A stretch of 64,000 nt of DNA from an uncultured Gammaproteobacteria bacterium (GTDB taxonomy: Bacteria; Patescibacteriota; Patescibacteriia; UBA9934). A program made the translations under genes and the position numbers. This document shows positions 1 to 64,000 of this stretch, in pieces (the first letter of the stretch is position 1; each line of letters starts with the position of its first letter). The notes below the pieces were generated by a model. That model was not told where the DNA came from. It did no database searches and saw only the letters and a program-made list of their open reading frames with translations. The stretch covers positions 125,440 to 189,439 of the forward strand of contig CAZTKG010000003.1 in assembly GCA_964613815.1 (NCBI GenBank), written 5' to 3'.

Positions 1-265
1 ACGTGACGGCGCCTTCGAGGTCGTCGTCGTAGTCGTCGGGGTTTCCGTCGCAGTCGTTGTCGATGCCGTCGCAGATCTCACTGGCGCCGGGGTTGATGGT
101 CGAGTCGGCGTCGTTGCAGTCCTGATCTGCGGTGTAACCATCTCCGTCTGAGTCGACATTGGCAGACGTTGTGGACGCCGTGACTGCGTCACAGGTGCCA
201 GAATCGTGCCAGTGGACGTCGGTGGGCGTGCAGGCGATGATCAAAAAGGGGATGAAGTGCTTCAT
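1..265 (-). CDS. putative metal-binding (MopE-like) lipoprotein, N-terminal part; the gene continues past the window start
   Basis: Reverse translation begins MKHFIPFLIIAC (lipobox), then DGDGY..DCNDADSTINPGASEICDGIDNDCDG Asp/Cys repeats. Local GC is well above the window average. Confidence 0.45.
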   Translation of the reverse strand, partial: MKHFIPFLIIACTPTDVHWHDSGTCDAVTASTTSANVDSDGDGYTADQDCNDADSTINPGASEICDGIDNDCDGNPDDYDDDLEGAVT

Positions 266-321
266 TGATTCCTCCGAAGCAGTGATGAAAGGATCTTGCC
301 AAAATAAAGGCTCAAGTAAAC

Positions 322-349
322 CTAGCGGAAAACAGGGTTCTTGTAAAGA
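322..349 (-). promoter_or_regulatory. degenerate copy of the conserved promoter block (TTTACA-N17-TAGGTT with TTTTCCGCTA core) upstream of the MopE-like gene
   Basis: The minus-strand read ctttacaagaaccctgttttccgctaggtt matches the block found at 5 other sites. Confidence 0.3.
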
Positions 350-400
350 CTTTGGCATTGACACCGCGAACTTCCGATGTTAGAGTATCCACGAATTTCT

Positions 401-697
401 ATGAAAACTTCCATCCACCCAACTTATCATTCAGATGCAACGATTTCTTGCGCTTGCGGGACATCGTTTGCTTCTGGATCTACGGTTCAGGCCATTCAGG
501 TTGAACTTTGTAGCAAATGTCACCCATTTTACACAGGAAAGCAGAAAATTGTTGATACTGCTCGACGTGTTGAGAAGTTTGTTTCTCGCAATGAGAAAAA
601 AGCTGATGCGACACTTGATCACGCAGCGAAGCTTGCGAAAAAGAAAGCTCGAGCAGAGAAGCGTGCGGAGAAAAAGGCTGCTGAGGAGACTGTTTAG
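401..697 (+). CDS. rpmE: 50S ribosomal protein L31 with Lys/Ala-rich C-terminal extension
   Basis: [10 protein letters not shown] start and a C-x-C....C-x2-H zinc ribbon typical of L31. The start was moved to the internal Met. Confidence 0.85.
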
Positions 698-756
698 ATC
701 AAGAAAAATGTCTGCGAATTTTTGCAGGCGTTTTTTGTTACCTGTAAACTGACGTT

Positions 757-1833
757 ATGAATATTGAAGCGGTTTTGGAGCAATATAGTGCTCGGAAAGA
801 AGAACTTGAGCGAGAGATGAACTCTCCTGACCTCGCAAAAGACAATAAACGACTTGAAAAGGTGCATCGTGCGTATCGCGATGTTGCGGAGATTTTTGGG
901 TTGGCGAGTGCACTGCGCGTGGCCGAGGGGGATTTGCGCAGTGCGAAAGAGATGCTTTCTGGGGATGATGAAGAGATGCGCGAACTTGCCCGTGAAGAGG
1001 TTCCGATGCTTGAAGCGAAGATCGCGGAGCTGACGCCACAACTTGAGCAGGCGCTTATTCCGAAGGATCCGATTGATGAGAGTGGCGCGATTTTTGAACT
1101 TCGTGCTGGTGCTGGCGGAGATGAGGCAGCCTTGTTTGCCGGGGATTTGTTTCGGATGTATTCACGCTATGCCGAGGAGAAAGGGTGGAAGGTTGAGATT
1201 GCGAGTCAGAGTCAGAATGATTTGGGCGGATGTAAGGAGATTATCTTTTCTATGAAGCATGCAGGGGCGTTTGGGGAGTTTCGGCATGAGAGCGGCGTTC
1301 ATCGGGTTCAGCGCGTTCCAGCGACAGAGAAGCAAGGGCGGATTCATACCTCTACTGCCACTGTTGCGGTTTTGCCGATTATTGAGGAGCAGGACTTTCA
1401 TATTGATGCCAAGGATTTGAAGATTGAGGCGACAACCTCTACCGGGGCCGGCGGACAGAGTGTGAATACGACGTATTCTGCGGTGCGGATTGTGCATATT
1501 CCGACAGGGGTGATGGTCTACTGTCAGGAAGAACGGTCTCAACGACAGAATAAGGAGCGTGCGCTTCAGATTATTCGGGCACGGGTGTATGCGGCTGAGC
1601 AGGAGAAAAAACAGGCGGAGCTGGATGCGACGCGGCGAAGTCAGATTGGGACTGGGGATCGGAGTGAGAAAATTCGGACGTATAACGAACCGCAGGATCG
1701 GGTGACGGATCATCGGATTAAGACGACGTGGCATAATCTTGCGGGGATTTTGAATGGAGATATCGGAGAGATCATTGCGAACGTTCGCCTTGCCATTCAT
1801 CAGGAAGCGCTTGCGGATGCGACGGAGGGGTAA
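757..1833 (+). CDS. prfA: peptide chain release factor 1
   Basis: GGQ motif ([10 protein letters not shown]) and PAT tripeptide of RF1. prmC lies immediately downstream. Confidence 0.95.
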
Positions 1834-1836
1834 TGT

Positions 1837-2721
1837 ATGTCTACGATTTTTGAAGCTCTGCAATGGGCTCAGGAGGAGATTAAGTCTACTTCGCATGAGC
1901 AAGTGAATAAGCCGAATGCGATGATTGAGGCGCAGATGCTTTTGCGTCATGTTTTGGATGTGCCGGCGGCGCATTTGTTTTCGCACTTTAGTGATTACGT
2001 GGCCGCTGATAAGTTGAATGCGTATACGGATTTTGTGAAGCGGCGAGCGGCGCATGAGCCGATTGCTTATATTTTGGGGGAGAAGGGGTTTTATGGGCGG
2101 GACTTTGTGGTGACGGCTGATGTTTTGATTCCGCGGCCGGAGACGGAGCTTCTTGTGGAGGCGGCGATGGAGATTATTGATGAGGATACCGCGGTTCTGG
2201 ATGTTGGGACGGGGTCTGGAGCGATTGGGATTACGCTTGTGAAGGAGGTTGGGTGTGAGGTAGTCGCTTCTGATGTTTCTGTGGATGCGTTAACTGTCGC
2301 AAGGCGGAATGCGGAGAGATTGAAGGCTGCTGACAAGATTCGATTTCTTGAGGGGAGTTTGTTGGAGCCGTTTTTTGCTTCTGACTTGATCAACCGCGAG
2401 CACAAGACGATGGTGATTTGTGCGAATCTGCCGTATGTGAAGATTGATGCCTGGCCGTCGCTTGATCCTGATGTGAGGCAGTTTGAGCCGAAAAAGGCGA
2501 TCGTTGGCGGAGCTGATGGACTGGATTTTTATCGGGAGCTGCTTGGGCAGATTTCTGCGCGGCGGGAGATCTTTCCTCGGGCGCTGTTTGTGTTGATGGA
2601 GATTGATCCTGGGCAGGAACTTGGGGCGCCACGGATGGTGGAGGAAGTGTTTCCTGGGGCGATTGTGGATGTGCGGGAGGATATGAGTAAGCGCGCGCGA
2701 CTTGTTGTGGTACGGTGCTGA
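1837..2721 (+). CDS. prmC: release factor glutamine N5-methyltransferase
   Basis: SAM-MTase GxGxG (LDVGTGSGAIG), an NLPY (NPPY-type) motif, and the conserved position after prfA. Confidence 0.9.
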   Translation: MSTIFEALQWAQEEIKSTSHEQVNKPNAMIEAQMLLRHVLDVPAAHLFSHFSDYVAADKLNAYTDFVKRRAAHEPIAYILGEKGFYGRDFVVTADVLIPRPETELLVEAAMEIIDEDTAVLDVGTGSGAIGITLVKEVGCEVVASDVSVDALTVARRNAERLKAADKIRFLEGSLLEPFFASDLINREHKTMVICANLPYVKIDAWPSLDPDVRQFEPKKAIVGGADGLDFYRELLGQISARREIFPRALFVLMEIDPGQELGAPRMVEEVFPGAIVDVREDMSKRARLVVVRC

Positions 2722-2722
2722 T

Positions 2723-3103
2723 ATGAAAGAAGTCTCTGATGAAATTCATGCGTATTTAGAGGCTCGTGGATGGGTACCGACGTCTGCTTCGACGATTGCG
2801 AAGGGGATCAGCATTGAGGCGGCGGAGCTTTTGGAGCATTTTCAGTGGGACGAGGTGGCGTTTTCTGATCTTGATCCCGATTCTGAACGAGCTCGGAAGA
2901 TTCGGCATGAGCTAGCGGACGTGATGATTTATTGTTTGCAGATGGCTCGGTATCTTGGCGTGGACGCAGAAGATGTCGTGCGCGAGAAAATGCGGAGACA
3001 GGAAGAGAAATATCCGGTTGAGAAGGTTCGTGGCATGGGAACCGCCTATTATGAGATTCGAGATGCTGCAAGATCATCAGACTGGGATCAAAAAACAGCC
3101 TAG
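2723..3103 (+). CDS. MazG-like nucleoside triphosphate pyrophosphohydrolase
   Basis: EExxE(L)ADVMIY helical MazG core. Confidence 0.7.
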   Translation: MKEVSDEIHAYLEARGWVPTSASTIAKGISIEAAELLEHFQWDEVAFSDLDPDSERARKIRHELADVMIYCLQMARYLGVDAEDVVREKMRRQEEKYPVEKVRGMGTAYYEIRDAARSSDWDQKTA

Positions 3104-3120
3104 CCGGCTGTTTTTTGTTT
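3090..3120. terminator. bidirectional rho-independent terminator
   Basis: aaaaacagcc-tagcc-ggctgtttttt hairpin plus T tract, between convergent genes. Confidence 0.5.
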
Positions 3121-4256
3121 TACTTCCCTCCCTCGTGGTAGATCTCGACTTGTGAGAGGTCTGACACGACTTCGATCCAAGTTGTGCCGGCGTTGAATTG
3201 GATTTCTTCGCCCTCTGTTTTGTAGAAGCGGATTCGGTCGGTTCGTTCTTCTTTTTTCCAGGTGACGAGTTCGGTTTCTCCGTCTTGGGAGAAGATTGCG
3301 TCTCCTGATCCTAGGGTTTCTAGTGACTTTCGGCCGATGCTGTCGATGATGCGGATGTCGGTCGCGATGACGGCGACGTTATTTGCGTAGATAGAGGCGC
3401 CGTTTTCCATGAGCATTTCGTCACCTGCCTGGAAGCGTTCGTAGCTATTTGTTGGTGCATCGTATGTCCAGCCGATTTCGTAGAGGTAGCTGCCGTTGAA
3501 GTCGATGGTGATGGATTCTGCGTCAGAGGCGATGACTGGTTGGTCGTCTTTGAAGCTCCATGACTCGTATGCTGGCTCGCCCTCGATTTCTTTGTCGACG
3601 AGTGCTGCGAGGAGCATGACCATTGAGGTGTAGACGTTATGTGGGGCGTAGCGCGTTTGGTTCTGGCGGTAGAAGTACGTACCGTTCCAGGTTTGGTCTA
3701 GGTCGATGGTGCCTGTGACGTTCTTGATGAGGTCTAGGGCCTCTGGTGAGCCTCCGACGTGTGCATAGACCGCGTCTAGGGCGTCGTTCCAGTCTAGATA
3801 GTATGGACGCGATGAGCGGATTGGACCTACTTTTTCTACATCACTCTCTTCTGAGTAGAACGCGATGAAGCGAGGGATACTTGCTTCTACCGGCGCCTCG
3901 ATGACGAGAAAGGCCTTGTCGAGTCCAGTGAGCGGCCATGCTCCGGCGGAATTTTCCACCATGATACCGAATACTCTTGGGAGGGACTCGAGTGGTGATT
4001 CGAGGAGGTCTCCTGTGAGCGGGTGCCGGTCTGGTTCGGTGACGGTCTCGGCCTGCTCGTCTTGATCTTCTGATACACGATCTACTGTGGACATGACGGC
4101 GAGGAGCATAAGAACGCCGACGGCAAGCAGGGCAGCGACGGCAATCCAGATCTCTCGGCTTTTAAATGTCTTTAGTGATTTTCCCATTTTAGCCCAAAAT
4201 GAGGGCTTTGGACCCTCAGGCTTGGAGCTTTGGGAGTTTTTGGACTCCTCTTGCAT
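3120..4256 (-). CDS. DUF3048-family membrane-anchored protein
   Basis: N-terminal TM helix and an MVENSAGAWPLTGL motif that matches the DUF3048 signature. Confidence 0.65.
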   Translation of the reverse strand: MQEESKNSQSSKPEGPKPSFWAKMGKSLKTFKSREIWIAVAALLAVGVLMLLAVMSTVDRVSEDQDEQAETVTEPDRHPLTGDLLESPLESLPRVFGIMVENSAGAWPLTGLDKAFLVIEAPVEASIPRFIAFYSEESDVEKVGPIRSSRPYYLDWNDALDAVYAHVGGSPEALDLIKNVTGTIDLDQTWNGTYFYRQNQTRYAPHNVYTSMVMLLAALVDKEIEGEPAYESWSFKDDQPVIASDAESITIDFNGSYLYEIGWTYDAPTNSYERFQAGDEMLMENGASIYANNVAVIATDIRIIDSIGRKSLETLGSGDAIFSQDGETELVTWKKEERTDRIRFYKTEGEEIQFNAGTTWIEVVSDLSQVEIYHEGGK

Positions 4257-4259
4257 AGA

Positions 4260-4940
4260 CTATTTGTCTGATGATTCTTCTTTTGATTCCCCGTCTTCTG
4301 ATTCCTCATCCTTCTTTTCGCTGGTCACTTCGACGTTTGATACGTCTCCATCTACCGCTTCGTCGAGCGCTTCCATTTCTTCTTCTGATCGTGGAGGCTG
4401 TACTGATGCGATTGCCTTTTCTGCGTCTGTGATGAGCTCGATGCCTTCTGGCATCTTGAGGTCACTCACGCGGAGGACGTCGTCGAATGTCTCGAGAGAC
4501 TCAACACTTACGGTGATTTCTTTCATGAGCGCCGATGGAAGTGCTACGACTTCAATTTCTTCAAGCGACTGGAGCAATGTTCCGCCGAGCGCCTTGACCG
4601 CAGGAGCCTCGCCTTCGAGCGTGATTGAGATAGAAGCCTCTACCTTCTTACTCATGTCTACGCGACGAAAGTCTGCGTGTGTGATGTCGTCAGAAATTGG
4701 ATGTCGTTGGATTTCTTGAATGAGGACATCGTGCGCTGACCCTTCAACGTCTAGCTTGATCACGGTACTTGTTCCCGCTTTTGACAAGAGACGCTCGAGG
4801 TTGTTTCGGTCCAGCTTTAGGCTTGTTGGTTCTGTTTCGAATCCATACATAACCGCAGGGACCTCTCCCTCTGCACGTAATTGGTTTGTTTTGCGTCCAC
4901 TGATTGTTCGTGTGGAGGCAGTAATTGTCATTTCACTCAT
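4260..4940 (-). CDS. rplY: 50S ribosomal protein L25 / general stress protein Ctc with acidic C-terminal tail
   Basis: RTISGRKTNQLRAEGEVPAVMYG L25 N-terminus. The start was moved by arithmetic to the internal start matching L25 and may be off by a codon. Confidence 0.75.
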   Translation of the reverse strand: MSEMTITASTRTISGRKTNQLRAEGEVPAVMYGFETEPTSLKLDRNNLERLLSKAGTSTVIKLDVEGSAHDVLIQEIQRHPISDDITHADFRRVDMSKKVEASISITLEGEAPAVKALGGTLLQSLEEIEVVALPSALMKEITVSVESLETFDDVLRVSDLKMPEGIELITDAEKAIASVQPPRSEEEMEALDEAVDGDVSNVEVTSEKKDEESEDGESKEESSDK

Positions 4941-4969
4941 AGCTTTTGTTATCGTAAATCGCCCGTATT

Positions 4970-5287
4970 TCACCGTAATTCGGGAAAATTGTCAAGCGAG
5001 CAGACCTCGTGCATTTCGATGACGTCGTCTACTGTGATCTTTTCGCCATGCAAGAAGCGTTTTGCGTCTTTTGCAGACCAGTCTGTGAGAAATCCAGCGC
5101 ATTCGATCCCTCCCCCTTTGTAGCGAATGTGCAGCATCATGGCATTTTTGCACTTTTGACATTTTGAGTGAACGTAGGAAGAACGCTCTTTTGATTCGAT
5201 CTGTGTCACATCTGCCGAAGCATACACCTCTTTGCAGTAGGGGCACTTTGTTATCGGACTCGTTGCTTCGGATTCTGATTTTTGCAT
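4970..5287 (-). CDS. hypothetical zinc-ribbon protein
   Basis: CPYCK...CQKCK cysteine pairs. No recognised family. Confidence 0.35.
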   Translation of the reverse strand: MQKSESEATSPITKCPYCKEVYASADVTQIESKERSSYVHSKCQKCKNAMMLHIRYKGGGIECAGFLTDWSAKDAKRFLHGEKITVDDVIEMHEVCSLDNFPELR

Positions 5288-5330
5288 ATTTGCTAGAGAT
5301 TTCTGGTGAGCGCATTATATCATGACGTAT

Positions 5331-6446
5331 TTAGCTGAGCCGCTCCCCTGGCCTTAACTGTACCGCAATACTTTCTATGATGCCGACCATGATAAGCGAG
5401 AACAGGAGTGAGCTTCCCCCGTAACTCATGAGCGGAAGAGCAATTCCCGTTGTTGGGAAAATGGCGAGATTTACCGCGATATTGACGCAGGCTTGGAAAA
5501 ATAGGGACCCGAGCAGGGCAACAGCTAGAAAACTCGTGAAGTGGTCGCTGGAGAGCCTTGCGATGCGCAAAATTCTGACGCAGATGAGCGTAAGTGTCAA
5601 TAAGACGATTGTGACACCGAGGAACCCCAACTCTTCTGCGATGACAGCGAAGATGAAATCTGTTTGGCTTTCTGGGAGGAATTTAAGCTGGCTTTGAGAA
5701 CCGAACCCGAGGCCCCTTCCGAATATTTGGCCAGATCCAATGGCGATTTGTGCCTGCGTGATGTTGTATCCACTCGATAATGGATCGGCAGCTGGGTTTA
5801 AAAATACCTCTACACGTTCTTTTTGATACGGTTTTAGGAGGAATGACCAAGATACCGCTGAGACGATGACGGTTGCGACAAGGAGTGCCGCTATATGATG
5901 AGCGCGCGCGCCTGCGAAAAATGTGATCGTTGCCCAGATGCCAACCAGAAGTGTTGCGGACCCGACGTCTGGCTGCGCGAGCGTAAGAAGAACTGGCACC
6001 CCAGCGATTGTCATACTTCCGAATAATTCCCTCCAGCCAAATCGTTTTCTCGCGCGCTCGGCGTAATATCTCGCTAGCTGAATCGCGAGGGCCAGCTTCA
6101 TGAACTCGACAGGCTGGAAAGAGAAGATGCCTAGTTGGAACCACCCCGTGGTTCCACGGATGTCTGCGCCGAAGATGAGGACGGCCAGCATGAGTAAAAT
6201 CCCGAAGGCGTAGATGACGCGACCATAGCTTCGGAGGAAGAGATGACTCACGCGTGTCAGTCCGATGATCACAATGAGACCCAGGAGAAATGCTCCTGAC
6301 TGCTTCTTGATGAGGAGAAAATCTGAGCTTTCCCGCGAGAGCTCAACGGAATAGATCGCTGCCATGCCGAACGCAAAAAGCGCCATGGCGCCGAGCATGA
6401 GCCACCAGTCGAGGCGTGCGATGTTTTGCAGCCACTTATGAAGCAT
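5331..6446 (-). CDS. SEDS-family peptidoglycan glycosyltransferase (FtsW/RodA)
   Basis: About 10 predicted TM helices and a conserved C-terminal PLMSYGGSS segment. Confidence 0.85.
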   Translation of the reverse strand: MLHKWLQNIARLDWWLMLGAMALFAFGMAAIYSVELSRESSDFLLIKKQSGAFLLGLIVIIGLTRVSHLFLRSYGRVIYAFGILLMLAVLIFGADIRGTTGWFQLGIFSFQPVEFMKLALAIQLARYYAERARKRFGWRELFGSMTIAGVPVLLTLAQPDVGSATLLVGIWATITFFAGARAHHIAALLVATVIVSAVSWSFLLKPYQKERVEVFLNPAADPLSSGYNITQAQIAIGSGQIFGRGLGFGSQSQLKFLPESQTDFIFAVIAEELGFLGVTIVLLTLTLICVRILRIARLSSDHFTSFLAVALLGSLFFQACVNIAVNLAIFPTTGIALPLMSYGGSSLLFSLIMVGIIESIAVQLRPGERLS

Positions 6447-6485
6447 GGTTGCAGCTTACAGAAAAAGCCCCGATGGGAGTAGGGC

Positions 6486-9518
<3,033 letters not shown>

Positions 9519-9541
9519 AGAGCTTTTGATAAAACAGCGGT

Positions 9542-9570
9542 GATTGTCGCTGTTTTTGATTTAACCCTTG
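9542..9570 (+). terminator. rho-independent terminator after gyrB
   Basis: aaacagcg-gtgattgt-cgctgttttt. Confidence 0.5.
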
Positions 9571-9600
9571 TCAAAAACGCTTATTTGTTATACATTCTAG
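9570..9600 (+). promoter_or_regulatory. candidate sigma70 promoter for secE-nusG-rplK
   Basis: TTGTCA-N17-TACATT. Confidence 0.35.
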
Positions 9601-9639
9601 TCGTTGCCCACCAGGGCTTTTTTGAAAACTCAAAAATTT

Positions 9640-9846
9640 ATGAAATCAGCTAGTTTTGGATCTGTTATCAAGTATTTTCGGGAGGCGAAACAGGAACTTG
9701 AAAAGGTTACCTGGCCGAATCAGAAGGAGGTTACTCGGTACTCGATTCTATGTATCGTCATCAGCGTTCTTGCTGGAGCTTACTTTGGCGTCCTGGATCA
9801 GATTCTTAGCTATTTCGTTGAGGTTCTCGTGAACCTCGCTAACTAA
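9640..9846 (+). CDS. secE: preprotein translocase subunit SecE
   Basis: Small single-TM protein directly upstream of nusG with a conserved KEL..V.WP motif. Confidence 0.75.
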   Translation: MKSASFGSVIKYFREAKQELEKVTWPNQKEVTRYSILCIVISVLAGAYFGVLDQILSYFVEVLVNLAN

Positions 9847-9852
9847 ATTACT

Positions 9853-10398
9853 ATGGCAAAACAAACAGCGAATTACGGTCGACGCTGGTACGCGATCCAC
9901 ACCTACTCTGGCTATGAGGAGAACGTGTGTGAAAACTTGATGCAGCGTATTGAGACCATGGACATGGAGGAGAAGATCTTTCAGGTCCTTGTTCCGAAGG
10001 AGAAGAAGATCAAAATCAAGAATGGAAAGCGACGGATTGTTGAGGAGAAGATTTTTCCAGGATATGTGCTCGTTGAGATGATGGTGACTGATGACTCTTG
10101 GTATGTTGTGCGAAATACGCCAAACGTGACGGGATTTATTGGCGCTGGGACCACCCCTACACCGATTGCTGAGCAAGAGATTGAGTCTCTTATGAAGCGG
10201 ATGGGTGTGGAAGATCCTGAGTTTACGCTCGATGTACGTGTTGGTGATCCGATCGCGATTACTGACGGGCCGTTTAAGGATCAGCAAGGAAAGGTTTCTG
10301 AGATCGATGAGCAGCGCGGAAAGATCAAGGTTCTTGTTTCCATGTTTGGTCGAGAAACTCCGCTTGAGCTCGACTTCTTGCAGGTTAAGAAAGTTTAG
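9853..10398 (+). CDS. nusG: transcription termination/antitermination factor NusG
   Basis: WY.I.T.SG.E NGN domain plus a KOW motif. Confidence 0.9.
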   Translation: MAKQTANYGRRWYAIHTYSGYEENVCENLMQRIETMDMEEKIFQVLVPKEKKIKIKNGKRRIVEEKIFPGYVLVEMMVTDDSWYVVRNTPNVTGFIGAGTTPTPIAEQEIESLMKRMGVEDPEFTLDVRVGDPIAITDGPFKDQQGKVSEIDEQRGKIKVLVSMFGRETPLELDFLQVKKV

Positions 10399-10426
10399 TC
10401 CTGATTCCCCTATAGTAAATTGAAAT

Positions 10427-10849
10427 ATGTCTAAAGAAATTGTCAAAGTTCTCAAAGTTCAGGCTCCTGGGGGAGGGGCTACTCCTGCACCGCCGCTTGG
10501 GCCAGCGCTCTCGCAGTATGGTGTGAATATTCAGCAGTTTGTGACTGATTTTAACGCGAAGACACAAGATCGTCGCGGCGAGACCGTCCCGGCTGTGTTG
10601 ACGATCTATGCTGATCGGACGTTTAGCTTCATTTTGAAGACGGCGCCGGCTAGTGACATGATCAAGAAGGCCGCTGGGATTAAGAAGGGGTCTGGAAAGG
10701 CTCTTACAGAGAAAGCAGGATCAATCACGAAGGCTCAGCTGCAGGAAATTGCTGAGGCGAAGATGGTTGACTTAAATACCAATGACGTTGAGATGGCGAT
10801 GCGGATTATTGAAGGGACCTGTCGTCAAATGGGCGTTGAGGTGAAATAA
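10427..10849 (+). CDS. rplK: 50S ribosomal protein L11
   Basis: Conserved PPLGPALSQ motif. Confidence 0.95.
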   Translation: MSKEIVKVLKVQAPGGGATPAPPLGPALSQYGVNIQQFVTDFNAKTQDRRGETVPAVLTIYADRTFSFILKTAPASDMIKKAAGIKKGSGKALTEKAGSITKAQLQEIAEAKMVDLNTNDVEMAMRIIEGTCRQMGVEVK

Positions 10850-10858
10850 CCCAAATCT

Positions 10859-11263
10859 ATGAAAGGTGCACAGGAGGTTCTCATTAAAATCTATTTCTTG
10901 CTTGTTTCGATTATTACGCTGATCATGATTCTCGTTGTCGGATCTGGCCTGCTTGATACGGGGCTTCGGGCGTATGTGTTTCCGAATGCGAACCAACCTT
11001 CTCACGTGAAGCTTTGTGATGCGGATTCGAATGACCTGCTATTTAAGAGCGATTCTCCCACGACGCTGGAGATCGAGACCGCGATCACTGAATGCGACAC
11101 TTACAACGTGGAACAGATGTATCGGTATGAGGTCAATCAGGCCCAGGATGCCGTCCGAAATCTCTCGTATCTGATCGTTGCGCTTCCGATCTTCTTCCTT
11201 CACTTCCGGATCATCCTTCGTGAATGGCGGGGCCGGGATAACAAGAAACCTGCAAAAAAATAA
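10859..11263 (+). CDS. hypothetical small membrane protein inserted between rplK and rplA
   Basis: Two hydrophobic segments. Fills a 460-nt gap in an otherwise conserved operon. The alternative start at 10922 has no better support. Confidence 0.35.
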   Translation: MKGAQEVLIKIYFLLVSIITLIMILVVGSGLLDTGLRAYVFPNANQPSHVKLCDADSNDLLFKSDSPTTLEIETAITECDTYNVEQMYRYEVNQAQDAVRNLSYLIVALPIFFLHFRIILREWRGRDNKKPAKK

Positions 11264-11315
11264 CTAATTACTGTGGGAGCTGATCTTCAGCGCTTGAACC
11301 ACTAACGAAACCATT

Positions 11316-11993
11316 ATGCCTAGTAAGCGTTTTAAGGAGATTGTTAAAGGAGTTGATAAGGATAAGAAATACGGGCTAGATGAAGCTATTGAGCTTTTGA
11401 AGCAGGGGGCTACCGCGAAGTTTGACGAGACGGTTGAATTGCACTTTCAGCTTGGGATTGATCCGAAGAAGAGTGATCAGCAGATTCGTGCGACACTCGT
11501 GCTTCCGCATGGGACTGGGAAGACGAAGCGTGTGATCGTGTTTGCGGATAGCGCGAATGAATCAGCTGCGAAGGAGGCTGGTGCTGACATTGTTGGGACT
11601 GAGGAGACGATTGCGGAGATCGTGCAGAAAGGCGTTATTGACTTTGATGTTGCGATCGCTGTGCCGACGATGATGCCGAAGCTTGCGAAGGCTGCGCGTG
11701 TTCTTGGACCTCGTGGACTTATGCCGAACCCGAAGACGGATACGGTAGGAACGAATATTGCGAAGATGGTTGCAGAGCAGAAAGGGGGGAAGATCTCGTT
11801 TAAGAACGATAATACGTCGAACTTGCATATCGCTTGTGGAAAGGCCTCGTTTGAGACCCCGAAGTTGAAGGAGAATCTTGAGACAGTGATTGAGGCTTTG
11901 AAGAAATCTAAGCCTGCTGCTTCTAAGGGGATATTCATTAAGAAGGCGATCTTGACGAGTACGATGGGAGCGGGGATTGCGCTTGAGGTTTAG
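11316..11993 (+). CDS. rplA: 50S ribosomal protein L1
   Basis: Global similarity to L1, ending GAGIALEV. Confidence 0.95.
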   Translation: MPSKRFKEIVKGVDKDKKYGLDEAIELLKQGATAKFDETVELHFQLGIDPKKSDQQIRATLVLPHGTGKTKRVIVFADSANESAAKEAGADIVGTEETIAEIVQKGVIDFDVAIAVPTMMPKLAKAARVLGPRGLMPNPKTDTVGTNIAKMVAEQKGGKISFKNDNTSNLHIACGKASFETPKLKENLETVIEALKKSKPAASKGIFIKKAILTSTMGAGIALEV

Positions 11994-12000
11994 TCGGTCA

Positions 12001-12032
12001 TTAAAAATAGAGCTTGAGGGCTCTATTTTTTT
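12001..12032 (+). terminator. rho-independent terminator after rplA
   Basis: aaaaatagagc-ttgagg-gctctattttttt. Confidence 0.5.
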
Positions 12033-12036
12033 ATCT

Positions 12037-12114
12037 CGTCATTGCGAGCGTAGCGCGGCAATCTTGCGGTTGTGCCTCGCGGATTGGGATTGCCGCGCTA
12101 CGCTCGCAATGACA
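12037..12114. repeat. perfect 26-bp inverted repeat (GTCATTGCGAGCGTAGCGCGGCAATC) with 26-nt spacer
   Basis: The two arms are exact reverse complements. It lies between rplA and dcd. Confidence 0.8.
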
Positions 12115-12152
12115 GTGCTTCGTTTGCCTCGTTATGATAAAGTACTTTCAAT

Positions 12153-12827
12153 ATGATTTTGACTCGTGATGCTATTTTGGCGCGGATTCGGAAGGGGGAG
12201 CTTGTTTTTACTCCGGGGGTTGATCGGTTTCAGTTGCAGCCGCATGCGATCGATTTGCGGCTTGGGTATCGGTTTTTGATTCCGAAGAATTGGTCGGTGA
12301 CGGAGAGGGGGAGAGAGGCGATTCAGATATCGATAGAAGAGGAGTCTCGGCATCGGGAGCAGTTTGAAGAGGTTGTTTTGGAGCCTGGGCAGTATTTTGA
12401 CTTGTTGCCGAATGAGTTTGTGATTGCGACGAGTTTAGAGCATCTGGAGCTGAATGCGCCGGATTTGATGGCGCTTTTGTTTCCTCGGACGAGTACGAAT
12501 CGGCGGGGGATTAATCTTTCGCTCTCGGGGATTATTGATACGGGGTATCATGGGAATTTGATTTTTCCGATGAAGAATGAGGCTGGGGATCAGGTTTTGC
12601 GGCTTTATCCTGGGGAGCGGATTTGTCAGGTTATTTTTGAGACACTCGATGCGCCGCTCAGTAAAGCGGCTGCACAGATGCACGGGATGAGTCCTGCGAA
12701 GTATTCTCATGCGGCAGATTCCGCCTATCGAGTTGATAAGTCTGAAGAGCGAGAACGGCTTGTGGCGGGGGATTTGGAGGGGTTAAAATCAGCCTTTGGG
12801 GTCGATTTGGACGAGGACTCGGCCTAG
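12153..12827 (+). CDS. dcd: dCTP deaminase (dCTP deaminase/dUTPase family)
   Basis: Dcd/dUTPase fold motifs (GxIDxGYxG-like IIDTGYHGNL). Confidence 0.8.
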   Translation: MILTRDAILARIRKGELVFTPGVDRFQLQPHAIDLRLGYRFLIPKNWSVTERGREAIQISIEEESRHREQFEEVVLEPGQYFDLLPNEFVIATSLEHLELNAPDLMALLFPRTSTNRRGINLSLSGIIDTGYHGNLIFPMKNEAGDQVLRLYPGERICQVIFETLDAPLSKAAAQMHGMSPAKYSHAADSAYRVDKSEERERLVAGDLEGLKSAFGVDLDEDSA

Positions 12828-13712
12828 GTGGTCTAGAGCTTCTTCGGGGGAGTTGTATTCGATGTGGTAGATGACTCCAGGGTTTCCTCGGACGAATCTT
12901 GATAGTTTTGTGCCTTTTTTAGACATGAGCACGATCTGCTTGTTGTTTTTTTCTGCGAGGACGATTTCGCCACCGGCGCCTAGCGATGGGTAGGTGACTT
13001 CGGCGATTGTCATGTCTCGATTTGAGGCGTTTTCGAATCCGATGTTGTAGATTTCTTCTGGCGTAAGATCTTTTGCGACCTCTGGATCTGTATGCTGGTG
13101 GGGGACGTAGGCGTTGATCCCGAAGGATTCGCAGACACTTCCGATCGCTTCTAGGTAGCTTAGGAAGTCCTGACGGTCTTGTTGCGGGATGTTTGTGAGA
13201 GCGCTTGCGATGTAGGCGGTTTTTATTTTAACGCCAAGGACTTCGCCGTAGACTTTTTCTCGGGTGAATTCTTCTTTTGCGCCTTTGAGGAGGTAGACGT
13301 CTTTGACGCCGGCGTCTATTAAGACGTCCCAGCAGTATTTGCAGCACCACCAGTGGCCGTAGAGGTAGAGGTCTGATCCTTGGGTGTCGCGCCCTAATGA
13401 TTTTGCCACGTTGACGACGGTGCACTCTGCGTGTCCTGGAGGGTCGTGGACGGCGCAGAGGTCGTAGCCTTGGCCTGTGGGCGCGTCGTGGACGTAGCGC
13501 TTGCAGATGATTCTGGCACTTCGCCCCTTATTGAATCCGTTTCCAGCGCATGCGATTTCTACAGAATCTTTCACTAAACAGGCGCCGATTGGATAGAGCC
13601 GATCGCCGGACAAGTGATGACGCGCGAGCTTAGCCCGCTGCATGAATTTATTGTCTAGTGTCGTAAAACGAATTTCTTTGCCATCGGGAAGGTAAGGGTA
13701 CTCAATTTTCAT
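12789..13712 (-). CDS. dCMP (deoxycytidylate) deaminase fused to a C-terminal Rossmann-like domain of uncertain function (nucleoside 2-deoxyribosyltransferase / DNPH1-like)
   Basis: N-terminal GACLVKD...HAEC...CCKYC zinc-deaminase motifs (CDA fold). The extra ~140 aa is a C-terminal alpha/beta domain (KTAYIASALT...). Confidence 0.7.
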   Translation of the reverse strand: MKIEYPYLPDGKEIRFTTLDNKFMQRAKLARHHLSGDRLYPIGACLVKDSVEIACAGNGFNKGRSARIICKRYVHDAPTGQGYDLCAVHDPPGHAECTVVNVAKSLGRDTQGSDLYLYGHWWCCKYCWDVLIDAGVKDVYLLKGAKEEFTREKVYGEVLGVKIKTAYIASALTNIPQQDRQDFLSYLEAIGSVCESFGINAYVPHQHTDPEVAKDLTPEEIYNIGFENASNRDMTIAEVTYPSLGAGGEIVLAEKNNKQIVLMSKKGTKLSRFVRGNPGVIYHIEYNSPEEALDHLGRVLVQIDPKG

Positions 13713-14211
13713 AGGGTTTGAGATGAAGCAGTGCCGCTTCTCCCCCTAGCGATTCTTGCGAGATTAGGTCTAGTTTTACTGGATTAATACCGTCTGCGAG
13801 CCCCACTCCCCTGCCGAAGAGGATGGGCTCTATGGTGAGAAAATAGTCGGTGATGAGGCCTGCGTCGATGAATTGTTTGTAAATTTGGCCTCCGCCGGCG
13901 ATGACGCATGACTCGAATCCTCTGCCCTTTAGGCTGGAGATGATGTCTTCTGGTGTGACTGATGTATATTCTAGCTCGCCATGAATGGATTCGTAGCGCT
14001 CTGGACTACGGGTCATGACGATATTTAGACGGCCTGGCAGCGGCCTTCCGATGGTTTCGTAGGTTGTGCGGCCCATGATGAGGACGCCAGCCTCTTTGGT
14101 CTTCTTTACGAAAAAACGCTTGTCAGATTTACTGGTCCAATCTGCAAGCTGGTCGGATTCTTCGGCGATTTTTCCGTCGAGGGTGATCGCGGCGAGAAGC
14201 CAAGTGTTCAT
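13702..14211 (-). CDS. folA: dihydrofolate reductase (DHFR/RibD C-terminal family)
   Basis: DHFR-fold motifs (LDGKIA, IMGRTTYE, AGGGQIY). Overlaps the ThyA-like gene, arranged as in thyA-folA. Confidence 0.75.
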   Translation of the reverse strand: MNTWLLAAITLDGKIAEESDQLADWTSKSDKRFFVKKTKEAGVLIMGRTTYETIGRPLPGRLNIVMTRSPERYESIHGELEYTSVTPEDIISSLKGRGFESCVIAGGGQIYKQFIDAGLITDYFLTIEPILFGRGVGLADGINPVKLDLISQESLGGEAALLHLKPYEN

Positions 14212-15056
14212 ACGGAGATTTTCATTTTTTTGAGCGACTTCATGGGCTTGTACTGGTCTTTCAGCGATTGCGCGATCTCTTTGACGAGACTCACGTCTTC
14301 TGCGAGCGCGCGTTCGAAAGACCTTTCCGGGAGACGAAGCTTGATCTCCTGATGGCGATGCGGCATACGGCTGATGAGGGTTTTGGCTTGGTCGTAGTGA
14401 TTTCCGTAGACATGTGCGTGCGAGATGGAAACGGTGTACTTCCCCACCCCGGCCCGGAGCTCCTGCGCAAGCATGGATTGCAGGAGCGCGAAACCGGCCA
14501 CGTCGTGGGGATTTCCGAGCATCATGTCATTTGATCTGAGAACGAGATGGAGATTTAGTTTTCCGCCGATGATGTTTGCTGTGAACGTAAATGGACATGG
14601 GACATTCTTCTTTTTGGGTGCGGTGAGGCCGTCTGAGGCCGGGTCCCACATCATCACCACTCCCTGGCGGGATGTTGGCTCTGTTTTGAGGTGGTTGACG
14701 AGGTCCATGAGCTGGTCGCGGCCGAAATGATGTCGCCAACGGTAGCCATAAGCGGTCTGCATGGTGTTGTCCTCCTCTGCGAAATCGTCCCAGATCTTGG
14801 TGAATTGTTGAACGAATGAAAGATCTTTTTGGCCCGTGATCATCCAAACCACTTCTGAGACAAATAGGCCTATTGGGATTCTTCTGAGAGTTAGGAGTGG
14901 GAATCCATCTCCTGGACTTAGCTCCATTGTCCTTCCTGGAAGTGCAGTGATGTTGATCTTGGTTCGCTCGTGAAAAAACTCGTCGCCATTGATCATAATG
15001 GCGGCGATCATATCCCTGTATTGCTGATCGTACTTTGTCATAACGGTTTTTTTCAC
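14208..15056 (-). CDS. thymidylate synthase-fold enzyme carrying a dCMP-type specificity signature (ThyA / dCMP hydroxymethylase / dCMP methylase family)
   Basis: Ungapped alignment to E. coli ThyA over the PC(H)...GKL..L.(Q)RS.D..LG.P(F)N..A..ALL block. The catalytic Cys, R166, S167, D169, H207 and Y209 equivalents are present. The Asn177 equivalent is Asp (GNPHD) and PCH is PCP. Confidence 0.8.
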   Translation of the reverse strand: MKKTVMTKYDQQYRDMIAAIMINGDEFFHERTKINITALPGRTMELSPGDGFPLLTLRRIPIGLFVSEVVWMITGQKDLSFVQQFTKIWDDFAEEDNTMQTAYGYRWRHHFGRDQLMDLVNHLKTEPTSRQGVVMMWDPASDGLTAPKKKNVPCPFTFTANIIGGKLNLHLVLRSNDMMLGNPHDVAGFALLQSMLAQELRAGVGKYTVSISHAHVYGNHYDQAKTLISRMPHRHQEIKLRLPERSFERALAEDVSLVKEIAQSLKDQYKPMKSLKKMKISV

Positions 15057-15120
15057 CCTAGCAAATCAACCTTTTGCTGCAATGATGGATTGTGGACAGA
15101 TCGAAATGCGGGTCTATTTT

Positions 15121-15129
15121 TGGTATAAT
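15121..15129 (+). promoter_or_regulatory. extended -10 element TGGTATAAT upstream of tmk
   Basis: TGnTATAAT consensus 10 nt upstream of the adjusted start. Confidence 0.4.
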
Positions 15130-15138
15130 GTGAGCGCT

Positions 15139-15936
15139 ATGAACGATCGATCGCGTTTTGTTGTTGTGGAGGGGATAACTGGAAGTGGAAAATCTACCTG
15201 CCTTCGTGCGATTCACGCGTATTTGGTTGATCAAGGCCTTCGTGTTTTTGATGCCCAAGCCTTTGCTGAGGAGTCGCACGATCCGCCGCATTTTGATAGC
15301 CATGGCGATTTTGATGTCTACTTTACGTTTGAGCCAACGAAATGGTGGGTTGGGCATGCGATTCGGAAGGAGATGTCGTTTGGTGATACGTACTCTGGAC
15401 TTGAGCAGGCGCATGCGTTTTCTCTTGATCGACTTATTCAGTACAGACGATTTATCTTGCCAGCGCTTCGAGCTGGAAAGACCGTGATTCAAGATCGGTG
15501 CGTGTCCTCCTCCCTCTTGTATCAGCCGATCATTGCCGGAGGTCCACATCAAGATGCTGTTGCCGCCCTCCCTGGGAATGCGCTTGCGCTCAAGCATGCG
15601 CCGGGGCATCTCATTGTTCTTGATCTGGATGCGAAGAAGGCTTGCGAGAGGCTGCAGGGGCGATTTGATGAATCTAAGGGCGTATTTGAGCAACTGGAGC
15701 TTTTACAGAATATTGATAAACGCATTCGCTCTGACTGGTTTCGTGACTTATTTACTTCGCGCGGCACGACAATTCATGCGCTTGATGCGGATGGTACGCC
15801 CGATATTGTTGCGCAGCGATCTATTGAACTTATCCAATCCATTATTCCCGACCTATGCCCGCAAAAAAACTCATCTCCGTTGGACAGCTCATTGACGAGA
15901 CGTGGGACCACTACCGTGCAAAGTTCCCAGACTTAA
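15139..15936 (+). CDS. tmk: thymidylate (dNMP) kinase family protein
   Basis: P-loop VVVEGITGSGKST and a DRCVSSSLLYQ (DRYxxSxxAYQ) motif. The start was moved to MNDRS. The 3' end overlaps the next ORF by ~80 nt. Confidence 0.7.
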   Translation: MNDRSRFVVVEGITGSGKSTCLRAIHAYLVDQGLRVFDAQAFAEESHDPPHFDSHGDFDVYFTFEPTKWWVGHAIRKEMSFGDTYSGLEQAHAFSLDRLIQYRRFILPALRAGKTVIQDRCVSSSLLYQPIIAGGPHQDAVAALPGNALALKHAPGHLIVLDLDAKKACERLQGRFDESKGVFEQLELLQNIDKRIRSDWFRDLFTSRGTTIHALDADGTPDIVAQRSIELIQSIIPDLCPQKNSSPLDSSLTRRGTTTVQSSQT

Positions 15937-16733
15937 CACGCGTATCTCTTTGGCTCTTCTTGGGCGCGCTCCTTTGGACGATTGGCGTCATTATTGCTCC
16001 CGTTGGAGACCCGATGGATATTCTGTTTACAGGAACTCAATCGCTTTCTGATATTCTTGGAAGTGCCTGGCTTATTGTGGTGAGCGCCATTATTCAACCA
16101 CTTATCTTTGTTTGGGTGGTGCTTGCGATGATTCTCTTGATTGAGCGACAATTTCTCCGTAAGAAAATTGGTAATCCCGCGAAGGATGCGACAAAGCTGT
16201 TCTTGCCCTATGTCTGGATCAGCCTTTTGAAAACAGCTATTACCTTCCTCCCCTTTCTCCTTATTGCTCCAGGGATTGTAATCCTGTTGACCGAGGCACT
16301 GGGTGGAGATGCTCCGTTTTTGGAGGGAATTGGTTCAATTCTGTTGTTAGCTGGCATCGTTGCTACAATTTGCTTGGTTTTTGCGTTCTTGGTCCGCTTT
16401 GCTTTTGTGGGATACGAACTTACGCTCCATGATCACCGTGGTCTCAAGGCCCTGAAGGCCTCCAATGCCCTTGTGAAGGGGCGATTCTGGTCTGTATTTT
16501 GGCGATATATTGCTCCGCGAATGGTGTTTGGCGCTGCGGCGGTCGTGATTCAACTCGCGCTTTACTTTGTGCTCATCGTCTCTCTGGCTGCCATTCCTGC
16601 GACAGGACCTGCCATGTTCAAGATCTCTAGCGTGCTCTTGCAGATTAATGATGTTCTTGTTCTCGTTCTTCTACTTCCAATTCTAACCATTGCTGACTAC
16701 AAATTATTCGACAGTCTTCGTAAGACCAAATAA
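15855..16733 (+). CDS. hypothetical polytopic membrane protein (tandem paralog 1)
   Basis: 6-7 TM helices and a shared KGRFWSVFWRY motif with the next gene. Confidence 0.5.
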   Translation: MPAKKLISVGQLIDETWDHYRAKFPDLTRVSLWLFLGALLWTIGVIIAPVGDPMDILFTGTQSLSDILGSAWLIVVSAIIQPLIFVWVVLAMILLIERQFLRKKIGNPAKDATKLFLPYVWISLLKTAITFLPFLLIAPGIVILLTEALGGDAPFLEGIGSILLLAGIVATICLVFAFLVRFAFVGYELTLHDHRGLKALKASNALVKGRFWSVFWRYIAPRMVFGAAAVVIQLALYFVLIVSLAAIPATGPAMFKISSVLLQINDVLVLVLLLPILTIADYKLFDSLRKTK

Positions 16734-16735
16734 CT

Positions 16736-17509
16736 ATGGATACCACACAAGCAGTTCAAGCCACCTCCCCTGCTGCTGGCGCACTCATGAGCGCCAGCGA
16801 CCTCATACGCGCAACATTTCAAACGTATAAGTCTCATCTTGGAATGTATTTTGGATTTGGCGCCTGGCTCTTTATTCCGGCAGTTTTGATCATTCTTGGA
16901 TCCCTTCTTGCAGGCTCTTCGGATGGAGCTGCTGTTGCCGATGGAATTGCTAGCTTTTCGACGCTTCTGTATGTCATTCTCACGCTCTGGGTCACGGCGG
17001 TAACGATTCTTGCTACGAATAACCTTGGCGCCGGCGCTCAGGCTCGTGGGCTTGGCAGTGCTGCATGGGGGCTTGTTCCGTCCTTGATCCTTATCATGAT
17101 CCTTCAAACTTTTATTACGATTTTTGGATATATTCTCCTCATTATTCCTGGCATTATCTTTTCCATCTGGTTTAGCTTCTCAGGCGTTGTGCAGGCGGTT
17201 GAAAAGCCTGGGGTTGTTGCTTCATTGAAACGCAGTCGCGCGCTTGTCCGTGGCCGCTGGTGGGGCGTGTTTGGTCGAGGACTCTTGTTTGGGCTTGTTA
17301 CGGGGATTGCCTATATTGCCATTACGTTTGCCGTTCTTCTTGTGACCGGCGGGCTTTCTAGCATCGGGGGAAGCGTTATTGGGCCAATTGCAGAACTTCT
17401 TATTCGACTTGTCGATGTTCTCTTTATTCCATTTTATGCTGTATTCATGACCTTGTTTTATCGAGATCTGGTTAAATCACCTTCTGCTCCTGCAAAAGCT
17501 GCAGCCTAA
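16736..17509 (+). CDS. hypothetical polytopic membrane protein (tandem paralog 2)
   Basis: Same architecture as the previous gene (RGRWWGVFGRG motif). Confidence 0.5.
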   Translation: MDTTQAVQATSPAAGALMSASDLIRATFQTYKSHLGMYFGFGAWLFIPAVLIILGSLLAGSSDGAAVADGIASFSTLLYVILTLWVTAVTILATNNLGAGAQARGLGSAAWGLVPSLILIMILQTFITIFGYILLIIPGIIFSIWFSFSGVVQAVEKPGVVASLKRSRALVRGRWWGVFGRGLLFGLVTGIAYIAITFAVLLVTGGLSSIGGSVIGPIAELLIRLVDVLFIPFYAVFMTLFYRDLVKSPSAPAKAAA

Positions 17510-17581
17510 GAGGGATTTTATAAAACCGATTCCGCGTGAATCGGTTTTATTTTTGAGAAAATCCTGCTAGAATCGGCTCAT

Positions 17582-19090
17582 ATGAATCTAGCGCCCGTGA
17601 TTGGTCTTGAGACCCATATTCAGCTGAAAACAAAGACAAAGCTCTTTTGTGCGTGTTCGAATGATGCGCGCCAAAGCGGGCCGAATGCCCATATTTGTCC
17701 TGTTTGCCTTGGGCACCCTGGCGTCTTGCCGGTACCGAATCGTCAGGCGGTTGAATGGTCTGTCTTGCTCGGTCTTGCTTTGAATGGGTCTATTTCTGGG
17801 TATTCGAAGTTTGATCGGAAGCATTACTTTTACCCTGATTTACCTAAGGCTTATCAGATTTCGCAGTTTGACTTGCCGATTATGGAGGATGGGCATGTTG
17901 TTTTGGATGTTCCCGGCGAGGGCGAGGTTCGGATTGACATTGAGCGACTTCATCTTGAGGAGGATGCGGCGAAAAACCTGCATGGTGATGATGGGTCTAC
18001 GTATGTTGACTTTAACCGTGGAGGGACGCCGCTTTGCGAGATTGTGACGAAGCCGGTGATTAAGTCCTCTGCTCAGGCGAAGGCTTATATGCAGTATCTA
18101 CGATTGCTCGCTCGTACGCTTGAGGTTTCTGACGGGGATATGGAAAAAGGTAATTTACGATGTGATGTGAACATCTCGCTTCGTGAGGTGGACGATGAGG
18201 GGAATCCGCTTTCTGATGAATTGCATGCGAAGACAGAAATCAAAAATGTGAACTCGTTTAAGGCTGTTGAGCGGGCGATCGCGTATGAGATTAAGCGGCA
18301 GACGGAGCTTTGGGAGGCCGGGAAGGCGCCGGGTGTGAATACGACTCGTCGGTGGATTGATGCGAAGCAGAAGACGGAGCAGTCTCGGAGCAAAGAGGAC
18401 GCGGCGGATTATCGGTATTTCCCTGAGCCGGATATTCCTCCAATGAAGCTTGAGGTGATGCGGGATGAGATTCAGGCTCGGATGCCTGAGTTGCCACTTG
18501 CGAAGAAGCATCGGTTTGTGGAGGAGTATGGGTTCCGACCTTCTGATGCGGGAGCGCTTATTGATGATGCGGCTGTTGCGGGATTTACGGAGAATGCGAT
18601 GAGCGAACTTGGGGCATGGCTGCAGAGTTCGCCAGATATTGATGCTGAGGCGATGCCGGAGATGCGGAAGAAGCTTGTGAAGCTGTATGCTGGATGGGTT
18701 TTGAATAAGCTTGCGGGGGTTCTCGCGGAGCGGAAGATTTTGTTTGGTGAGATGAAGGTGACGGCGGAGAATTTTGCAGAGTTTATTTTGATGATTGCTC
18801 GAGGGGAGGTTACGGGGACGAAGGGACTGGAGATTCTTGGTGAGATGGTTGATACGGGCGGTGACCCTTCGCAGATTGTGGAGAGTATGGGAGCGAAGCG
18901 GATTGATGATGAAGGGGCGCTTGGGGAGGTTATTGATGGCATTATTGCCGATAATCCTGGGGAGGTTGAGCGGTTTAAGGGCGGTGAGGCGAAGTTGATG
19001 CAGTTCTTTATTGGGCAGGTGATGAAGGCGACGACTGGGAATGCGGATCCGGGGGCTGCGGCAAAGATTTTGAAGCAGAAGTTGGGATAG
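17582..19090 (+). CDS. gatB: Asp-tRNA(Asn)/Glu-tRNA(Gln) amidotransferase subunit B
   Basis: GLETH...C.C motif at the N-terminus and a GatB/YqeY C-terminal domain. Confidence 0.95.
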   Translation: MNLAPVIGLETHIQLKTKTKLFCACSNDARQSGPNAHICPVCLGHPGVLPVPNRQAVEWSVLLGLALNGSISGYSKFDRKHYFYPDLPKAYQISQFDLPIMEDGHVVLDVPGEGEVRIDIERLHLEEDAAKNLHGDDGSTYVDFNRGGTPLCEIVTKPVIKSSAQAKAYMQYLRLLARTLEVSDGDMEKGNLRCDVNISLREVDDEGNPLSDELHAKTEIKNVNSFKAVERAIAYEIKRQTELWEAGKAPGVNTTRRWIDAKQKTEQSRSKEDAADYRYFPEPDIPPMKLEVMRDEIQARMPELPLAKKHRFVEEYGFRPSDAGALIDDAAVAGFTENAMSELGAWLQSSPDIDAEAMPEMRKKLVKLYAGWVLNKLAGVLAERKILFGEMKVTAENFAEFILMIARGEVTGTKGLEILGEMVDTGGDPSQIVESMGAKRIDDEGALGEVIDGIIADNPGEVERFKGGEAKLMQFFIGQVMKATTGNADPGAAAKILKQKLG

Positions 19091-19097
19091 CTTGAAG

Positions 19098-19132
19098 AAA
19101 ACACCAGAGCTGATGAGCTCTGGTGTTTTTTT
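19098..19132 (+). terminator. rho-independent terminator after gatB
   Basis: aaaacaccagagc-tgatg-agctctggtgttttttt. Confidence 0.55.
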
Positions 19133-19146
19133 GATATCTCCTGCCG

Positions 19147-19194
19147 CCATCTCGACCTTGGCGGAGAGATCTCTCCACTGCGGTCGAGATGGGA
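19147..19194. repeat. dispersed nested palindromic repeat, copy 1 (CCATCTCGACC-N5-GGAGAGATCTCTCC-N5-GGTCGAGATGG)
   Basis: Exact 11-bp outer arms and a 14-bp central palindrome, between convergent gatB and miaA. Confidence 0.8.
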
Positions 19195-19209
19195 GTGGAG
19201 GGTTTTTAT

Positions 19210-19941
19210 TTATTTGATGAAATCTCGGACCATTTCCATCACCCCCTCCCCGCTCGTGATCCAAACGATGTTGTCGTTTCGCTTGAACCACGTCATTTGG
19301 CGTTTCGCGTAGTGGCGCGTGTCTCGTTTGATGAGCCTGATGGCTTCTGCTAGATCGTATTCGCCTTCTAGGTGATTGATGATTTGGCGGTAGCCGATAC
19401 CCGTCATGGCTGTGGCGGTTTTTGGGTAGGATTTTAGGAGTGTTTGGACTTCTTCGATGAGACCCTCTTCGATCATTTGATCTACTCGCGCGTTGATGCG
19501 GGCGTATAGCTCCTCTTTTTCTATTTTGATGCCGATTTGGAGAGCTTGATATTTGGATGGGCCTTTTGTGTCAGCGGAATCGAATTGGTAGTTATCAATG
19601 AGCGCTTCTGTGTAGAGGCCGGTGCCTCCGGCGATGATGGGGAGCCCTCCCCTGCTTTTGATTTCGGTGATTTTTGCCTCGGCGAAGTCTTTGAATTCTG
19701 CCGCCGAGTAAGCTTCGTCGGGGTTTCTGATGTCGATGCCCCAGTGCGAGATACCTTCGATGAGCAAAGCGCCCGCTGGATCGAGTGATCCTGCGGGTTT
19801 TGCTGTGCCGATATTCATCCCACGGTAGATCTGGCGGGAATCTGCTGATATGACCTCGCCCTTGAATACCTTTGCGATATTGATGGCGAGCGCGGTTTTG
19901 CCGGCGGCGGTTGGGCCGATGATGGCGACGATTTTCTCCAT
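19210..19941 (-). CDS. miaA: tRNA dimethylallyltransferase
   Basis: P-loop GPTAAGKT, then DSRQIYRGMNIGTAKP. The start was moved to MEKIV. Confidence 0.9.
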   Translation of the reverse strand: MEKIVAIIGPTAAGKTALAINIAKVFKGEVISADSRQIYRGMNIGTAKPAGSLDPAGALLIEGISHWGIDIRNPDEAYSAAEFKDFAEAKITEIKSRGGLPIIAGGTGLYTEALIDNYQFDSADTKGPSKYQALQIGIKIEKEELYARINARVDQMIEEGLIEEVQTLLKSYPKTATAMTGIGYRQIINHLEGEYDLAEAIRLIKRDTRHYAKRQMTWFKRNDNIVWITSGEGVMEMVRDFIK

Positions 19942-19945
19942 ACTC

Positions 19946-21688
19946 CTAGAGCGGGAGCTTTGCGGCCTCCCCTGCCCTGCTTGCAAGCTCCGCCTGTGGG
20001 AATGTGAGATCTTCTTCTTGGCCGAAGACGTTTATGGTGAGATCTCCTCCCTCCGTCTCTCGGTTGCCGATGACGATGGTCCATGGGGTTTTCATCATCG
20101 CTGCGGCTCGGATCTTTTTGCCGATTTTTTCACTTGTGCTGTCTACGGAAACTCGAATGTCGGCCTCTGACAGTTCTGCTGCGAGCTTTTCTGCATGTGG
20201 GATGACGGCGTCGTTTACGGTGACAAGGCGGACCTGCTCTGGAGCGAGCCAGAATGGAAATGCGCCTGCGACGTGCTCGATGAGGACAGAGAGGAAGCGT
20301 TCGATGGAGCCCATGATAGCGGCGTGAATCATGACGATGCGCTCGCTTGATCCGTCTTCTGCGATGCAGCTGAGGTCGAAACTCTCTGGCATAGATCGGT
20401 CGATTTGGATGGTTGCGACTTGCCATTCGCGGCCGATGGAGTCCTTTGCGATGAAGTCGATCTTTGGTCCGTAGAATGCAGCTTCGCCTGGCGCTACTGT
20501 GTAATCTGCGCCGCGTTCTTTGATCCATGCTTCGAACTCGTCTACTGCTGCGTCCCAGGTTTCGATAGAGCCCATGTAGGCGTCCATGTTATCTGGATCG
20601 TGTGTGGACAGGCGGACATTTAGCTCGAAGCCGAATGCGCCGTAGAATGTTTCGATGATGTCCCATATCTTGAGCGCCTCTTCTTTTGCTTGAGACTCTC
20701 GGCAGAAGACGTGGGCATCGTCTTGAGTGATGGAGCGGACGCGTGCGAGACCAGCGAGCTCGCCTGTTTGCTCATCGCGATAAACGACGGTTGTATTTGA
20801 ATAGCGCTGTGGCATGTCTCGGTAGCTCCAGAGCTGGCGTTTGAAGATTTGTGTGTGGTGCGGGCAGTTCATTGGCTTGAGCGCGAACTCGTGGTCTTCT
20901 CGGGTTTTGATGCGGAAGAGGTCGTCTTTGAACTTGTCCCAGTGACCGCTTGTTTCGTAGAGATCTTTTTTGGTGATGTGTGGGATTTCTACTTTTTGGT
21001 AACCTCGGGCGCGGCGCATTTGCCAGACGAACTCGTCTAGAACAGTTCTGAGAACGGTCCCGCGCGGGGTGAAGAGTGGGAGACCGGATCCGACTAGATC
21101 GGAAAAAGTGAATAGGTCTAGTTCTTTGCCGAGTTTTCGGTGGTCTCGTTTTTTCGCCTCCTCGATCATGGCGAGATGGGCCTTTAGTTCTTTTTTGTTG
21201 TTGAATGCGACGCCGTAGATTCGGGTGAGCATTTTGTTCTTTTCGTCCCCTCTCCAGTAGGCGCCGGCGACTTTTGTGAGCTTGAAGCTTTGCGGGTCGA
21301 TTTCTTCTGTTTTTGTGACGTGGGGGCCGAGACAGAGGTTTTCGAACCAGTCAGACTTGTAGAAGCTGACGTTTTTTTCTCCCTTCTCTTTTAGCTCGTT
21401 GATGAGCTCTGTTTTGTAGGGGTCGTTTTTATATTCTTTGAGCGCTGGGTCGAAATCCATACTGTGCTGCTCGAAAGCGATGTTGGATTTGATGATTTCT
21501 CGCATGCGAGCTTCGAGCTTTTCGAAGATTTCCTCCGAGATTGGTTCTGGGAGGTCGTAGTCTTGGTAGAAGCCGTTTTCTATGACTGGACCGACACCGA
21601 GGCCTGCATTTGGATACAGTTCGACAACCGCCATGGTCATGATGTGGGATAGGGAGTGACGATTCTTATATATTTGGTCGTTTTGCAT
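19946..21688 (-). CDS. thrS: threonine--tRNA ligase (lacks the N-terminal TGS domain)
   Basis: HxxxH editing-domain motif, class II motifs and a C-terminal anticodon-binding domain. The start was moved to MQNDQ because the longer N-terminus overlaps the repeat element. Confidence 0.85.
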   Translation of the reverse strand: MQNDQIYKNRHSLSHIMTMAVVELYPNAGLGVGPVIENGFYQDYDLPEPISEEIFEKLEARMREIIKSNIAFEQHSMDFDPALKEYKNDPYKTELINELKEKGEKNVSFYKSDWFENLCLGPHVTKTEEIDPQSFKLTKVAGAYWRGDEKNKMLTRIYGVAFNNKKELKAHLAMIEEAKKRDHRKLGKELDLFTFSDLVGSGLPLFTPRGTVLRTVLDEFVWQMRRARGYQKVEIPHITKKDLYETSGHWDKFKDDLFRIKTREDHEFALKPMNCPHHTQIFKRQLWSYRDMPQRYSNTTVVYRDEQTGELAGLARVRSITQDDAHVFCRESQAKEEALKIWDIIETFYGAFGFELNVRLSTHDPDNMDAYMGSIETWDAAVDEFEAWIKERGADYTVAPGEAAFYGPKIDFIAKDSIGREWQVATIQIDRSMPESFDLSCIAEDGSSERIVMIHAAIMGSIERFLSVLIEHVAGAFPFWLAPEQVRLVTVNDAVIPHAEKLAAELSEADIRVSVDSTSEKIGKKIRAAAMMKTPWTIVIGNRETEGGDLTINVFGQEEDLTFPQAELASRAGEAAKLPL

Positions 21689-21701
21689 ATGCGTCTTTGC
21701 C

Positions 21702-21750
21702 CCATCTCGAGCGAAGTCGAGAGATCTCTCCACTTCGGTCGAGATGGGAA
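21702..21750. repeat. dispersed nested palindromic repeat, copy 2
   Basis: CCATCTCGAGC...GAGAGATCTCTC...GGTCGAGATGG, 14 nt upstream of the thrS start. Confidence 0.8.
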
Positions 21751-21945
21751 TGGAAATTAATAATCAAAAATGAGACCAGCAAAAATGCTGCTCTCGGGAC
21801 CCCTTTTGGGGCGGTTCCACCCGAGTTGTCGGCTTTTTTGATGAAGTCGACCGCTCTTTTAACTGCGCAGACGGGCGTAGTTCCGATCACTCCTGGGTTG
21901 GTGAGGCCCGATCTTGATGATGGTTTTAGGTTAGCGTAGTTTTGG

Positions 21946-22251
21946 TTGACGTGCAAGGGACTTGGTGATAGTCTTCGGGCGCAATGTGGAGGCCAAATGG
22001 CTTATGATAGCGGCGTCTCTCTGTGGAGAGGCTCTGGCGAGGAATACTGCATGAAGCACAAGATCTCGTTCCCGGGCATCAGCTGTCCTGACTGCCGATT
22101 CGAGATCAGGCGCAAGCTCGATCAGGAGCGCGCACTTGCCGAGAAGAAAGCGATTGTTGCCGCAGCTACTTCGGGGGCTACACGTCATCCGTTTGCGGTC
22201 GACGATCGTCAGCGTGAAGCCTGCAGCCCGGACGTTGACTCTCCTTCGTGA
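21946..22251 (+). CDS. hypothetical Cys-rich protein
   Basis: ORF with CPDC and CGG motifs. Weak support. Confidence 0.2.
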   Translation: MTCKGLGDSLRAQCGGQMAYDSGVSLWRGSGEEYCMKHKISFPGISCPDCRFEIRRKLDQERALAEKKAIVAAATSGATRHPFAVDDRQREACSPDVDSPS

Positions 22252-22344
22252 GAACCGCGTGATCGTGGTTCTTTTTTGTTTGAGAAAAAGATGACCGCGC
22301 CCGGGTTAGGGGCGCGGCTGAGAGTTGAGTCGTGTCACCACAGC

Positions 22345-23476
22345 CTAGGGCTTGGCGACGAACTCTCCGATGCGGAGGTTGAACCAGACACTGGGCCGCT
22401 TGGCATGGCTGTGCGTGATGGCGATGATGTTGCCACGGAGGTCCACGTCGGTGATGTTGCCGAGGTGGCCTCCGTACACGGCCTCGACCCACTCGTGCTC
22501 GTGGCGGTCGTAGTACATGATGCCGCCGCCGAACATGCCGCCACGGATCTCGTAGACCTCGACGTTTCTGGGGAGCTGGAGGCGCTGGCTCGGGTAGTAC
22601 TCGAGATCCTGCGTACGGGTGACGGTGCCGTTCTCGTAGGTGAGGATGTAGGACTCCCACTCGTCCTGCATGATGATGTTGGCTCCGTAGGGTGTCTGCG
22701 AGACGCCGACGACCGACCTCGCCGGGGTGGAAGCCGGGGCCGAGGGGGATGTTGGCGTCGACGGTGGCCAGAGTCTGGTAGGGCACGGTTCCGTCGGCGG
22801 CGGCCCAGCACCAGTGTCCGTCGATCTTGGCGAGGTACCGTTCTGGGGTGACATACTCGCCGTAGCCGGTGTAGATACGGAAGTACTGGCCGCCTTCGAT
22901 GTACTCAGTGGGCTCCCCACAGGGGACCTGGAAGCGGCCGGTGAAGAGGTTCAACAGGATCTCTTCGGGGTCGGTGTCGCGGGTCGCCAAGGCGTTCGGC
23001 GTGATGATGGTGCGACCGTGGTGCAAGTCGACCGCCTCGGCATGGCCGGTTCGGGGGCCCTTGTAGTACGCGATGTGCCAGTTGCCGCCCGCGTAGTACA
23101 GCATACCGTTGAAGCTGGCGGCGCCGGTGCTTGGGAGCATCGGGTAGATCGCCATGGTGTCGGTCTTGAGCAGGGGCTCCTGGACCATGCTGCCGGTCTC
23201 GCGGATGGTGACCAGCGCATCGCCTTCGGGGACGTACTGGTGCACGCCGCCTCCGGTGATGAGGAAGGTCTTTCCGTCCATGGTGACGAGGTCTTCGAAG
23301 CTGTCGTGGAGACTGAGGCTGACCGTGGTGCCGCCCGGGAGCTCGAGAGTCTCTTGGCGGACGCGACCGGGAAAGCTGACGTCGTGGATGAAGGTGCCGG
23401 CCGGCGTTTCGATGGTGTCGGCGCGGTCGAAGGGGGATGCGGCGAACGCGGTGGAAAGGGCGAGGGTCAACAGCAT
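22345..23476 (-). pseudogene. high-GC secreted protein gene split by a frameshift near 22700-22760
   Basis: The N-terminal part (signal peptide MLLTLALSTAFAAS...) reads in one frame down to about 22730. The C-terminal part (...TPYGANIIMQDEWESYILTYENGT...VAKP) continues in a second frame to the stop at 22345. The junction contains G/C homopolymer runs. Confidence 0.55.
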
Positions 23477-23530
23477 GAGATCTCCTTGGAGGGGTGGAAT
23501 GGATGCGATAAATCGCGACTGCTTGACGGT

Positions 23531-23563
23531 TTATATTAGCAGGAAAATGGGGTTTTGTCAATG
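23531..23563 (-). promoter_or_regulatory. conserved promoter block (TTGACAAAA-N-ATTTTCCTGCTAATAT) driving the frameshifted secreted-protein gene
   Basis: Minus-strand read cattgacaaaaccccattttcctgctaatataa: -35 TTGACA, 17-nt spacer, -10 TAATAT. Confidence 0.5.
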
Positions 23564-23632
23564 TAATCTTGGCTAAACCTTGACAAAATGCTAGTTTTAT
23601 GGCAAGTTCTCTAGTCTTAACAGGAGACTGAA

Positions 23633-23821
23633 ATGGACTCTCGCTCTTTAATCAATGGCTTTAGTACACCCGCTACCCGACAGTACTGTGCGTCCCACAA
23701 TCTGTTCTACCCGAAGAACGGTTCGTGCGTATTCTGCGATCCTCCGGTGCAACTTGATGATGAGCCTCCTCCGTCCGACCCTTCGCCGAAGAAGGATGTG
23801 GGAACGCAAACGCCGCGATGA
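23633..23821 (+). CDS. hypothetical small zinc-ribbon protein
   Basis: AGGAGA RBS 7 nt upstream, CxxH...CxxC motif, and the repeat element directly downstream. Confidence 0.35.
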   Translation: MDSRSLINGFSTPATRQYCASHNLFYPKNGSCVFCDPPVQLDDEPPPSDPSPKKDVGTQTPR

Positions 23822-23847
23822 ATTTCGCGGCGTGATTTTTTTTGTTT

Positions 23848-23893
23848 CCATCTCGACCTTGTGGAGGGATCTCTCCGCAAGGTCGAGATGGGA
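23848..23893. repeat. dispersed nested palindromic repeat, copy 3
   Basis: CCATCTCGACC-ttgtg-GAGGGATCTCTCC-gcaa-GGTCGAGATGG. Confidence 0.8.
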
Positions 23894-23915
23894 ATTGGAT
23901 GATGCACCAGGTTCG

Positions 23916-25100
23916 CTAATCGATGTCTTTTACGATTATTTTGATGTGGTCTTTGAGCGTTGGGACGCGCTTTAGCCAGAATGGGGTGAAGGAGATGCTC
24001 ACCTCTTCGATCGCGTTTGAGGACTCTAGGATGGTTTCTACTTCTTGCGGCGCGCGGCCGAGGAAGCGTTCTTTGTCTAGGATGTCGGATGCTGTACTGA
24101 TGACTGCGATGCCGTCTAGGTAGACGGAGAGAGATGCCGTGCCTTGGTTTGGGTTTGAGTTTTGGACTTCGATTTGGAGGCCCTCGTCGTTTACTTTGGC
24201 GATTTCGTAGCCTTCTGCGACGCGGGTTTGGAGTTCTGCTCTGGCGTAGTCTGCGACGACTTCTTGGTCGAAGAATACCCCTGTGACAACAACGGAGAGC
24301 GAGACGGTGAAGGCACCTATTTCTGCGCCCGGTTCGCTATCTGCGACTTTTTCTGTGACCTCCGTGGTGTATTCTGCGTAGTCTAGGGCCTCGTCAACGC
24401 GTTCGGCGAGCATGGCTTTTGACTCTTCTAGGACCTCTTCTGTGAGCTCTTCTACAGCTGATTCTAGATCTGCTTCAGTGAGGGTTCGGATATAGACGAG
24501 GCCGCCGACCATTTGTTCAACGCTGACAGCGTAGACTTCTTGCTGACGTGACTCGTTAAGGCCTGGGATCGTGAATTGACTTGGACCGATTTCGCCGTCT
24601 AGACCTGGCTGGTCTGCGTGCGCGATGACGTCGATGGATCCGTTTGCTGGGACGGTTGTGCCTTCATCTAGGCGGAATAGGATGCCCTCTTCTGATAGCA
24701 AGCGTGTGGTTGCGACGAGCTGCTGGTCTTCGCCTGACTCGTTGATGAGCGTGACGAGGCCGCCCGCCTTTTGTTCCACTGCTTCAGCGCCTTCTGATGA
24801 GAGGGTGAAGGTCTTTCCTTTTGAAAAGGTGTCTTCGATGACGATTCCGGCGAGTTGGTTTGTGGATGGTGGGTTTGCGACCTCTACGGTGATGTTGGTG
24901 GAGACGACCTTTTCTGCTGGGTCGATCTTGATCGTGGCTTTGGATACCGATAGATACAAGACGATGATGAGCAATAAAAGCGCCCCTGCGACGAATAGGA
25001 GGGCGATTTTTTGGTAGATTCTGAGTGATCTTGAAAGCGGCTTTCCGCTTGATCTGGAGGATTTTCTTGCTTTGCTTAGAGACATACGCAAAATAGTCAC
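23916..25100 (-). CDS. hypothetical membrane-anchored extracytoplasmic protein
   Basis: Basic N-terminus, one TM helix, then a large acidic domain. Confidence 0.5.
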   Translation of the reverse strand: MTILRMSLSKARKSSRSSGKPLSRSLRIYQKIALLFVAGALLLLIIVLYLSVSKATIKIDPAEKVVSTNITVEVANPPSTNQLAGIVIEDTFSKGKTFTLSSEGAEAVEQKAGGLVTLINESGEDQQLVATTRLLSEEGILFRLDEGTTVPANGSIDVIAHADQPGLDGEIGPSQFTIPGLNESRQQEVYAVSVEQMVGGLVYIRTLTEADLESAVEELTEEVLEESKAMLAERVDEALDYAEYTTEVTEKVADSEPGAEIGAFTVSLSVVVTGVFFDQEVVADYARAELQTRVAEGYEIAKVNDEGLQIEVQNSNPNQGTASLSVYLDGIAVISTASDILDKERFLGRAPQEVETILESSNAIEEVSISFTPFWLKRVPTLKDHIKIIVKDID

Positions 25101-25162
25101 GTGAGTGAACCTGATTGATGGTTTTATTATAGCGGATTGTGGGGGGATGATCTAGGCTCGCC

Positions 25163-28100
25163 TTACCGCGAGAACATCACGTTCTGTTTCCCGACGATTT
25201 CTTGGATGCTTGCAATCACCTCCCCGTCTGGATCAATGAGATATTCTGTTTGGACTTTTCGGGAGCGCTCACCTGACCTTACGACGAGATAGACACGTTC
25301 TTTGCCGGGGTTTGCTTTTAGGAGCGCCTGCAGGTTTGTGATCATGTCTGGGGTTGGCTTTTGTGGGACGACGATGGAGACCCCCTGCATGACGAACGGA
25401 TTCATGATTTCGTTTTCACCGTCCTCTAATGACGGCCACATTCCTCGTTTTAGTGCTGACTTTACGATTGGCGTATCGGACTCTTCGAAACTCAGGAGTT
25501 GGTCGCACAGAATACTTCGACGACCTTCGTCGCCGTCTCGCACGGATACTTTTCCGGCGATGAGAGTAAGCTTTCCCTCGATGAGCTGATGCTGTATCTC
25601 TGCGAATATTTTCGGGAAGACAACGATCTCTAGCTCCCCTGCCCCGTCTTCTAGCTTCACAAAGGCCATGGGCTTTTGATGCTTCTTGGTCAGGATCTTT
25701 TTTACGGTACCGATGACACCAGCGACTTGGGTCATAGATTGGTTTTCCAGTCCTTGCACTGCCGATGTTTTGACAGTGAGATCTCCAAGAGTTTCTGAGA
25801 GGATTTTTCCTGGGTGGTTTGAGACGTAGATCCCGAGAAGCTCTTTTTCCCAAGCCATGAGTTCGCCTTTTGAGATCGGCTCTTTGACCTCTCTTAGGCG
25901 CAGCTTACTGTCTTGCATTGCTGGAGCCATGTCGAACATAGAGACTTGGTTCTGCTCCTTTTCTTTACTGATCTGCTTTGTGAAGAGAAGCATCTGGTCC
26001 AGGTTTGTGACCAAGCACTCTCTTTCTTCGAACCTATCTATTGCCCCTGACTTTGTAAGCGCCTCTAGGGCTTTTTTGTTTAGGGCGCTTGCTGGGACTC
26101 TGGATAGGAAATCTACTAAATCTACGAAATCTCCGTTTTCTTTTCGCTCCTGGACAAGCACTTTTGCAACTTCGTCTCCGTAGTTTTTGATGGCGCGAAG
26201 GCCCCAGCGGATGTTTCCTGTTTCTGGGACAACAGCGAAGCTTGGAAATGATTCGTTTACGTCTGGCGGGAGGACCTCGATACCAAGACGACGGCATTCT
26301 TCTACCTCGATCGTGATGCGGTCGATGTTTCCTGCGTCGGAGTTCATGAGGGCGGCCATGAAGGCGGATGGATAGTGCGCTTTGAGGTAGGCGGTCCAGT
26401 AGGCGATGGTTCCGTAGCAGGCGGCGTGGGATTTGTTGAATCCGTAGGCGGCAAAGTCTTCTAGTTTTTGGAAAATCTCTTCTGCGATGCGTTTTGGTAC
26501 GCCGTTTTCTACGGAGCCAGCAATAAACTTGACCTTCATTTTGGCCATCAGCTCGACGATCTTCTTTCCCATTGCTTTACGGAGCGTGTCCGCCTCTCCC
26601 CCGGTGAAGCCCGCCATTTCTTTGGAGATTTGCATCACCTGTTCTTGGTAGACGGGGATTCCGTAGGTTTCTTTGAACGAGTTTTCCATTTTTGGATGCT
26701 CGTATTCGATCTTTTCTTTGCCGTGCTTTCGCGCGATAAAGCTCTCGATGAACTGCATTGGGCCTGGGCGGTAGAGAGCCACCATCGCGATGATGTCTTC
26801 GAAGACGGTGGGTTTGAGTTCGCGGATGTAGCGCTTCATGCCGTCTGACTCGAGTTGGAAAACGCCAGTGGTGTCGCCGCGGCCGAGGAGTTCGAAGGTT
26901 TTTTTGTCTTCGAGGGGGATGTCTTCCACGACGACGGTGTCGCCGTAGACGGCTTTGATGACCTTGATCGCGTCTTGGATCACGGTGAGGTTTGAAAGGC
27001 CGAGGAAGTCCATTTTGACGAGTCCTGCGGCTTCTGCGGAGTTGAGAGAGTACTGGGTGACAAGGGCGGTGTCTTCTCTTTGGCCGGCTTGAAGCGGGGC
27101 GCGCTCGACGAGTGGCTTGTCTCCGACCACGAATCCGCAGGCGTGCTGCGAGGCGTGACGGGGGTTTCCCTCGATTTTCATGGCGAGGTCGATGACGCGG
27201 CGGGCCATGGCTTGGCCGTTGTAAAGCTGCTTGAGTTCTGGGTCTTCTTTGATGGCGATTCCGAGAGGCGTGTGGCGACCCTGTACGGGAGGTGGGACGG
27301 TTTTGGCGATAAGGTCTGCTTCGTCGTATTCGAGACCGAGGACGCGGGCAGCGTCGCGGACGGCGGCGCGGGGCATCATGGTTCCGAAGGTGATGATACC
27401 GGCGACGTGGTCGGCGCCGTATTTTTCCGTGACGTACCCGAGGACCTCCCCTCGCCTGGTGTCGGTGAAGTCTAGGTCGACGTCTGGCATGGAGATTCTG
27501 TCTGGGTTTAAGAAGCGCTCGAAAAGAAGGCCGTATTTGAGTGGGTCGATGTCGGTGATCTTTAGGGCGTAGGAGATGATGGAGCCTGCAGCAGATCCTC
27601 GGCCTGGGCCGACGAGGATTCCCTGGTCTTTTGCCCAGTTTACAAAGTCCTGGACGATAATAAAGTACGAGGCAAAGCCCATGTTTTTGATCACGCCGAA
27701 CTCGTATTCGAACCGTTCGAGTACTTCTTCTGAGAGATCGTTTCCGTAGCGTACTTTGAGCCCTGCTAGCGTGAGGTCGTGCAGGTAGTCGTCATCTGTC
27801 TTCCCTGGCGGCATCGGGAAGATCGGCAGGTAGTTGTTGCCTAAGTCCATTTCGAAGGTGACGGAGTCTGCCACCTTTTTTGTGTTCATGATGGCTTCTG
27901 GGATGTGCTTGTAGGCGTCGAAGATTTCTTGATTGCTGCACATGGAAAGATCCACATCCATTGGATTGGTTTGGCGGAAGCGTTCTAGCGTGCGGCCGCG
28001 TTGGATGCAGAGTTGGGCCTCGTATCCTTCTTTATCTTCTGACTTGATGTAGAACGAGTTGCGGGTGACGATGAGAGGAGCGCCGGTTTTTTTGCCGAAT

Positions 28101-28684
28101 TCGATGAGCTTTTCGTTGAGCTCAACTTGGCGGGCGTAGTCTGGGTGGTGAATGAGTTCTAGGTAGAAATTTTCCTCACCGACGATTTGTTGCCATTCAC
28201 GGAGGATAGACTCGGCCTTTTCGTGGTCGTCCATTGAGAGCGCTGAGGGGATTTGGCCTTTTGGTCCGCCTGATAAGACTGTAACGCCTTTGCCGTGGGA
28301 CTTCATGAACTCCATGTCGACGCGGGGCTTGTAGTAGAAGCCTTCGAGAAAGCCGGCGGTGGTGATTTTGAGAATGTTTTTGTAGCCGTCGTCGTTTCTT
28401 GCGAGGAGTGTTGCGCGGTGAGGGCGGCCGTCTAGACGTGAGCGTTTTAGGTGCATGCCGTGGACCGCGATGAAGGCGTCGAGGCCGATGATGGGCTTGA
28501 TCTCTGCCTTTTTGCAGGCTTTATAAAACTCCACGGCTCCATACATGGAGCCGTTGTCGGTAAGTGCGATTGCCTTCCCTCCTTGCTCGAGTGTGTGCGC
28601 GACAAGCTTCTTTGGGCTTGGTAGCGCTTCGAGGAGTGAGTAATGCGAATGCACATGAAGATTGACGAAATCTTCTGGCGTCAT
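25163..28684 (-). CDS. dnaE: DNA polymerase III subunit alpha
   Basis: PHP domain HVHSHYS at the N-terminus, then polymerase core, OB fold and other DnaE-wide similarity. The 90-aa N-terminal extension in the ORF track is a high-GC read-through and was removed. Confidence 0.95.
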   Translation of the reverse strand: MTPEDFVNLHVHSHYSLLEALPSPKKLVAHTLEQGGKAIALTDNGSMYGAVEFYKACKKAEIKPIIGLDAFIAVHGMHLKRSRLDGRPHRATLLARNDDGYKNILKITTAGFLEGFYYKPRVDMEFMKSHGKGVTVLSGGPKGQIPSALSMDDHEKAESILREWQQIVGEENFYLELIHHPDYARQVELNEKLIEFGKKTGAPLIVTRNSFYIKSEDKEGYEAQLCIQRGRTLERFRQTNPMDVDLSMCSNQEIFDAYKHIPEAIMNTKKVADSVTFEMDLGNNYLPIFPMPPGKTDDDYLHDLTLAGLKVRYGNDLSEEVLERFEYEFGVIKNMGFASYFIIVQDFVNWAKDQGILVGPGRGSAAGSIISYALKITDIDPLKYGLLFERFLNPDRISMPDVDLDFTDTRRGEVLGYVTEKYGADHVAGIITFGTMMPRAAVRDAARVLGLEYDEADLIAKTVPPPVQGRHTPLGIAIKEDPELKQLYNGQAMARRVIDLAMKIEGNPRHASQHACGFVVGDKPLVERAPLQAGQREDTALVTQYSLNSAEAAGLVKMDFLGLSNLTVIQDAIKVIKAVYGDTVVVEDIPLEDKKTFELLGRGDTTGVFQLESDGMKRYIRELKPTVFEDIIAMVALYRPGPMQFIESFIARKHGKEKIEYEHPKMENSFKETYGIPVYQEQVMQISKEMAGFTGGEADTLRKAMGKKIVELMAKMKVKFIAGSVENGVPKRIAEEIFQKLEDFAAYGFNKSHAACYGTIAYWTAYLKAHYPSAFMAALMNSDAGNIDRITIEVEECRRLGIEVLPPDVNESFPSFAVVPETGNIRWGLRAIKNYGDEVAKVLVQERKENGDFVDLVDFLSRVPASALNKKALEALTKSGAIDRFEERECLVTNLDQMLLFTKQISKEKEQNQVSMFDMAPAMQDSKLRLREVKEPISKGELMAWEKELLGIYVSNHPGKILSETLGDLTVKTSAVQGLENQSMTQVAGVIGTVKKILTKKHQKPMAFVKLEDGAGELEIVVFPKIFAEIQHQLIEGKLTLIAGKVSVRDGDEGRRSILCDQLLSFEESDTPIVKSALKRGMWPSLEDGENEIMNPFVMQGVSIVVPQKPTPDMITNLQALLKANPGKERVYLVVRSGERSRKVQTEYLIDPDGEVIASIQEIVGKQNVMFSR

Positions 28685-28726
28685 ATCACATTTTAGATTA
28701 GCAAAGATGTGGGAAAGAAAAAAGCC

Positions 28727-28762
28727 CCCGACGAGAGCTGGGCTCGATCGTCGGGGGGTGTG
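28727..28762 (-). terminator. rho-independent terminator after the 28782..29369 membrane gene
   Basis: Minus strand CCCCCGACGA-tcgagcccagctc-TCGTCGGGGG followed by CTTTTTT. Confidence 0.5.
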
Positions 28763-28781
28763 CCGTGGGCGGGCGCGTTGT

Positions 28782-29369
28782 CTAGGCCGGGTCGAACTCG
28801 ACCGGGGGGCAGACCTTGCCGTGGGCCGTGCGGAGGACGGCGATGAGGAAGGACTTGTTGAGCGCGATCTTGATGCGCTCGATGAGCCGCTCCGCTGGGC
28901 GCTCGATGAGCATGTAGGCAGCCATCGCCATGAACGTGAACGTGAACGCACCACCTACGGCCATGGCGAGGCTGATCATCACCTGCTGGAAGTGATCCAT
29001 CGCCTCGATGATCACCATCGGAATTGCGCCAAGCATCATGAGGAGGAGCTTGCCTACCCCGATGAGCGTGTACACGACCGCGTCGATGCCGGCGAGACCG
29101 GTGTGCTCGCTGACGATCTCGACCACTCCAACGAACGAGATCAGAGCGAAGACGCCGATGATCTGCAGCATGAAGGCTTCGGAGCCGGTGCCTCTCGAGT
29201 ACATGTCCTTGTAGAACAATGTCCAGCCGAAAGCCGAGAAATAGATCTCGTCGATGACGGCTCTGACGTACGGGCAGAGACCGATGTGTCCGGCGTCGAG
29301 GACCTCGACGTGGTAGGGGTTGGCGCGCAGGTAGAGTCTGCGATGCCAGGCGTTTTGTGGGAATCTCAT
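28782..29369 (-). CDS. hypothetical membrane protein, high-GC (paralog A)
   Basis: N-terminal WHRRLYL...LCPY and C-terminal VCPPVEF motifs shared with 30030..30608, and 4 TM helices. Confidence 0.55.
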   Translation of the reverse strand: MRFPQNAWHRRLYLRANPYHVEVLDAGHIGLCPYVRAVIDEIYFSAFGWTLFYKDMYSRGTGSEAFMLQIIGVFALISFVGVVEIVSEHTGLAGIDAVVYTLIGVGKLLLMMLGAIPMVIIEAMDHFQQVMISLAMAVGGAFTFTFMAMAAYMLIERPAERLIERIKIALNKSFLIAVLRTAHGKVCPPVEFDPA

Positions 29370-29396
29370 GTGATTTCACCTCTTGGTTGAAGGAAC

Positions 29397-29437
29397 TTTA
29401 GCGGTAAAATATACCAAATATTCTGCCTTTTGTCAAT
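29397..29437 (-). promoter_or_regulatory. conserved-family promoter (TTGACA-N17-TATATT followed by TTACCGCTA)
   Basis: Minus-strand read gaattgacaaaaggcagaatatttggtatattttaccgcta. Confidence 0.5.
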
Positions 29438-29487
29438 TCCCCCGGGTACTGAATAGAAAAAACCTCCCTTGTTGGGAGATTGAGGAC

Positions 29488-29919
29488 TTACGCGTCTGCA
29501 GCGGTGAAGAGTTCGGCGAATGCGGACATGGAGTCGTCCACCGTGTCCTGCAGGGAATTGCTGAGCTGACGCAGTGTGACGTGGAACGCGATCGCGAGGG
29601 CGATGGTCTGGCTGACGGAGTCGGTGCCGACCCTGCCCTGCAGCTCAGCGAGTACCGCCTTTGCCTCGGCGCTGAACGTCATGCCGAAGGCGTCGGTTCC
29701 GGCGTAGCTGTCCATGATGGCCCGTGCTTTACCCATCGCATCTTCCCCGAGGCTTCCGAGGCGTTCTACTTCGGCGCGCCTGTTGGGGTCTGTGAACACG
29801 TCCAGTGCGCGGAGGGATCTGCGAATGGCCTCGCCCGCGGTGCGCGAGTGGAGATCCGGTGTTGCCGCCCTGAGCATGGGCATGTTGATGTGGATGATGT
29901 TACCTGAGGATGATGACAT
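29488..29919 (-). CDS. hypothetical small alpha-helical protein (high-GC)
   Basis: Begins MSSSSGNII. The longer ORF-track start was rejected because it overlaps the real downstream paralog in another frame. Confidence 0.45.
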   Translation of the reverse strand: MSSSSGNIIHINMPMLRAATPDLHSRTAGEAIRRSLRALDVFTDPNRRAEVERLGSLGEDAMGKARAIMDSYAGTDAFGMTFSAEAKAVLAELQGRVGTDSVSQTIALAIAFHVTLRQLSNSLQDTVDDSMSAFAELFTAADA

Positions 29920-30029
29920 GTCTTCTCCTGAAAAAGGACGCTTTAGACTAGATTTTTTCGCTGGGTTTGTCAAGAAGTAAATGAAAAACCCCGGCGGGCC
30001 AAGCTGGGCTTGGGGCCGGGGCGGACGCG

Positions 30030-30608
30030 CTACTGCGCAGAGAAGCGGACGGGTGGGCAGACGCGGTTCCAGGTGGCGATGGCCATGGCTCCGAGGAGGG
30101 TGGAGGCGATGTAGGCCTTGGTGCGGATCAAGAACTTCCAGATGATGGAGCTCGTAATCGCTACAGCGACCCAGAATGCCAGCACGAATGGCACGCCGAT
30201 CGCAAACTTGCCCATCTGCAGGAGTTCGCCGGGAGCGTTGCGAATGAGATTCCCACCGATGTAGGACGTGAACTCCCAGATCACCGACACGAAGGCGATG
30301 AGCGTTCCCATGGCATCGGCGTGGATCATGGTGGCTATCTCGTGGAATGCGAGCACGAAGGCGATGGCACAGATCGAGACCACGAACCACCAGAGGCGGA
30401 TCAGGAAGGTGAACATGACGCTGTCGACGAATGAGAATCCGTCTTCGGTCTGCTTGCCGAAGTTGCGTCGCCAGATCTCGCCGACGACGGTCCAGAAGTA
30501 GGGACAGAGGTGAACCTCTTCGTTTTCGATACGCAGCCAGTCTCCTGGTTTGGCGTCGAGGTAGACCTGGCGATGCCAGACGTTTTTGTTGAACATGGAT
30601 GACTCCAT
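30030..30608 (-). CDS. hypothetical membrane protein, high-GC (paralog B)
   Basis: WHRQVYL...LCPYFW and RVCPPVRF motifs, paralogous to 28782..29369. Confidence 0.55.
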   Translation of the reverse strand: MESSMFNKNVWHRQVYLDAKPGDWLRIENEEVHLCPYFWTVVGEIWRRNFGKQTEDGFSFVDSVMFTFLIRLWWFVVSICAIAFVLAFHEIATMIHADAMGTLIAFVSVIWEFTSYIGGNLIRNAPGELLQMGKFAIGVPFVLAFWVAVAITSSIIWKFLIRTKAYIASTLLGAMAIATWNRVCPPVRFSAQ

Positions 30609-30627
30609 TGAATGAACGGTGGTGGAT

Positions 30628-30659
30628 TACTATAGCGGAAAAATGTCGTTTTGTCAATA
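30628..30659 (-). promoter_or_regulatory. conserved promoter block (TTGACAAAACGACATTTTTCCGCTATAGT)
   Basis: -35 TTGACA, 17-nt spacer, -10 TATAGT, about 20 nt upstream of the paralog B start. Confidence 0.5.
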
Positions 30660-31048
30660 AGAAAACCGGCTGGCCGAGTTGAGATCGGTGCCGGTTTATG
30701 TGCATGAAATCCTTTGTATAAGGCATGTTGTCCTTATTTATCTCATGCGCTTAGCGCTGCGTGTCCCGCCTTTGTGACTTGCACTCCCCCACCCCATCGC
30801 CTTGTGATGAGGCCTCTCTGGTGCAGGGATAGCAGGATGAGCTGACAGACCTGGCTTGATAACTCCCATCGCTTCCTCATTTCTCTGATGCAGATGCGAT
30901 GCGATGGCCCACCTTTACCGTTCCAGTCCCCCTCTATTCTTTAGATGCAGCCGAGAACTTGTCTCGTTTCTGCCTTAGTCATCTATCCCCCGAAAAAGAA
31001 CTTGGGTATTGAGCCATAAATGCGTCACGTCGTCAAAAAGAAAAACCG

Positions 31049-31408
31049 CTACTCTTGCGGTTCAACGATGGTGAGTGATGTGATGTTGTGACGGGCCGGT
31101 GGGCCCTTATCCCATCTGACCATGATCTTGAAGAGACCTGGCGCGTCTGAGCAGAAGATGAACAGGACGATCCCTCTCTTTTTTCCGCCGGATGTCATGC
31201 GGACATGTTTTCCGATCCACTTCTCCTGCAAGGCGCGGAAGTCTGCGATCCTCTGCAAAAAATGTGTATTGTCTTGCGTTCCCCTGAGCGCATTTTCAAA
31301 CCAGTAGATCAGCCAAAGCGCCGTGATTCGCTTTGGAGGCAGGATGAGGCCATGCGTCTCGAAGAACGCTTTTTGATCCTCTGTTGGAGGATTTCTCTTT
31401 CTGGGCAT
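31049..31408 (-). CDS. hypothetical protein
   Basis: ORF only. Lies downstream of hicA. Confidence 0.3.
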   Translation of the reverse strand: MPRKRNPPTEDQKAFFETHGLILPPKRITALWLIYWFENALRGTQDNTHFLQRIADFRALQEKWIGKHVRMTSGGKKRGIVLFIFCSDAPGLFKIMVRWDKGPPARHNITSLTIVEPQE

Positions 31409-31458
31409 CTTCTCCTCATAAATGAGCTGATGTCAGCCTACCTCGTTGCCAGCCCTTG

Positions 31459-31698
31459 TCAATGGAGCGCATTCCAAATATCGTCTTCGGAAACTCCCCA
31501 GCTGCGCAGGATTTTGAATATCTTTTTGTTAATGATTTTGTGTAAGCTCTTTTGTATCGTGTACTTTTCTCCGGTTGTTGGATTCTTAACCAAAACATGG
31601 CTTCCCTTGCCATGTTTTGTTTCTACGATGAGATTGAGCTTTTTACAGGCTCGAATCCATTGTTTTTGGGTAATGTCAGCAAGACTTCTGCTAGACAT
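31459..31698 (-). CDS. hicA: HicA-family mRNA interferase toxin
   Basis: KHGKGSHVLVKNP...YTIQ...INKKIFKILRSWGV matches the HicA/YcfA signature (GSH...P...K). Confidence 0.8.
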   Translation of the reverse strand: MSSRSLADITQKQWIRACKKLNLIVETKHGKGSHVLVKNPTTGEKYTIQKSLHKIINKKIFKILRSWGVSEDDIWNALH

Positions 31699-31966
31699 AT
31701 GCCCGCTCTTTGATCTTTACTGTCTTGCCAGCTCTCTCGAGCATCGCATGATTGCAAAGATGTGCGGGAATTTCGAAGTAGGTGAAAATCGCGTCCTGAA
31801 TGGCGGCGTCAATGTCCGATGGAAAGCTTGATCCTCCAGTGAGGATACCTTTTATGTTTGTGGACTCTGCGGCCCATTCGCCTGTCGGCTCGTTTTCGAA
31901 GTGAAAAGAGATCCCGCCCAGGCGACTTATGGTTGATCTCATTTTTTGCAGGCGAATGTCTTGCAT
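31691..31966 (-). CDS. hicB: HicB-family antitoxin
   Basis: FENEPTGEWAAESTNIKGILTGGSSFPSDIDAAIQDAIFTY RNase-H-like HicB N-domain. Overlaps hicA by 8 nt. The start was placed at the internal MQDIR. Confidence 0.65.
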   Translation of the reverse strand: MQDIRLQKMRSTISRLGGISFHFENEPTGEWAAESTNIKGILTGGSSFPSDIDAAIQDAIFTYFEIPAHLCNHAMLERAGKTVKIKERAYV

Positions 31967-32292
31967 TACTTCTTCTTTTTGGATTTTGATGCGATCTTTC
32001 TTTTCTTTTTTGCTGGTGCAAGGATTTTGTCCGTCTCTTTTTTGACTCCCTCTGCCGCCTTTTTGATGTGGCCGGTCATCTTTTGGATGTGGGTTGCGCC
32101 GTGTTCTACTTTTGAGCGGACGCCGTGGAGGGCTTGCTCGACGCGGTCCATGCTGTAGCGGACGTCTGACAGGAGCGTGCTGATGGTGCGGATGGCTTTG
32201 GTGACGTGGTAGACGAACCAGCAGATGAATGCGGTTACCCAAAGTACGCAGAATGCGATGACGATATAGAGCAAATCTTGAGCCTCAAACAT
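31966..32292 (-). CDS. small single-TM protein with Lys-rich C-terminal tail (DUF948/YtxH-like), first gene of the hicBA operon
   Basis: GGAGGAAG RBS, a TM helix and a coiled coil. Its TAA stop overlaps the hicB ATG (TAATG). Confidence 0.45.
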   Translation of the reverse strand: MFEAQDLLYIVIAFCVLWVTAFICWFVYHVTKAIRTISTLLSDVRYSMDRVEQALHGVRSKVEHGATHIQKMTGHIKKAAEGVKKETDKILAPAKKKRKIASKSKKKK

Positions 32293-32340
32293 ACTTCCTC
32301 CGTTCGGCGTCCATATCCTTCGCATTTTCGGCTTACGCAT

Positions 32341-32397
32341 TCATTTTTTCGACACCGTACGATTTAGTACGCCTTACGAAAAAATGAATTCGTGCAC
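32341..32397. promoter_or_regulatory. palindromic operator candidate (TCATTTTTTCG-N35-CGAAAAAATGA) upstream of the three-gene hicBA operon
   Basis: 11-bp perfect inverted repeat about 35 nt upstream of the operon's first start, lying between the pheT stop and the operon. Confidence 0.4.
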
Positions 32398-32443
32398 CGA
32401 AACTGCTTTGAATATGAACCCCTCAGTTAATGTAATTTATTGT

Positions 32444-34837
<2,394 letters not shown>

Positions 34838-34864
34838 ATGTGATGACTTTACTTCTGATCTAGC

Positions 34865-35932
34865 CTAAAACTGCTTCAAGAATCTAAAGTCGTTCTTGTA
34901 GAGAATTCTGATGTCGTCGATATTGAGACCTGCTCGCATCATGTTTGTGCGCTCCACTCCCCAACCGAAGGCGAATCCTGTGTATTCGTCTGGGTCGATG
35001 CCGCCAGCTTCGAGTGTTCGTGGGTGGACCATTCCTGCTCCACCGAGTTCGTGCCACCCTTCTTTGCAAACACGGCAACGTTTTCCATCCTTCTCCCCTA
35101 CCCCTTTGCAGATTGGGCACGTGATGTCGATTTCGAATGCTGGTTCCACGAAACGGAAGTGAAATGGGCGGAGGCGGATTTCTCGGTCGTGGCCGAAGTA
35201 GTTTTTGACGAAAAAGTCGATGACGCCTTTGAGGTGACTGACGGATATGTTCTTGTCGATCATGAGGCCCTCGAACTGGTGGAACATTGGGCAATGTGTT
35301 GCATCTGATTGGCGGCGGTACGTCTTGTTGATGTTGATCATGCGGATTGGGAGGTCGCGTTGTTCCATTTCGCGGACCTGGCCGTTTGAGGTGTGCGGAG
35401 TGAGGACAACCTTTCCCTTTTTGCCCTTCCAGGTTTTTGATTGATCTGTAGGGCCTGCCATGAAGAATGTCTCCCATTCGTCTCGCGCTGGGTGGTCTTT
35501 TGGCATGTTTAGGGATTCGAAGGCGTACCAGTCCCAATCAATCTCTGGGTGACGGGCGCGGACGAAGCCTAGGCGCTTGAAGATATCTGCTACTTCTTCG
35601 ATGGCCTGTGAGACGAGGTGGATACTTCCCTGGTCTGATCGTGCTCCAGGAATGGTCATGTCTACGCGTTCTGATTCTATTTTGGCGTCTTTTTCCGTGT
35701 GCTTGATGCGGTGCTCAGCCTCTTCGAATTCTTGCTGGATCTGGGCCTTTAGGGCGTTAAGCGCCTTTCCTTGCGCGGCTCGCGCTTCTGAGTCTAAGCT
35801 TGATAGCTCCTTCATGGCGGCGGCGAGTCGACCCTTTCTGCCGATGAATTCGATTCGGATGTTTTCGATGTCTTCTGCTGATTCTGCTTTGATGATTGCC
35901 GCGTGGAAGTCTTCTAGTAGGTTTTGGCTCAT
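34865..35932 (-). CDS. pheS: phenylalanine--tRNA ligase alpha subunit
   Basis: Class II motifs, with GAGMVHP...FAFGWGVER matching E. coli PheS. Contains an extra CPICKG...CRVCKEG zinc-ribbon insertion. Confidence 0.95.
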   Translation of the reverse strand: MSQNLLEDFHAAIIKAESAEDIENIRIEFIGRKGRLAAAMKELSSLDSEARAAQGKALNALKAQIQQEFEEAEHRIKHTEKDAKIESERVDMTIPGARSDQGSIHLVSQAIEEVADIFKRLGFVRARHPEIDWDWYAFESLNMPKDHPARDEWETFFMAGPTDQSKTWKGKKGKVVLTPHTSNGQVREMEQRDLPIRMININKTYRRQSDATHCPMFHQFEGLMIDKNISVSHLKGVIDFFVKNYFGHDREIRLRPFHFRFVEPAFEIDITCPICKGVGEKDGKRCRVCKEGWHELGGAGMVHPRTLEAGGIDPDEYTGFAFGWGVERTNMMRAGLNIDDIRILYKNDFRFLKQF

Positions 35933-37011
35933 ATTAACTTGATGATGTCGCGGTATGTGACGAGAATTATGAGGAGGATGAGAATGAGGAATCCTGAATT
36001 GTGTACAACGGCCTCAAGTTTCTGGCTGACCGGCTTGCGACGGACAGCCTCAATAAACACGAAAAGCATCCTTCCTCCATCGAGGGCTGGGAATGGGAGA
36101 ATGTTGATGATGGCGAGGTTTATGCTGAGAATGGCAGCGAACTGTAATAGATAGACAAATCCCATGGCGGCAACTTCTCCTGTCATGACGGCGATGCCGA
36201 CTGGGCCGGCGAGATCTTGACTGACGCCGGCGCCGGTGATGAGGTTTTTTGCGAGATCGTATAAGGCTACCGTGATAGCTACCGTGTATTCGCCTGTGAG
36301 AATCACTCCCTCGACTGGAGCCTTGTACCACGGATACTGCACGGTTCCTGTTTGGAGGATGGCGAGACCGAAGCCTGGGCGGTCGATTTGTTCAATGTAG
36401 GCGGGGGTTGCTTCGAGCGTGATCGGTTCGTTGTTTCTGATGAGGTCGAAGGTTGTGAGCGTGTCTGCTGGGGCTGCTTCTAGGAGATTCCAGGCCTGTT
36501 CTGATGAGATGACCTCCTGTGTATTGATCGCGATGACTTCGTCTCCTGCTTCTAGGCCTGCGATTGCTGCCGGTGATGACTCTAGGACCTGTGTGATGGA
36601 GATTTTTTCGTCGGTGATCGTTGCAGAGGTGTCGGTCCATCCTTCTGTGACCGATGGCATGCCGATCATGAAGGCGACTGAGTAGAGGACGGCGGCGAGG
36701 ACGAGGTTCATGAAGACGCCGGCGGCGAGGACGATGGTTCGGGAAAGGATTGATTTTGAGACGAAGGCGTCTGGGTCGTTTGATTTTTCGCCTGTTTCAC
36801 CTTTGATACGAACAAAGCCTCCGATTGGGATGAGGTTTATGGACCATTCCATGCCGTCTTTTCCTTTCCAGGAATAGATTTTTGGCGGGAATCCGATGCC
36901 GAATTCTTCCACCTTCATGCCCGCTTTTTTGGCGGTGATGTAGTGACCCCATTCATGAACGAGAACGAGAGCGGAGAGGACGACAAAAAATAGGATGATC
37001 GTTGCAATCAT
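35929..37011 (-). CDS. rseP: RIP metalloprotease RseP (site-2 protease, M50)
   Basis: HEWGHY zinc motif in TM1 and a PDZ domain. Confidence 0.85.
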   Translation of the reverse strand: MIATIILFFVVLSALVLVHEWGHYITAKKAGMKVEEFGIGFPPKIYSWKGKDGMEWSINLIPIGGFVRIKGETGEKSNDPDAFVSKSILSRTIVLAAGVFMNLVLAAVLYSVAFMIGMPSVTEGWTDTSATITDEKISITQVLESSPAAIAGLEAGDEVIAINTQEVISSEQAWNLLEAAPADTLTTFDLIRNNEPITLEATPAYIEQIDRPGFGLAILQTGTVQYPWYKAPVEGVILTGEYTVAITVALYDLAKNLITGAGVSQDLAGPVGIAVMTGEVAAMGFVYLLQFAAILSINLAIINILPFPALDGGRMLFVFIEAVRRKPVSQKLEAVVHNSGFLILILLIILVTYRDIIKLI

Positions 37012-37039
37012 AATGCTCGTATTTTAGCACTTTTTTTGG

Positions 37040-37190
37040 GATTGTCGAGGGTGTATTGTCCTATTTCCCATCCTGAGTCGAGGGATAAATACCCTCGACG
37101 GAAGGATCTCGTTATGCAGTTGTGCCGCGCGGCATGGGATCCTTCCGTTGGTCGGCTGGCGCTCTCCCTCCTCAGGATGGGAGAGAAAAC
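37040..37190. repeat. structured intergenic region with nested inverted repeats
   Basis: Arm pairs cccatcctgag/ctcaggatggg, gtcgaggg-ataaata-ccctcgac and ggaaggatc/gggatccttcc, plus a gccgcgcggc palindrome. Lies between murD and rseP. Confidence 0.5.
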
Positions 37191-37195
37191 GGTCT

Positions 37196-38467
37196 TTATT
37201 TTGCGTGTTCTCGTGCCCATTTTCCGAAGAGGTCTCCTCGGTTTTTGTAGTTTTCGAATTGGTCAAAGCTTGGCGCTGCTGGTGATAGGAGCAGCGATGT
37301 GCCTTGAGCAAGATTTTTATAGGCGTCTTTAATCGCGTCTTCTACGGTGGGCACAGGAGTTGTTCGGCCTCCTGCTTTTTTGATGAGATCGTCGATTTTT
37401 TTGCCGCCTGGGAGGGTGTAGATGATGGCGGAATCTGCTATTGAGGCGGCTAGATTTGCGAGATCTTTGTAGTCATATCCTTCGTCTTGGCCGCCTAGAA
37501 TGACGCCGCCGAGGTCGTTGCCGATTGCTTTGATGCCGGCGATTCCAGCTCCTGGGAGGGTTGATATGGAGTCGTTTATAAAGGTGATGCCTTTGTAGGT
37601 TCCGATGTTTTGGAGACGGTGCGGGAGGCCTTTGAAGGACTCCATTTCGCGTATCATTGCGGACCGATCTAGCTTGAGTCTTCCTGCCATTTTGATGATT
37701 GCGCAGGCGTTTCTGGCGAAGTGCGTGCCTGGGAGGTTTAGGTGGTTTTTGATTTCTTCTGTTTGGTCTGGGAATCGGAGAGCGGTGGCTTTGGTGTGTT
37801 TTGAAAGAGATTTGAGGTCGCTGAAATCTGGATTATAAATGAAGAGATCGTCCTCGGTTTGGGTGAGGGTGATGCGGGACTTTGCGGCGAGGTAGCCGTC
37901 GTAGCCATTGTGATGTTTGAGGTGGGCATCTGGGAAGATGTTGATGATGGTGGCGATGTCTGGGGCCGTGGTGATGTCTTCTAGCTGGTAGCTTGAAAGT
38001 TCGAATACAAAAATTGTTCCTTTGGGGGCGTGGATGTGGGAGATCGCTGGGTCGCCGATGTTTCCGATGAGGCGGGAGTCCTTACCGAGTCTTCCTAGGA
38101 CGTGGTGGAGGAGTGAGGCTGTGGTGGACTTTCCTTTGGAGCCGGTGATGCCGATGATGGCGCCCTTCCCTTTTTGTTCGGCGAGGAAGAGGTTCGTACC
38201 GGAGGTGATGTGAGCGCCTTTTTCTTTTAGTTTTGTGAGGGTTGGGTTGTTGAGGGGGATGCCTGGGGAGCGGAGGACGACTGTGTCAGGACCTGCTTTT
38301 TTGATGGCTTCTGCTGATGTCAGCGTTACCTCGGGGATGTCGGCGTCGTCGATGATGTCGATGTTTTCGATGAAGTCCTGGGCGCTTAGGACCTCGAATG
38401 CTGCTCGGCCTTCTGCGCCGTAGCCGTAGATGATGATGTGTTTGTGTTCGAGGTCTTTTAGGGTCAT
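37196..38467 (-). CDS. murD: UDP-N-acetylmuramoylalanine--D-glutamate ligase
   Basis: IGITGSKGKSTT P-loop of Mur ligases and a MurD-like N-terminal Rossmann fold. Confidence 0.9.
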   Translation of the reverse strand: MTLKDLEHKHIIIYGYGAEGRAAFEVLSAQDFIENIDIIDDADIPEVTLTSAEAIKKAGPDTVVLRSPGIPLNNPTLTKLKEKGAHITSGTNLFLAEQKGKGAIIGITGSKGKSTTASLLHHVLGRLGKDSRLIGNIGDPAISHIHAPKGTIFVFELSSYQLEDITTAPDIATIINIFPDAHLKHHNGYDGYLAAKSRITLTQTEDDLFIYNPDFSDLKSLSKHTKATALRFPDQTEEIKNHLNLPGTHFARNACAIIKMAGRLKLDRSAMIREMESFKGLPHRLQNIGTYKGITFINDSISTLPGAGIAGIKAIGNDLGGVILGGQDEGYDYKDLANLAASIADSAIIYTLPGGKKIDDLIKKAGGRTTPVPTVEDAIKDAYKNLAQGTSLLLSPAAPSFDQFENYKNRGDLFGKWAREHAK

Positions 38468-38468
38468 A

Positions 38469-39842
38469 TTAAGCCTTTGATTTGATGAAGTCAGTGATTT
38501 CTTTGGTTTTTTCTTCCATCATTTCTGATGAGACCGCCTCTAAATTCAGGCGTAGAAGTGGCTGCGTGTTGGAGGCTCGGACGTTGAACCAAAAGTCTTG
38601 GTAGTTGACGGAGAGACCGTCTAGTTCGATGATTTCGCCGTCGCTGTACTTTTCTTTTAGGGCTGAAATGACATCTGGTGGAGATGTGACTTTGAAGTTT
38701 TGCTCTCCGGAATGGGCGTAGCGGCCTCGGAATGGGGCGACGATTTGTGACAAGGACTTCCCTGTCTCGGTCATCTCGGCGAGGATTTGGGCGATGACGG
38801 TGACCGGGGCTTCGAATGAGCCCTGTGGGAGCGTGTAGTACATGTGGCCGGATGATTCTCCTGCGAAGATTGAATCTCGCTTGATCATGGCTTGTTTGAT
38901 GAAGGAGTGCCCTACCCTTGTTGCAAATGGGATGCCGCCGGACTCTTTGATCATGTCTTCCGTTATTTTTCCTGGGCGGATGTCGTAGCCGATTGGGGCG
39001 CCTGGGTGGGTTCGGAGGATGATTTGGCCGATAAGTCCTCGGAGGATTTCTGGCTCGATCGCGTCTCCGTTTTCGTCGAATAGGAAAATGCGGTCGCCGT
39101 CGCCGTCTGTGGCGATGCCGATGTCGGCGTTTGAGGACTTAATGGCGGCGCGGAGGTCTTCGGTGTTTTCTGGCTTAAATGGGTCAGCTTCGTGGTTTGG
39201 GAAGGTGCCGTCTAGGTCCCAGTACATTCTGTTTAGTTCGCCGGGGATGAGGTTGAAGCATTCATCGATGTAGGGGGCGCCCATGCCGTTTGCGGTGTCG
39301 GCGATGATGTTGAAAGACTTGATCTTGGGATTTCCAGCGAAATCTATTTGGGCTTTTGCGGCGAGCGCCTCGATACCGGTGATTTCTTTTATTGATCCTG
39401 CTGATTCTGATGCTTTGTAGGCTTCGGATTCGATGAGATCTGCCAGATCTTTAATACCGTCGTCTCCGCTGATTGGGATTGCGCGGTTTCTGACCATTTT
39501 GCAGCCGTTGTATTCCGCTGGATTGTGGGAGGCGGAGATGATAGCGCCGCCATCGGCGTTTAGATGGTCGATGGAGAAATAGAAGGCCGGCGTAGATACG
39601 AGGCCGATGTTGTAGACCTTTGAACCTAGCGATGTCGCACCTTTAATGAAAGCTTCTTGGTATGCGACTGATGTCTCTCGCATGTCTCGGCCTATGGCGA
39701 TTGATAGCTGCTTGCCGTCCAGTTCTTTTGATCTGAATGTGGCGTAGGCTTTTCCGAGGTGGAAAAATAGATCTTCTGATAAATCTGAGCCCACGAGCCC
39801 TCTAATGTCGTACGCTCGGAAAATTCCTCTGTTTATTTGCAT
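38469..39842 (-). CDS. alpha-D-phosphohexomutase (phosphoglucomutase/phosphomannomutase or GlmM)
   Basis: Active-site SASHNPAEYNG and a sugar-binding GDGDR motif. Confidence 0.85.
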   Translation of the reverse strand: MQINRGIFRAYDIRGLVGSDLSEDLFFHLGKAYATFRSKELDGKQLSIAIGRDMRETSVAYQEAFIKGATSLGSKVYNIGLVSTPAFYFSIDHLNADGGAIISASHNPAEYNGCKMVRNRAIPISGDDGIKDLADLIESEAYKASESAGSIKEITGIEALAAKAQIDFAGNPKIKSFNIIADTANGMGAPYIDECFNLIPGELNRMYWDLDGTFPNHEADPFKPENTEDLRAAIKSSNADIGIATDGDGDRIFLFDENGDAIEPEILRGLIGQIILRTHPGAPIGYDIRPGKITEDMIKESGGIPFATRVGHSFIKQAMIKRDSIFAGESSGHMYYTLPQGSFEAPVTVIAQILAEMTETGKSLSQIVAPFRGRYAHSGEQNFKVTSPPDVISALKEKYSDGEIIELDGLSVNYQDFWFNVRASNTQPLLRLNLEAVSSEMMEEKTKEITDFIKSKA

Positions 39843-39846
39843 AAAA

Positions 39847-39876
39847 TGGTTGACGTAGTAGGTAAAAACAGCGTAA
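39847..39876 (+). promoter_or_regulatory. candidate promoter for lemA-htpX-clpC
   Basis: TTGACG-N18-TAATAT. Confidence 0.3.
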
Positions 39877-39912
39877 TATTTTAGTGATCATTAGTGTATC
39901 TTTAAGCACTTA

Positions 39913-40479
39913 ATGCAGCAAACTTTTATGCCAATTTTGATTATTGTCTTGGTAGCCCTTGCTTTGATTGCCCTGTGGCTTATCGCGGTCTACAACGGAG
40001 TGATTAAGCTTCGAAACCGCGTGGATGAAGCCTGGAGCGACATCGAGGTTCAGATGAAGCGTCGATACGACCTTATTCCGAATCTTGTGAGTTCAGTGAA
40101 GGGATATGCGAAGCATGAGGATAGTGTGTTTACGAAAGTTACAGAGGCCCGAGCGAGTGCCATGGGGGCAAAGACTCCTGGCGAGCATGCTGCTGCGGAG
40201 AATATGCTTTCTGAGACGTTGAAGAGCCTTTTTGCGGTGAGTGAGGCGTATCCTGAGTTGAAGGCGAGTGATAATTTTATTCACCTTCAGAAGGAGCTTG
40301 TGGATGCTGAGGATAAGATTCAGGCGGCTCGACGGTTTTACAATGGAAATGTTCGTGACTTCAATACGAAGATTCAGGTCTTCCCGAACAATGTTGTGGC
40401 TGGAATGCTCGGATTTAAGAAGTATGACTTCTTTGATGCGCCAGACGAAGTCGAAAAAGCTCCAACGGTTAAGTTTTAG
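39913..40479 (+). CDS. lemA: LemA family protein
   Basis: N-terminal TM helix and a YNGVIKLRNRVDEAWSDIEVQMKRRYDLIPNLV LemA signature. Confidence 0.85.
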   Translation: MQQTFMPILIIVLVALALIALWLIAVYNGVIKLRNRVDEAWSDIEVQMKRRYDLIPNLVSSVKGYAKHEDSVFTKVTEARASAMGAKTPGEHAAAENMLSETLKSLFAVSEAYPELKASDNFIHLQKELVDAEDKIQAARRFYNGNVRDFNTKIQVFPNNVVAGMLGFKKYDFFDAPDEVEKAPTVKF

Positions 40480-40484
40480 TCTCA

Positions 40485-41381
40485 ATGTATAAACAGATTG
40501 ATTCTAATAAAAGAAAGACGTGGCTGCTGATGTTTGGGATGTCAGCGGTCATTGTTTTGCTTTTTTATGTTTTTAGCCTGTACGTTGGCACTGATCCGAT
40601 TGCGACGATGGTTGTTGGAGCGGTGTTTTCGATTGTGTACTCGCTGATTAGTTTTTATGCGAGTGACAGGGTGGCGCTCATGAGTTCTGGCGCGAAGCAG
40701 ATTCGGAAGCAGGATTCGCCGGAGCTTTGGAATATGGTCGAAAATCTTTCGATTACTGCCGGGATTCCGATGCCGAAGGTATATGTGATTAATGATGAGG
40801 CGCCGAATGCGTTTGCGACTGGGAGGGATCCGAAGCATGCGAGCGTCGCGTTTACGACCGGGATTTTGAAGTTGATGAATCGACAGGAACTTGAAGGGGT
40901 TACAGCGCATGAACTTAGTCATATCAAGAATTACGACATCCGCGTTATGACGGTGACGGTCGTACTCGTGGGATTGATCGTGCTGATTGCAGACATTTTC
41001 TTGAGAATTGGACTGTTTAGGAATGGGGATCGACGTGGCGGCGGACAGGCTGCTGCGGTTTTGATCGTGGTTGGGATCGTGCTTGCTATTATCTCTCCAC
41101 TGATCGCGCAGGTGATTAAATTAGCCATTTCGAGAACGCGAGAATATCTCGCTGACTCTTCTGGAGCGCTTTTGACACGTTATCCTGAAGGACTTGCAAG
41201 TGCACTTGAGAAGCTTGGCCAATACAGCGGCAAGCTGAAGAAGGCGAACCATGCGACAGCGCATCTCTTTATCAGTAATCCGTTTGGCGAGAAGCGTGGT
41301 CAAAAGGTGGGATTTTTTGAGCGATTATTTCGTACGCATCCGCCTATTTCTGAGCGGATTGCTAAACTTCGAGCGATGTAG
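40485..41381 (+). CDS. htpX: M48-family zinc metalloprotease HtpX
   Basis: HELSH zinc motif and 4 TM helices. Paired with lemA. Confidence 0.85.
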   Translation: MYKQIDSNKRKTWLLMFGMSAVIVLLFYVFSLYVGTDPIATMVVGAVFSIVYSLISFYASDRVALMSSGAKQIRKQDSPELWNMVENLSITAGIPMPKVYVINDEAPNAFATGRDPKHASVAFTTGILKLMNRQELEGVTAHELSHIKNYDIRVMTVTVVLVGLIVLIADIFLRIGLFRNGDRRGGGQAAAVLIVVGIVLAIISPLIAQVIKLAISRTREYLADSSGALLTRYPEGLASALEKLGQYSGKLKKANHATAHLFISNPFGEKRGQKVGFFERLFRTHPPISERIAKLRAM

Positions 41382-41383
41382 CT

Positions 41384-43903
41384 ATGCAGCATGACATTAT
41401 TTCTAAATTCTCTGAACATTTAAAGGCGGCGTTGACGCGGTCTTTTACGCTTGTCATGAGCTCTGACGGGAAAAAGATTGAGCCAGAACATCTTTTGTGG
41501 GGACTTGCGACGCAGGACGGATGTGTTGCGGCGGAAATCTTGGGACGCGTCACGTTTCCCGTTGATACACTTGGTGAACTTCTCGGTTCTACATCCGTGA
41601 ATCCTGATGTCACCACGGAAAAACGTGCTCTCCCTGTCATGACTCAGGCTGCGAGCGCGCTCGTGGAGGCCGCGGTTTTAACTGCGAACGTTTACGAACA
41701 TCGATTTGTTGGGACCGAGCACCTCCTTTCTGCGATGACGCATCCGAAGGGGCCTTGCAAAATTGGTTTTTTTGAAGAAAACGAGGTTGATGTTGGGCAA
41801 ATCCAGGAACATCTCAAGACGGCGTTTCTTGCGTCCATGAACATCTCTCGAAACCCCCACGCGCTCATGAAGATGACCCAGACACCAGAGCTTGCGCTTT
41901 TTGAGGAAGAGGTTCGTGATGAGCGACGCGATGAAGAGGTTGAGACCGATGATCGTGAGACGCCTGCGCTTGATTATTTTGCTGACGAACTTACGCATCC
42001 GGACATGGTTGATACGTTTAATCCTGTGATTGGGCGTGATCGTGAGATCCGGCGTGTGATGCACATCTTGTCTCGCAGGACGAAAAATAACCCTATCCTT
42101 GTTGGTGAGCCAGGTGTTGGGAAAACGGCGATTGTTGAAGGGTTAGCCCGAATGATTGTGAGTGGGGATGTTCCGCCAGTCTTGATGGAGAAGCGTATTT
42201 ATCGACTAGATCTTGCGAGCCTTATTGCCGGGACGATGTACCGCGGGGAGTTTGAGTCTCGGCTACGTCAACTTATAGAAGAGGTTGCTGAGCGGCCTCA
42301 GGTGATTTTGTTTATTGATGAGGTGCATACCATTGCTGGAACCGGGTCCTCCTCTGGCACGCTTGATGCAGCAAACATTTTGAAACCTGCGCTGGCGCGT
42401 GGGGAAATTCGATGTATTGGCGCGACAACGCAGATGGAGTACAAGAAAAGTATTGAATCCGACGGCGCGTTGGAGCGGAGATTTGGACGTGTCGTTGTGC
42501 CAGAGCCCTCTCCTTCTGAGACGCGTAAGATTTTGCTTGGGATACAGTCTTACTATGAAGATTTTCATTTGGTGAACTACACGCCGGAGGCAATCGATGC
42601 AGCTCTTCGACTTTCTGAGGCATACTTTTATGATCGTCACTTTCCTGATAAGGCAATCGATGTTTTGGATGAAGCTGGCGCTATTACGAACACGAAAAAG
42701 CGACCTAGTCGGCGAATGAAGGAAATTCAACGGTGCAAGCGACTGCTTGAAAAGGCGCGAAAAACGAAAGAAAAGGCTGTGCATTTGCGACAATATGATG
42801 ACGCGAAGGAGATTAAGGAATGCGAGAAAGAGATTTTGGATGCGTTGCAGCAGCTTTATGACATGCAAGAGGATGAGAAGCCTACGACGGTTGATGCTCC
42901 TGCTGTTTATCATGTCGTTTCTGAGATGCTTGGGATTCCTGCCGAACATGTTCAAGAACAATCTCTGTTTACGAGCGAGGGGCTTCAGAGCGCATTTAAA
43001 GCTCATCTCTTTGGTCAGGATCGAGCAGTGAAGACCGTTGCTTCTCAGATTTTACGGAGCCAAGTTGGGATGCGTCGGAAGCACCGGCCACTTGCCTCGT
43101 TTTTATTCTGTGGACCTACTGGCACTGGAAAGACGAGTTTTGCGAAAGTGATTTCTGACACCATCTTCCCCGTGAATGGCGGATATTTGCGCCTGAACAT
43201 GTCTGAATACTCTGAAGGATTTTCTGTCTCCAAGTTGATTGGTGCGCCTGCTGGATATGTTGGCTACCGTGAAAAGAGTCGGCTTACGGATGTTGTGAAA
43301 GCGCAGCCGCATAGCGTTATTTTGTTTGATGAGTTCGAGAAGGCACATCCTGACGTGCGATCGCTCTTGTTTCAGATCCTCGATCAGGGAGAGCTCGTTG
43401 ATGCGACTGGGCGCGCGATCTCTTTTCGGCAGGCGATTATTGTGATGACGACCAATGTTGGTGCTGATGCGATTCGTGGAGGCGGGATCGGGTTTTCTGA
43501 CGGTGATGCGGAGCGCGGGTCTGATGCCGGCGTAAGGAAAGCTCTCGAAGACGCGCTTTCTCGACCACTTTTGAATCGTGTCGATTCTGTTTGCGTGTTT
43601 AATCCACCTGCTGATGAAGTGATCCGTGCAATTGTGCGCAAAGAGCTTGAGATTGTTGCAGGTCGGTTGCGTGATAGGGATAGCGAACTCGCGTTTTCTG
43701 ATGCCGCTGTGGAATATATTAGCTCGCAAATTGACCCAAAGCATGGTGGGCATGGCGTGCGCCGCGCCATTGAAGACCATGTTGAATCTCAATTGACTGA
43801 CTTGATTATTTCGCGTGGCCTCTCCCCGCTTCTGACAGCGAAGCGATCACCTGAAGGAGATATTGTCATCGAGCCGTGCGATCAACCTCCACTTGCGGTA
43901 TAA
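41384..43903 (+). CDS. clpC: ATP-dependent Clp protease ATP-binding subunit (ClpC/ClpA class, two AAA+ modules)
   Basis: Clp_N repeats, Walker [10 protein letters not shown] and GPTGTGKT, and a UVR-like coiled coil. Confidence 0.85.
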
Positions 43904-43924
43904 TTTTGGTGTGAATCTTTTTGA

Positions 43925-44746
43925 TTGGCACTTATGGCGAATGCGCATGCTTTCAAGCGCGAACTGAACCAGAAGAAACACATTAAACGCCTTCAATCGA
44001 GCACGCAGCCGCTTCGCGCGATAGATATGAATCCTACTAGCCGCGCAAGCTCTGGAGAGCGTGCTTTTCGCGAATCTACGCATGCGGCGAAGATGTCCGC
44101 TCAACGAGCTCAGATTCATGCGCAGTCACTTGGACATTCTCAGCTACAACCTCACCCCGAGATTCGTCAAGACGGCAATGTCCACTACCTCCCTGCCCCC
44201 TCGAGACCAGCGCCGCCACAACAGCATGAAATGCGCGCTACAGATCCTCGCCGCGGTGCCGCTCGAAGACGTCGGAATGCTGATCGTGAGAACAAACGAC
44301 GCCTTCTTGCCACCGAGAAAAACGTCGCTGAGATGAAGAGGAACATGACGCGAAAGATTATTTGGGGAGCTGGAGGCCCTGGCGGCGCCGCGGAATGCGA
44401 GGGAGCTGCTGGAGGAACGTGGTTTGGTCTTGGAGGGCTTGCAACGGTCTATCAGGCTGGAAAGGCATTTCTCAAGTCCAAAGATGATCCTGATCTTTTT
44501 GGTAAAGATGGTGTTTTGACGTTTTTTGAACCACCAAGACCTGACCCGAATGATGGCTTTAGTTATGTGGTTTATCTCTATGCGATCGGCTGGACGTTTG
44601 CCGTTGTTGCCGCACTGCTTGTTCTGATTTTTTTCTTGACCCTTCTTGCCTTCTCGATTCTTGTCTACTCTGGCATGATGGCATCGATCTTCGGAATCCT
44701 TACATCCTTTCTCTCACCATTTGTTGAAATTATCTTCTTCCTTTAG
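43925..44746 (+). CDS. hypothetical protein with Gly-rich region and C-terminal TM helices
   Basis: ORF with an RBS and a hydrophobic C-terminus. Confidence 0.4.
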   Translation: MALMANAHAFKRELNQKKHIKRLQSSTQPLRAIDMNPTSRASSGERAFRESTHAAKMSAQRAQIHAQSLGHSQLQPHPEIRQDGNVHYLPAPSRPAPPQQHEMRATDPRRGAARRRRNADRENKRRLLATEKNVAEMKRNMTRKIIWGAGGPGGAAECEGAAGGTWFGLGGLATVYQAGKAFLKSKDDPDLFGKDGVLTFFEPPRPDPNDGFSYVVYLYAIGWTFAVVAALLVLIFFLTLLAFSILVYSGMMASIFGILTSFLSPFVEIIFFL

Positions 44747-44748
44747 CT

Positions 44749-45951
44749 ATGTTTACTTCTCGATGGAAAATTGCTCTTGCCGTCCTTGGCCTCATTGCTT
44801 TTGCCATGCTTTTGGGGGGATTTTTTTATTGGCTCCTGTTTTCGAAGACGCCTGTTGTGACGCCCGTTGATGAGATCGTTGTTGATGATGGCACCGCGTC
44901 GCTTCCAGGCTCTGGAGATGCTCAAGAGCGGGTATCTACCCCTTCTGATAGCGCTCCTGCAGCGGAGAGTGATGGACTGCCCGTCAGTGACGCTGTTCTT
45001 TTGACCACCTCCCCTGTTGAGTCCCCTGTTGCAACCGGCCTTGGTGAAATGGCGTTTTATGACCCTAGCGATGGACGATTTTATCGCATTGATGAGAACG
45101 GTAATCTCGTTGCACTTTCCAGCGAAACCTTTCCAGATGTTGAGGACGTGACGTTTAGTACCGATGTTGACATGGCTGCCATCGAGTTTCCTGATGGAAC
45201 AAACATTTTGTATGACTTTGCGTCAGACGAGCAGACAACGCTTCCGAGTCACTGGGAGGACTTCACCTTCTCTCCTGAGAGTGAAATTGTTGCTAGCAAG
45301 AATATCACTTCCAATCCTGATCTGAATTCTATTGTTGTTACATCGACTGATGGGACGCATACGCAGGTTCTCGCAGGGCTTGGGACCAATGCGGGAGACG
45401 TTACACTTGACTGGTCGCCGACTGGAGATGTGATTGGGTATGCACAGACTGGAAGTACACAGAGTGGATTTGGGCGTGAGCAGATTTATTTGATTGGAAA
45501 CGATGGGGAGCCTGCGGGGTCCATTGTGGTTGAAGGTCTGTATTTTGATCCTATTTGGTCACCTAGTGGGGAGACGATTTTGTATTCTATTACGGATGAT
45601 TCTGCCGATGGTCGGCCGACGATTTGGTCGGTTGATGGGAATGGAGCGGACGCTGGGGGTGATCGGACTCGGTATGGGGTTCAGACGTATGTTGAAAAAT
45701 GTTCGTTTGCGACTGAGACGATTGTGTATTGCGCGGTTCCGCGAGAGCTTCCGGATAATGCTGGTTTTGATGTTAGCCTCGCTGATGCGCCGGATGATGT
45801 TTATAAGTTGAATTTGACGACTGGACAGACAACACTTGTCGCTGTTCCCTCTCGTGATTATCAGATGTTTAATGTCTCTGTTCCTGAGGATCAATCTATT
45901 CTTTACTTCACCGACGAGGCAGGTCGCCTTCATCGTTTAGAACTTGATTAG
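44749..45951 (+). CDS. membrane-anchored beta-propeller protein (TolB/PD40-like repeats)
   Basis: N-terminal TM helix and repeated DWSPTGD / WSPSGE PD40-like motifs. Confidence 0.5.
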   Translation: MFTSRWKIALAVLGLIAFAMLLGGFFYWLLFSKTPVVTPVDEIVVDDGTASLPGSGDAQERVSTPSDSAPAAESDGLPVSDAVLLTTSPVESPVATGLGEMAFYDPSDGRFYRIDENGNLVALSSETFPDVEDVTFSTDVDMAAIEFPDGTNILYDFASDEQTTLPSHWEDFTFSPESEIVASKNITSNPDLNSIVVTSTDGTHTQVLAGLGTNAGDVTLDWSPTGDVIGYAQTGSTQSGFGREQIYLIGNDGEPAGSIVVEGLYFDPIWSPSGETILYSITDDSADGRPTIWSVDGNGADAGGDRTRYGVQTYVEKCSFATETIVYCAVPRELPDNAGFDVSLADAPDDVYKLNLTTGQTTLVAVPSRDYQMFNVSVPEDQSILYFTDEAGRLHRLELD

Positions 45952-45953
45952 TT

Positions 45954-46562
45954 ATGAAGCACCCGAAAAGTTTTCTTGCTGTCTTTGGTCTTTCTGCGCT
46001 GGCCCTTGTGATTCTTTTGACTCGGCCGGATGCGTCTGATTTGTTTACCATTGATGAGCCTCGGATTGGAGATGACCCGTTTTATGGCGCTGAAGATGCT
46101 GCTCTGACTGTTGTGCTTTTTGGGGACTTTGAGAGTGATGGGACACGCGATGCTGTAGAGTCTTTGCGGGATATTGTGGATGCGAATGACGACATTCGAC
46201 TTGTTTGGAAGGATTTTCCAAATGCTTCGCTGCACCCCGATGCGGTGAAGGCCGCTGTTGCTGCGCAGTGTGCGCATCGTCAGGATGTGTTCTGGGAGTA
46301 CGCAGCGTATCTTTTGGATAATCAGAACGCGTTTGGTGATGATCTTTACTATACGGTCGGTGATACGCTTGAGTTGAGGGCTCGGGCATTTGCGAACTGT
46401 GTTGAAAATGACGAGACCCTTGAGCTTATTGATGAGAGTTACCGAGAGGGGCTTGCGCTAAAGATTCTTAGCACTCCGACGATTTATATTGGCTCCGAGC
46501 GCTTCGCTGGTGAGATGACGGATCGTGATATTGCCTTGTTTATTGACGAACAACGACCATGA
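45954..46562 (+). CDS. DsbA-like thioredoxin-fold protein lacking the CxxC active site
   Basis: Signal peptide and DsbA-like fold pattern, but VVLFGDFESDG replaces the F.C..C motif. Confidence 0.5.
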   Translation: MKHPKSFLAVFGLSALALVILLTRPDASDLFTIDEPRIGDDPFYGAEDAALTVVLFGDFESDGTRDAVESLRDIVDANDDIRLVWKDFPNASLHPDAVKAAVAAQCAHRQDVFWEYAAYLLDNQNAFGDDLYYTVGDTLELRARAFANCVENDETLELIDESYREGLALKILSTPTIYIGSERFAGEMTDRDIALFIDEQRP

Positions 46563-47911
46563 GACTTTTTGCGACGATTGCGATTGGGCTCTTTTTGATG
46601 CCCGCGGTGGCGTTTGGGGCACTTGCTTCTGAGTGTGATGATTCGCCGCTTTGCTCTTGTGATGATTATTCTGTTCCAAATAGTGGTGTTCAGGAGTGCT
46701 GGGATGAGTGTGAAGGCAGCCTTCAGTGCACGATTGATGGAAGTATCACCTCCGTTGAATCAACCGAATGCGACCCAGATGCCGATGAAACGTCTTTTGA
46801 TTGTTATTCCGCAGCGAGTTCTGATGGAGAAGATTCAGAGGCATCGAGCACTACTGAAGAAAAGAAAGATCATGACGCGCCCAGTTTGAGTATCCATATT
46901 CCCGGATTAGACCTCTCCCCTTCCACGGCCAGCGGTTCAAGTATTGAGGTCAATTATATTGGCCAGTATGTTAATGCCCTTTACTCATGGCTGATTGGTG
47001 CCGGCTCACTTATCGCCGTCGTTGTTCTGATGGTTAGCGGTGTACAGTACATGATGGCGCGTGGAAATGCCTCGCTTGTTACCCAGGCGAAGGAACGGAT
47101 GACGAATGCCGTTATTGGGCTCGTGCTGCTCTTGGGAGCCTATGCGATTGCGAACTTCATTGATCCTGCGACGGTGAATTTTGATACGCTTAAGCTTGAC
47201 TCTATTGGTAAGATGCTTGATAAAAGTACTTCTGGAGAAGAGGGAGCTTCAGGCGGAGGGGATCAAACGAAGTGTGATGAGGTCCTCGCCAAGGCCTCGA
47301 CGGAGGGGTCCTGCCCAATTGATAACTTTATGGCGCCAGCGTCTGGCGTGGGACTGTCGTGCAATTACCACTTTAGTGATGCGGATTATAATTACAAGGA
47401 TCAGAAAAGCTTGGACTACCCAGGCATTTGGGGCACCCCCCTTCTCGCCTCGTTTGATGGAGAGGTTGAGTATGTTGAAGGAGGAGGGAGTAACCGCTGC
47501 GGTAATCAGATCAATCTCAAGGGTAGTGGTATCTCTATTATTTACTGTCATGCGAAAAACTTTGTTGATAGTCAAGGTAATATGCGTGAATCTGGAACCA
47601 AGGTTGTTCAGGGCGAAGTCCTTGGACATTTGGGCGGAGTTGCTTGCGGCGGTCAAGCAGATATTCCAAAGCATTGGAAGTATCGCGATAGAATGCTTAA
47701 TGGACCATCTGGCACGGCATGTAAAACGGTTAACTCCCTTGAGACCTGCAGTTGTCAAACTTGGCAACATAGCGGCCATACGACCGGCTCCCATGTTCAT
47801 ATTGAACTGAAATATGGCGGCAATCTCCTTACCTGCGTTGCAAATGGACTAGATACTGCTGAAGCGACAGGTGATACCGGCCAAGCCGCTCCGGTGGAGG
47901 GTGATCATTGA
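46559..47911 (+). CDS. secreted Cys-rich protein with a central hydrophobic hairpin and C-terminal M23 (LytM) peptidase domain
   Basis: Signal peptide, a Cys-rich acidic region, two adjacent hydrophobic helices, and M23 motifs HSGHTTGSHVHIE. Confidence 0.65.
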   Translation: MRLFATIAIGLFLMPAVAFGALASECDDSPLCSCDDYSVPNSGVQECWDECEGSLQCTIDGSITSVESTECDPDADETSFDCYSAASSDGEDSEASSTTEEKKDHDAPSLSIHIPGLDLSPSTASGSSIEVNYIGQYVNALYSWLIGAGSLIAVVVLMVSGVQYMMARGNASLVTQAKERMTNAVIGLVLLLGAYAIANFIDPATVNFDTLKLDSIGKMLDKSTSGEEGASGGGDQTKCDEVLAKASTEGSCPIDNFMAPASGVGLSCNYHFSDADYNYKDQKSLDYPGIWGTPLLASFDGEVEYVEGGGSNRCGNQINLKGSGISIIYCHAKNFVDSQGNMRESGTKVVQGEVLGHLGGVACGGQADIPKHWKYRDRMLNGPSGTACKTVNSLETCSCQTWQHSGHTTGSHVHIELKYGGNLLTCVANGLDTAEATGDTGQAAPVEGDH

Positions 47912-47917
47912 TCGTCT

Positions 47918-49198
47918 ATGTATTCTTGTTCACATTGTGATTCTCAGTCGTTGAAGTGGCAGGGGCGTTGCTCTGAATGCGGGAAATGGGGGACGCTTCA
48001 GGAGGAGGCTAGGACTGGGAAGAAATCTACATCCAAACGGAGGGCGCCTGCAGCGCCTGTTTTGGATCTTGGGAGCGCGGTGATTGGGACGGAGACGCGG
48101 ACTTCTACGAAGATTGGAGAGCTCGATCGGGTCTTGGGAGGCGGGCTTGTTGCGGGGAGCGTGACGCTACTTGCTGGTGAGCCAGGGATTGGGAAGTCTA
48201 CGCTTACGGCTCAGCTTTCTTCGTTGTTTGGTTCTGATAAGGCGAAGACCCTTTATGTGAGTGGCGAGGAGTCTCAGGCGCAGGTCTTGATGCGGTTTCA
48301 GCGGCTTGGGATCGTGCCTGATGCGGTGGTGTTTAGTGGGGCTACGGATGTTGGGTCGATTGTTGCGGCGGCTGATGAGGTCTCCCCTGCTCTTCTTGTG
48401 ATCGATTCGATTCAGACGATGATTCCTGAAGGAATTGATAGTATGCCGGGGACGCCGACAGCGGTTCGAACGGCGACGGCGCAGCTGATTGGGCATGCGA
48501 AAACGTCTGGGATGCCGGTGGTTTTGATTGGTCAGGTGACGAAGGAGGGGTCTATTGCGGGACCGAAGACGCTTGAGCATTTGGTTGATACGCTTTTGAC
48601 GCTTGAGGGGGATCGGCATTCTAGTTATCGACTACTGCGCGCGAGTAAGCATCGGTTTGGAGGGACGGAAGAGGTTGGGATTTTTGAGATGATGGAGCGC
48701 GGGATGGTTGCGGTGGAGAATCCTAGTTCTCGGTTTTTGGAGGAGCGGCAGGATGTGACCGGGAGTGCGGTGACGTGTTTGATGGAGGGGTCTCGGCCCA
48801 TTTTGGTGGAGATTCAGGCGCTTTGTGAGCAGAGTCAGTATCCGAATCCTTTGCGGCGTGCGACGGGGTTTGATAGTGGGAGGCTGCAGATGCTTTTGGC
48901 GATCTTGAATAAACGCGCGGGGCTGAAGACGCATGGACTGGATGTGTATGTAAATGTGGTTGGCGGGGTGAAGATTAAGGAGACGGCGGCGGATTTGGCG
49001 GTTTGTGCGGCGATTTTGAGTTCTGTGAAGGATAAGGCGCTGCCGATGAAGGGGGTTTTGATTGGGGAGCTTGGGCTCAGTGGTGAGGTTCGGAGTGTGA
49101 CGCGGATAGCATATCGGGTGAAGGAGGCGAAGCGGTTGGGGTTTGATGCGGTGGAGGTGAAGCATGTGCGGGATTTGAAGGGACTGCTTGGGCAATAA
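47918..49198 (+). CDS. radA: DNA repair protein RadA/Sms
   Basis: N-terminal C4 zinc finger, RecA-like P-loop GEPGIGKST and a Lon-like C-terminal domain. Confidence 0.95.
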   Translation: MYSCSHCDSQSLKWQGRCSECGKWGTLQEEARTGKKSTSKRRAPAAPVLDLGSAVIGTETRTSTKIGELDRVLGGGLVAGSVTLLAGEPGIGKSTLTAQLSSLFGSDKAKTLYVSGEESQAQVLMRFQRLGIVPDAVVFSGATDVGSIVAAADEVSPALLVIDSIQTMIPEGIDSMPGTPTAVRTATAQLIGHAKTSGMPVVLIGQVTKEGSIAGPKTLEHLVDTLLTLEGDRHSSYRLLRASKHRFGGTEEVGIFEMMERGMVAVENPSSRFLEERQDVTGSAVTCLMEGSRPILVEIQALCEQSQYPNPLRRATGFDSGRLQMLLAILNKRAGLKTHGLDVYVNVVGGVKIKETAADLAVCAAILSSVKDKALPMKGVLIGELGLSGEVRSVTRIAYRVKEAKRLGFDAVEVKHVRDLKGLLGQ

Positions 49199-49232
49199 AA
49201 AACAACGAGTGATGAGCTCGTTGTTTTTTTAT
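49198..49232. terminator. bidirectional terminator between radA and recG
   Basis: aaaaaacaacgag-tgatg-agctcgttgttttttt. Confidence 0.55.
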
Positions 49233-51301
49233 TCGAAATGGACTTCTTCAATGTATTCTTCGACGCGTTCTGATAATGATGGCCACTTTTTTAGGGTTGG
49301 GTCGTCTGTGAGAATCCATTCTGCATGGTCTTTTGCCTTGTAGAGAAGCTCTCTGTCGGCGTAGGTGCCGAGTTTGAAGGCTTCGAAGCCGGACTGCTCT
49401 GTGCCGAAGATATTTCCTGGGCCGCGGAGTTCTAGGTCCTTGTCTGCGAGCTGGAAGCCATTTTGGCACCCGACAACGGCGATGAGGCGCTTGCGAGCGA
49501 GTTCTGATAGGCGGCCGGATGGATGGAGGTAGCAGTAGCTTTGGTGGTCGCCCCGCCCTACCCTTCCTCGGAGTTGGTGTAGCTGCGCGAGACCGAAGCG
49601 TTCGGCTCCTTCGATGAACATGACGGTGGCGTTTGGGATGTCTACGCCGACCTCTACCACCGTGGTGGAGATGACCATGTCTAGTTCGCCTGAAGAGAAT
49701 TTTTCCATGATCTCGTCTTTTTCCATGGTTTTGAGCTTTCCGTGGAGAATTCCGAGCTTGTATTTTTTGAATGGGCCTTTTTTGAAGATCGTGTAGGTTT
49801 CGGTGACAGATTTTACTCCGAGCGCGTCTGATTCTTCGATGAGGGGGCAGACGACGAAGACTTGGCGGCCGGCGTCCATTTCTTCTTTGATGCGCTTGTG
49901 AGCCTGCGGTTCTTGCCCCTGTTCGACGAGGAAGGTTTCGATTTTCTTGCGGCCTGCAGGGTATTCGTCTAATAGTGATCGGTCTAGGTCGCCGTAGAGG
50001 ACGAGAGCTAGTGATCTCGGGATTGGGGTTGCGGTCATGCTGAGGAGATGGGGGATGCCGTCTTCGTCGCCTTGGCGATCTTTGAGGGCTCGGCGCTGTT
50101 TGACGCCGAAGCGGTGCTGTTCGTCGACGATCATGAGACCTAGGCGGTTGAAGAGGACGCCTTCTGAGAGGAGTGCGTGGGTTCCGATGGCTAGGTCTAT
50201 TTTTCCATCTTTTAGTGCGTCAAGCATTTGTTTTTTGGTGACCTGCTTGCCTTTGATGCGGCGCTTTGTGCGTGTGAATAGGCCTATCGTGAGCATGTCG
50301 CCGAAGATTTTTTGTAAGCCTTTTGCGTGTTGGTCGGCAAGGATTTCTGTTGGGGCGAGGAAGGCGGTTTGCCAGGTTGAAGATGCGGCGTTTACTGCTG
50401 CGAGCGCTGCGACGACGGTCTTCCCTGTTCCAACGTCCCCCTCTAGCAACCTATTCATTGGGGTTTCCTTTTCTAGATCTTGGATGATGGACCAGCTGGA
50501 TCTTTTTTGGGCATCGGTGAGTTCGAATGGAAGAGCCTTTACCGCCTTTGTGACGGCAGGTTTGTTGAATGGGATTTTTGATGATTTTTGCTTTTGGAGC
50601 GCTCGGCGGACGCGGCGGTGGAGGATTTGATGGAGGAAGAACTCGTCGAATTTAAGACGATCTAGGGCGCGTTCCTGCTTTTCTGTTGAGGATGGGAAAT
50701 GCATCTCCTTGATTGCATCGTGGAGGGGCATGAATTCCTCGGACTTGATAATGTCTTGCGGCATCCATTCTTCGACCTCTTCGATGCCTTTTGTCGCCTC
50801 CTCTGCCAGGGCTCGGCGCATTTTTTGGGTGATTGCGCCGGTAAGTTTGTAAACCGGGAGGATTCTACCGGTTTGCTTGACGCTCTGCTGCTTGCCGAGG
50901 ACTTCGTAGATTGGGTTTACGAGCGAAAGGCCGTAGCGGTCGTCTACCTTTCCTGATAGGGACACGATCACGCCTGGTTTTAGGGTTTTTGTGAGGAAGC
51001 CTTGGTGGAACCAGACGGCTTTGATGGAGCCGGTACCGTCTTCGACCATGGCTTGTGTGATGGTCATTCGCGGGTTGTTTTTGGCGCGGCGGTTTTCGAT
51101 AGTTGCGATCGCGCCTTGGATCGTAATGCGCTCCCCTGCTGATACGCTGCTGATTTCTGTCTTTTTTGAGAGATCGTCGTAACGGAATGGGAAATCTAAT
51201 AAGGCATCTCTTAGGGAGACGATGCCTAGGCGCGCGAAATCTTTGGCGCGGGCGGCGCCGATTCCTTTTGCTCTTTGGATGTTTTTGTCGAGAAGAGGCA
51301 T
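49229..51301 (-). CDS. recG: ATP-dependent DNA helicase RecG
   Basis: Wedge domain, DEAD-box helicase motifs (GDVGTGKT, DEQHRFG) and a TRG motif. Confidence 0.95.
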   Translation of the reverse strand: MPLLDKNIQRAKGIGAARAKDFARLGIVSLRDALLDFPFRYDDLSKKTEISSVSAGERITIQGAIATIENRRAKNNPRMTITQAMVEDGTGSIKAVWFHQGFLTKTLKPGVIVSLSGKVDDRYGLSLVNPIYEVLGKQQSVKQTGRILPVYKLTGAITQKMRRALAEEATKGIEEVEEWMPQDIIKSEEFMPLHDAIKEMHFPSSTEKQERALDRLKFDEFFLHQILHRRVRRALQKQKSSKIPFNKPAVTKAVKALPFELTDAQKRSSWSIIQDLEKETPMNRLLEGDVGTGKTVVAALAAVNAASSTWQTAFLAPTEILADQHAKGLQKIFGDMLTIGLFTRTKRRIKGKQVTKKQMLDALKDGKIDLAIGTHALLSEGVLFNRLGLMIVDEQHRFGVKQRRALKDRQGDEDGIPHLLSMTATPIPRSLALVLYGDLDRSLLDEYPAGRKKIETFLVEQGQEPQAHKRIKEEMDAGRQVFVVCPLIEESDALGVKSVTETYTIFKKGPFKKYKLGILHGKLKTMEKDEIMEKFSSGELDMVISTTVVEVGVDIPNATVMFIEGAERFGLAQLHQLRGRVGRGDHQSYCYLHPSGRLSELARKRLIAVVGCQNGFQLADKDLELRGPGNIFGTEQSGFEAFKLGTYADRELLYKAKDHAEWILTDDPTLKKWPSLSERVEEYIEEVHFE

Positions 51302-51352
51302 TTGATTTAGTATTTTATCTCAGTTTTTGCGAAAAACCAAGCTTGTATTGCT

Positions 51353-51400
51353 CTATCTCGACCGAAATGAGGAGATCTCTCCACGTTGGTCGAGATGGGA
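51353..51400. repeat. dispersed nested palindromic repeat, copy 5
   Basis: tATCTCGACC-gaaatga-GGAGATCTCTCC-acgtt-GGTCGAGATGG. Confidence 0.75.
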
Positions 51401-51427
51401 GCAGATTTTATCCCCACTTTATCCACG

Positions 51428-51545
51428 CTATAAACACCTTTATTCACGGGGTTGTTCACAGATTTGTGGAAAAGTTATACACATTTTGTTCACGTTGACA
51501 TCCGGTTTTTTATTTACGTGTTCAAAAAGCTTAATGATTTGCCCG
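51428..51545. promoter_or_regulatory. cluster of six DnaA-box-like 9-mers followed by an AT-rich tract (candidate oriC or DnaA-regulated promoter)
   Basis: TTATCCACG, TTATTCACG, TTGTTCACA, TTTTCCACA (reverse), TTATACACA and TTGTTCACG within 76 bp, each 7-8/9 to TTATCCACA, followed by an AT-rich segment. Confidence 0.45.
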
Positions 51546-51556
51546 GTTGACTCTGT

Positions 51557-52204
51557 GTGGCTTATTTGATAATCCTGATTGGTGACCCTGGAGGCACTTT
51601 GTTCTTTTTTTTGACGATGCTTCTCCTGTCTCTCGGCGGCGCGGTTGCCGAGACTAGTCAGGCTGTGCAGGATGCCACCACCTTCTCGCCTGAGCCACAT
51701 GTTCGCCTTATTCTGCACGGGACGCGAGCCCCTGTGGAAGGTGGCGCTGTCGGACTTTCGGGCTGGGTGATCGCTCCCGACATTGGCAATGATCCGACCA
51801 AATGGGTGACGCTTGCAGGCCTACGGGTTGTGAATGATGTCTTGAGCCTTGAGTTCCATGGTGGACTCTTGAAGGCTGGCGACGGCACCGCCCACCTTCT
51901 GGACGTTCGCTTTGGCGCAGCGCCCAAGAACAGCCGGCTTTCGCACTGGAGCAATGTTCAGCTGATCATGGATCCGAGCGGCGAAGGCGGTGGCGGACTC
52001 TACTTCTACCATCAGTACGATCTGTCGATCTGGCTTGTCGCTATTGGGCTGGAGAACGAAAATCTCTTTACACGTGAAGCTGCGGGGATTGCGACAGGGC
52101 CCCACCTCGTGATTCCGCTTGGGAGCCTTACGATCGTCATGGCGCTCCAGTTTGACATGGCTCATGCCGAATACTTCTGGACCCGCGCTGTCCTGAACCT
52201 CTGA
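51557..52204 (+). CDS. hypothetical secreted protein (moderately high GC)
   Basis: Hydrophobic N-terminus, ORF only. Confidence 0.4.
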   Translation: MAYLIILIGDPGGTLFFFLTMLLLSLGGAVAETSQAVQDATTFSPEPHVRLILHGTRAPVEGGAVGLSGWVIAPDIGNDPTKWVTLAGLRVVNDVLSLEFHGGLLKAGDGTAHLLDVRFGAAPKNSRLSHWSNVQLIMDPSGEGGGGLYFYHQYDLSIWLVAIGLENENLFTREAAGIATGPHLVIPLGSLTIVMALQFDMAHAEYFWTRAVLNL

Positions 52205-52228
52205 CCCCCTCCTGGGGTTGTTTATGGC

Positions 52229-53074
52229 TCAAGTAAAGGACTTGGAACAAGTTAGCGCGTTTGCGAGGTAATAATGCCGAGACTCAAAGAGTCTCGGCAT
52301 GTTTTGTCTTGCCTCAAGCTCTCTCACGAGGTGCGGGAGCCAGTAGGCTCTCACCTGCTGGTACGTGCGACGTATGAAACGTTTAAGGACAGACCAAATA
52401 GCTTCAATGTGGTTTGTAGGGCCAAACTCAAATTTAGAGTGGATACAGACTTCATGCTTGTAGTTAAAGAACTCATGGATGCGGTTGTAACCGCTCCATC
52501 CGTCTGTGTAGACGGTGGAACCGGTCTTCACATGCTTAAGAAGAAATCTATCTGTCGTATCTTGCTCTCTGTTATCTGTGACAAAGAGGGCGACTCTCTT
52601 TGTCCCGCGTTCATACGCACCAATGACAATGCGCTGGTTACCGCTTCTCCTTCTTCCGACAAAAGCTTCGTCTACTTCTACATCCCCAGAAAGAATCTGG
52701 AGGTGTTCGTACGGAAGATGGTACTGGAACCTTCGGTACTATCTTCTGGCTGTCGGCACACTCACTCTTGCGAGTTCGCAAGCAGCGGGCAGAGCCCGCT
52801 GCTTCTGCCAGCAGTAGAGAAGGATCCAAAACTGTGTTCATGAGAGCTTCATTCCACTAAGCCATGAGACCGACGTGAGACTAAACGGCTTCCTGCAACT
52901 CGGACACCGGAATCTGCACTCACTTCTGCGAATATTAGATGAATTGCAGCGAGGACAGCGGATGCGCTGTCCAAACACTACTTTTCTGACAAAAGCCTTG
53001 ATCTTTCTTTCATTTGGAACCTCGTTTAGAATGGACATACGGAACAGTTGGTTATTTGTTAGCTGCACTAACAT
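52229..53074 (-). mobile_element. IS1595-family (ISXO2-like) transposase gene remnant with an internal deletion / frame break
   Basis: The N-terminal zinc ribbon (CPRCNSSN...CPSCRKPFSLTS) is in one frame. The DDE / C-terminal region (VEVDEAF...TDGWSGY...TNHIEAIWSVLKR) is in another, and only ~100 nt lie between them where ~300 are expected. Confidence 0.7.
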
Positions 53075-53181
53075 TGTAACCTCTGTTCCATTTCGATTAT
53101 ACGAGCCTGTTTATTTTGGATTGACAATCTGTGTAGTTCTGATATTGTTCGCTCCTGATCGATCTTTTTCTGGAGAAAATC

Positions 53182-53622
53182 TTGCCTGCACCCCGCTCCC
53201 CGTTCCCTGATCCGAATGTGTTTACTGCCCGTCGTGGCTTTGTGAGGATCTTTGGGTTCTCTGCCTGGATTGAGGATGGGCACTGGGTCCTTTCGCATCG
53301 CTCTGGGCACACCTCTACCTCCTCCCCTACTCCGGTTCACGAGCAGATTCAGGCTTCTATTGAGGAGGACATCTCTCGTGGTCGTGGAGATGATGTCTGT
53401 GCGGTTCACGTCTCGCCCGCTACGGCTGCTCGGCTGATTCTTGAGGGAGCGATCCCCGAGACTTCGCTTGCCGCAGCTGATACGCAACGACGTGCTGGAC
53501 GTGTCCTGATTCCGGATGTGACATTTGGGACGTCGCTTCGAGTGATGCGGCTTCCGGTGGTGGTTCGGCGAGGATACATTCACGTGTTCGCGACCGTGGA
53601 TGCGCGGGAGATTATTGTGTAG
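53182..53622 (+). CDS. hypothetical protein
   Basis: ORF in a high-GC region. Weak support. Confidence 0.25.
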   Translation: MPAPRSPFPDPNVFTARRGFVRIFGFSAWIEDGHWVLSHRSGHTSTSSPTPVHEQIQASIEEDISRGRGDDVCAVHVSPATAARLILEGAIPETSLAAADTQRRAGRVLIPDVTFGTSLRVMRLPVVVRRGYIHVFATVDAREIIV

Positions 53623-53654
53623 CGTGCGCTGGCTGATGCTGGCGCTTTTTTGTT

Positions 53655-53696
53655 TGGGAAAAAGAAAGACCCCGCGCTTGGCAGGCGCGGGGCCTG
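53655..53696 (-). terminator. rho-independent terminator after the acidic lipoprotein gene
   Basis: Minus strand GGCCCCGCGCC-tgccaa-GCGCGGGGTC followed by TTTCTTTTT. Confidence 0.45.
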
Positions 53697-53733
53697 ACCG
53701 AAGGCGGAGTAGGAGACTCCCTCGATCTGATCT

Positions 53734-54427
53734 ACTGTTCCAGGTGGACGATTCGCGTGACGTCGGAGCTGTTGATCCCATTGTAGGCGATGCTCGGGTC
53801 GGCGTCGCTCTCGAATGCGGGATCCTCCAGGGCGTACAGCGAGGCCTGGATGCCCACCCTCTCCTCGGTTCCGTAGAACGCACAGGAGAGAACGAAGGAT
53901 GTCGCGCTGGCGACCTCGTGGTCGAAGAAGACGAGGTCGGCCTGGATGTCTGCCGCGATGTCGACCGGAACGATGTCGACGGAGGAGTCTCCCCCGCCCT
54001 GGATCTCGTAGAGCTCGCACCAGTGGAGGTACTCGTCCGCGTTGAAGTCGCTGTCGGACTCGACCTAGTAGACGATGCCACTTGCGGAGAATCCATCCTC
54101 CTCGGTCGTGATGGCGTCGGCGGTGAGTCGCGCTTCGTCACCAGCTCCGTAGGAGATGGTGTCCAGGACGGACTGCGGGGTCATGTAGGCTTCGACCGGG
54201 ATGACGTCGACGGGGATGACGTCTCCGGTCTCGATGATCTCCTCCATCGTGTCGCCGTCCGTGTCCTCGGAGCAGAGGTCCGGGAACTCGGCGCAGAAGT
54301 CGTCGGCAGGAGGGGTGAGGTCGGAGATCGTGGCCTCGTCTGCGGTATCGGTCTCGACGTCGGTTGGGGCGAAGCGGCAGGCGGTGAGGGTGAGGAAGGT
54401 GATGATTGCGGGGAAACGGGTGGTCAT
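53734..54427 (-). pseudogene. high-GC acidic lipoprotein gene interrupted by an in-frame TAG at 54065-54067
   Basis: Lipobox LTLTAC after a signal peptide. The reading frame continues unbroken after the amber codon (...SGIVY*VESDSDFNADEY...) to a stop at 53734. TAG is a normal stop elsewhere in the window (rpmE, gyrB). Confidence 0.55.
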
Positions 54428-54478
54428 TTGACGCTCCGTGAGGGTTTTTGAAGGAAACAGTCGTTTGACTGATGCGCG

Positions 54479-54510
54479 CATGATAGCAGAAAAATGCCTT
54501 TTTGTCAATC
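54479..54510 (-). promoter_or_regulatory. conserved promoter block (TTGACAAAAAGGCATTTTTCTGCTATCAT)
   Basis: -35 TTGACA, 17-nt spacer, -10 TATCAT, about 50 nt upstream of the lipoprotein start. Confidence 0.5.
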
Positions 54511-54570
54511 AAAATGTCTTTAAAAAGCTGTTTTTATTAGGTTTTTCTGGTTATTTTTGTTCAAAAGTAC

Positions 54571-54604
54571 TTGACAAAACTTGGTTTTTGTGCTATTGTA
54601 TAGC
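54571..54604 (+). promoter_or_regulatory. conserved promoter block, plus-strand copy (TTGACAAAACTTGGTTTTTGTGCTATTGT), divergent from the previous one
   Basis: Same block architecture, driving 54669..55061. Confidence 0.45.
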
Positions 54605-54668
54605 TATTCTTTCACACCATTCTATTCGCTTTTTAGCGAAGGAGTCCCTCAAGAATCCCTCCATTGGC

Positions 54669-55061
54669 ATGCGTATCATGCGCTACTTCGAGATCATGAT
54701 GATGCTGAGCGCTGTCACCGCAGCTCTCCTCGCCTTCGGTCCTGTGATCGAAGACGCTGAGAACACGCAGCGCGCACTGCATCAGCAGCGTGCGGAGCGG
54801 CGCGTGATCGATGAAGTCGCCATCAAGGCAGCTACCGAGTCAATCGCTACCTTCTCACGCTACTACAGCGCCTGCGAGTTCGAGGCCCTGCAGAACCAGC
54901 TGGTCGCTGTTAGCGGCGGTCGGCAGGTTACGCAACACAGCATCAAACTCATGCGGAATGCGGCACACAGTGCTCGTCTCGCTGGCGCACCTGCTAATAT
55001 CGTAGCCCTGCACCTCGACCGTGCCGGACAGCTTCACCGCTTCGCCTCCAGCCACCACTAA
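54669..55061 (+). CDS. hypothetical secreted protein (high-GC)
   Basis: Signal-peptide-like MRIMRYFEIMMMLSAVTAALLAFG. The start was moved to the internal Met. Confidence 0.4.
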   Translation: MRIMRYFEIMMMLSAVTAALLAFGPVIEDAENTQRALHQQRAERRVIDEVAIKAATESIATFSRYYSACEFEALQNQLVAVSGGRQVTQHSIKLMRNAAHSARLAGAPANIVALHLDRAGQLHRFASSHH

Positions 55062-55090
55062 CCACAAACATCAACGCATGGTACGCGAAG

Positions 55091-55396
55091 ATGCGTACCG
55101 GCGTCGTTCGAACCACTCTGCAGCGTCAGCTCCCCCACCTCACCAAGGAGTTCGAGATGGAGGTGCGCTCCGCCCTCCTTCCCGGACTCGCCGGTGATCA
55201 GAAGGCGGCGTTCTCCCGCGTTCGCCGGCTCGGCAACGACCCGGGTCGCCAGCTCGAGAACGCCAACGTTCTCGTCCGGATGGCGGCTCAGTCGGAAGAT
55301 GCCGACATGGAGCTGCTGACCGACATCGACACGCGTCGACGACGGCTCGTGCGTCTGGTTCGCCTGGCCGATGCCGGGCACCTGATCTGGCAGTAG
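55091..55396 (+). CDS. hypothetical protein (high-GC)
   Basis: ORF only. Confidence 0.25.
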   Translation: MRTGVVRTTLQRQLPHLTKEFEMEVRSALLPGLAGDQKAAFSRVRRLGNDPGRQLENANVLVRMAAQSEDADMELLTDIDTRRRRLVRLVRLADAGHLIWQ

Positions 55397-55412
55397 CCCT
55401 CGCCCTCGCCTC

Positions 55413-55450
55413 ACGGCGCAGCTTCACCGCTGCGCCGTTTTCTTTTTATT
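55413..55450. terminator. bidirectional terminator
   Basis: ggcgcagc-ttcacc-gctgcgcc followed by gttttcttttt. Confidence 0.45.
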
Positions 55451-55895
55451 CTGGCGCGTAAACTCCTATGAGCTCAGCTTTTTTGATGATTGCCCCCTCC
55501 ATTGCCTCTTCTACCTCTTTTTTTGATGCTCCCTCAGGGAGATCAAGCATTTTACTCAGTGCGTAGAGCTTGAAAAAATATCTATGTTCACGGTCGGGCG
55601 GCTTTGGGCCGGAGTAGTCCAGATACCCGCGCGTTCCCTTCCCTTTTACGCCCTCGACTTCCCAGTTTTCTGGGATGGATGTGATGTGCGGCGGGATGTT
55701 GAATACGGTCCAGTGATCCCAAACGTCTACCGGGGCGTATTCTGGGACGTCGGGGTCGTCTACGATGAGGGCTAGCGATATCGTGCCCTCTGGAATGTTT
55801 GTGATTTCTAGCGGCGGGCTGATGTCTTCTGCGAATTGGGTGTATTTTCTTGGGATTGTTTGACCTTGGTTGAATACCGGAGATGTAATTTGCAT
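55446..55895 (-). CDS. YbhB/YbcL-family phosphatidylethanolamine-binding protein (PEBP)
   Basis: DPDVP..AP...HW and HRYFFKLYAL motifs of bacterial PEBPs. The start was moved to MQITS. Confidence 0.75.
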   Translation of the reverse strand: MQITSPVFNQGQTIPRKYTQFAEDISPPLEITNIPEGTISLALIVDDPDVPEYAPVDVWDHWTVFNIPPHITSIPENWEVEGVKGKGTRGYLDYSGPKPPDREHRYFFKLYALSKMLDLPEGASKKEVEEAMEGAIIKKAELIGVYAPE

Positions 55896-55906
55896 AAAAT
55901 GTCTTA

Positions 55907-55937
55907 AAATCCCCCGCCCTTTCAGGCGGGGGATTTG
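55907..55937. terminator. rho-independent terminator
   Basis: aaaatcccccgcc-ctttca-ggcgggggattt. Confidence 0.5.
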
Positions 55938-55957
55938 TGAATGGATTTTGGTTCTAT

Positions 55958-56275
55958 TTATTTTTTCACCCCTCTCTTTCGCTTTTGCGTGAAGTAGTAG
56001 ACAAGCGCAGCGGGTCCGGAGAGGAAGATGATGAGCGCGATCCACATTCCCTTTTCTTTTTCTTGGTTTTGGATGGCGTCTATGAGCATCCAGAGCCAGA
56101 AGGCTACGAGCGCGAGCCCGATAAGGACTCCGAGGATCGGGATGATGACGAGCCAGCCGGGGACATCTGGGCATGGGACTTCTTCGCCGTTTACTCTGCA
56201 GGTTGCGGCGAGAGCGAACTTGGAGCTTGCCAGGAAGAGCGCGAGGGATGTGAGGGAGGTTTTTAAGGTGTTCAT
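55958..56275 (-). CDS. small membrane protein with PLDc_N-like C-terminal segment
   Basis: Signal peptide plus a WMLIDAI...KGMWIALIIFLSGPAALVYYF motif. Confidence 0.45.
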   Translation of the reverse strand: MNTLKTSLTSLALFLASSKFALAATCRVNGEEVPCPDVPGWLVIIPILGVLIGLALVAFWLWMLIDAIQNQEKEKGMWIALIIFLSGPAALVYYFTQKRKRGVKK

Positions 56276-56370
56276 GGTACGTGGTTAAAAATTGGTTTTA
56301 TTTTAGCATTTTTCGTGCCTTTGTTCGAATCCCCTTTCCATGCAAAAAGACTCCACGAGTGGAGTCTTTT

Positions 56371-56460
<90 letters not shown>

Positions 56461-56502
56461 GTGTTTGATTTTCAATACCCCCTTAGCTCGGATGGCGCCG
56501 GA

Positions 56503-56600
56503 AAAATGCTCTGTAATCGGTTTTCTGAGAGCAGCGCAGTAAGGCGTATAGACAATACGTCGTCGAGCAGCGCAGCAGAAAAACGATTACAGAGTATTTT
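56503..56600. repeat. long imperfect inverted repeat (25-nt arms) in the tRNA-Arg/tRNA-Ser spacer
   Basis: AAAATGCTCTGTAATCGGTTTTCTG ... CAGAAAAACGATTACAGAGTATTTT (2 mismatches), with the inner direct repeat gagcagcgcag x2. Confidence 0.7.
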
Positions 56601-56613
56601 ACCAAGCCAGCCG

Positions 56614-56690
56614 TGGCGCGCTCGGCAGGGCTCGAACCTGCGACCTCTGGCTCCGCAAGCCAACGCTCTATCCAACTGAGCTACGAGCGC
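56614..56690 (-). tRNA. tRNA-Arg (anticodon read as GCG)
   Basis: Cloverleaf GCGCTCG...GGTTCGAGCCC...CGAGCGC-G-CCA with A20 in the D-loop and anticodon loop TTGCGGA. Confidence 0.75.
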
Positions 56691-56695
56691 ACGGT

Positions 56696-57208
56696 TCAGA
56701 ATTTATACAGTCTTCGCATGTGATCTGTCAAGGTTTCTTCCTCTCTGTCGAGGTTCTCGAAAACGAAGTTTAGCAAGGTTTCGCGGAGGATATTTGGGTC
56801 CATGTCTTCGACGGGAATATGGAGAAGCGGCTTCCACATGCGGAGAAAGTCGATGTACAGAATTTTGGCCACTCCTGGCTGGTAAACAATGGAGAAGTCT
56901 TTCATTTCTTCGTACGGGAACCAGTGGTCGTCGTAGACGATGCCGGCATCTGTGACAATAATGTTGATACGCTCTGGCTTTTTTGAGTGGTCAAGAATGA
57001 TGAGGAGCCCCATCATGAGGACAATGGTTGCAAAAAGGAAGTTCGCCGAGGCGATTGCGTATACTAAGAATAGACCGCCAATGATTCCGGCGGTGATATA
57101 CCACCTGCGTGAATGGTCGTGAGGTGGACGATCCCAGGTCTCCCAGGCGAGTAGCGCTTCGCCGACATCGATCTCTTCCATCTCCGGTTCCTTGGTTTCT
57201 TTTGCCAT
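56696..57208 (-). CDS. hypothetical membrane protein
   Basis: Two TM helices, ORF only. Confidence 0.45.
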   Translation of the reverse strand: MAKETKEPEMEEIDVGEALLAWETWDRPPHDHSRRWYITAGIIGGLFLVYAIASANFLFATIVLMMGLLIILDHSKKPERINIIVTDAGIVYDDHWFPYEEMKDFSIVYQPGVAKILYIDFLRMWKPLLHIPVEDMDPNILRETLLNFVFENLDREEETLTDHMRRLYKF

Positions 57209-57281
57209 GCCTGCAGTATACCAGAGTTAGGACTTGAAATCAGGAGCGGTTTAGGATATAACTGTGCTACGTTTAATGAAT

Positions 57282-57371
57282 GGAGAGGTGCCGGAGCGGT
57301 CGAACGGGGCACCCTGCTAAGGTGTTAGGTCTTCACGGGCCTCGAGGGTTCGAATCCCTCCCTCTCCGCCA
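57282..57371 (+). tRNA. tRNA-Ser (anticodon GCT)
   Basis: Cloverleaf with anticodon loop CTGCTAA, long variable arm, GGTTCGAATCC T-arm and a 3' CCA. Confidence 0.85.
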
Positions 57372-57375
57372 GGAA

Positions 57376-57405
57376 AAGGACTTCGCTTTTGCGGAGTCTT
57401 TTTTG
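57376..57405 (+). terminator. rho-independent terminator after tRNA-Ser(GCT)
   Basis: aaaggacttcgc-tttt-gcggagtctttttt. Confidence 0.55.
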
Positions 57406-57437
57406 TTTGGAATAAAACAACGCAGTACTTGACTGCG

Positions 57438-57860
57438 TTACTGTTTCGGACCGGTGCCCCCTGGGAAGATTCGGTCCCCCGCATCCCCGCGGAACGTGAT
57501 CTCGCAAGGTTGGTGATTGATCTGGAACGTGATCGTACCATCTGTTGATCCAGGCACCGGAAATCGGCGAATGCGGATCATGGCCGTTGTGACCTCTGCG
57601 CGTGCGATGTGTTTGGCGGTGAGAATGCCCTCGAGGAACATTCGAACGGCGATTTCTGGCGATACTGTGACCGTTCTGACTCGCTCGCTTCTGATCCCTG
57701 TGATCGCAGCTCGAAGCTGACTACTGACCGGCTCTGGATCAAGCGTGATACTCTCCCCTGACGGCGTTTCGAGACGAAATTCGCGACCACATTCGGTGAA
57801 TCCGTGATATCCATAGAATGAGGCACTTAGGATGACGATTGGGCGTCCTGATCTTCGCAC
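57438..57860 (-). CDS. hypothetical protein
   Basis: ORF only. Confidence 0.35.
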   Translation of the reverse strand: MRRSGRPIVILSASFYGYHGFTECGREFRLETPSGESITLDPEPVSSQLRAAITGIRSERVRTVTVSPEIAVRMFLEGILTAKHIARAEVTTAMIRIRRFPVPGSTDGTITFQINHQPCEITFRGDAGDRIFPGGTGPKQ

Positions 57861-57912
57861 TTTCCCTCCATTAAGGAACGTTCGGTGATGATGCCGTCTT
57901 GATGACTTGTTG

Positions 57913-58557
57913 TCAATCTTTTCCTTGCGCTAGGGTGTATATTTTGATGTTTTCTTGGCCGTTTGTTGCCAAGGTTTGCATGGCAGCCCTTGTGGTTGCG
58001 CCGGTTGTGAAGACGTCGTCTATGAGGAGTATTCCCGACTCTTCTGCGAGCTCTTTTATGTATTTGAATGGTGAGCTTCTCATTGCCTCAACCCTTCCCT
58101 TCTCTGTTTGCTCCGTTTGTCTCTGTGTACTTCTTTTTCTTGAAAGCGCGTGTCTGACGGGAATCTTTGTGTGTTCTGATAAGAATGAAGCGAGTTCTTG
58201 TGCTTGATCGAAGCCTCTTTCTGCCTTTCTGGCGAAATGTAGTGGAATTGGGATGAGCGCGCTGACCCTGTGGACCTCTATGTAATGCTCTAGCCAACTC
58301 AGGTTTGGGATGAGCTTTTTTTGGAGGATGTGCCAAGCTGATTCATCGAAATGGTATTTCCAGGCTTTGATGAGGTCTCTTGCAATTGGGTCTGCGTAAG
58401 AAAACGAGGCGACGGCGCCGGAGTCTGATTGAATGAAGGAATTTTGTAAGATCCAGGATTGTTCGCAGGAAGCGCACAGGAGCGCACCTTCGGCTTTGCA
58501 GGCGACGCAAAAACGCGGGAAGACCGCGTTTTTTAGGTTTTCGATGAATGCTTTCAT
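57913..58557 (-). CDS. comFC: ComF-family phosphoribosyltransferase (competence protein ComFC)
   Basis: N-terminal C4 zinc finger (CVACK...CASC) and a PRTase motif LLIDDVFTTGAT. Confidence 0.75.
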   Translation of the reverse strand: MKAFIENLKNAVFPRFCVACKAEGALLCASCEQSWILQNSFIQSDSGAVASFSYADPIARDLIKAWKYHFDESAWHILQKKLIPNLSWLEHYIEVHRVSALIPIPLHFARKAERGFDQAQELASFLSEHTKIPVRHALSRKRSTQRQTEQTEKGRVEAMRSSPFKYIKELAEESGILLIDDVFTTGATTRAAMQTLATNGQENIKIYTLAQGKD

Positions 58558-58560
58558 GGT

Positions 58561-59112
58561 CTACTCCCAGGTGAAGTCGTCTACGAGCCAGGAATTGCCT
58601 GATTTGATGAGTGAGAGTGTTAGTTTTTGTGTTGTTGTTGTTGAGTTTGCAGGGGATCCGATAGATTCTGTGCGTTGGGTTTGGATTTCTACGACGGATA
58701 CCTCCTCTGTTTCTGACGTGGTTTCCATGGATAGGACGCGGGTGGACATCCCCTGGTATTCGTCGGATGCGGATGCCTGCGCTGAGGCTGCGATGGACTC
58801 TAGGCGGTCTTTGAGTGCCTCTGTTGCGATGGACATGACGTCTGTGACGTTTGCGAAGTCTCCTTGGCTTGAGTAGCTTCCAAAGCGCTCTGCGAAGGTT
58901 CTGGCGATGGTTTGGGCAGCGATATCGACAGGTTCTTTCGTGATTTCTGGGATTTCTGCTGGCTCGCCGGTGATTTCTGTTTCTACAGGCTGAGATGGAA
59001 CCGGCTCTTCGATGATTTGTGGCTCTGGGCGGAGGAGAAGCCAAATGATAATGACGAGCGCGATGAGAATCGCGATCGCGATGAGCATTTCTTTTTTGTG
59101 TCTGGATTCCAT
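58561..59112 (-). CDS. membrane-anchored hypothetical protein adjacent to VirB4 (possible VirB8/PrgL-like)
   Basis: N-terminal TM helix, acidic linker and an ~110-aa globular C-terminal domain. The family assignment is a guess. Confidence 0.45.
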   Translation of the reverse strand: MESRHKKEMLIAIAILIALVIIIWLLLRPEPQIIEEPVPSQPVETEITGEPAEIPEITKEPVDIAAQTIARTFAERFGSYSSQGDFANVTDVMSIATEALKDRLESIAASAQASASDEYQGMSTRVLSMETTSETEEVSVVEIQTQRTESIGSPANSTTTTQKLTLSLIKSGNSWLVDDFTWE

Positions 59113-59145
59113 ACGCGACGCGCAGGGCGCGGTTAATGCTGAAGA

Positions 59146-61191
59146 TTAGCTCGGCGTTTGTGAGGTCGGGGCCTCGCTGGCGGCGGGAGGTTGTCCGTTT
59201 TCCGGTGGAGCTGTGTCGGGGATTGGTTCTGGGATTTCCGGTTGCGCTGGTTCTGATGGTTGCTGTGCTTCCTGCGCCTCCTTTTCTGCGAGAGATTCTT
59301 CGAATTCTTTTCTTGCTCGCTCGATTTCTAAGAGCTGTTCTGGATTTGTGGTGATGAGTTGATCTTCTGCGTAGCTGGCGATGACTTTAACGGCCGCGTG
59401 ACGCTTTCCGGCGAAGAAGATCCCTTCCCCCACAGATGCATCGATGAGGAGGTAGCGCTCTGACTGCGTGAGGTTGAATGTTTTTGCGATCGCGTCTACG
59501 CCTGCGGTGGACTGCTTCATGAGGAGCTGCATGGCGGAGTTTGTCACGATTGCGTGACCGTATTGGTTGCGCAGGAAGTCGTTTACGTCCTGTGTGATCG
59601 TTGTGACGCCTAGGTAATATTTGCGGGCACGTTTTACGAGGCCGAAGATGAATTTGGATGCGTCTTCGTGCTGCATGAGCCACCAAGCCTCGTCGATTGC
59701 TAGGAGGCGTTTTTTGCGCTCTGAGCGGACGACGTTCCAGATGTAGTTGACGATAGAGTAAATAGCCATTGGGCGGAGCTCATCTTCTAGATCTCGTACG
59801 GAGTAGACAACGAGCTGGTTGTCCATTTTGACTGTGGTTGGGTAGTTGAGGAATCCTGCGAATGTTCCTTCGGTGAATTTTTGGAGTCTTGAGACGAGAT
59901 CCCCTGTTTCTTCCATACCTTCTAAAACCTCTTGCAGGTCTTGCATGACCGGGTATTCTGCTGATGCTAAGTCTTTTGCTGAGAGGTCTGGAGTGATGTC
60001 TTTTTTGGCGTAAGCTTCGATAATGGCTCGGTCTAGAGTGGAATCTTCTTTTGGCGTGAAGCCGTTTTTACCCCCCTCTCCGACTGGTTGGCCGATCATG
60101 ATACGGAGAAGACCCTTTAGTGTAATGATCGCGCTTCGGAGGATGTCTTCTGTTGAGGTGTCTTCCCCCATTGGTCGTGGGAGGTCGAAGGGGTTGATCT
60201 TGCTCTCTGACCCGAGAGAGACGTTGACGAATGTGCCTCCGACCGCGTCTGAGAGGGTGCGATACTCCATTTCTGGGTCAATGACGATGACCTCTACGCC
60301 CATCATCATGGAGCGCAGGATTTCTAGCTTGATCGCGTAGGACTTTCCTGCACCAGACGTCGCGAAAACGACTGCGTTTGCGTTTGCGAGGGAGAACCGG
60401 TCAAAGATGATGAGGGAGTTGTTGTGGCGGTTTATCCCGTAGAGAATCCCTTTGTCGCTCGTGAGGTCAGATGAGATGAATGGGAATGACGACGCGATTG
60501 GCGACGTGTTCATGTTGAACGAGATCATGAGCTCGTCGTTTCCGATTGGCATGGTGGAGTTGAAGCCCTGCTCTGCCTGGTAGAAGCCGCGTTTTGTAAA
60601 AATGAGACGGGAACCGAAAACGGATTCCATTTCTTCTGTCCGTTTTCCTAGCTCTTCTTCTGAATCTGCGTAAATTGTTACGTAAAATGCGAATTGGAAA
60701 AAGTGCTCCGTTCCTTGCGTGAGGTCGTCTCGTAGCTGCTCCATGTCTCGAAGGGCGGTTTCTTGGATTGGGTCTCTTGGAGCGCCTTTTTCGTTGTCGC
60801 TGACGATTTGCGCCTCTGCGATACCTACCTTGTTCTTGAGCTGCTTGAGAATGACGGCTGCTTTTACTGGGTAAAAGAACATGCCGATGTCGATGGTTCC
60901 GTTGTAGTTGATGATTGGGGCGCCCCATCCTACCCCTACGTATCGTGGGTATGTCGTCACAAATAGTGTGCGGACGTATTTTGATCCGAGTCGGAGGAAG
61001 TCTGGGTTTACCTGGAATGCTGCCGGCGCAATGAGGTCACGTATGGTAACGGTTCCAATTCTATACGTGCGCTCGTCTTCGAGCGTTGCTTGGTCGGCGA
61101 TCTTTTTCTCCTCTTCTTCAGACGTCTTCTTTGGCGGAGGAGCTTTTTTGGCCTTTTTTTCTTTTTGTAGTTTGTGAATGTCGATCGACAT
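59146..61191 (-). CDS. type IV secretion system ATPase, VirB4/TrbE/CagE family
   Basis: Walker A FATSGAGKSY and Walker B RLLAIDEAWWLM (the DEAW motif of VirB4). Length and domain order are typical, with a Glu/Pro/Gln-rich C-terminal tail. Confidence 0.85.
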   Translation of the reverse strand: MSIDIHKLQKEKKAKKAPPPKKTSEEEEKKIADQATLEDERTYRIGTVTIRDLIAPAAFQVNPDFLRLGSKYVRTLFVTTYPRYVGVGWGAPIINYNGTIDIGMFFYPVKAAVILKQLKNKVGIAEAQIVSDNEKGAPRDPIQETALRDMEQLRDDLTQGTEHFFQFAFYVTIYADSEEELGKRTEEMESVFGSRLIFTKRGFYQAEQGFNSTMPIGNDELMISFNMNTSPIASSFPFISSDLTSDKGILYGINRHNNSLIIFDRFSLANANAVVFATSGAGKSYAIKLEILRSMMMGVEVIVIDPEMEYRTLSDAVGGTFVNVSLGSESKINPFDLPRPMGEDTSTEDILRSAIITLKGLLRIMIGQPVGEGGKNGFTPKEDSTLDRAIIEAYAKKDITPDLSAKDLASAEYPVMQDLQEVLEGMEETGDLVSRLQKFTEGTFAGFLNYPTTVKMDNQLVVYSVRDLEDELRPMAIYSIVNYIWNVVRSERKKRLLAIDEAWWLMQHEDASKFIFGLVKRARKYYLGVTTITQDVNDFLRNQYGHAIVTNSAMQLLMKQSTAGVDAIAKTFNLTQSERYLLIDASVGEGIFFAGKRHAAVKVIASYAEDQLITTNPEQLLEIERARKEFEESLAEKEAQEAQQPSEPAQPEIPEPIPDTAPPENGQPPAASEAPTSQTPS

Positions 61192-61194
61192 AGG

Positions 61195-61905
61195 CTAGAA
61201 TCCTTCTTCAATGCGTAATTCGCTTACGTCGTTTAGTTTTTGACGATCGAATGTGTGCGGGTTGTACACTGTGTAATACAGCTCAATGAGCCCCTGCGTG
61301 TCTAGGATAGCGTTTTTTAGGCCCATTCCAGTAAGTCCACCTTGTACAATGGAAACGCGTTGCATAAGAGACTTTCGGCGGTCTTGGAACTTCTTTTCTG
61401 AGAGCTTTACGACCGATGCCGGCATGATCGCCTCTGAGAGACGTGTCATGAATCCAATCTTCTTGTCTGTCGCTGCATCGAACGGGACGACGACAAAGAA
61501 GCGCTTTTGCATGATTTCGCCAAGGTCTACGAGCTCGTTAATGAACGAGCGATAGTCTTTGATTTGCGCCCTCAGGAGCTCATTTGTCATCTTTGCCTCT
61601 TGCTCGTTTAGACTTTGAATGTAGCTGTCAATGTTCATCTTTCGTGACTGGATCACGATTTGGATTGGGTATTCTAGGCCGTTCAAAAACTGCATGTAGG
61701 ATTGGATCATGGCCTGCTGCTCGTCTACGGATTTGAGCGCGAAATTGACGCTTGAAACCATGATAACCGCTCGGAGTGTCCCATCTTTTAAGACGACTGC
61801 ATCTTCTCGAATCTCTGCGATGTCCAAAAATCGCTGAGTTGGTGGGCCAACCTTTGATTTTGCCAACTTTTTGGACTGCATTTCTTTTTTCTTTTTGTCG
61901 GCCAT
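61195..61905 (-). CDS. type IV secretion-associated protein resembling the VirB4 N-terminal (membrane-proximal) domain
   Basis: LDIAEIREDAVVLKDGTLRAVIMV parallels IRDLIAPAAFQVNPDFLRLGSKYVRTLFV at the N-terminus of the adjacent VirB4. Confidence 0.45.
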   Translation of the reverse strand: MADKKKKEMQSKKLAKSKVGPPTQRFLDIAEIREDAVVLKDGTLRAVIMVSSVNFALKSVDEQQAMIQSYMQFLNGLEYPIQIVIQSRKMNIDSYIQSLNEQEAKMTNELLRAQIKDYRSFINELVDLGEIMQKRFFVVVPFDAATDKKIGFMTRLSEAIMPASVVKLSEKKFQDRRKSLMQRVSIVQGGLTGMGLKNAILDTQGLIELYYTVYNPHTFDRQKLNDVSELRIEEGF

Positions 61906-61906
61906 A

Positions 61907-62347
61907 TTATTTGTGATCTTCTGGGTTGTAGATTCCGCCGGTGTTTACCACAAGTGAGAGCTCTGAGAGTCTTGATTTTGGGACCTTCCTCTTTGTCGGG
62001 GGCGGGATTTCTTTTTCTTTTTTCTCTTTTTTTAGCCTTGCCTTGATTTGCCCCGTTGTGAGTGCCTTGTCCCACACGCGCACCATTGGACGCCTGAACG
62101 TTAGTACCATGTTGAGAACGATGAAATGAAATGGCTGCCCATTTACTTTTACGAATGCAAATACGATTCCTATCGCAAGGACAGGTAGGCCGACCGCGAG
62201 CAAGGCAAATATGTTGAGGATTAGCTTGTAGAGAAGCGCCTCGACAAGAACAACGCCAATCATGATGAGGAACTGCCTCATGGTGACTGGGCCGATGATC
62301 TTTGTTTCTACGTCGAGAAATTGTGGTACGACAAATTGATCTGGCAT
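61907..62347 (-). CDS. PrgI / VirB3-like small membrane protein
   Basis: VPQFLDVETKIIGPVTMRQFLIMIG followed by two TM helices. Position immediately upstream of VirB4, as in Gram-positive-type T4SS. Confidence 0.5.
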   Translation of the reverse strand: MPDQFVVPQFLDVETKIIGPVTMRQFLIMIGVVLVEALLYKLILNIFALLAVGLPVLAIGIVFAFVKVNGQPFHFIVLNMVLTFRRPMVRVWDKALTTGQIKARLKKEKKEKEIPPPTKRKVPKSRLSELSLVVNTGGIYNPEDHK

Positions 62348-62370
62348 ATTTCTTCCCTTGCATTATAGCA

Positions 62371-64000
62371 CTATGCAAGCTGAATACGTTTGTTGAGCTC
62401 TACGATGGCACGCACCTCTGCGGGACTGAGACTTTCCTCGCCTTTTGCGCGGCGGCTAGATGCGACTTCGGAGACCGATCTTCCTTGCACGAGCGCTGCC
62501 TTGGTCATGCGCACATATAGGCGATTTATTGGACTTTTTCGCCATGCAAGTACCGCCTTTACTCTGTCTTCGTATCCCTGCTCTTCGATGAGATCTAGCT
62601 TGTCTTCTATCTTTTGTATTGCCTCCATTGGATCGCTTGAGAGTCTACGGAACTGCTTTGGGGTCATGGTACCAACTTCCTCTGTTGGACCCATGAGCTT
62701 TGGGGTTGCGACGACGTCGGCGATCCTGCCCTTCTTTTGCGGTGGGGCGCTCTGGTTGCTAAGTCGTGCTTTTGCTTTTTTGGGCTTTTCTGGTGTTTTG
62801 GCGTGAACGATAAACTCTGGCTCGAGCTTGTTGTGATGAAGCTCTAGCTCTTCTTCGTGCGATCTTGCCGCACTGACTCGACCGATTGGATGTATGCTGT
62901 TGATTTTTTCTTTTGAAGCTGCGCCGGTGAGCTTGGCGTGACGCGCGTTTATAACGACACGTTCTTTCTGGGCTGTAGTCGATGTTTTCTGTGTCTTTTT
63001 TGGGATTTTTTTGTATGCCGCCTCCACTGCTTGGCGTGCCTGTTTTGCTGCTGACGTGAGTTCTAACACTTGATCTTGCGCGACTTTGTAGCGAGACTCG
63101 AACAGTGCCCGCAGTTGACGCTCGGATCTTCGGCCGCGGATATGGGAGGCGAGGAGGTCTTTTGCTGCTGGAATTGGGATTTTGTATTTTCTGAGCGTTG
63201 TTCTGACCCCGCTTAGCGCACGATCGGTACAGACGTCGATCACCTTTGTGTATTGGTCATTTTTTGTCTTTTTTGCTGCTGATGCGTGCGCCTTTAGCTC
63301 TTCGTGCTCGTGGTCGTGCAAAAGATTGCCAGCGATTACTGGCGTCGTGGTGGAAAGCGCTGTTTCGGTGTGTGGGACGATGGCAGTTGAGCGGAGAGGC
63401 GGTTGCTTTTTTGCGGGCCCAGCCACGGGGCTTGGAGCAGGTTTTTGCTTTTCCTGCTTGATCTTGGGAGCGATTACCCTCGTTGCTTTTTTGATGACTT
63501 TTTTCGGCTTTGGCTCTGGTGGGAGTGGTGGGAGTGGTCTGATCGCTCCAGCGCGTCTTTTGACTACTGATGTCTTTGCTTGTTTTGCCGGTTTTGATTT
63601 TGGCGCTGGCTCTGATGGTTTCTTGATCTTCTTTTTTTCCTGTGGCTGAGCGGGGGCGTTTAGCTTTTGTTGCTTAGGTGTTCTTGCCGCTGTTGAGCTA
63701 GATGTTTTCTGCTCTTCTTTTCGGACTTTCGGAGCAGGCTTCTTTGGCTTTTGAGGCTCTTGCTCCTGTGCCGATACCTTCGCCGGGTCGAATCGCGTTG
63801 CTTTGATTTTTTCTATTGCTGATAGGTCGATCTTTTCTTCCAGCTCTTTGATGAGCTTTTGCGACTGCGCTTCGTCTAATCCTAGCCCTCCTACCATGAG
63901 TGGGCGCTCCATGAGAGTTATCGTTGCCTCTTTTGCTCTCTTTTTTTCGAGATAGCCCTTTGCAATGTAGACAAAGCGCTTTGTGAGGCGTTCTGGGAGA
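62371..64000 (-). CDS. Lys/Pro-rich low-complexity protein, 5' end beyond window
   Basis: The frame stays open upstream of the annotated Met to the window edge (...LPERLTKRFVYIAKGYLEKKRAKEATITLMERP...). Long basic PK-rich region. Confidence 0.45.
   Translation of the reverse strand, partial: LPERLTKRFVYIAKGYLEKKRAKEATITLMERPLMVGGLGLDEAQSQKLIKELEEKIDLSAIEKIKATRFDPAKVSAQEQEPQKPKKPAPKVRKEEQKTSSSTAARTPKQQKLNAPAQPQEKKKIKKPSEPAPKSKPAKQAKTSVVKRRAGAIRPLPPLPPEPKPKKVIKKATRVIAPKIKQEKQKPAPSPVAGPAKKQPPLRSTAIVPHTETALSTTTPVIAGNLLHDHEHEELKAHASAAKKTKNDQYTKVIDVCTDRALSGVRTTLRKYKIPIPAAKDLLASHIRGRRSERQLRALFESRYKVAQDQVLELTSAAKQARQAVEAAYKKIPKKTQKTSTTAQKERVVINARHAKLTGAASKEKINSIHPIGRVSAARSHEEELELHHNKLEPEFIVHAKTPEKPKKAKARLSNQSAPPQKKGRIADVVATPKLMGPTEEVGTMTPKQFRRLSSDPMEAIQKIEDKLDLIEEQGYEDRVKAVLAWRKSPINRLYVRMTKAALVQGRSVSEVASSRRAKGEESLSPAEVRAIVELNKRIQLA

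Follow-up and report, generated by a model that had tools for sequence, protein, structure and literature searches.

GC-rich islands of predicted envelope genes behind a generic promoter in a Patescibacteria genome

Results

Genes and features of the window

The window analyzed here, a stretch of 64,000 nucleotides taken as a whole, contains four GC-rich segments, or islands, that carry genes A to H (Table 1). The islands are built of units of one or two genes, and every unit has a promoter, a ribosome-binding site and a terminator to itself. Genes C, E and D are three consecutive GC-rich genes with an AT-rich promoter per gene, and C and D are divergent paralogues, both rich in GC at the third codon position (GC3). 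The island of gene A runs approximately 5.4 kb past the window start and holds a second lipoprotein gene there (1115 aa, GC3 0.82). Lipoboxes were read directly off the translations with the pattern [LVI][ASTVI][GAS]C, and A, its 1115-aa neighbor (ALTGC) and F all carry the lipobox of a bacterial lipoprotein. The islands had been described as encoding signal-peptide, lipo- or membrane proteins, which is true of most of them, the exceptions being E and H, without signal peptide or membrane segment. The small Cys-rich ORF that lies divergently from gene B has native GC3.

Two of the islands were also said to carry disrupted genes, and both lesions are present: gene B is inactivated by an extra GGTC (a 4-bp frameshift) at 22711-22718, and gene F contains an in-frame amber codon at 54065-54067. 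The IS1595 remnant reported next to one island is likewise there, adjoining island 4, with Pfam matches to Zn_ribbon_IS1595 and DDE_Tnp_IS1595.

Table 1. Features of the GC-rich islands, in window coordinates
Feature	Position	Strand	Description
GC-rich segment	1-250		GC 0.62
Gene A, 5' part	1-265	-	564-aa lipoprotein, lipobox LIIAC; MopE metal-binding repeats and Laminin_G_3; GC3 0.80
Promoter-like site of A, degenerate	319-347	-	TTTACA, 17-nt spacer, TAGGTT
GC-rich segment (island 2)	22051-23550		GC 0.625, peak 0.65
Gene B terminator, intrinsic	22294-22318	-	9-bp GC-rich stem, then T-run
Gene B	22345-23476	-	Predicted secreted protein, signal peptide, 375 aa after reconstruction; GC 0.63-0.65, GC3 0.88-0.91
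Gene B promoter	23533-23561	-	TTGACA, spacer AAACCCCATTTTCCTGC, TAATAT; extended -10 element
Divergent promoter-like site	23580-23608	+	TTGACAAAATGCTAGTTTTATGG-CAAGTT; faces small Cys-rich ORF 23633-23821
GC-rich segment	28401-30500		GC 0.58; 0.60 within ORFs
Gene C terminator, intrinsic	28723-28739	-	
Gene C	28782-29369	-	195-aa multi-pass membrane protein; GC3 0.86
Gene C promoter	29408-29436	-	TTGACA, spacer AAAGGCAGAATATTTGG, TATATT
Gene E terminator	29461-29481		
Gene E	29488-29919	-	143 aa, no signal peptide; GC3 0.78
Gene E promoter	29945-29973	-	TTGACA, 17-nt spacer, TAGTCT
Gene D terminator	29987-30003		
Gene D	30030-30608	-	192-aa membrane protein; GC3 0.82; start at 30596 likelier
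Gene D promoter	30629-30657	-	TTGACA, spacer AAACGACATTTTTCCGC, TATAGT
IS1595-family transposase remnant, fragmented	52229-53074	-	Zinc-ribbon part 52838-53074, DDE C-terminal part 52229-52531
GC-rich segment (island 4)	53251-55500		GC 0.59; 0.61-0.63 within ORFs
Gene F terminator	53667-53695		
Gene F	53732-54427	-	Acidic 231-aa lipoprotein, lipobox LTAC; GC3 0.87
Gene F promoter	54480-54508	-	TTGACA, spacer AAAAGGCATTTTTCTGC, TATCAT
G-H unit promoter	54571-54599	+	TTGACA, spacer AAACTTGGTTTTTGTGC, TATTGT
Gene G	54669-55061	+	130 aa, N-terminal membrane anchor; GC3 0.70
Gene H	55091-55396	+	101-aa Arg-rich protein, no signal peptide; GC 0.66-0.68
Gene H terminator	55413-55438		

Base composition of the islands

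GC content over the whole window is 0.515 (51.5%). The four segments for which the first-pass annotation claimed a sharp rise are borne out by both GC and GC3, and composition is not uniform. The last of them was placed at 53100-55450; the rise holds from 53251 onward, but 53100-53650 (ORF I) has a native-type GC3 of 0.56. An additional GC bump at 26751-27550 lies inside dnaE. Island ORFs have a GC3 of 0.70-0.91 (0.78-0.91 in eight of nine, 0.70 in G), whereas all native genes fall between 0.36 and 0.65, including the ribosomal-protein genes at 0.36-0.56. The GC rise of the islands is thus a codon-position effect, and since GC3 periodicity is strong the islands are coding. The Arg/Pro-rich spurious ORFs said to fill the alternative frames are present; the public gene calls chose some of these antisense ORFs over the real island genes.

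Codon usage in the islands follows that of a high-GC genome (r = 0.96) more closely than that of the native genes (r = 0.70), and lysine falls from 6.4% in native proteins to 1.1% in island proteins, with a shift from Lys to Arg. At the same time, codon preferences in the islands are the native ranking in exaggerated form (CTC far above CTG, GTC above GTG), and island promoters and leaders are of native composition, the GC-richness ending at ORF boundaries or the terminator. Strand skew at fourfold-degenerate sites is -0.37 to -0.69 in eight minus-strand island ORFs versus -0.57 in native minus-strand genes, while plus-strand genes G and H have -0.27 and -0.30 versus +0.38 in native plus-strand genes. 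Host strand skew is also absent from the island at another locus, L027.

The region is 99.9-100% identical, junctions included, in independent public assemblies from several samples and assemblers, and the GC islands are therefore not an assembly artefact. A chimera or contamination, with high-GC fragments of another organism joined into the contig, would account for the jump in composition and for nothing else; moreover, the junctions all lie in compact, functional-looking intergenic regions with a promoter and a terminator, and we regard this explanation as practically negligible.

The promoter block

Six copies of an AT-rich promoter block had been listed, each facing its gene. All six exist; five are strong, and the copy at 322-349 is degenerate (TTTACA...TAGGTT). 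Further copies lie divergently from gene B, upstream of gene E and, outside the window, in front of the next gene past its start. The exact sequence TTGACAAAA occurs six times against 0.56 expected, a count that no shuffle attained, and the block pattern with up to three mismatches matches six times against 0.78 expected. Every one of the six exact sites falls within the four intergenic regions flanking GC-rich ORFs (rough hypergeometric probability approximately 3e-4). The copies had been called nearly identical; in fact they are 71-77% alike over 35 nt, and a repeat search of the window found only this 35-nt block in common between them, with no shared ends.

TTGACA (6/6) and a 17-bp spacer, as in a sigma-70 promoter, are common to the sites of B, C, D, E, F and G-H. 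One base 5' of the -10 hexamer there is a TG at the B, C, F and G-H sites, with CGC instead at D and A. In the aligned upstream regions, similarity between the copies is confined to the -35 to -10 block, within which the additional conserved positions are an A-tract after the -35 hexamer, a T-tract in the spacer and the TGn or CGC just 5' of the -10 hexamer. An unbiased profile of promoter-like sites at other Patescibacteria loci returned the same consensus (TTGACA, AAA, T-tract, TGC, TAnnnT). The exact block is present in at least 119 genomes (Patescibacteria, Clostridia and others), from a pattern scan with one match per locus in which the window's own genome is absent among the matches listed. 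In other genomes it precedes a DEAD-box helicase, ClpC, an ABC transporter and the infC operon, and inside the window a close variant serves as the promoter of secE-nusG. It is also found in 52 viral contigs, because the promoter is generic.

Conservation beyond the hexamers had been taken to indicate a shared regulatory module or a common acquisition mechanism. A specific module, whether the operator of a shared regulator or the alternative sigma promoter of an envelope regulon, or else a mobile promoter element, would fit the placement of all six exact sites at GC-rich ORFs. However, similarity stops at the -35/-10 block, the conserved positions are the same as those of the general Patescibacteria promoter profile, and unrelated housekeeping genes stand behind the block in many genomes and phyla. 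It also has neither dyad symmetry nor conserved flanks, and the variable 5-nt core of its spacer is not conserved. The regulatory-module reading is largely refuted, and we consider what is left of it very improbable. The first-pass annotation had itself stated that a block found upstream of ordinary housekeeping genes would be simply the organism's consensus promoter, and this is the outcome, because the block is the consensus of the lineage and is not restricted to island genes. Judged from these comparisons, it is best read as the ordinary strong promoter of the phylum and not as part of a mobile cassette. It resembles a repeat here because each island gene needs its own promoter; native genes, in contrast to the islands, form long operons behind less perfect promoters.

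Relatives of the island proteins

Protein A matches the MopE-related family PF11617 at 45.3 bits (curated cut-off 27; E = 1e-11) and at full length also contains Laminin_G_3. Its relatives are Myxococcota-type MopE/LamG lipoproteins, and the MopE plus Laminin_G_3 architecture is found in Myxococcota genome bins and also in a contig of 68% GC. The MopE repeats also match GC-rich ORFs at other Patescibacteria loci. A word-indexed search of 5.8 billion proteins had no hit for reconstructed B and, for D, none but D itself, and an exhaustive HMMER search with the N-terminal 246 aa of B found four remote relatives; the three of these four that were looked up are each encoded on a short contig of lower GC (0.38-0.53) and have the same type of promoter in front. 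Apart from these four, B, C and D had no relatives among 5.8 and 1.8 billion proteins, and none that is close or high in GC; most of the island proteins are thus without known relatives. Against Pfam, NCBIfam and PHROGs, the databases searched for E-H, proteins B to H gave no family, save a weak PHROGs membrane-protein match for C (E = 2e-4, with no matched stretch passing alone). An AlphaFold2 model of B, built on a four-sequence alignment, had a mean pLDDT of 40.6 and was unusable. A phage origin of the islands was rejected, the viral contigs containing no relatives of B or C. Structured RNA was likewise set aside: Rfam detected only three tRNAs in the window, and nothing 3' of the promoters in 18 related loci.

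These searches bear on the proposed horizontal acquisition from a high-GC donor, for which Actinobacteria had been expected. No actinobacterial donor was found, and there appears to be no identifiable donor lineage for the island genes, A reaching 45% identity at best. A recent import from a high-GC organism outside the phylum (Actinobacteria, Myxococcota, possibly the host), with a native promoter fitted or captured later, would account for the codon usage and Lys-to-Arg shifts, both typical of high-GC genomes, for the Myxococcota architecture of A, for the IS remnant beside island 4 and for the missing host skew of G, H and the L027 island. However, A has no match outside the phylum better than 33-45% identity, and the repeats drive these matches; B, C and D are without high-GC relatives in the protein searches. 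Simple import of foreign DNA also sits awkwardly with high GC that is confined to ORF and terminator. For each of at least eight ORFs, the DNA would have to be broken precisely at the start codon and a promoter newly supplied. C, E and D are consecutive and have an AT-rich promoter apiece. We therefore consider such an import improbable, a judgement to which the comparison with other genomes below also contributes.

Variable slots between housekeeping genes

The islands occupy slots between conserved housekeeping blocks (thrS to dnaE, dnaE to pheT, and beside rpmE). Only distant relatives were found for comparison, and in two of them (L174 and L175, DnaE 65% identical) the housekeeping order is kept with unrelated ORFs in the same slots; in L175 a different GC-rich signal-peptide ORF lies just 5' of dnaE. 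Palindromic repeats bracket island 2, and tRNA genes lie approximately 1 kb from island 4 and the IS1595 remnant. There was no integrase domain in the neighboring ORFs scanned, and the repeat search gave no attachment site and no target-site duplication. An integron or mobile cassette was ruled out, since these scans showed neither an integrase nor an attC site and the copies of the block lack shared ends.

Recurrence in other Patescibacteria

In a promoter-ascertained sample of 38 named Patescibacteria loci, GC islands number 9.2 per 100 kb compared with 3.6 at other loci, and a consensus promoter points into the island in 19 of 35 cases, as opposed to one of 13 elsewhere. The ORFs behind such promoters have a GC3 of 0.67-0.90 and signal-peptide, lipoprotein or membrane products. 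Across 12 genomes with native GC3 from 0.31 to 0.65, island GC3 equals host GC3 plus 0.33 (sd 0.06; r = 0.81, slope 0.57), a relation based on our own ORF calls, the islands having been selected by a GC threshold. We dropped a single fixed high-GC donor pool, favored at first when island GC seemed constant at 0.60-0.67, because island GC3 scales with host GC3, and the absence of a fixed donor value also speaks against a recent import from outside the phylum.

Two deeply diverged genomes (L029 and L085) hold GC-rich genes at the same position, with a GC3 of 0.75-0.84. Promoter and leader are 77% identical between them, the island proteins 27% and approximately 42%, and the flanking proteins 57-83%. 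That GC3 is held at one locus despite native genes saturated with change is a further point against recent import. That a host-type promoter was fitted after acquisition, as the first-pass annotation had also supposed, is conjectural; at this locus promoter and leader have been kept along with the GC-rich gene.

In an alternative reading, the genes are long resident and their high GC3 is upheld by a locus-specific force, with two candidates: GC-biased gene conversion at surface-protein genes that evolve fast and are prone to recombine, or codon selection in the genes of strongest expression. It would explain why GC-richness ends at ORF boundaries with native promoters and leaders, why island GC3 tracks that of the host, why the diverged L029 and L085 genes and the old paralogues C and D have all stayed GC3-rich, why eight minus-strand island ORFs have the host skew and why island codon preferences exaggerate the native ranking. 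Ribosomal-protein GC3, in contrast, is contrary to translational selection, which we ruled out as a simple cause. The amino-acid composition is shifted too, G, H and the L027 island are without the host skew, and the correlation with host GC3 is equally expected from partial drift toward host composition. Furthermore, we know of no bacterial precedent in which biased conversion or selection yields a GC3 excess of 0.3. On balance, maintenance in place seems to us unlikely.

Discussion

What is established comprises the composition of the islands, the anatomy of their units, the fact that the promoter is generic, that such islands recur in other genomes and that no donor could be identified; a horizontal origin of some kind is plausible. 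We favor the explanation, with a rough probability of 0.55, that the islands are accessory envelope-gene units exchanged mainly within the phylum. In this model they would belong to the flexible genome of a Patescibacteria organism close to Uhrbacteria and Magasanikbacteria. Each is a self-contained unit: a near-consensus sigma-70 promoter is followed by a short Shine-Dalgarno leader, then by one or two ORFs of high GC3 and, at the end, an intrinsic terminator. Their products are predicted to be mostly envelope proteins: lipoproteins A, its 1115-aa neighbor and F, the secreted protein B, and the membrane proteins C, D and G, with both location and expression read from sequence. Recombination, for the most part between members of the phylum, may bring such genes in, exchange them for others or remove them. 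Their evolution may be rapid, presumably through contact with hosts or phages, and they may be prone to decay, of which the frameshifted B and the amber-interrupted F would be examples. It may be added that the only relatives of B stand behind the same promoter type and that the repeats of A recur in Patescibacteria ORFs, both links within the phylum. Of the first-pass interpretation, compositionally distinct accessory genes, mostly for the envelope and in variable slots, are thus retained, whereas the cassette and the actinobacterial donor are not.

Several points weigh against exchange within the phylum. The same-position genes of L029 and L085 fit vertical persistence as well as they fit exchange, and no integrase, attachment site, target-site duplication or donor was found. 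High GC that is limited to ORF and terminator does not suit a simple import of DNA either. A more speculative proposal, which we hold only tentatively and think probably wrong, is that the islands belong to a phylum-wide class of fast-evolving, strongly promoted envelope genes whose GC3 is held approximately 0.3 above background in place, and are not foreign at all. Candidate forces are GC-biased gene conversion at hot spots of recombination or selection of an unusual form. Such a class may persist over deep divergence, as the L029/L085 locus would exemplify.

For annotation, the GC-rich ORFs are best entered as accessory envelope genes and the motif as the consensus promoter of the lineage, which helps to predict transcription units in uncultured bacteria. 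Automatic gene callers err on these ORFs, calling antisense Arg/Pro-rich ORFs instead. Patescibacteria are thought to live attached to other cells, and the lipoproteins and the secreted or membrane proteins that are peculiar to a lineage and stand behind its strongest promoters would be prime candidates for functions in host contact or phage evasion. Should the GC3 excess be kept up in place, this would be one of the rare cases in which GC differs strongly within a genome for a reason other than transfer, and it could offer a way to study recombination or selection in organisms that resist cultivation. Accessory genes exchanged mainly within the phylum would make this mostly an ordinary flexible-gene story, the point apart being a GC-richness that recurs in many related genomes.

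Several known systems resemble parts of this picture. The promoter block is like extended -10 sigma-70 promoters in its TTGACA, 17-bp AT-rich spacer and TAnnnT, with TG or TGTG directly upstream; this type (TGn, '-16 TRTG') was reportedly described in Gram-positive bacteria by Voskuil and Chambliss in 1998. It departs from that type in the two copies here with CGC rather than TGC before the -10 hexamer, and the promoters here are predictions from sequence. Protein A shares both the PF11617 motif and the two-domain architecture of the Myxococcota MopE/Laminin_G_3 lipoproteins, from which it differs in its sequence (33-45% identity), in its Patescibacteria genome and in its Patescibacteria-type promoter.

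Like integron gene cassettes, the island units are short, single-ORF accessory units, arranged in tandem and in one orientation in the case of C, E and D. Integron cassettes are usually promoterless, whereas each unit here has its own promoter and an ordinary intrinsic terminator; the 3' ends are GC-rich hairpins with T-runs and no attC-like site, and the scanned neighbors are without an integrase. Genomic islands and horizontal transfer are common in Patescibacteria, 83% of inferred transfers being within the phylum (PMC12455944), and one CPR genome of 51% GC carries a 30-kb region of 63-68% GC (bioRxiv 10.1101/2020.04.08.032540). Our islands share with these the atypical composition within a small CPR genome, and the contrast of approximately 51% with 63-68% GC is nearly the same. 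The known islands are multi-gene elements (PMC12455944), unlike the units in the window, which measure 0.5-5 kb, comprise one or two genes, have no mobility genes and are scattered among housekeeping genes.

Finally, the islands resemble the hypervariable surface-protein loci known as 'metagenomic islands', which likewise hold envelope proteins and pseudogenes in variable slots and combine a conserved promoter and flanks with highly divergent ORFs, as at the L029 and L085 locus. Hypervariable surface-protein loci are usually of average or low GC, in contrast to the genes described here, which lie consistently approximately 0.33 above the GC3 of their genomes.

Results

The window (64 kb, 51.5% GC) carries the housekeeping blocks rpmE-prfA, gyrB, secE-nusG-rplK-rplA, gatB, thrS, dnaE, pheST, glmM, lemA-htpX-clpC and radA. 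Several samples have yielded marine metagenome assemblies that contain identical sequence (SUTE22-1 scaffolds, JGI Ga0104999 and others, and a Logan assembly), and because these independent assemblies agree, a chimera is excluded. Among the loci fetched for comparison, the nearest relatives are Uhrbacteria, Magasanikbacteria and other Patescibacteria, and the protein identities to them (ThrRS 60%, NusG 72%, DnaE 65%) therefore identify the organism as a member of the Patescibacteria (CPR) close to these groups. Native genes, those outside the islands, show an extreme strand asymmetry at 4-fold degenerate sites throughout the window, whatever the gene orientation, with G at 0.36–0.44 and T at about 0.33 on the plus strand versus C at 0.12–0.16 and A at 0.10–0.15. 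The 500-nt GC skew is mostly positive and its cumulative sum rises steadily over all 64 kb; given this rise and the orientation-independent asymmetry, the window seems to lie within a single replichore, in a genome whose replication-linked mutational bias is unusually strong.

The sharp GC rises described by the first-pass annotation are real, and correspond to four islands holding genes A to H (see table). Third-codon-position GC (GC3) is 0.70–0.91 in the island ORFs, with GC2 remaining ordinary, and 0.36–0.65 in every native gene, with ribosomal proteins L31, L25, L11 and L1 at 0.36–0.56. Island codon usage matches a generic high-GC genome (r = 0.96) and not the host (r = 0.70), and lysine makes up 1.1% of island proteins versus 6.4% of native proteins. 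The Arg/Pro-rich spurious ORFs noted in the other island frames were also confirmed, and public gene calls took some of them in place of the true genes. Opposite-strand calls over B and C lie at 17070–17882 (270 aa) and 11219–11902 (227 aa) of the fetched locus L001, equivalent to 22727–23539 and about 28700–29380 in the window; as a result of such calls, the real B and C proteins are partly absent from protein databases. Within dnaE, which is not an island gene, an internal GC bump may mark a recombination tract or a conserved domain, the rest of the gene being ordinary. A native-GC cluster of secreted proteins shows that GC-richness is not universal among this genome's envelope genes.

Coordinates and character of features in the window
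Feature	Positions	Strand	Description
Island 1	1–250		GC 0.62–0.65
Gene A (island 1)			5′ end of 564-aa lipoprotein; MopE repeats and Laminin_G_3 domain
Island 2	22051–23550		GC 0.62–0.65
Gene B (island 2)	22345–23476	minus	Signal-peptide protein
Extra GGTC in B	22711–22718		Breaks the frame
Cys-rich ORF	21997–22251	plus	84 aa
Cys-rich ORF	23633–23821	plus	62 aa
dnaE GC bump	26751–27550		GC 0.59–0.62, GC3 0.73
Island 3 (C, E, D)	28.7–30.6 kb		GC about 0.60
Genes C, D (island 3)			Membrane proteins, divergent paralogues
Secreted-protein cluster	44749–47911		TrbC/VirB2-like type IV secretion pilin fused to M23 peptidase domain
IS1595 remnant	52229–53074	minus	
Island 4 (F, G, H)	53.65–55.45 kb		GC 0.61–0.63
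Gene F (island 4)			Acidic lipoprotein
Amber codon in F	54065–54067		In frame
Gene G (island 4)			Membrane anchor at N terminus
Palindrome, full copies	21701–21748, 23845–23894, 51355–51399		
Palindrome, half copies	19164–19193, 34226–34255		

Every island gene (or the G-H pair) has its own promoter-like site and Shine-Dalgarno sequence, and every unit closes with a GC-rich hairpin followed by a T-run. The island of gene A extends 5.4 kb past the window start and includes a gene for a 1115-aa lipoprotein. The envelope role proposed for the island proteins is predicted for those with signal-peptide, lipoprotein or membrane character but not for E and H, which have no export signal. The reported disruptions of B and F and the IS1595 remnant were all borne out. 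Without the GGTC, B becomes a 375-aa protein that can be aligned over its full length with a relative of 414 aa, reading GEVVGVSQTPYG across the restored junction versus GDVIGITETPEG in that relative. The two small Cys-rich ORFs that flank B contain CxxC-type motifs, have native GC3 and a promoter-like site and terminator each, and gave no family matches. A 48-nt near-perfect palindrome (CCCATCTCGA..GAGAGATCTCTC..TCGAGATGGG), similar to REP or MITE elements, also recurs. Two full copies bracket the variable block from thrS to a 389-aa gene (small ORF, B, small ORF) and the third marks the left border of the variable block with the IS1595 remnant and island 4; the palindrome is a possible hot spot of recombination or insertion.

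The AT-rich −35 to −10 segment upstream of the island genes, here called the block, had been read as part of a shared cassette. Its enrichment is statistically real: with up to 3 mismatches the block pattern has 6 matches in the window versus 0.78 expected, and exact TTGACAAAA has 6 versus 0.56 expected, all six of these exact sites being within the four intergenic regions flanking GC-rich ORFs. The copies are 71–77% alike across 35 nt; aligned from −50 to +110, their similarity is confined to the −35 to −10 segment, with unrelated upstream regions and leaders, which speaks against a cassette. The extra conserved positions are promoter features: TTGACA is followed by an A-tract, the distal spacer has a T-tract, and TGC/CGC precedes TAnnnT (an extended −10). 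A genome scan with one match per locus placed the exact degenerate block in at least 119 genomes among the matches listed, from Patescibacteria, Clostridia and other phyla, and it is also present in 52 viral contigs. Variants in the window form the secE-nusG promoter (TTGTCA-AAAACGCTTATTTGTTA-TACATT) and the rpmE promoter. In genomes other than this one, the block lies upstream of genes for a DEAD-box helicase, ClpC and an ABC transporter as well as the infC-rplT operon, and occurrence ahead of housekeeping genes is the outcome that the first-pass annotation had itself named as fatal to its idea. Moreover, 22 other TTGACA-N17-TAnnnT sites from Patescibacteria loci, an unbiased sample free of block ascertainment, have A at spacer positions 1–3 (68, 64 and 50%), T at positions 10–13 (41–59%) and T, G and C at positions 15–17 (59, 59 and 50%); this Patescibacteria promoter profile is the block. 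The block is a promoter and nothing more, and the cassette reading is not supported. Its local concentration arises because island genes are monocistronic, with one promoter each, while native genes sit in long operons with less perfect promoters.

Comparable units recur elsewhere. With GC islands defined as stretches of 450 bp or more lying 0.10 or more above the locus median, loci fetched via the promoter pattern have 9.2 per 100 kb where they are named as Patescibacteria, 6.4 where they are ambiguously labelled and 3.6 in other phyla. Of the 35 islands in Patescibacteria loci, 19 have a consensus promoter directed into them, versus 1 of 13 elsewhere. The ORFs behind such promoters (GC3 0.67–0.90 versus 0.31–0.65 in surrounding native genes) encode signal-peptide, lipoprotein or membrane products and lie among housekeeping genes, for example between rplK and rplA, between gyrB and nusG, or beside glmM. 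RNA genes were considered as the content of these units and rejected. On a 57% GC Uhrbacteria contig (L004, 3856–5222), a diversity-generating retroelement with reverse transcriptase and bAvd sits between two GC-rich ORFs (GC3 0.84–0.90). Relatives keep the housekeeping order and carry unrelated ORFs in equivalent slots, the variable positions between housekeeping blocks. The relative L175 (GC about 0.43) has a different signal-peptide ORF (GC 0.62–0.65; 1150–1800, minus strand) in the slot immediately upstream of dnaE, with promoter TTGACAAGACCTTTTTTTATGCTATTAT in the style of the island promoters and a hairpin terminator; the ORF seems to be frameshifted, as is gene B.

Discussion

We read the islands as accessory transcription units for envelope genes, a compositionally distinct class recurring in Patescibacteria. 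They sit in variable slots behind what is the ordinary strong promoter of the phylum, and some of them are decaying.

A foreign origin of the island genes is plausible, but no donor was found. The Actinobacteria, named earlier as the expected donor under a host-derived hypothesis, left no signal in protein searches with B and D. B had zero matches in a word-indexed search of 5.8 billion proteins and four remote relatives in an exhaustive search of 1.8 billion representatives; the three looked up encode Lys-rich proteins on short contigs of GC 0.38–0.53, and two of the three follow promoters of the block's type, TTGACAAAAGCTCAACGCTATGCTATAAT and TTGACAAAAAGCCAAATGTGTGCTATAAT. The word-indexed search with D returned only D itself, and C has no family in Pfam or NCBIfam and no viral-contig match. 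A has thousands of MopE-repeat protein matches at 33–45% identity, and its MopE and LamG architecture is also found in Myxococcota genome bins and one 68% GC contig. MopE lipoprotein genes are likewise isolated and GC-rich in other Patescibacteria, as in locus L186 (GC3 0.77 versus 0.32–0.49 in neighbours) and in L028, L029 and L085. Several loci of 0.59–0.65 GC overall carry the block before housekeeping genes: L100, labelled Patescibacteria, and L006, L042/L115, L058 (infC-rplT) and L061, doubtfully labelled 'uncultured Gammaproteobacteria' or 'uncultured bacterium'. There are thus high-GC lineages that use this promoter type, and they are possible donors.

Foreign origin is rivalled by maintenance of high GC3 in place, the only part of this account that would surprise. 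Across 12 genomes, using our own ORF calls and islands selected by threshold, island GC3 scales with host GC3 (r = 0.81, p = 0.0014, slope 0.57), with an excess of +0.33 (sd 0.06); this scaling and the L029/L085 locus complicate simple import. L029 and L085, whose flanking proteins are 57–83% identical, hold a two-gene GC-rich island at a matching position. Promoter and leader share 77% nucleotide identity and the island proteins only 27% and about 42%, with GC3 at 0.84 and 0.75 in the first gene and 0.84 and 0.82 in the second. Either GC-richness was kept through saturating divergence, or alleles were swapped within the phylum via conserved flanks. The leader, which runs for about 250 nt from the consensus promoter to the GC-rich gene for a secreted protein (L029 5463–5750, L085 3187–2890), is conserved in blocks such as TTGGGAAGTnTTCCTCCTCTTCTCA and AGTACATTGACTT despite the divergence of the two Patescibacteria; it had no match in Rfam and may be a cis-regulatory RNA. 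At 4-fold degenerate sites, the eight minus-strand island ORFs of the window have a coding-strand GC skew of −0.37 to −0.69, resembling native minus-strand genes (−0.57) and more pronounced than in two high-GC comparison genomes (−0.01 to −0.36), whereas the plus-strand genes G (−0.30) and H (−0.27) are unlike native plus-strand genes (+0.38). Evidence on residence time is therefore mixed.

Genomic islands are common in Patescibacteria, as is transfer, mostly intra-phylum (PMC12455944), and a CPR genome of 51% GC with a 30-kb segment at 63–68% GC has been described (bioRxiv 10.1101/2020.04.08.032540).

Follow-up and report, generated by a model that had tools for sequence, protein, structure and literature searches.

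The window analysed here, a stretch of 64 kb (64,000 nt) of DNA from a genome whose nearest relatives bear the name Candidatus Uhrbacteria (Patescibacteria), carries on its minus strand a run of genes that begins with pheS and pheT and continues through a small membrane-protein gene, a HicB-like gene, a HicA-like gene and an ORF of 119 aa before reaching dnaE (Table 1). The HicA-like and HicB-like ORFs overlap by 8 nt (ATGTCTAG, minus strand), with the antitoxin candidate first, and the TAA stop codon of the membrane ORF overlaps the HicB-like ATG in GTAATGC (31964–31970, minus strand); both arrangements had been described in an earlier note on this DNA and were recovered here. The 119-aa ORF, which had no match in Pfam, NCBIfam or PADLOC, is probably co-transcribed, and the transcription unit likely ends at the terminator-like hairpin that closes this ORF.

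Table 1. Features around the HicB-like/HicA-like gene pair, in window positions and in the order of transcription.
Feature	Coordinates	Strand	Remarks
pheS	34865..35932	minus	farthest 5′ gene in the order described
pheT (upstream synteny anchor)	32444..34837	minus	Pfam B3_4, B5, tRNA_synthFbeta and FDX-ACB (identical gene in L008)
Extended −10-like motif TGCTATAAT	32451..32459	minus	within the final pheT codons
Spacer from pheT to membrane-protein gene		minus	151 nt
Long imperfect hairpin	32302..32426	minus	~125 nt; between pheT and membrane-protein gene
Membrane-protein gene, DUF948-like	31966..32292	minus	108 aa
HicB-like antitoxin candidate	31691..31966	minus	91 aa; 5′-truncated relative to its family
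HicA-like toxin gene	31459..31698	minus	79 aa; divergent HicA family
119-aa ORF	31049..31408	minus	50 nt 3′ of hicA; preceded by GAGGAG
Intrinsic-terminator-like hairpin and T-run	31043..31063	minus	at the end of the 119-aa ORF
Window-specific islet	28685..32025	minus	3.3 kb; between membrane-protein gene and dnaE
dnaE (downstream synteny anchor)	25163..28684	minus	61–76% tblastx identity to DNA_pol3_alpha genes of L014/L017

We placed the start of the membrane ORF at the ATG at 32292, which is preceded by GGAGGA and with which the N-termini of 10 homologs agree; a longer, 124-aa reading from 32340 was dropped, as its upstream extension is unlike the homologs. The protein has a single N-terminal TM helix, a coiled-coil and a Lys-rich tail, in keeping with the single-TM, Lys-tailed product first proposed for this gene, and among the 10 homologs (87–109 aa) the TM core D-L-L-x-I-V-I-A-F-C-x-L is invariant and the Lys-rich tails vary. 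All 11 members matched DUF948 (PF06103) weakly over approximately 75 residues (best E 3.2e-4), with the window protein reaching 18.6 bits against a gathering cutoff of 37.2. In Uhrbacteria relatives this gene lies between pheS–pheT and dnaE, and a genome scan for the membrane gene recovered it at 80 loci, drawn from Uhr-, Magasanik-, Falkow-, Buchanan- and Komeilibacteria, with pheT present in 63 and dnaE in 57 of them. No hicA or hicB homologs were found within 3.5 kb of the membrane gene at any of these 80 genome loci, and the membrane gene was found within 2 kb of hicBA at none of the 80 hicBA loci described below. The three-gene unit that had been suggested for this locus is thus absent from these relatives, in which the membrane gene is conserved instead as the middle gene of a pheT–X–dnaE arrangement, and on this comparative evidence its product is a conserved host protein that forms no part of the toxin-antitoxin system.

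Upstream of the membrane gene lies the inverted repeat TCATTTTTTCG (32341–32351) / CGAAAAAATGA (32377–32387), which is exact over 11 bp and occurs once in the 64 kb, compared with an expectation of 0.00 in shuffled sequences. The repeat had been reported previously as perfect, which it is, and as lying about 35 nt upstream of the first start, a distance that has to be corrected to 48 nt for the proximal arm because the membrane ORF begins at 32292 and not at 32340. It forms only the inner stem of the long imperfect hairpin of Table 1. No inverted repeat in the window is longer than this hairpin, whose minimum free energy is −58.7 kcal/mol (z −8.27), a value equalled by none of 200 shuffles. 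A hairpin (z −7.35) also occupies the equivalent place in L014, an Uhrbacteria locus from the closest relative without hicBA, and the two structures have in common the apex GGCGUAC-N6-GUACG and the middle stem AGUUUCG/CGAAAAU; in this comparison of two sequences only, 13 of 33 pairs have changed on both sides with pairing kept. Among 180 loci the apex motif was confined to the window and L014 lineages, and the exact 11-bp repeat was restricted to copies of this organism. In a third locus, L019, the equivalent position is occupied by a long hairpin that is unrelated in sequence, and in all three cases the hairpin ends 2–11 nt before the start codon. The possibility that a long hairpin is a family-wide element of the membrane gene was rejected because few of the 80 membrane-gene loci fold strongly in their upstream region (z < −4 in 7.5%; median z −1.1). 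An Rfam scan of positions 30900–32600 gave no true match, and the single chance match on the hairpin was to a miRNA model (E 0.75).

These observations bear on the proposal, made when the repeat was first noticed, that the palindrome is an operator for HicB. The 11-bp palindrome is absent upstream of other hicBA cassettes, and a hairpin with the same apex stands in the L014 locus, which lacks hicBA altogether; the palindrome is therefore, as far as comparison of these loci indicates, a host feature upstream of the membrane gene rather than a HicB operator. We infer that the transcript of the membrane gene has this hairpin as its structured 5′ leader; conceivably the hairpin has a role at the DNA level. 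Judging by their distribution among relatives, both the membrane protein and the hairpin predate the insertion of hicBA.

The 79-aa protein scored 16.3 bits (E 0.011) against the Pfam family HicA_toxin (PF07927), below the gathering cutoff of 27, and weak matches to the same family were obtained for 12 of the 13 members of its own family (best E 1.1e-4). The other searches of the pair added little: phmmer comparison of both proteins with PDB sequences gave nothing meaningful, an NCBIfam scan gave nothing relevant, and PADLOC gave matches at noise level only. Relatives of the 79-aa protein are 57–72% identical to it, and the residues G30-K31-G32-S33-H34 are invariant in all 13 sequences, so that the GSH-type motif ascribed to this toxin at the outset is well borne out; in a profile search, the GKGSH of the family aligned with that of Streptococcus pneumoniae HicA (5yrz). 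Mutagenesis has shown that the His of HicA and the Gly preceding it (Gly22 and His24 in Burkholderia pseudomallei HicA) are required for toxicity or RNase activity (PMC11594946), and the His and Gly of the present motif are the counterparts of these residues. An AF2 model from an alignment of 12 sequences (pLDDT 88) has the fold alpha-beta-beta-beta-alpha plus a short additional C-terminal helix. Foldseek returned no significant E-value for this model; by probability the top match was HicA3 (0.82, TM 0.53–0.62), and the nearest structures were 1whz from Thermus thermophilus and three HicA toxins of the PDB, well separated from the match that followed. The window protein departs from its family at 3 of 34 conserved columns, including G22N. 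The earlier note had named HMM scores below threshold as refuting its HicA and HicB assignments, and by this measure the identification formally failed, because the HicA_toxin score lies under the cutoff (16.3 vs 27 bits) and the partner had no match; the HicA assignment draws its support from structure and remote profiles only, which together identify this protein as a divergent HicA. By analogy with characterised toxins, it is expected to be a dsRBD-fold, His-dependent RNase toxin.

The identity of the 91-aa partner is less secure. It had no match in Pfam or NCBIfam, and a word-based search recovered a single homolog. An exhaustive profile search with the HicB-like family, by contrast in yield, gave 98 representative clusters, mostly of 105–135 aa (the ~98 being counted at 50% identity), largely from CPR and groundwater metagenomes. 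We used 88 HicB-like sequences to build a family profile for a PDB search and for Pfam scans of each member. The PDB matches were weak (E. coli HicB 6u0i, E 0.028, and 6hpb, E 0.036; TTHA1013 1wv8, E 0.26), and these HicB-type entries ranked first, third and sixth of nine, with calmodulin and a tubulin chaperone interleaved at similar E-values. The aligned stretch G-x-W-x-A-E-S ... G-I-I-T-G-G ... D-A-I-F-T-x-F corresponds to PEGGYMVSFVDIPEALTQGETVAEAMEAAKDALLTAFD of HicB, and we read the matched region as beta2-beta3-alpha1 from the sequence pattern only. Weak Pfam matches among the 88 relatives were to DUF1902 (6/88), HicB_lk_antitox (3/88) and UPF0150 (1/88); genes for DUF1902 proteins often adjoin hicA (Gerdes 2024, PMC10865869). 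An AF2 model of the 91-aa protein, for which the alignment comprised two sequences only, reached a pLDDT of 45, too low to be of use, so that the partial RNase-H fold (beta-beta-beta-alpha-beta) expected of a HicB is putative here. By Pfam, neither the window protein nor its family has a recognisable DNA-binding domain, and approximately 25 residues follow the core.

The window copy also differs from its relatives at the N-terminus. Full-length homologs are 104–120 aa long and carry a conserved N-terminal segment of approximately 25 aa, x-I-Y-x-L-A-x-L-R-K-x-G-x-x-F-x-E, which is missing here: family copies that are uncut by a contig end span the profile from positions 1–4, compared with a start near position 22 in the window copy, and among 75 copies uncut by contig ends it is the sole one truncated at the N-terminus. 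A 183-aa reading of the hicB frame from a TTG start was considered and dropped, since the upstream extension is unlike the homologs. In the region still covered, the protein departs from the family at 6 of 33 strongly conserved columns and keeps the core motifs W31, AES, GILTGG and DAIFTYFEIP. Taken together, the weak remote profiles and the conserved adjacency to HicA suggest that this partner probably belongs with the small HicB-type antitoxins, an assignment held less firmly than that of HicA.

That adjacency is systematic. A locus search with a 13-sequence alignment as query gave 80 metagenome loci with a HicB-like homolog, and at 76 of these a HicA-like gene lies immediately 3′ on the same strand. 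Of 57 distinct pairs, 53 share an identical 8-nt overlap, TATGCCTAG (also TATGCCTAG/A), so the hicB–hicA pairing first read from this one sequence extends across the family, and the conserved overlap of stop and start codons would be expected to couple translation of the two genes. The neighbourhoods of the pair are unrelated to one another (L001, L004–L007 and one JGI contig), and its neighbours include a DEAD helicase, ParB with a transposase, and glycosyltransferase/rhamnose genes. Type II toxin-antitoxin systems typically behave in this way, moving as two-gene units among unrelated neighbourhoods with their genes translationally coupled. Other cassettes have a conserved promoter of their own, consisting of TTGACA-N17-TGTAAAAT and then TGnTATAAT approximately 35 nt before the ATG.

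No promoter-like motif was found upstream of the window hicB. Synteny with L014/L017 in tblastx stops at approximately 32026 and resumes at 28684, which delimits an islet that contains hicBA, the 119-aa ORF, a pair of multi-TM ORFs paralogous to each other and an ORF of 143 aa. Across 54 genomes, the membrane gene and dnaE are separated by 283 nt at the median and by no more than 2063 nt, compared with approximately 3.3 kb here. The islet is patchy in GC content, ranging from 0.40 (hicA) to 0.62, with three ORFs near 0.60, compared with 0.515 for the entire window; its ORFs of 119, 188, 143 and 195 aa had no homologs among all loci retrieved for comparison. Because homology to the membrane-protein family and to the HicB-like family ends at the TAATG junction, we regard this junction as an insertion or fusion joint. 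Since hicB begins at approximately position 22 of the family profile and is without a promoter, what looks like coupling at TAATG is a scar of insertion or deletion which, from the comparison of the two families, has fused a 5′-truncated cassette onto the 3′ end of the host gene.

By these comparisons, hicBA belongs to an acquired 3.3-kb islet inserted between the DUF948-like gene and dnaE, and during or after insertion the promoter region of the cassette and approximately the first 20 codons of hicB were lost, such that the remaining hicB now begins at the ATG overlapping the TAA of the membrane gene. Expression would then probably occur by read-through from a host promoter. The extended −10 motif TGCTATAAT lies 25 nt upstream of the hairpin and is among the 4 TGNTATAAT sites present in the 64 kb, compared with 0.67 expected; it is a putative promoter that would serve both the hairpin leader and the genes downstream, and transcription would proceed from it through the leader, the membrane gene, hicB, hicA and the 119-aa ORF to the terminator. 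The HicA-like protein would be predicted to cleave RNA, and the 91-aa protein to neutralise it by masking its active site, in the manner known from solved structures of HicAB complexes. The intactness of both ORFs and of their core motifs leads us to infer that the function of the cassette has been retained, with the caveat that the truncated antitoxin may be impaired or defective. The explanation we favour, and consider likely, is that the locus harbours a compact two-gene type II hicBA-type cassette of a divergent family, situated in an acquired islet behind a host membrane gene.

One may postulate that the cassette is instead a decaying remnant, in which insertion removed the promoter and the antitoxin N-terminus, the system no longer works, and the ORFs persist since the event was recent. 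The singular truncation of the window copy, the absence of a promoter of its own and the alteration of several conserved columns, including G22N in HicA, are consistent with such a history, and all contigs with the cassette represent the same strain-level sequence, so that they offer no sign of purifying selection. Nevertheless, neither ORF is interrupted by a frameshift or a stop codon, the 8-nt coupling overlap is kept, as are the catalytic GKGSH and the core motifs of the HicB-like protein, and an intact toxin beside a dead antitoxin would be counter-selected; we therefore regard loss of function as unlikely. A different elaboration would be that the hairpin leader is a cis-regulatory RNA of a kind not yet described, such as a thermosensor, a translational gate or a target of RNase III, and that, if so, the promoterless hicBA behind it has become a domesticated, leader-governed module, which we consider quite unlikely.

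The reading that the locus first invites is a genuine operon of three components: the single-TM, Lys-tailed protein would modulate HicAB or be part of it, and HicB would autoregulate through the 11-bp palindrome. The three ORFs are indeed contiguous with overlapping stop and start codons, and because of this contiguity and the lack of a separate hicB promoter, co-expression of the membrane gene with hicBA in this genome is likely. The arrangement is nevertheless unconserved (hicBA at 0/80 membrane-gene loci, the membrane gene at 0/80 hicBA loci), the membrane gene belongs to the host as the syntenic middle gene of pheT–X–dnaE, the palindrome sits within a hairpin also found in a relative lacking hicBA and is absent near other cassettes, and no DNA-binding domain can be recognised in the HicB-like protein; the comparative context has thus largely refuted the three-component model, which we hold to be very improbable. 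Equally hard to sustain is a non-toxic regulatory module that pairs a HicA-fold (dsRBD-like) RNA-binding protein with an unrelated small partner resembling HicB by chance, since, even though every HMM match is under curated thresholds, the AF2 model of the partner leaves its HicB-like fold putative and the family is known from sequence alone, the catalytic His and Gly are invariant, the closest structural neighbours of the toxin candidate are 1whz and HicA toxins with a clear gap afterwards, the independent weak matches of the partner family are all to HicB-type families, and the pair shows the mobility and coupling characteristic of type II systems.

With the favoured reading of a two-gene cassette in an acquired islet, the locus is fairly ordinary, because its apparent third gene and its palindrome belong to the host. 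It would provide a clean example of a toxin-antitoxin cassette stripped of its promoter and of the N-terminus of its antitoxin and wired into a host operon, and a divergent hicBA family undetected by Pfam would join the catalogue of compact Class 2 modules. A practical lesson is that contiguity and overlapping stop and start codons alone may falsely imply a three-component system. Two minor curiosities of Patescibacteria genomes, each in its own right, are the conserved pheT–DUF948-like–dnaE gene order and the long hairpin leader.

Comparison with described systems places each part of the locus. Like the small membrane-anchored coiled-coil proteins of DUF948, the host protein has an N-terminal TM helix followed by a charged helical region, although its scores of approximately 18 bits are well under the 37.2-bit cutoff and its family is specific to Patescibacteria, with a fixed site between pheT and dnaE. 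The toxin candidate has the HicA fold and the catalytic His motif of classical HicAB pairs (S. pneumoniae 5yrz, Yersinia pestis HicA3B3 4p78 and B. pseudomallei 6g26), and the toxin-neutralising N-terminal domain of HicB from E. coli (6hpb/6u0i) aligns weakly with the core of the partner family. Classical modules of Classes 3 and 4 have the order hicAB (PMC10865869), the reverse of that seen here, and they differ further in that the window HicB-like protein is without the DNA-binding domain of classical HicB and the palindrome is unassociated with the cassette.

The closest counterparts are the Class 2 hicBA modules, in which hicB precedes hicA, the genes are linked or overlapping, and HicB comprises 63–103 codons and is without a DNA-binding domain (Gerdes 2024, mBio, PMC10865869); as of that study, Class 1 and Class 2 modules were without experimental analysis (PMC10865869). 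The present pair resembles them in gene order and in an overlap that implies translational coupling, in a HicA of 79 aa where theirs have 60–85 aa with one dsRBD-type domain and a Gly/His motif, and in a small HicB that is 91 aa long in the window copy, joined to hicA by 8 nt and devoid of a DNA-binding domain (PMC10865869). It differs from them in that full-length members of its HicB-like family, at 104–120 aa, slightly exceed 63–103 codons, that the family has an extra N-terminal segment of approximately 25 aa that the window copy has lost, that both proteins of the family fall under Pfam thresholds, and that the window copy is without its own promoter and fused behind a host gene. In its order, size, overlap and domain content, the pair fits Class 2 hicBA of Gerdes 2024 as a divergent, sub-threshold member.

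The islet, the window-specific 3.3-kb segment that holds hicBA between a conserved DUF948-like membrane gene and dnaE, carries two multi-TM ORFs that are paralogs of each other. Both share an N-terminal motif, N-x-W-H-R-x-x-Y-L ... L-C-P-Y, and a C-terminal motif, V-C-P-P-V-x-F, and their GC content is approximately 0.6, compared with 0.515 for the window. Neither ORF had a match in Pfam or PADLOC, and no homologs of either were found in any fetched locus. A longer ATG ORF of the islet, the first part of which is rich in Arg/His, is probably a spurious reading; annotation of this stretch varies with gene caller and assembly, giving 143, 131 or 412 aa.

On the other side of the DUF948-like gene, the long hairpin that separates it from pheT is immediately preceded by an extended -10 consensus, TGCTATAAT, of which there are only four sites in 64 kb (the others at 5314, 15121 and 62362). 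Long hairpins were also identified before the DUF948-like gene in two other Patescibacteria loci, with no obvious Shine-Dalgarno sequence at either; in the Uhrbacteria locus, L014, a canonical terminator lies directly upstream of the hairpin.

Features of the window and of compared Patescibacteria loci
Feature	Position	Strand	Remark
Multi-TM ORF, 195 aa	28782-29369	-	in hicBA islet
Multi-TM ORF, 188 aa	30030-30596	-	in hicBA islet
ATG ORF, 412 aa	29488-30726	-	overlaps 188-aa ORF in different frame
Extended -10	32451-32459	-	within final pheT codons
Long hairpin	L019:3839-3943		z -6.3; directly 5' of DUF948-like start codon
Long hairpin	L014:3824-4000		z -7.4; directly 5' of DUF948-like start codon
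REP-like hairpin 1	19147-19192		
REP-like hairpin 2	21701-21748		
REP-like hairpin 3	23845-23894		

Elsewhere in the window, all three REP-like palindromic hairpins have the arms CCATCTCGA ... TCGAGATGG, a 9-mer of which occurs nine times in 64 kb against approximately one expected; they resemble a family, with few members, of palindromes that recur between genes. Separately, the strongest perfect palindrome of the window is a 26-nt inverted repeat, GTCATTGCGAGCGTAGCGCGGCAATC, with a 24-nt loop (12038-12063 / 12088-12113).

Cassette copies (hicB-like and hicA-like gene pairs) from 12 metagenome loci (L112, L114, L121, L125, L128, L137, L145, L147, L159, L162, L168 and L178) have in common a conserved double-promoter-like region, TTGACAAA-N17-TGTAAAAT followed by TGTGATATAATATAAAC, which is situated approximately 100 nt upstream of the hicB-like gene, lies approximately 35 nt 5' of its ATG and in many cases contains TAAAC-N-GTTTA, a short palindrome. 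For the family as a whole, this region is a better candidate regulatory site than the 11-bp palindrome within the window's long hairpin, which the earlier note had put forward as the operator.

Follow-up and report, generated by a model that had tools for sequence, protein, structure and literature searches.

Organization of the recG upstream region

We describe here an array of DnaA-box-like sequences that lies upstream of recG in a 64-kb stretch of chromosomal DNA from an uncultured Candidatus Uhrbacteria (Patescibacteria/CPR) bacterium, referred to throughout as the window. The window carries chromosomal genes (gyrB, secE-nusG-rplKA, dnaE, thrS, pheST, gatB, thyA, clpB, radA, recG, and a T4SS-like cluster), and the closest relatives of its RecG protein, at 62–71% identity, belong to metagenome-assembled genomes (MAGs) labelled Candidatus Uhrbacteria or Patescibacteria. 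Several samples have yielded contigs, the longest of 199 kb, that carry 100% identical sequence, and the six contigs recovered are all 100% identical over the region. The array occupies a 255-bp intergenic region, with recG on the minus strand to one side and ORF 51557-52204 on the plus strand to the other, and it adjoins a palindromic repeat and overlaps a predicted promoter; an insertion sequence (IS) lies beyond the ORF. The features are as follows.

49229..51301, minus strand: recG, 690 aa, read leftwards from the intergenic region
51302..56370: lineage-specific variable segment of ~5 kb, from recG to tRNA-Ser(tga), absent in relatives and of near-zero skew
51354..51397: copy of a palindromic repeat, CATCTCGACC-N5-GGAGAGA/TCTCTCC-N5-GGTCGAGATG, between the recG start codon and the array
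51405..51434, minus strand: predicted sigma-70-type recG promoter (TTTATA, 18-nt spacer, TAAAAT), overlaid in spacer and -10 by boxes 1 and 2
51408..51416, plus strand: DnaA box 1, TTATCCCCA, 8/9, overlapping the -10 of the predicted recG promoter
51419..51427, plus strand: DnaA box 2, TTATCCACG, 8/9, inside the spacer of the predicted recG promoter
51440..51448, plus strand: DnaA box 3, TTATTCACG, 7/9
51452..51460, plus strand: DnaA box 4, TTGTTCACA, 7/9, head-to-head with box 5
51465..51473, minus strand: DnaA box 5, TTTTCCACA, 8/9, exact TTWTNCACA, the sole reversed box
51475..51483, plus strand: DnaA box 6, TTATACACA, 8/9, exact TTWTNCACA
51486..51494, plus strand: DnaA box 7, TTGTTCACG, 6/9, weak, in phase with box 6
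51506..51541: short AT-rich tract, 78% AT (80% AT over 51506-51535)
51510..51518, plus strand: doubtful eighth site, TTATTTACG, 6/9, within the AT-rich tract
51557..52204, plus strand: ORFan of 215 aa (GTG start) or 195 aa (ATG start at 51617), with a hydrophobic, signal-peptide-like N-terminus
52226..53107, minus strand: decayed IS1595-family IS, 882 bp, with 24-nt imperfect terminal inverted repeats

The array consists of seven DnaA-box-like 9-mers in 87 bp, with its first base at 51408. Six of the seven boxes are on the plus strand and one is reversed, and the plus-strand boxes follow one another at start-to-start distances of 11, 21, 12, 23, and 11 bp, a period of ~11 bp, with gaps of two bases between 9-mers. 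This two-base-gap geometry is that of cooperative DnaA arrays, for example the low-affinity arrays of E. coli. The original prediction listed six 9-mers, and all six are present and span 76 bp as it claimed. The match of 7–8 of 9 positions that it gave for each holds for five of them, but TTGTTCACG matches at only six. It also began the feature at 51428, which falls after the first of the boxes that it listed; the array starts ~20 bp further left with box 1 (TTATCCCCA at 51408, 8/9), which was absent from its list. The description of the boxes as being in mixed orientation is right insofar as one box is reversed, but is overstated for an array with all other boxes on one strand.

The box cluster exceeds chance expectation

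The box cluster is real and far beyond chance. Only ten sites in the 64-kb window match the DnaA box consensus with at most one mismatch, and four of these sit within 76 bp; none of 5000 dinucleotide shuffles of the intergenic region reached four such sites, the mean being 0.08. If two mismatches are permitted, six sites are observed against a mean of 0.95, and again 0 of 5000 intergenic shuffles reach six, while simulations of the whole window gave at most five such sites per 120 bp compared with the six observed. The strict consensus TTWTNCACA occurs twice in the array and only four times in the whole 64 kb. The 80 Patescibacteria loci used for comparison (1.21 Mb) contain no 120-bp stretch with four or more sites at the one-mismatch threshold and one stretch with three. 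No DnaA-box cluster as dense as the array occurs elsewhere in the 81 kb of this genome that we covered, or in the 1.21 Mb of related DNA.

The sole other three-box cluster (at most one mismatch) in the 1.21 Mb of Patescibacteria loci is at positions 4044-4137 of L028, a locus of a Saccharibacteria-labelled MAG, where it lies in an AT-rich intergenic region of 540 bp, flanked by a UPF0102 gene on one side and a gene for a CCA-adding enzyme on the other, with dnaA not adjacent. Within our window, three one-mismatch boxes on the minus strand are spread over 600 bp of the gyrB coding sequence (7676-8290) with no change in skew, and are probably there by chance. A second weak cluster near 67.5 kb, outside the window, is composed of two-mismatch sites only and was also judged to be a chance occurrence.

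We have considered whether the sites might bind some other protein, or form a repeat of no relevance to DnaA, with a motif (TTnTnCAC) that merely resembles DnaA boxes. The strict consensus is exact in two sites only, the consensus applied is the near-universal one and may not be that of the CPR hosts themselves, and further lineage-specific repeat families occur in the genome, one being directly adjacent to the array. However, four of the boxes match the near-universal consensus at 8/9 positions, and the T-CAC core, the 9-mer length, and the ~11 bp spacing are exactly the traits of a DnaA array. Moreover, the motif does not recur in the rest of the window, the single-stranded folding of the array is unremarkable (z = -0.05), and an Rfam search of the intergenic region gave no match. 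We therefore regard a reading in which DnaA plays no part as improbable.

Three-box arrays are common away from dnaA, going by the metagenome matches listed. A metagenome scan with the three-box sub-pattern TTATCCNCANNTTATCCACN{10,14}TTATNCAC, which was aimed at a donor or a paralogous oriC, gave at least 120 matching stretches from unrelated organisms, and no relatives were among the matches listed. The 117 ORFs that flank 80 arrays among these listed matches include five DnaN and three DnaA, the others including NusA (7), UDG (5), DnaD-like, DnaB_2, integrases, and a microvirus scaffold protein; this tally is a rough figure, as many of the loci are short.

Strand composition argues against a chromosomal replication origin

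The presence of the cluster and of an AT-rich segment beside it had led to the proposal that this is an oriC unlinked to dnaA, at which DnaA would oligomerise on the boxes and open the AT tract. There are two points in its favor. No denser box cluster is present in the 81 kb or in 1.21 Mb of related DNA, and because no cluster of four or more sites occurs anywhere in that Patescibacteria DNA, the prior for an origin is not small. In addition, the forward boxes face a CCGG spacer and then a T-/AT-rich tract, which is the polarity of R1 towards the DUE in E. coli. By strand composition, however, the array is not the chromosome's replication origin, and we consider it extremely unlikely that it acts as one: there is no change in skew at the site, the AT tract is ordinary, and the array is absent in 19 relatives with the same gene order.

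The original prediction named GC skew as a check, and for this we used the window and its flanks, an 81-kb stretch assembled from overlapping contigs. There is neither a sign change nor a cumulative minimum at 51.4 kb or anywhere else in the 81 kb. Between -9.2 kb and +71.9 kb the plus-strand GC skew is above zero in almost all 2-kb windows, the exceptions being two isolated windows (-0.002 and -0.116), and the cumulative skew climbs almost monotonically over the whole 81 kb. Per-gene third-position (GC3) skew was used to separate the effects of replication from those of the coding strand. To the left of the site, plus-strand GC3 skew is +0.36 for plus-strand genes and +0.41 for minus-strand genes, and in recG, immediately left of the array, it is +0.52; beyond the variable segment, on the right, minus-strand genes have +0.24, with individual genes at +0.32 to +0.50. 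Because the sign is the same on either side, whatever the strand of the gene, both flanks belong to one replichore, in which the plus strand is the G- and T-rich leading strand. In complete CPR genomes the origin is normally marked by a classical inflection of the skew (Chen et al. 2020, PMC7111523), and skew is thus a valid criterion in this group.

The strength of the skew is unusual, with GC3 skew of up to 0.8, and most of the predicted genes in the 81 kb, by count, are on the apparent lagging strand, including dnaE, thrS, and pheST.

The gene content of the region is likewise not that of an origin. The absence of dnaA and dnaN from the window, noted in the original prediction, is confirmed by motif, tblastn, and Pfam searches, and extends to the 81-kb stretch; no DnaA was found in a search of the 80 Patescibacteria loci together with the 81-kb extension. 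No origin-indicator genes lie near the array, its neighbors being recG, radA, the ORFan, and tRNA genes. Both dnaA and oriC would be situated over 9 kb to the left of the window.

The AT-rich segment described as following the boxes is real (51506-51541), and its place downstream of the forward boxes is the one expected of an unwinding element. It is not exceptional, however, and 26 other regions of the window match or exceed its instability when 30-bp segments are compared, and 69 with segments of 40 bp. In E. coli oriC, R1 is oriented towards the DUE, and E. coli oriC supplied the strand polarity that we used in testing for trios. The published rule for the basal unwinding system (BUS) of bacterial oriC, made up of DnaA boxes and DnaA-trios, consists of a box with at most two mismatches, a spacer of 0–16 nt, and at least three NAN trios (Pelliciari et al. 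2021, PMC8287927). The array resembles a BUS in that tandem co-oriented boxes are followed by a short CCGG spacer and then by a T-run, in which three NAN trios could be seen on the complementary strand. It differs in that 22 nt separate box 6, the nearest box with at most two mismatches, from the first possible trio run (the T-tract from 51506), as compared to the maximum of 16 nt, and the array would qualify only with box 7, a 6/9 match, as the anchor. Furthermore, the trios number the minimum of three and are a mere T-tract, and the array has no skew inflection, dnaA/dnaN, or conservation to accompany them. That the site is missing from relatives of the same gene order and lies within what appears to be recently acquired DNA, as set out below, also argues against a chromosomal origin.

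Comparison with relatives and the segment adjoining recG

The recG neighborhood is well conserved among relatives of this bacterium. The 19 Uhrbacteria loci share the order of T4SS-like genes, tRNA-Ser, a 170-aa gene, tRNA-Arg, recG, radA, and on to clpB and lemA, with a tRNA-Ser-tga following tRNA-Arg in some of them, and in the closest relatives recG starts 80–150 bp past a tRNA gene. The 500 bp upstream of recG contain at most one box (at most one mismatch) in each of the 19 relatives, and no cluster of three or more boxes was found anywhere in these loci. These comparisons show the array to be a recent local acquisition or invention and not a conserved control element, which also follows from its position at the edge of a ~5-kb segment present in this lineage only. 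The cluster itself is lineage-specific and, to judge from the segment beside it, at the edge of recently acquired or fast-turnover DNA.

The 80 loci contain no homologue of any ORF in the segment, and Pfam and PHROG searches with all of these ORFs matched only the IS1595 fragments, a PBP-family protein (which also matches a PHROG family of unknown function), and, weakly, PLDc_N, the latter in a small membrane protein. The ORFan at 51557-52204 retrieved only itself from 5.8 billion proteins and has no family match, and a single-sequence AlphaFold prediction (pLDDT 33) gave no confident structure. The transposase of the IS1595 element is split among three minus-strand frames (52838-53074, 52638-52841, and 52229-52531), and a copy that is 79% identical on an unrelated contig, JGI Ga0373648_0073665, confirms the boundary at 53107, the left one. 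A plus-strand ORF at 52274-52843, antisense to the transposase, is probably spurious.

Further along the segment, 53068-54508 is G+C-rich with long overlapping ORFs on both strands and low-complexity translations, and is probably a frameshifted or decaying gene; the minus-strand ORF 54065-54508 has a lipoprotein-like N-terminus and a native-like GC3 skew. Beyond the segment, the spacer between tRNA-Arg(gcg) and tRNA-Ser(tga) (56461-56613, minus strand) contains a long hairpin with 28-nt arms that are 89% complementary (RNA z = -4.0), for which there is no Rfam match. The T4SS-like cluster at 57913-63912 and beyond (L090/L091) includes PrgI-like, TraC-like, VirB4/TraG-type ATPase, and M23 peptidase genes together with large unannotated proteins, and it adjoins the tRNA-recG block in the Uhrbacteria relatives too. 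A second pilin/M23 gene is at 46559-47911.

One interpretation of this setting is that a DnaA-dependent origin of plasmid or phage type was brought in with the ~5-kb segment, the array being either the origin of a mobile element that is integrated or was once autonomous, or a secondary origin of recent date. The succession of boxes, AT tract, and gene is like the layout of plasmid ori-rep regions; the segment is compositionally foreign, adjoins tRNA genes, and carries an IS; and among the metagenome matches listed, three-box arrays are often away from dnaA/dnaN and sometimes beside phage-type genes (DnaB_2, integrase, microvirus scaffold protein). However, we found no Rep, integrase, or other mobile-element replication gene in the segment, and the ORF that would take the place of rep, downstream of the array, is an ORFan that has a signal-peptide-like N-terminus and for which no confident fold was obtained. 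There are no repeat families and no iterons in the segment other than the boxes, an att-type direct repeat of the tRNA-Ser 3' end, sought as a sign of classical integration, was not found, and searches against 72,556 plasmids and 50,697 phages gave no match. We consider this interpretation very unlikely.

A second interpretation is that the array is a functionless relic that came in with foreign DNA, such as a piece of an origin or DnaA-regulated region from another replicon, with no selected role. Its position at the edge of a segment missing from all relatives is consistent with this, as are the decayed IS1595 and the ORFan that the segment carries, and the near-zero GC and GC3 skew of the segment within a very strongly skewed genome, to which the intergenic region conforms with 49 G and 50 C. 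The recovered contigs, being 100% identical, also offer no evidence of purifying selection. However, seven sites in helical phase, four of them at 8/9, argue against a long period of neutral decay, and no donor sequence is present in the plasmid or phage collections. Moreover, an intact array would bind DnaA regardless, so that a relic differs from the explanation we prefer, a DnaA-box cluster that regulates or titrates, in its effect on fitness alone. A relic is a possibility to which we give some weight, although we think it unlikely.

Relatives also differ from this genome in the sign of GC3 skew. In all 12 Uhrbacteria relatives examined, the recG-sense strand is G-rich at third codon positions in most gene groups, with a GC3 skew of about 0 to +0.3, while here that strand is strongly C-rich, with a GC3 skew of -0.4 to -0.5. 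The opposite sign indicates that the conserved gene block is replicated in the reverse direction in this genome, the cause of which would be either a large inversion or a shift of the origin or terminus. In a more distant relative (MAG MFD01476.bin.2.188, recG locus L079) the skew passes from +0.09 upstream of recG to -0.10 downstream, which is a terminus-type switch near recG.

A more speculative proposal is that the array, with its co-oriented boxes, G+C spacer, and T-rich tract, is a horizontally acquired module of origin type. It would now serve either as an ectopic or secondary site of initiation that is still young, or as a selfish 'sponge' for DnaA by which initiation in the host is perturbed. 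In that case we would be seeing a CPR chromosome in the course of gaining an origin, in a genome where the conserved block already replicates in the direction opposite to that of the 12 relatives examined. We regard this as highly improbable.

Predicted binding of DnaA and regulation of recG

We propose that the array is a non-origin DnaA-box cluster similar in kind to the DBCs of Bacillus, acting as a DnaA-regulated promoter or a titration site, and on balance, by analogy with known systems, we think this somewhat probable. For the DBCs of B. subtilis, DnaA binding and phenotype are experimentally established, the effective ones are origin-proximal (Okumura et al. 2012, PMC3245932), and the roles proposed are transcriptional control of neighboring genes and restraint of initiation (PMC3245932). 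Extra-origin clusters of this type have multiple boxes in a non-origin intergenic region, and occupy positions that differ between relatives beside the genes they regulate. The array has the first of these properties, and in respect of the second it is absent in relatives and overlaps the predicted recG promoter. The B. subtilis DBCs (PMC3245932) are similarly composed of several boxes, are intergenic and away from oriC beside genes that they could regulate, and vary in position between related species. They differ from the array in that DnaA binding to the latter is predicted, and in that the array lies in apparently recently acquired DNA of a CPR bacterium.

Two other systems offer comparisons. 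The oriCII of Pseudomonas aeruginosa, upstream of gidA, is also an origin-looking DnaA-box cluster (PMC13438810), and the role documented for it is DnaA-dependent transcriptional control of the adjacent operon (PMC13438810). It adjoins the classical origin-linked gidAB-parAB genes, however, whereas the array adjoins recG and an ORFan. The datA and DARS1/DARS2 loci of E. coli resemble the array in being non-origin box clusters, and they modulate the DnaA pool or its nucleotide state (PMC3245932); datA and DARS2 differ in their dependence on IHF/Fis sites and specific box geometries.

The array also has a property that a purely regulatory site would not need, which is that the forward boxes face an AT/T-rich tract with origin-like polarity.

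An indication of a regulatory role is the overlap with the predicted recG promoter, which is the only sigma-70-like promoter predicted in the intergenic region. The call is a 9/12 match to the consensus, from a scan that found one such promoter compared to 0.5 expected in shuffled sequence. By eye, a possible ORFan promoter of weaker quality (TTGACT-15-GATAAT, 51547-51573) can be recognized downstream of the array. The original prediction offered as a fallback that the array is a site of DnaA titration or a DnaA-regulated promoter for ORF 51557-52204; the fallback survives, but it is the predicted recG promoter that is most clearly overlapped, and not that of the ORF. Because the insertion parted recG from the upstream tRNA context that it has in relatives, recG is probably transcribed from this new predicted promoter.

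A plausible model for the array can be assembled from these elements. From the near-universal box consensus we infer that DnaA binds to it, and with phased, co-oriented boxes the binding would be cooperative, giving a short oligomer on double-stranded DNA. As the predicted recG promoter is overlaid by boxes 1 and 2 in its spacer and -10, DnaA so bound would occlude the promoter and repress recG. The array would also sequester some of the free DnaA, by analogy with the extra-origin clusters of B. subtilis and E. coli. Hda/RIDA-type control is, to our knowledge, not known in CPR bacteria. Reasoning from these analogies, we conclude that DnaA probably represses recG and is buffered at the array.

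In E. coli, RecG helicase suppresses origin-independent replication. If DnaA does control recG here, initiation would be tied to this helicase, which is a modest regulatory curiosity. Of broader consequence is that a dense DnaA-box cluster alone is insufficient for calling an origin in metagenome-assembled CPR genomes: the best cluster in 81 kb sits in apparently newly acquired DNA inside one replichore, which calls for caution in predicting origins from MAGs. In our literature search, no paper mentioned DnaA boxes together with Patescibacteria, and the array provides a natural substrate of ~100 bp for testing the DNA binding of a CPR DnaA protein.

An interspersed palindromic repeat in the recG leader

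The repeat at 51354-51397 folds within the recG leader into a hairpin of very high stability (z = -5.6). It is one copy of an interspersed palindrome of ~48 nt with the pattern cCCATCTCGACC-N5-GGAGAGA/TCTCTCC-N5-GGTCGAGATGGg, which is genome-specific and mostly intergenic. Copies in the window are at 19148-19191, 21703-21746, 23849-23891, 34231-34253, and 51354-51397, and there is another at about 67.6-67.75 kb in L091. The half-pattern has 10 matches compared to 0.29 expected, and no copy of the repeat was found in the 80 related loci. The repeat looks REP-like or terminator-like.

Follow-up and report, generated by a model that had tools for sequence, protein, structure and literature searches.

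The segment between positions 52226 and 53107 of the window (the whole 64-kb stretch of DNA analysed here) carries, on the minus strand, an insertion sequence (IS) of the IS1595 family that is 882 bp long and whose limits were set by its inverted repeats and by 12 relatives with aligned ends. A single transposase gene is enclosed by the terminal inverted repeats (TIRs), as is characteristic of the family. Conceptual translation of this gene, from an ATG at position 53074 to a terminal TGA at 52229-52231 on the minus strand, gave one frame of 281 codons (52229-53074) with two nonsense codons inside. As most homologues begin at the position corresponding to M13, the true start of the transposase is probably this methionine, located at 53038. 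Both TIRs and a flanking direct repeat are present; judged from these features the element is structurally complete, and the word remnant, under which a previous reading made without database searches (the sequence-only reading) had described it, overstates the damage.

The left inverted repeat (IRL; GGCTCGTATAATCGAAATGGAACA) lies upstream of the transposase gene at 53084-53107 and pairs with the right one (IRR) at 52226-52249, which reads GGCTCAAGTAAAGGACTTGGAACA inward on the plus strand; both belong to the minus-strand element, and the position of IRR is also backed by the relatives. The two 24-nt arms are 71% complementary and both begin with GGCTC. When compared with the closest relative, L015 (Ga0233429_1037829), the first 28 nt of IRL matched at 26 of 28 positions and the end bases of IRR at 24 of 28, and a TGGAACAG box was common to most of the terminal repeats of the clade. 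The stop codon of the transposase falls inside IRR, the last codons being TCC TTT ACT TGA (SFT*), and the C-terminal SFT was also conserved in the alignment of the closest homologues. Abutting the two ends of the element there is a perfect direct repeat of 7 bp, TGTTTAT (52219-52225 and 53108-53114, unstranded), a putative target site duplication (TSD) that is one base below the 8-bp norm; in the relatives, the duplications measured 8 bp (L006, L028 and L030) or 9 bp (L015, L005 and L017). The sequence-only reading had proposed a search for TIRs and 8-bp duplications around the gene: the former were found, as the two 24-nt arms, but the direct repeat is of 7 bp.

The element begins 21 nt past the stop codon of ORF 51557-52204. 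On its other side, 13 nt separate it from the -35 hexamer of a promoter-like site (53121-53148) located ahead of ORF 53182-53622. Both flanking ORFs run antisense to it. The insertion would have been in minus-strand orientation and would have targeted the short intergenic spacer that separates the stop of the first of these ORFs from the promoter-like site of the second, with duplication of 7 bp (TGTTTAT) at a pre-insertion site that would have read ...CCTGGGGTTGTTTATTTTGGATTGACA... The 146-aa product of ORF 53182-53622 (plus strand) is an orphan, with a distant paralogue encoded at 57534-57815 on the minus strand (33% over 98 aa, E = 1.7e-6).

A strong hairpin, terminator-like on the plus strand, was identified by its fold energy at 52263-52312, inside the 3' end of the transposase gene (-29 kcal/mol, z = -6.8); it contains a perfect 12-bp palindrome at 52274-52300. 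This structure is not conserved: it is absent from the 12 relatives, whose fold energies were -5 to -21 kcal/mol. In the window copy it goes along with altered residues at conserved positions, P266R among them. It may have been perfected from a quasi-palindrome, exapted as a terminator, or both. A T-rich run comes after the hairpin on the plus strand, about 70 nt past the stop codon of ORF215.

Membership in the IS1595 family

Family models were run on the conceptual protein with the stops masked. The Pfam model PF12762 (DDE_Tnp_IS1595, the ISXO2-like DDE domain) matched residues 128-258 with 72.6 bits (cutoff 27, E = 4.5e-20), the match spanning profile positions 2-153 of 153, and PF12760 (Zn_ribbon_IS1595) matched residues 20-62 with 27.1 bits (cutoff 25.4). 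The whole protein scored 93.6 bits against the NCBIfam model NF033547 (transpos_IS1595; cutoff 75), and the next best models in this profile search, those of IS1, ISL3 and IS66, were all far under their own cutoffs. These results agree with the sequence-only reading, which had assigned the gene to an IS1595-family, ISXO2-like transposase and had recognized an N-terminal zinc ribbon and a C-terminal DDE region in it. Every sequence and structure criterion that we tested places the element in the IS1595 family.

Elements of this family contain one transposase gene coding for a zinc finger and a DDE domain, and their TSD is usually of 8 bp (PMC8101967). The window element shares with them the zinc ribbon and the DDE domain within one gene, the TIRs starting with GG and the short target duplication, and differs from the usual member in its 7-bp direct repeat and in its two nonsense codons. 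Plasmid-annotated transposases of the family are only 23-30% identical to the one described here. The DDEK+ER4 signature and the GGnnnnTAT ends of the window element resemble the pattern of the ISNwi1 subgroup in the ISfinder table, a likeness that we mention only as a lead.

The catalytic signature of the window element (DEAFVG...VYTDGWSGY...HIEAIWSVLK...RELEARQN) is also similar to that of ISApl4, of the IS1016 subgroup (DESYFG...VYTD...HINGIENFWSQAK...ECEFRFN; PMC12561309), and IS1016-type elements give rise to direct repeats of 7-9 bp (PMC12561309). However, an N-terminal zinc finger is found in all IS1595 subgroups except IS1016 (PMC8101967), whose members are of about 700 bp, whereas the element in the window has a zinc ribbon and a length of 882 bp; an assignment to the IS1016 group was rejected on account of the zinc ribbon. 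In Moraxella, single-copy IS1016-type elements (IS1595 family) have been described in which tnp is truncated by early stop codons (PMC12561309).

Two nonsense codons in a single frame

Translation from 53074 to 52229 revealed exactly two in-frame stops and no frameshifts. The first stop is a TGA at codon 79 (52838-52840, minus strand), located by translation and by alignment with homologues, and the second is a TAG at codon 112 (52739-52741, minus strand), located by protein and DNA alignment; the uninterrupted transposase ORF of an active autonomous IS is therefore lacking. The gene had already been regarded as disrupted and non-functional, which is consistent with the two stops, but the lesion had been described as a deletion of the HTH/linker region, with the zinc ribbon out of frame with the DDE domain and about 100 nt between the two. 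The list of ORFs in the window could give that impression, as two ORFs appear there on the minus strand (52838-53074 and 52229-52531), interrupted by sequence without a listed ORF. Both halves and the intervening stretch are nevertheless in one frame, which runs through all 281 codons, and the sequence taken as a residual gap corresponds to the 99 nt, or 33 codons, that separate the two stops. These codons are the linker itself (TQFWILLYCWQKQRALPAACELARVSVPTARR) and align with intact homologues residue for residue, without gaps. Moreover, the 882 bp of the element compare with 878-885 bp in the relatives, the alignment with L015 has at most 6 gap columns, and both TIRs are in place. We consider that a deleted remnant has practically no chance of being the correct description; the annotation is hence corrected to a pair of nonsense codons.

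The probable origin of the two stops could be traced in the alignments. Codon 112 is occupied by tryptophan in all 23 aligned homologous proteins and by TGG in the 12 aligned DNA relatives; because every aligned relative agrees, we read this lesion as a single G-to-A transition that would have turned TGG into TAG. The column of codon 79 is variable among homologues (Y, W, L, P or F), and the ancestral codon of the window copy at this position is accordingly uncertain. Two relatives, L024 and P0004, have TGG there, one G-to-A step from TGA, and this stop too would have derived from a Trp codon by such a transition.

Beyond these two codons the protein is well preserved. All 38 invariant columns of the homologue alignment are kept in the window transposase, and they include the zinc-ribbon cysteines C40, C43, C57 and C60, the catalytic residues D135, D191 and E224 and the E252/R256 motif. 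K231 is also present; at least 90% of the aligned sequences agree in this column. The protein deviates at 7 highly conserved columns. Most of the closer homologues do so at 1-5, with 9 in P0012, and the number for the window copy fits some relaxed constraint on it. The only product to be expected from the gene is a zinc-ribbon fragment of 66-78 aa, devoid of the catalytic domain. The two stops would thus abolish transposition, and the element would be unable to move itself.

Could the stops be errors of sequencing or assembly in an element that is really intact? Apart from this being a general possibility, nothing speaks in its favor. Thirteen loci fetched from JGI, ENA and Logan assemblies, which represent about nine sample or run accessions, agreed in every base (100% identity) over the region 51301-55500, and the changes are substitutions instead of the homopolymer indels typical of sequencing error. 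As 13 of 13 fetched loci are identical, both stops are real, and the probability left to an artifact is negligible. The sequence-only reading had stated that a single continuous ORF recovered after correction of a sequencing indel would indicate an intact IS; the frame turned out to be continuous without any correction, but with genuine stops, and hence this is not an intact IS.

A related possibility is that an active element makes its transposase in spite of the stops, which would be read through or recoded by way of an alternative genetic code, by a suppressor tRNA or in programmed readthrough. In its favor, Trp codons were probably the ones replaced at both sites (in code 4, UGA likewise stands for Trp), and the rest of the frame shows no damage, the residues for catalysis and zinc binding being all in place. 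On the other hand, two host genes are terminated by these codons: the one encoding PheS, with a canonical C-terminus, by TAG (34865-34867), and the pilin/M23 gene, located upstream of RadA, by TGA (47909-47911). An alternative code was rejected on these grounds. Furthermore, the three stop codons terminate the long ORFs of the window about equally (25 TAA, 23 TAG and 22 TGA). The host uses the standard code, in which TAG and TGA are normal stops. No suppressor tRNA was found in the window. A recoding conserved in the clade was likewise discarded, given that the relatives have TGG at codon 112 and that internal stops occur in only 2 of 90 related loci, at other sites. Two different stop codons would need to be recoded, and the copy of the element is at one locus only. 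An active transposase produced in this way therefore appears very improbable. A blind scan of the window for cases of ORF, stop and ORF in one frame returned 120 instances, a noise too high for this search to be of use.

A single locus in GC-rich surroundings

When the element was used as a query in blastn and tblastn searches of the 64-kb window, it matched only itself. Exact look-ups of two ORFs within it, the 66-aa zinc-ribbon ORF and a 189-aa antisense ORF, led to 3 and 14 contigs, respectively; the 14 contigs with identical sequence correspond to 8 non-redundant places, and each non-redundant place from either look-up had the arrangement RecG - ORF215 - IS - ORF146. Based on this evidence, which comprises 64 kb of the genome plus the contigs carrying the identical sequence, the element is at one locus, at which the population has it fixed. 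Should the rest of the genome contain an intact copy, this one could be mobilised in trans.

These data, together with the state of the reading frame, lead us to consider it very likely that the locus holds a complete, single-copy IS1595-family IS whose gene was inactivated by two nonsense point mutations alone, and which is now immobile and fixed. After the insertion, the transposase gene would have been inactivated by the TGA at codon 79 and the change of TGG to TAG at codon 112, and by nothing else; the dead, immobile IS is fixed at its only locus in the population.

Fixation might also be explained if the zinc-ribbon product of 66-78 aa had been kept as something useful, for instance a DNA-binding regulator or an inhibitor of incoming related elements, the locus being domesticated. 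The N-terminal ORF is intact and retains all four cysteines, the element is invariant across samples, and the gene caller of one assembly did predict the 66-aa product. But a neutral dead element is also expected to become fixed in a near-clonal population, all copies are identical, which leaves no variation in which to test for selection, and the 60 matches included no conspicuous case of a homologue truncated in this way. We regard domestication as improbable, and the reading of a dead IS, fixed at one locus, as the one that best accounts for the data.

The element is easily missed in databases. Public assemblies call the 189-aa ORF antisense to the transposase (52274-52843, plus strand; L002:8459-9028 and L095:3001-3570); the 66-aa zinc-ribbon ORF is called in some cases only. 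The antisense ORF had no Pfam match and is a spurious call; as it is called in place of the transposase, the IS is invisible in public annotation.

The sequence-only reading had placed the element directly beside a high-GC island and had taken this as the mark of a likely hotspot of horizontal acquisition. It is true that the GC content of 53108-55445 is raised (0.584 vs a window mean of 0.515, with an SD of 0.032 for 1-kb windows), and so is the GC3 of two ORFs in this segment (0.77-0.79 vs 0.55-0.61 for RecG and PEBP). The neighboring ORFs are also orphans: none of six had a Pfam match, and the one searched for homologues, a lipoprotein-like frame, had none at E <= 0.001. Nonetheless, the ORF on the left flank (51557-52204) is also GC-rich (0.571), and so the element lies inside a GC-rich stretch and not at its edge. 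Patches of equal or higher GC exist elsewhere in the window, at 22-24 kb (up to 0.65) and at 29.5-30.5 kb (0.60). Horizontal acquisition of 53108-55445 is possible, but the element provides no firm evidence for a hotspot, and no integrase was found for the GC-rich stretch. Three tRNA genes (Ser-TGA, Arg-GCG and Ser-GCT) are located at 56371-57371, about 0.9 kb to the right of the GC-rich stretch. A tRNA-linked island found no support: the direct-repeat search over 51000-57500 detected no att-like copy of a tRNA end.

Some further characteristics of these patches deserve mention. An extended promoter-like motif, TTGACAAAAnnnCATTTTnCnGCTA, for which no occurrence is expected by chance, is present three times in the window, always on the minus strand (23537-23561, 30633-30657 and 54484-54508). 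Each copy heads one GC-rich patch, and ORFs with signal peptides follow at least two of them; as the motif heads all three, the patches look like one class of resident genes, a point that speaks against an island. The lipoprotein-like frame (53732-54427, minus strand) starts with a signal peptide and a Cys (MTTRFPAIITFLTLTAC...) and lies between a promoter-like site (54508-54480) and a terminator-like one (53695-53667). It has an in-frame TAG at 54065-54067, after which the frame stays open for 110 more codons with equally high GC3, and it may be a second nonsense-mutated gene beside the IS. In another patch, a GC-rich ORF for a secreted protein (22178-23476 and 22345-22920, minus strand) has an apparent frame shift near 22,700-22,750, with a plausible N-terminal part of 250 aa in one frame and a plausible C-terminal part of about 125 aa in another, a possible case of a frameshifted gene.

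Relatives from Patescibacteria bins

A homologue search over 5.8 billion proteins returned 60 homologues; the best of them, of 267-297 aa, are 67-68% identical to the window transposase, with query coverages of 96-100%. Ninety related loci were fetched from genome and metagenome collections, and the ends of the element could be delimited in 12. These 12 relatives are 878-885 bp long, and their ends align with those of the window element. The relatives from uncultured bacteria (L015 and P0001-P0003; L005-L014) are 53-68% identical to it at the protein level. Like it, they measure about 880 bp, have a collinear gene whose stop codon falls within IRR, and end in TIRs of the form GGC....TGGAACAG.

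In contrast to the window copy, with its two stops and 7-bp repeat, the relatives have uninterrupted ORFs and duplications of 8-9 bp. The frame over residues 13-275 was uninterrupted in 88 of the 90 related loci, and the stops in the other two were at different positions. The window copy further differs in its extra changes at conserved columns and in its 12-bp palindrome, which is unique to it.

A scan of the genome collections located the relatives mostly in bins of Patescibacteria, Parcubacteria, Saccharibacteria and Kerfeldbacteria, with elements L005-L014 in MAGs of the first three groups. The window element belongs to a clade known mainly from metagenome bins of the Patescibacteria (CPR). 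Two of the relatives, L006 (CAYOMV010000003.1) and L009 (CAYPSC010000078.1), are in bins labelled as uncultured Gammaproteobacteria, a placement that could be due to a binning error or to cross-phylum transfer. Our literature search found nothing on IS1595 together with Patescibacteria.

The ends of the clade show another peculiarity. In most members the left end has only a -10-like element, TA[GT]AA[TC], at nt 7-12 (for example L030:2757-3641, L006:2966-3845 and L018:2934-3812), and the right end has a TTGAC[AG] that faces outward (nt 7-12 counted from the terminus), inside which the stop codon of the transposase is found. It is tempting to speculate that a circular or tandem intermediate, by bringing the two ends together about 5 bp apart, would create a full promoter, and such a junction promoter would in turn imply copy-out/paste-in transposition. 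To our knowledge, this mode of transposition with a junction promoter has no demonstration for IS1595. The features of a subgroup may be proposed, namely a length close to 880 bp, a zinc ribbon together with DDE-K/E-x3-R, TIRs of the form GGC....TGGAACAG and duplications of 8-9 bp. Taken jointly, the notion of an undescribed, Patescibacteria-associated IS1595 subgroup that moves by copy-out/paste-in through a junction promoter is doubtful, and we put it forward only as a tentative proposal.

In summary, our analysis documents the ends and the target duplication of an element whose IS1595 clade is frequent in metagenome bins of Patescibacteria and has received little annotation. As a fixed and immobile IS, the copy described here is usable as a stable strain marker for its population.

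Follow-up and report, generated by a model that had tools for sequence, protein, structure and literature searches.

Organization of a minus-strand type IV secretion operon

The window, that is, the whole stretch of 64,000 nucleotides that was analysed, ends in a tightly packed operon on the minus strand (57913-64000), where ORF calling placed the genes 1-33 nt apart. The operon order is a VirB6-like protein and an M23 peptidase (both just past the window), a Lys/Pro-rich protein, PrgI/VirB3, a TrsD-like protein, VirB4, a VirB8-like protein and ComFC. Every ORF of the original prediction, which had described a minus-strand type IV secretion system (T4SS) module of the Gram-positive or CPR type, was found on that strand. 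Its type attribution also stands: VirB4 scores above the cutoff of a Gram-positive-type NCBIfam family, and homologues, including those of the TrsD-like protein, are named as Uhrbacteria or other Patescibacteria.

The Lys/Pro-rich protein was called as an ORF at 62371-63912, with a reading frame that stays open up to base 64000 (62371-64000, minus strand). It had been described previously as an operon member and is indeed present, but its ORF is cut by the window end; on contig L002, which is identical to the window edge, the gene is complete (7499-9535) and encodes 678 aa. The protein is predicted to be cytoplasmic and has no match in Pfam, NCBIfam or the PDB, and in 73 of 80 related loci tblastn placed this conserved operon member at the equivalent position. 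The adjacent PrgI/VirB3-like protein (61907-62347, minus strand; 146 aa) has two transmembrane helices, and an HMM search upheld its initial naming as PrgI (Pfam PF12666, E=1.1e-7, 32.7 bits against a cutoff of 27). Its gene lies directly upstream of the TrsD-like gene in 78/80 related loci.

Beyond position 64000, where the original prediction had proposed looking for VirB6 and VirD4, contigs with the same sequence revealed only a VirB6-like membrane protein, an M23 peptidase and secreted proteins over 10 kb, and no VirD4. The VirB6 assignment was made through orthologues of the upstream 1041-aa protein, four of 32 of which match Pfam TrbL/VirB6 (best E=8.8e-7), while the VirB6-like protein of the window's own lineage has no direct family match in Pfam or NCBIfam. 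This M23 peptidase is the second of two; the first is fused to a pilin. The fusion is a secreted 450-aa protein encoded on the plus strand (46559-47911), with a VirB2-like pilin domain at residues about 120-201 (Pfam T4SS_pilin, E=7.8e-10; TrbC/VirB2, E=8e-5; NCBIfam Mbov_0395 pilin-like, E=3.4e-7) and a peptidase domain at about 283-359 (Pfam Peptidase_M23, E=4e-7). Pilin homologues occupy the same relative place beyond radA in seven related loci, and the fusion itself was also found in L042. The 450-aa protein probably serves the T4SS of the operon as pilin and cell-wall hydrolase.

VirB4 is split between two polypeptides

The ATPase of the system is a 681-aa VirB4 (59146-61191, minus strand), which scores 341 bits against the NCBIfam CD1110 family (cutoff 325) and also matches Pfam P-loop_TraG (E=1.4e-21). 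The Walker B motif DEAW, already noted in the original prediction, was located at D500-W503 and the Walker A motif GAGKS at G280-S284, and both are kept in at least 95% of 75 orthologues. The protein aligns to positions 184-729 of the 752-position CD1110-family profile and to positions 280-890 of the 894-position VirB4_plasma profile, and so does not include the first ~180-280 profile positions of a full-length VirB4.

Only 3 nt upstream lies the ORF of a 236-aa TrsD/TraC-like protein (61195-61905, minus strand), which covers positions 2-116 of the CD1110-family profile and 92-233 of the VirB4_plasma profile, with no overlap with the ATPase in either case. The same division is evident in an unsplit 790-aa Enterococcus VirB4, where the TrsD profile aligns to residues 18-93 and the 681-aa protein aligns from about residue 206. 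The 236-aa protein also has a VirB4 fold, which supports its TrsD-like identity beside the profile evidence, and it shares with every listed homologue a precomputed assignment to the Pfam TraC-like domain PF26593. Its match to NCBIfam NF041427 (TrsD/TraD; 24.4 bits, E=2.2e-5) does not reach the curated cutoff of 200 bits; it is homologous to that family yet outside the subfamily.

The description of this protein as VirB4-N-domain-like was therefore sound, since its match lies in the N-terminal part of full-length VirB4 profiles and its fold is that of VirB4. In contrast, the idea that its N-terminus parallels that of the adjacent VirB4 did not hold: BLASTP found no similarity between the two proteins (best E=0.35, in an unrelated region), and family-profile comparison with hhalign gave a probability of 1%. 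The original prediction had left open whether VirB4 was split or duplicated. A duplication, in which the 236-aa protein would be an extra N-terminal domain paralogous to one still carried by the adjacent VirB4, was suggested by the similar-looking Lys-rich N-termini and the similar strand and helix order of both proteins; it is highly improbable given these comparisons and the complementary, non-overlapping stretches of full-length VirB4 to which the two proteins map. The VirB4 gene is split and not duplicated, because the 236-aa protein supplies, as a separate polypeptide, the N-terminal sub-domain absent from the adjacent VirB4. The profile coordinates provide a clear demonstration that TrsD and the short VirB4 add up to a single complete VirB4, and each has its own ORF in every one of the 80 related loci. 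More widely, the TrsD sub-domain occurs in three architectures: on its own, joined to VirB4, or joined to PrgI/VirB3. This variety suggests that it acts in docking between VirB3 and the ATPase.

A predicted VirB8 fold downstream of VirB4

Downstream of virB4 lies a gene for a 183-aa protein (58561-59112, minus strand), in which a single N-terminal transmembrane helix is joined by a Pro/Glu-rich linker to an NTF2-like domain. An HMM search for VirB8 families, as originally suggested, returned no match in Pfam or NCBIfam, and its NTF2-like matches are weak (E ~0.005-0.09). The predicted fold best matches VirB8 proteins, with high confidence, and the topology is bitopic as in VirB8, with the N-terminal helix followed by a predicted extracytoplasmic NTF2-like domain. 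From fold and gene position we are confident in naming the protein VirB8-like, in agreement with its earlier description as a membrane-anchored VirB8/PrgL-like protein. The family to which it belongs comprises about 1900 cluster representatives, whereas the VirB8 homologues found by sequence number about 50 and were described as rare and mostly in ABY1 (PMC12102498). The fold assignment thereby reaches a family that is large and fast-evolving and that mostly escapes sequence searches.

Mobility genes and conservation of the locus

Neither a relaxase nor a coupling protein was found among 31 window ORFs run through Pfam (24 of them at least 280 aa long) or in the 10 kb beyond the window end, so the absence first reported for the window extends 10 kb past it. 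A tblastn screen for coupling proteins (T4CPs) and relaxases, which used three queries only and is of limited reach, likewise gave no hit in the window or around 80-82 related loci. A coupling protein could be encoded elsewhere in the genome, as the searches covered the window, the 10 kb beyond it and related loci; most T4CP homologues of Patescibacteria lie far from virB4 (PMC12102498).

The window also contains housekeeping genes, among them gyrB, dnaE, pheST, thrS, gatB, clpC, prfA and ftsW. Gene order and flanks are the same in 80/80 species-level relatives (Uhrbacteria and allies), a synteny that spans Uhr-, Magasanik-, Falkow- and Buchananbacteria, and the variation in presence and flanks that would mark a mobile element among related genomes was not seen. 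These observations bear on whether the cluster could be part of an ordinary integrative and conjugative element (ICE) or plasmid whose relaxase and coupling protein lie outside the window. Its closest sequence families are indeed Gram-positive conjugation proteins (CD1110, Mbov_0397, TrsD and PrgI), and many plasmid VirB4 proteins match at 26-36% identity. Against this stand the core housekeeping genes, a single gene order, comF and recG included, in 80 different species, the content of the 10 kb past the window, the screen without hits and the report of relaxases near virB4 in only 15 Patescibacteria genomes (PMC12102498), which together leave a conjugative element scarcely credible.

The locus is very probably a chromosomal, non-conjugative T4SS of Patescibacteria, derived from the MPF-FATA conjugation machinery of monoderms, with the layout that class ABY1 (Uhrbacteria and relatives) typically shows. 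Its placement in the published Patescibacteria clade is suggested by the taxonomy of homologues and by gene context.

ComFC and a possible link to DNA import

The last gene of the operon encodes ComFC (57913-58557, minus strand), a ComF family phosphoribosyltransferase-like competence protein (TIGR00201 comF, E=3.7e-24; Pfam Pribosyltran and DZR_2), as originally annotated beside the T4SS genes. Its start lies 3 nt from the VirB8-like gene, and comFC comes immediately after the T4SS genes wherever a related locus is long enough to tell (65/80). In at least 90% of 64 species its zinc-finger Cys residues and PRPP loop are retained. Pfam also identified the DNA recombination genes radA (47918-49198, plus strand) and recG (49229-51301, minus strand), and among related loci that extend far enough RecG was found in 20 and RadA in 12.

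This conserved neighbourhood could reflect a T4SS-based DNA-import machine, comparable to Helicobacter ComB or archaeal Ced, that hands DNA to ComFC, RadA and RecG. Co-localisation of comF, recG and radA with the T4SS has been noted in class ABY1, with functional coordination suggested (PMC12102498), and VirB4 weakly matches the DNA-import ATPase CedB (E=1e-10), albeit far below the cutoff, as are the NCBIfam CedD matches. Several points speak against import. In the one Patescibacterium tested, competence needs ComEC and type IV pili, and loss of ComEC has no effect on viability whereas the T4SS is essential (PMC10633639), which indicates that the role of the T4SS there is not DNA uptake through ComEC. 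In addition, gene proximity says little about shared function when the genome is streamlined, and comF adjacency has been reported for ABY1 only (PMC12102498). We consider DNA import unlikely. The tight, conserved comFC link nevertheless provides a concrete hypothesis for ABY1: the T4SS might be coupled, physically and functionally, to the co-transcribed ComFC, with radA and recG alongside, for monoderm DNA import or exchange at the epibiont-host interface. Such coupling is similarly doubtful, and if true would mean that competence can be driven by a T4SS, separately from the route through type IV pili and ComEC shown in Saccharibacteria.

Proposed role of the system

The lack of a nearby relaxase or coupling protein, together with a cluster fixed among housekeeping genes in 80 species, argues for a host-interaction or transport machine and not a DNA donor. 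Such a role is likely, by extrapolation from Saccharibacteria, one of which requires T4SS genes for epibiotic growth although its system is without coupling protein and relaxase (Wang et al. 2023, PMC10633639). The non-conjugative role raised in the original prediction agrees with this published view and is not new; the sequence just outside the window yielded neither a relaxase nor VirD4. We infer a machine in which VirB3/PrgI and the free N-terminal sub-domain would dock a VirB4 hexamer onto a VirB6/VirB8 membrane platform. ATP hydrolysis would then drive assembly of a VirB2-like pilus and/or move a substrate across the single membrane and the wall, with the M23 peptidases making local openings. 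Patescibacteria are very abundant, ultra-small bacteria, and the T4SS is among the few machines that their epibiotic life is known to require.

Comparison with known systems

The division of VirB4 has a precedent in the MPF-FATA prototype, the Trs/Tra system of Staphylococcus pGO1/pSK41 (TrsC-TrsD-TrsE), where a small TrsD homologous to the VirB4 N-terminus is likewise encoded just upstream of the VirB4 ATPase and beside a VirB3-like protein. The window protein is a distant relative of this pGO1-type TrsD (24 bits against the subfamily cutoff of 200), and pGO1, unlike the window, is a conjugative plasmid with relaxase and coupling protein. The T4SSs of Mycoplasma ICEs and Clostridioides CTn-type elements provide the best-scoring families for the window VirB4 (Mbov_0397 and CD1110), and the Mbov_0395 pilin-like family matches its pilin domain. 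In contrast to the window, their VirB4 carries the TrsD-like region within one polypeptide of ~750-900 aa, and they possess VirD4-like coupling proteins and relaxases. PrgI precedes VirB4 in Enterococcus pHG52 as it does in the window, but both this plasmid and an Embleya plasmid encode a relaxase and a coupling protein beside virB4.

Among plasmid VirB4 proteins, identity to that of the window does not exceed 36% even for the nearest, and the closest plasmid-borne example, at 34% identity, is from the Pontibacillus sp. ALD_SL1 megaplasmid (NZ_CP062975, 351-361 kb). The same split is found here: the gene for its 621-aa VirB4 is directly preceded by one for a TrsD homologue of 274 aa (hhalign E=1e-26), in a cluster that similarly features a pilin-like gene, a large membrane protein, a VirB3-like protein and an M23 peptidase, on a replicon typed as non-mobilizable. 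It differs in its Bacillota host, its 898-kb replicon and its location beside flagellar genes, with no comF and no annotated VirB8-like gene.

The T4SS of Southlakia epibionticum ML1 (SEML1_0006-0019; PMC10633639) is also monoderm-type, with VirB2-like pilins and no recognisable coupling protein or relaxase, and epibiotic growth requires its homologues of TrsD, PrgI, VirB6 and VirB4. This organism belongs to class Saccharimonadia, its cluster includes an array of six pilin genes and is not beside comF, and no structural VirB8 homologue was reported, whereas the organism of the window is uncultivated.

The system itself is real yet already published. Across Patescibacteria, VirB4, TrsD, PrgI and VirB6 have been described without a relaxase, and in class ABY1 they are accompanied by comF, recG and radA (Quiñonero-Coronel et al. 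2025, PMC12102498). The ABY1 T4SS of that study shares with the window VirB4, TrsD, PrgI/VirB3, VirB6, VirB8, a VirB2-like pilin and M23-type hydrolases, as well as a chromosomal location, the lack of a nearby relaxase or T4CP, and the comF, recG and radA neighbourhood. Nothing essential differs, and the whole picture, comF adjacency included, is in that report. The window cleanly illustrates the ABY1 arrangement as published and adds no new kind of system; the small additions made here are the pilin-M23 fusion, the profile coordinates of the complementary split, the three TrsD-domain architectures, and the VirB8 fold with its large VirB8-like family.

A type IV secretion operon adjoining comF

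Six consecutive minus-strand ORFs, with intergenic gaps of 1-33 nt, lie within 57913-64000, and profile searches and structure prediction established the identities of the secretion components among them. The first encodes a Lys/Pro-rich protein and is cut by the window edge (62371-63912 and beyond), its frame being open through base 64000. The sequence is identical to that of a 199-kb metagenomic contig (L002), on which the full-length gene encodes 678 aa; this protein matched nothing in Pfam, NCBIfam or PDB. It is followed by genes for a 146-aa PrgI/VirB3-like protein (61907-62347; Pfam PrgI, 32.7 bits; cutoff, 27 bits), a 236-aa TrsD-like protein matching N-terminal VirB4 profiles (61195-61905), a 681-aa VirB4 ATPase (59146-61191), a 183-aa VirB8-like protein recognised by its predicted fold (58561-59112) and a 214-aa ComF/ComFC protein (57913-58557; TIGR00201, E=4e-24). 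The VirB4 protein belongs to the Gram-positive CD1110 family (NCBIfam, 341 bits; cutoff, 325 bits) and also matches Pfam P-loop_TraG (E=1.4e-21). Its Walker motifs (A, GAGKS; B, DEAW) are kept in 95% or more of 75 orthologues, a conservation that shows an intact ATPase, and the four zinc-finger cysteines and PRPP loop of ComFC are kept in 90% or more of 64 species. The original prediction of a PrgI-like protein, a VirB4 ATPase with a DEAW Walker B motif and an adjoining comFC was thereby borne out. Promoter and terminator counts across 56600-64000 were no higher than shuffled expectation.

The VirB8-like protein had initially been assigned by position. A word-based search returned only four relatives of this 183-aa protein, whereas exhaustive HMMER searching returned 1937 cluster representatives, with lengths of approximately 180-200 aa among the 150 listed. 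In a confident AlphaFold2 model built from a 137-sequence alignment (pLDDT 93), a linker connects the N-terminal transmembrane helix to three helices and a four-stranded sheet, showing a predicted VirB8 fold that upholds the positional assignment.

VirB4 is encoded in two pieces

The 236-aa TrsD-like protein matched positions 92-233 of 894 in the Mbov_0397 VirB4 profile (E=5e-11) and positions 2-116 of 752 in the CD1110 VirB4 profile, while its match to the TrsD/TraD family (E=2e-5) fell far under the model cutoff. In the same two VirB4 profiles, the 681-aa protein spans positions 280-890 and 184-729, respectively. The two proteins are therefore complementary, as they cover non-overlapping stretches of the same profiles. 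An unsplit 790-aa VirB4 from Enterococcus, encoded directly after PrgI, provides a reference: the TrsD-like profile aligns with its residues 18-93 and the 681-aa protein aligns from residue ~206. Together, these coordinates show that VirB4 is encoded in two pieces.

The original prediction had allowed for either a split or a duplicated VirB4 N-terminal domain, on the grounds that the N-terminus of the 236-aa protein parallels that of the adjacent VirB4. This parallel was not recovered: BLASTP detected no similarity between the two proteins, and comparing the profiles of their two families, each constructed from the window sequence plus related loci, gave a probability of 1%. Along with the complementary HMM coordinates, these comparisons rule out a duplication and leave the split standing. 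Homologues of the 236-aa protein number over 3000; the 120 listed, one of them an identical copy, are all 226-238 aa in length and the remaining 119 are 63-78% identical to it. A separate TrsD-like ORF of 206-267 aa is also present in all 80 species-level relatives examined, and the split is therefore not an assembly artefact. The TrsD-like family profile had no match to PDB sequences, where only fold comparison links the protein to VirB4. A live Pfam scan of the 236-aa protein returned no family, while precomputed annotation assigns PF26593 (TraC-like) to it and to all its listed homologues; this mismatch stems from differing tool libraries and has no biological meaning.

In two related loci, additional DNA lies between the TrsD-like gene and virB4: 7.4 kb in L074 (10650-18100), where none of the nine ORFs (245-481 aa) matches a Pfam family, and ~1.2 kb in L073 (10670-11890). 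The two VirB4 halves therefore need not adjoin.

The TrsD domain outside CPR

The closest plasmid-borne relative is a cluster on an 898 kb Bacillota replicon typed as non-mobilizable, from Pontibacillus sp. ALD_SL1 (NZ_CP062975; locus L087, 351-361 kb), where a gene for a 274-aa TrsD homologue (hhalign E=1e-26) lies directly upstream of one for a 621-aa VirB4. Judged by these homologies, the split is not CPR-specific. The Pontibacillus cluster also encodes pilin-like and VirB3-like proteins, a protein of 779 aa and an M23 peptidase of 1050 aa. It adjoins flagellar genes and may represent a further case, outside CPR, of this type of T4SS serving a purpose other than conjugation. On an Embleya sp. 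plasmid (NZ_CP108778; locus L089, 3383-4432), a 349-aa "PrgI family protein" is a VirB3-TrsD fusion in which the TrsD-like VirB4 N-sub-domain occupies residues 125-248 (hhalign E=2e-11). This fusion is encoded upstream of a short VirB4, and in Embleya a T4CP and a relaxase-like gene are found alongside. The sub-domain thus occurs in three architectures (free, fused to VirB4 and fused to VirB3/PrgI), all of which fit a position docked between VirB3/PrgI and VirB4, as we infer for it.

VirB6-like, peptidase and pilin components

On contigs carrying the same sequence, two more genes lie upstream of that for the Lys/Pro-rich protein, one for a polytopic membrane protein of 1015-1041 aa and one for an M23 peptidase of 615 aa. 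The N-terminal domain of the membrane protein matches Pfam TrbL/VirB6 in 4 of 32 orthologues (best E=8.8e-7), which identifies it as the putative VirB6 component; a profile of this domain returned nothing meaningful from PDB. The region beyond base 64000, highlighted in the original prediction as a place to find VirB6 or VirD4, therefore contains a VirB6-like gene and, within 10 kb, no coupling protein.

Elsewhere in the window, a plus-strand gene adjoining radA and recG (46559-47911) encodes a secreted 450-aa protein that fuses a VirB2-like pilin domain (T4SS_pilin, E=8e-10; also Pfam TrbC and the NCBIfam Mbov_0395 pilin-like family, E=3e-7) to a C-terminal M23 peptidase domain (Peptidase_M23, E=4e-7). 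The fusion is kept in the related locus L042, with a second, pilin-only paralogue beside it, and matches in the remaining related loci were limited to the pilin part. A 105-aa protein with a signal peptide and two TM segments (55958-56275) was also considered as a VirB2-like pilin and rejected, as it matches PLDc_N instead.

A fixed chromosomal neighbourhood

The rest of the window carries core genes (prfA, prmC, ftsW, gyrB, gatB, thrS, dnaE, pheS/T, a Mur ligase gene, glmM and clpC) and three tRNAs. Synteny was compared across 80 GTDB species representatives, named Uhr-, Magasanik-, Falkow- and Buchananbacteria. Every sufficiently long locus features the order VirB6-like, Lys/Pro-rich, PrgI, TrsD, VirB4, VirB8-like and ComF, and this run often continues with genes for a membrane protein of 170 aa, RecG, RadA and a pilin. 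As originally noted for the window, neither a relaxase nor a coupling protein was found among 31 window ORFs scanned or within 10 kb past the window, nor by tblastn with three queries against the window and 82 loci. These data place the operon at a fixed site in the chromosome, free of mobility genes. The fixed gene order excludes an ordinary integrative conjugative element, and the non-conjugative reading first proposed is thus favoured by housekeeping neighbours as well as synteny.

The 170-aa two-TM protein (56696-57208, minus strand), for which no family was matched, recurs immediately downstream of comF: 31 of 80 related loci encode it there, on one strand or the other. Its gene adjoins recG in several relatives, and in the window the two are separated by ~5.4 kb (about 51500-56600). 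Fragments of an IS1595-type transposase occupy 52229-53074 of this stretch, and in a GC-rich region at 53068-54512 both strands carry long overlapping ORFs; a PEBP-family gene, the gene for the PLDc_N mini-protein and two tRNAs are also present. Gene calls here vary among the otherwise near-identical contigs L001-L004, and the stretch looks like a variable insertion hotspot.

Predicted role and comparison with known systems

Going by the architecture of the R388 T4SS and by what is generally known of such systems, a VirB4 hexamer would be anchored on a VirB6/VirB8 platform by PrgI together with the free N-sub-domain, M23 peptidases would open the wall locally and the VirB2-like pilin may build a filament. 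Host interaction or transport is the leading view of the role of this T4SS. A different role, DNA import coupled to ComFC, RadA and RecG in ABY1, would draw on genes that are common in the ABY1 locus (comF, recG and radA; Quiñonero-Coronel et al. 2025, PMC12102498), and we regard it as improbable. In a Saccharibacterium whose T4SS was noted to lack a coupling protein and a relaxase, Tn-seq showed the T4SS genes to be essential when the cells grow as epibionts (Wang et al. 2023, PMC10633639). ComEC loss leaves viability unaffected in the same organism (2025 review, PMC12857230). The essential role of that T4SS is therefore not ComEC-mediated DNA uptake.

VirB4 is present in 2417 of 3035 Patescibacteria genomes, mostly as one clade nested in MPF-FATA; PrgI/VirB3, VirB6 and VirB2-like pilins are widespread and M23-containing hydrolases are present, VirB8 is rare and nearly restricted to class ABY1, and relaxases are almost absent (PMC12102498). 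The original prediction was essentially right, describing a real feature with VirB4 split instead of duplicated. The system is already known from the literature, its exact neighbourhood included, and to this the present analysis adds the complementary coordinates of the split, the three TrsD-domain architectures, the fusion of a pilin domain to an M23 peptidase, and both the size and the predicted fold of the VirB8-like family.
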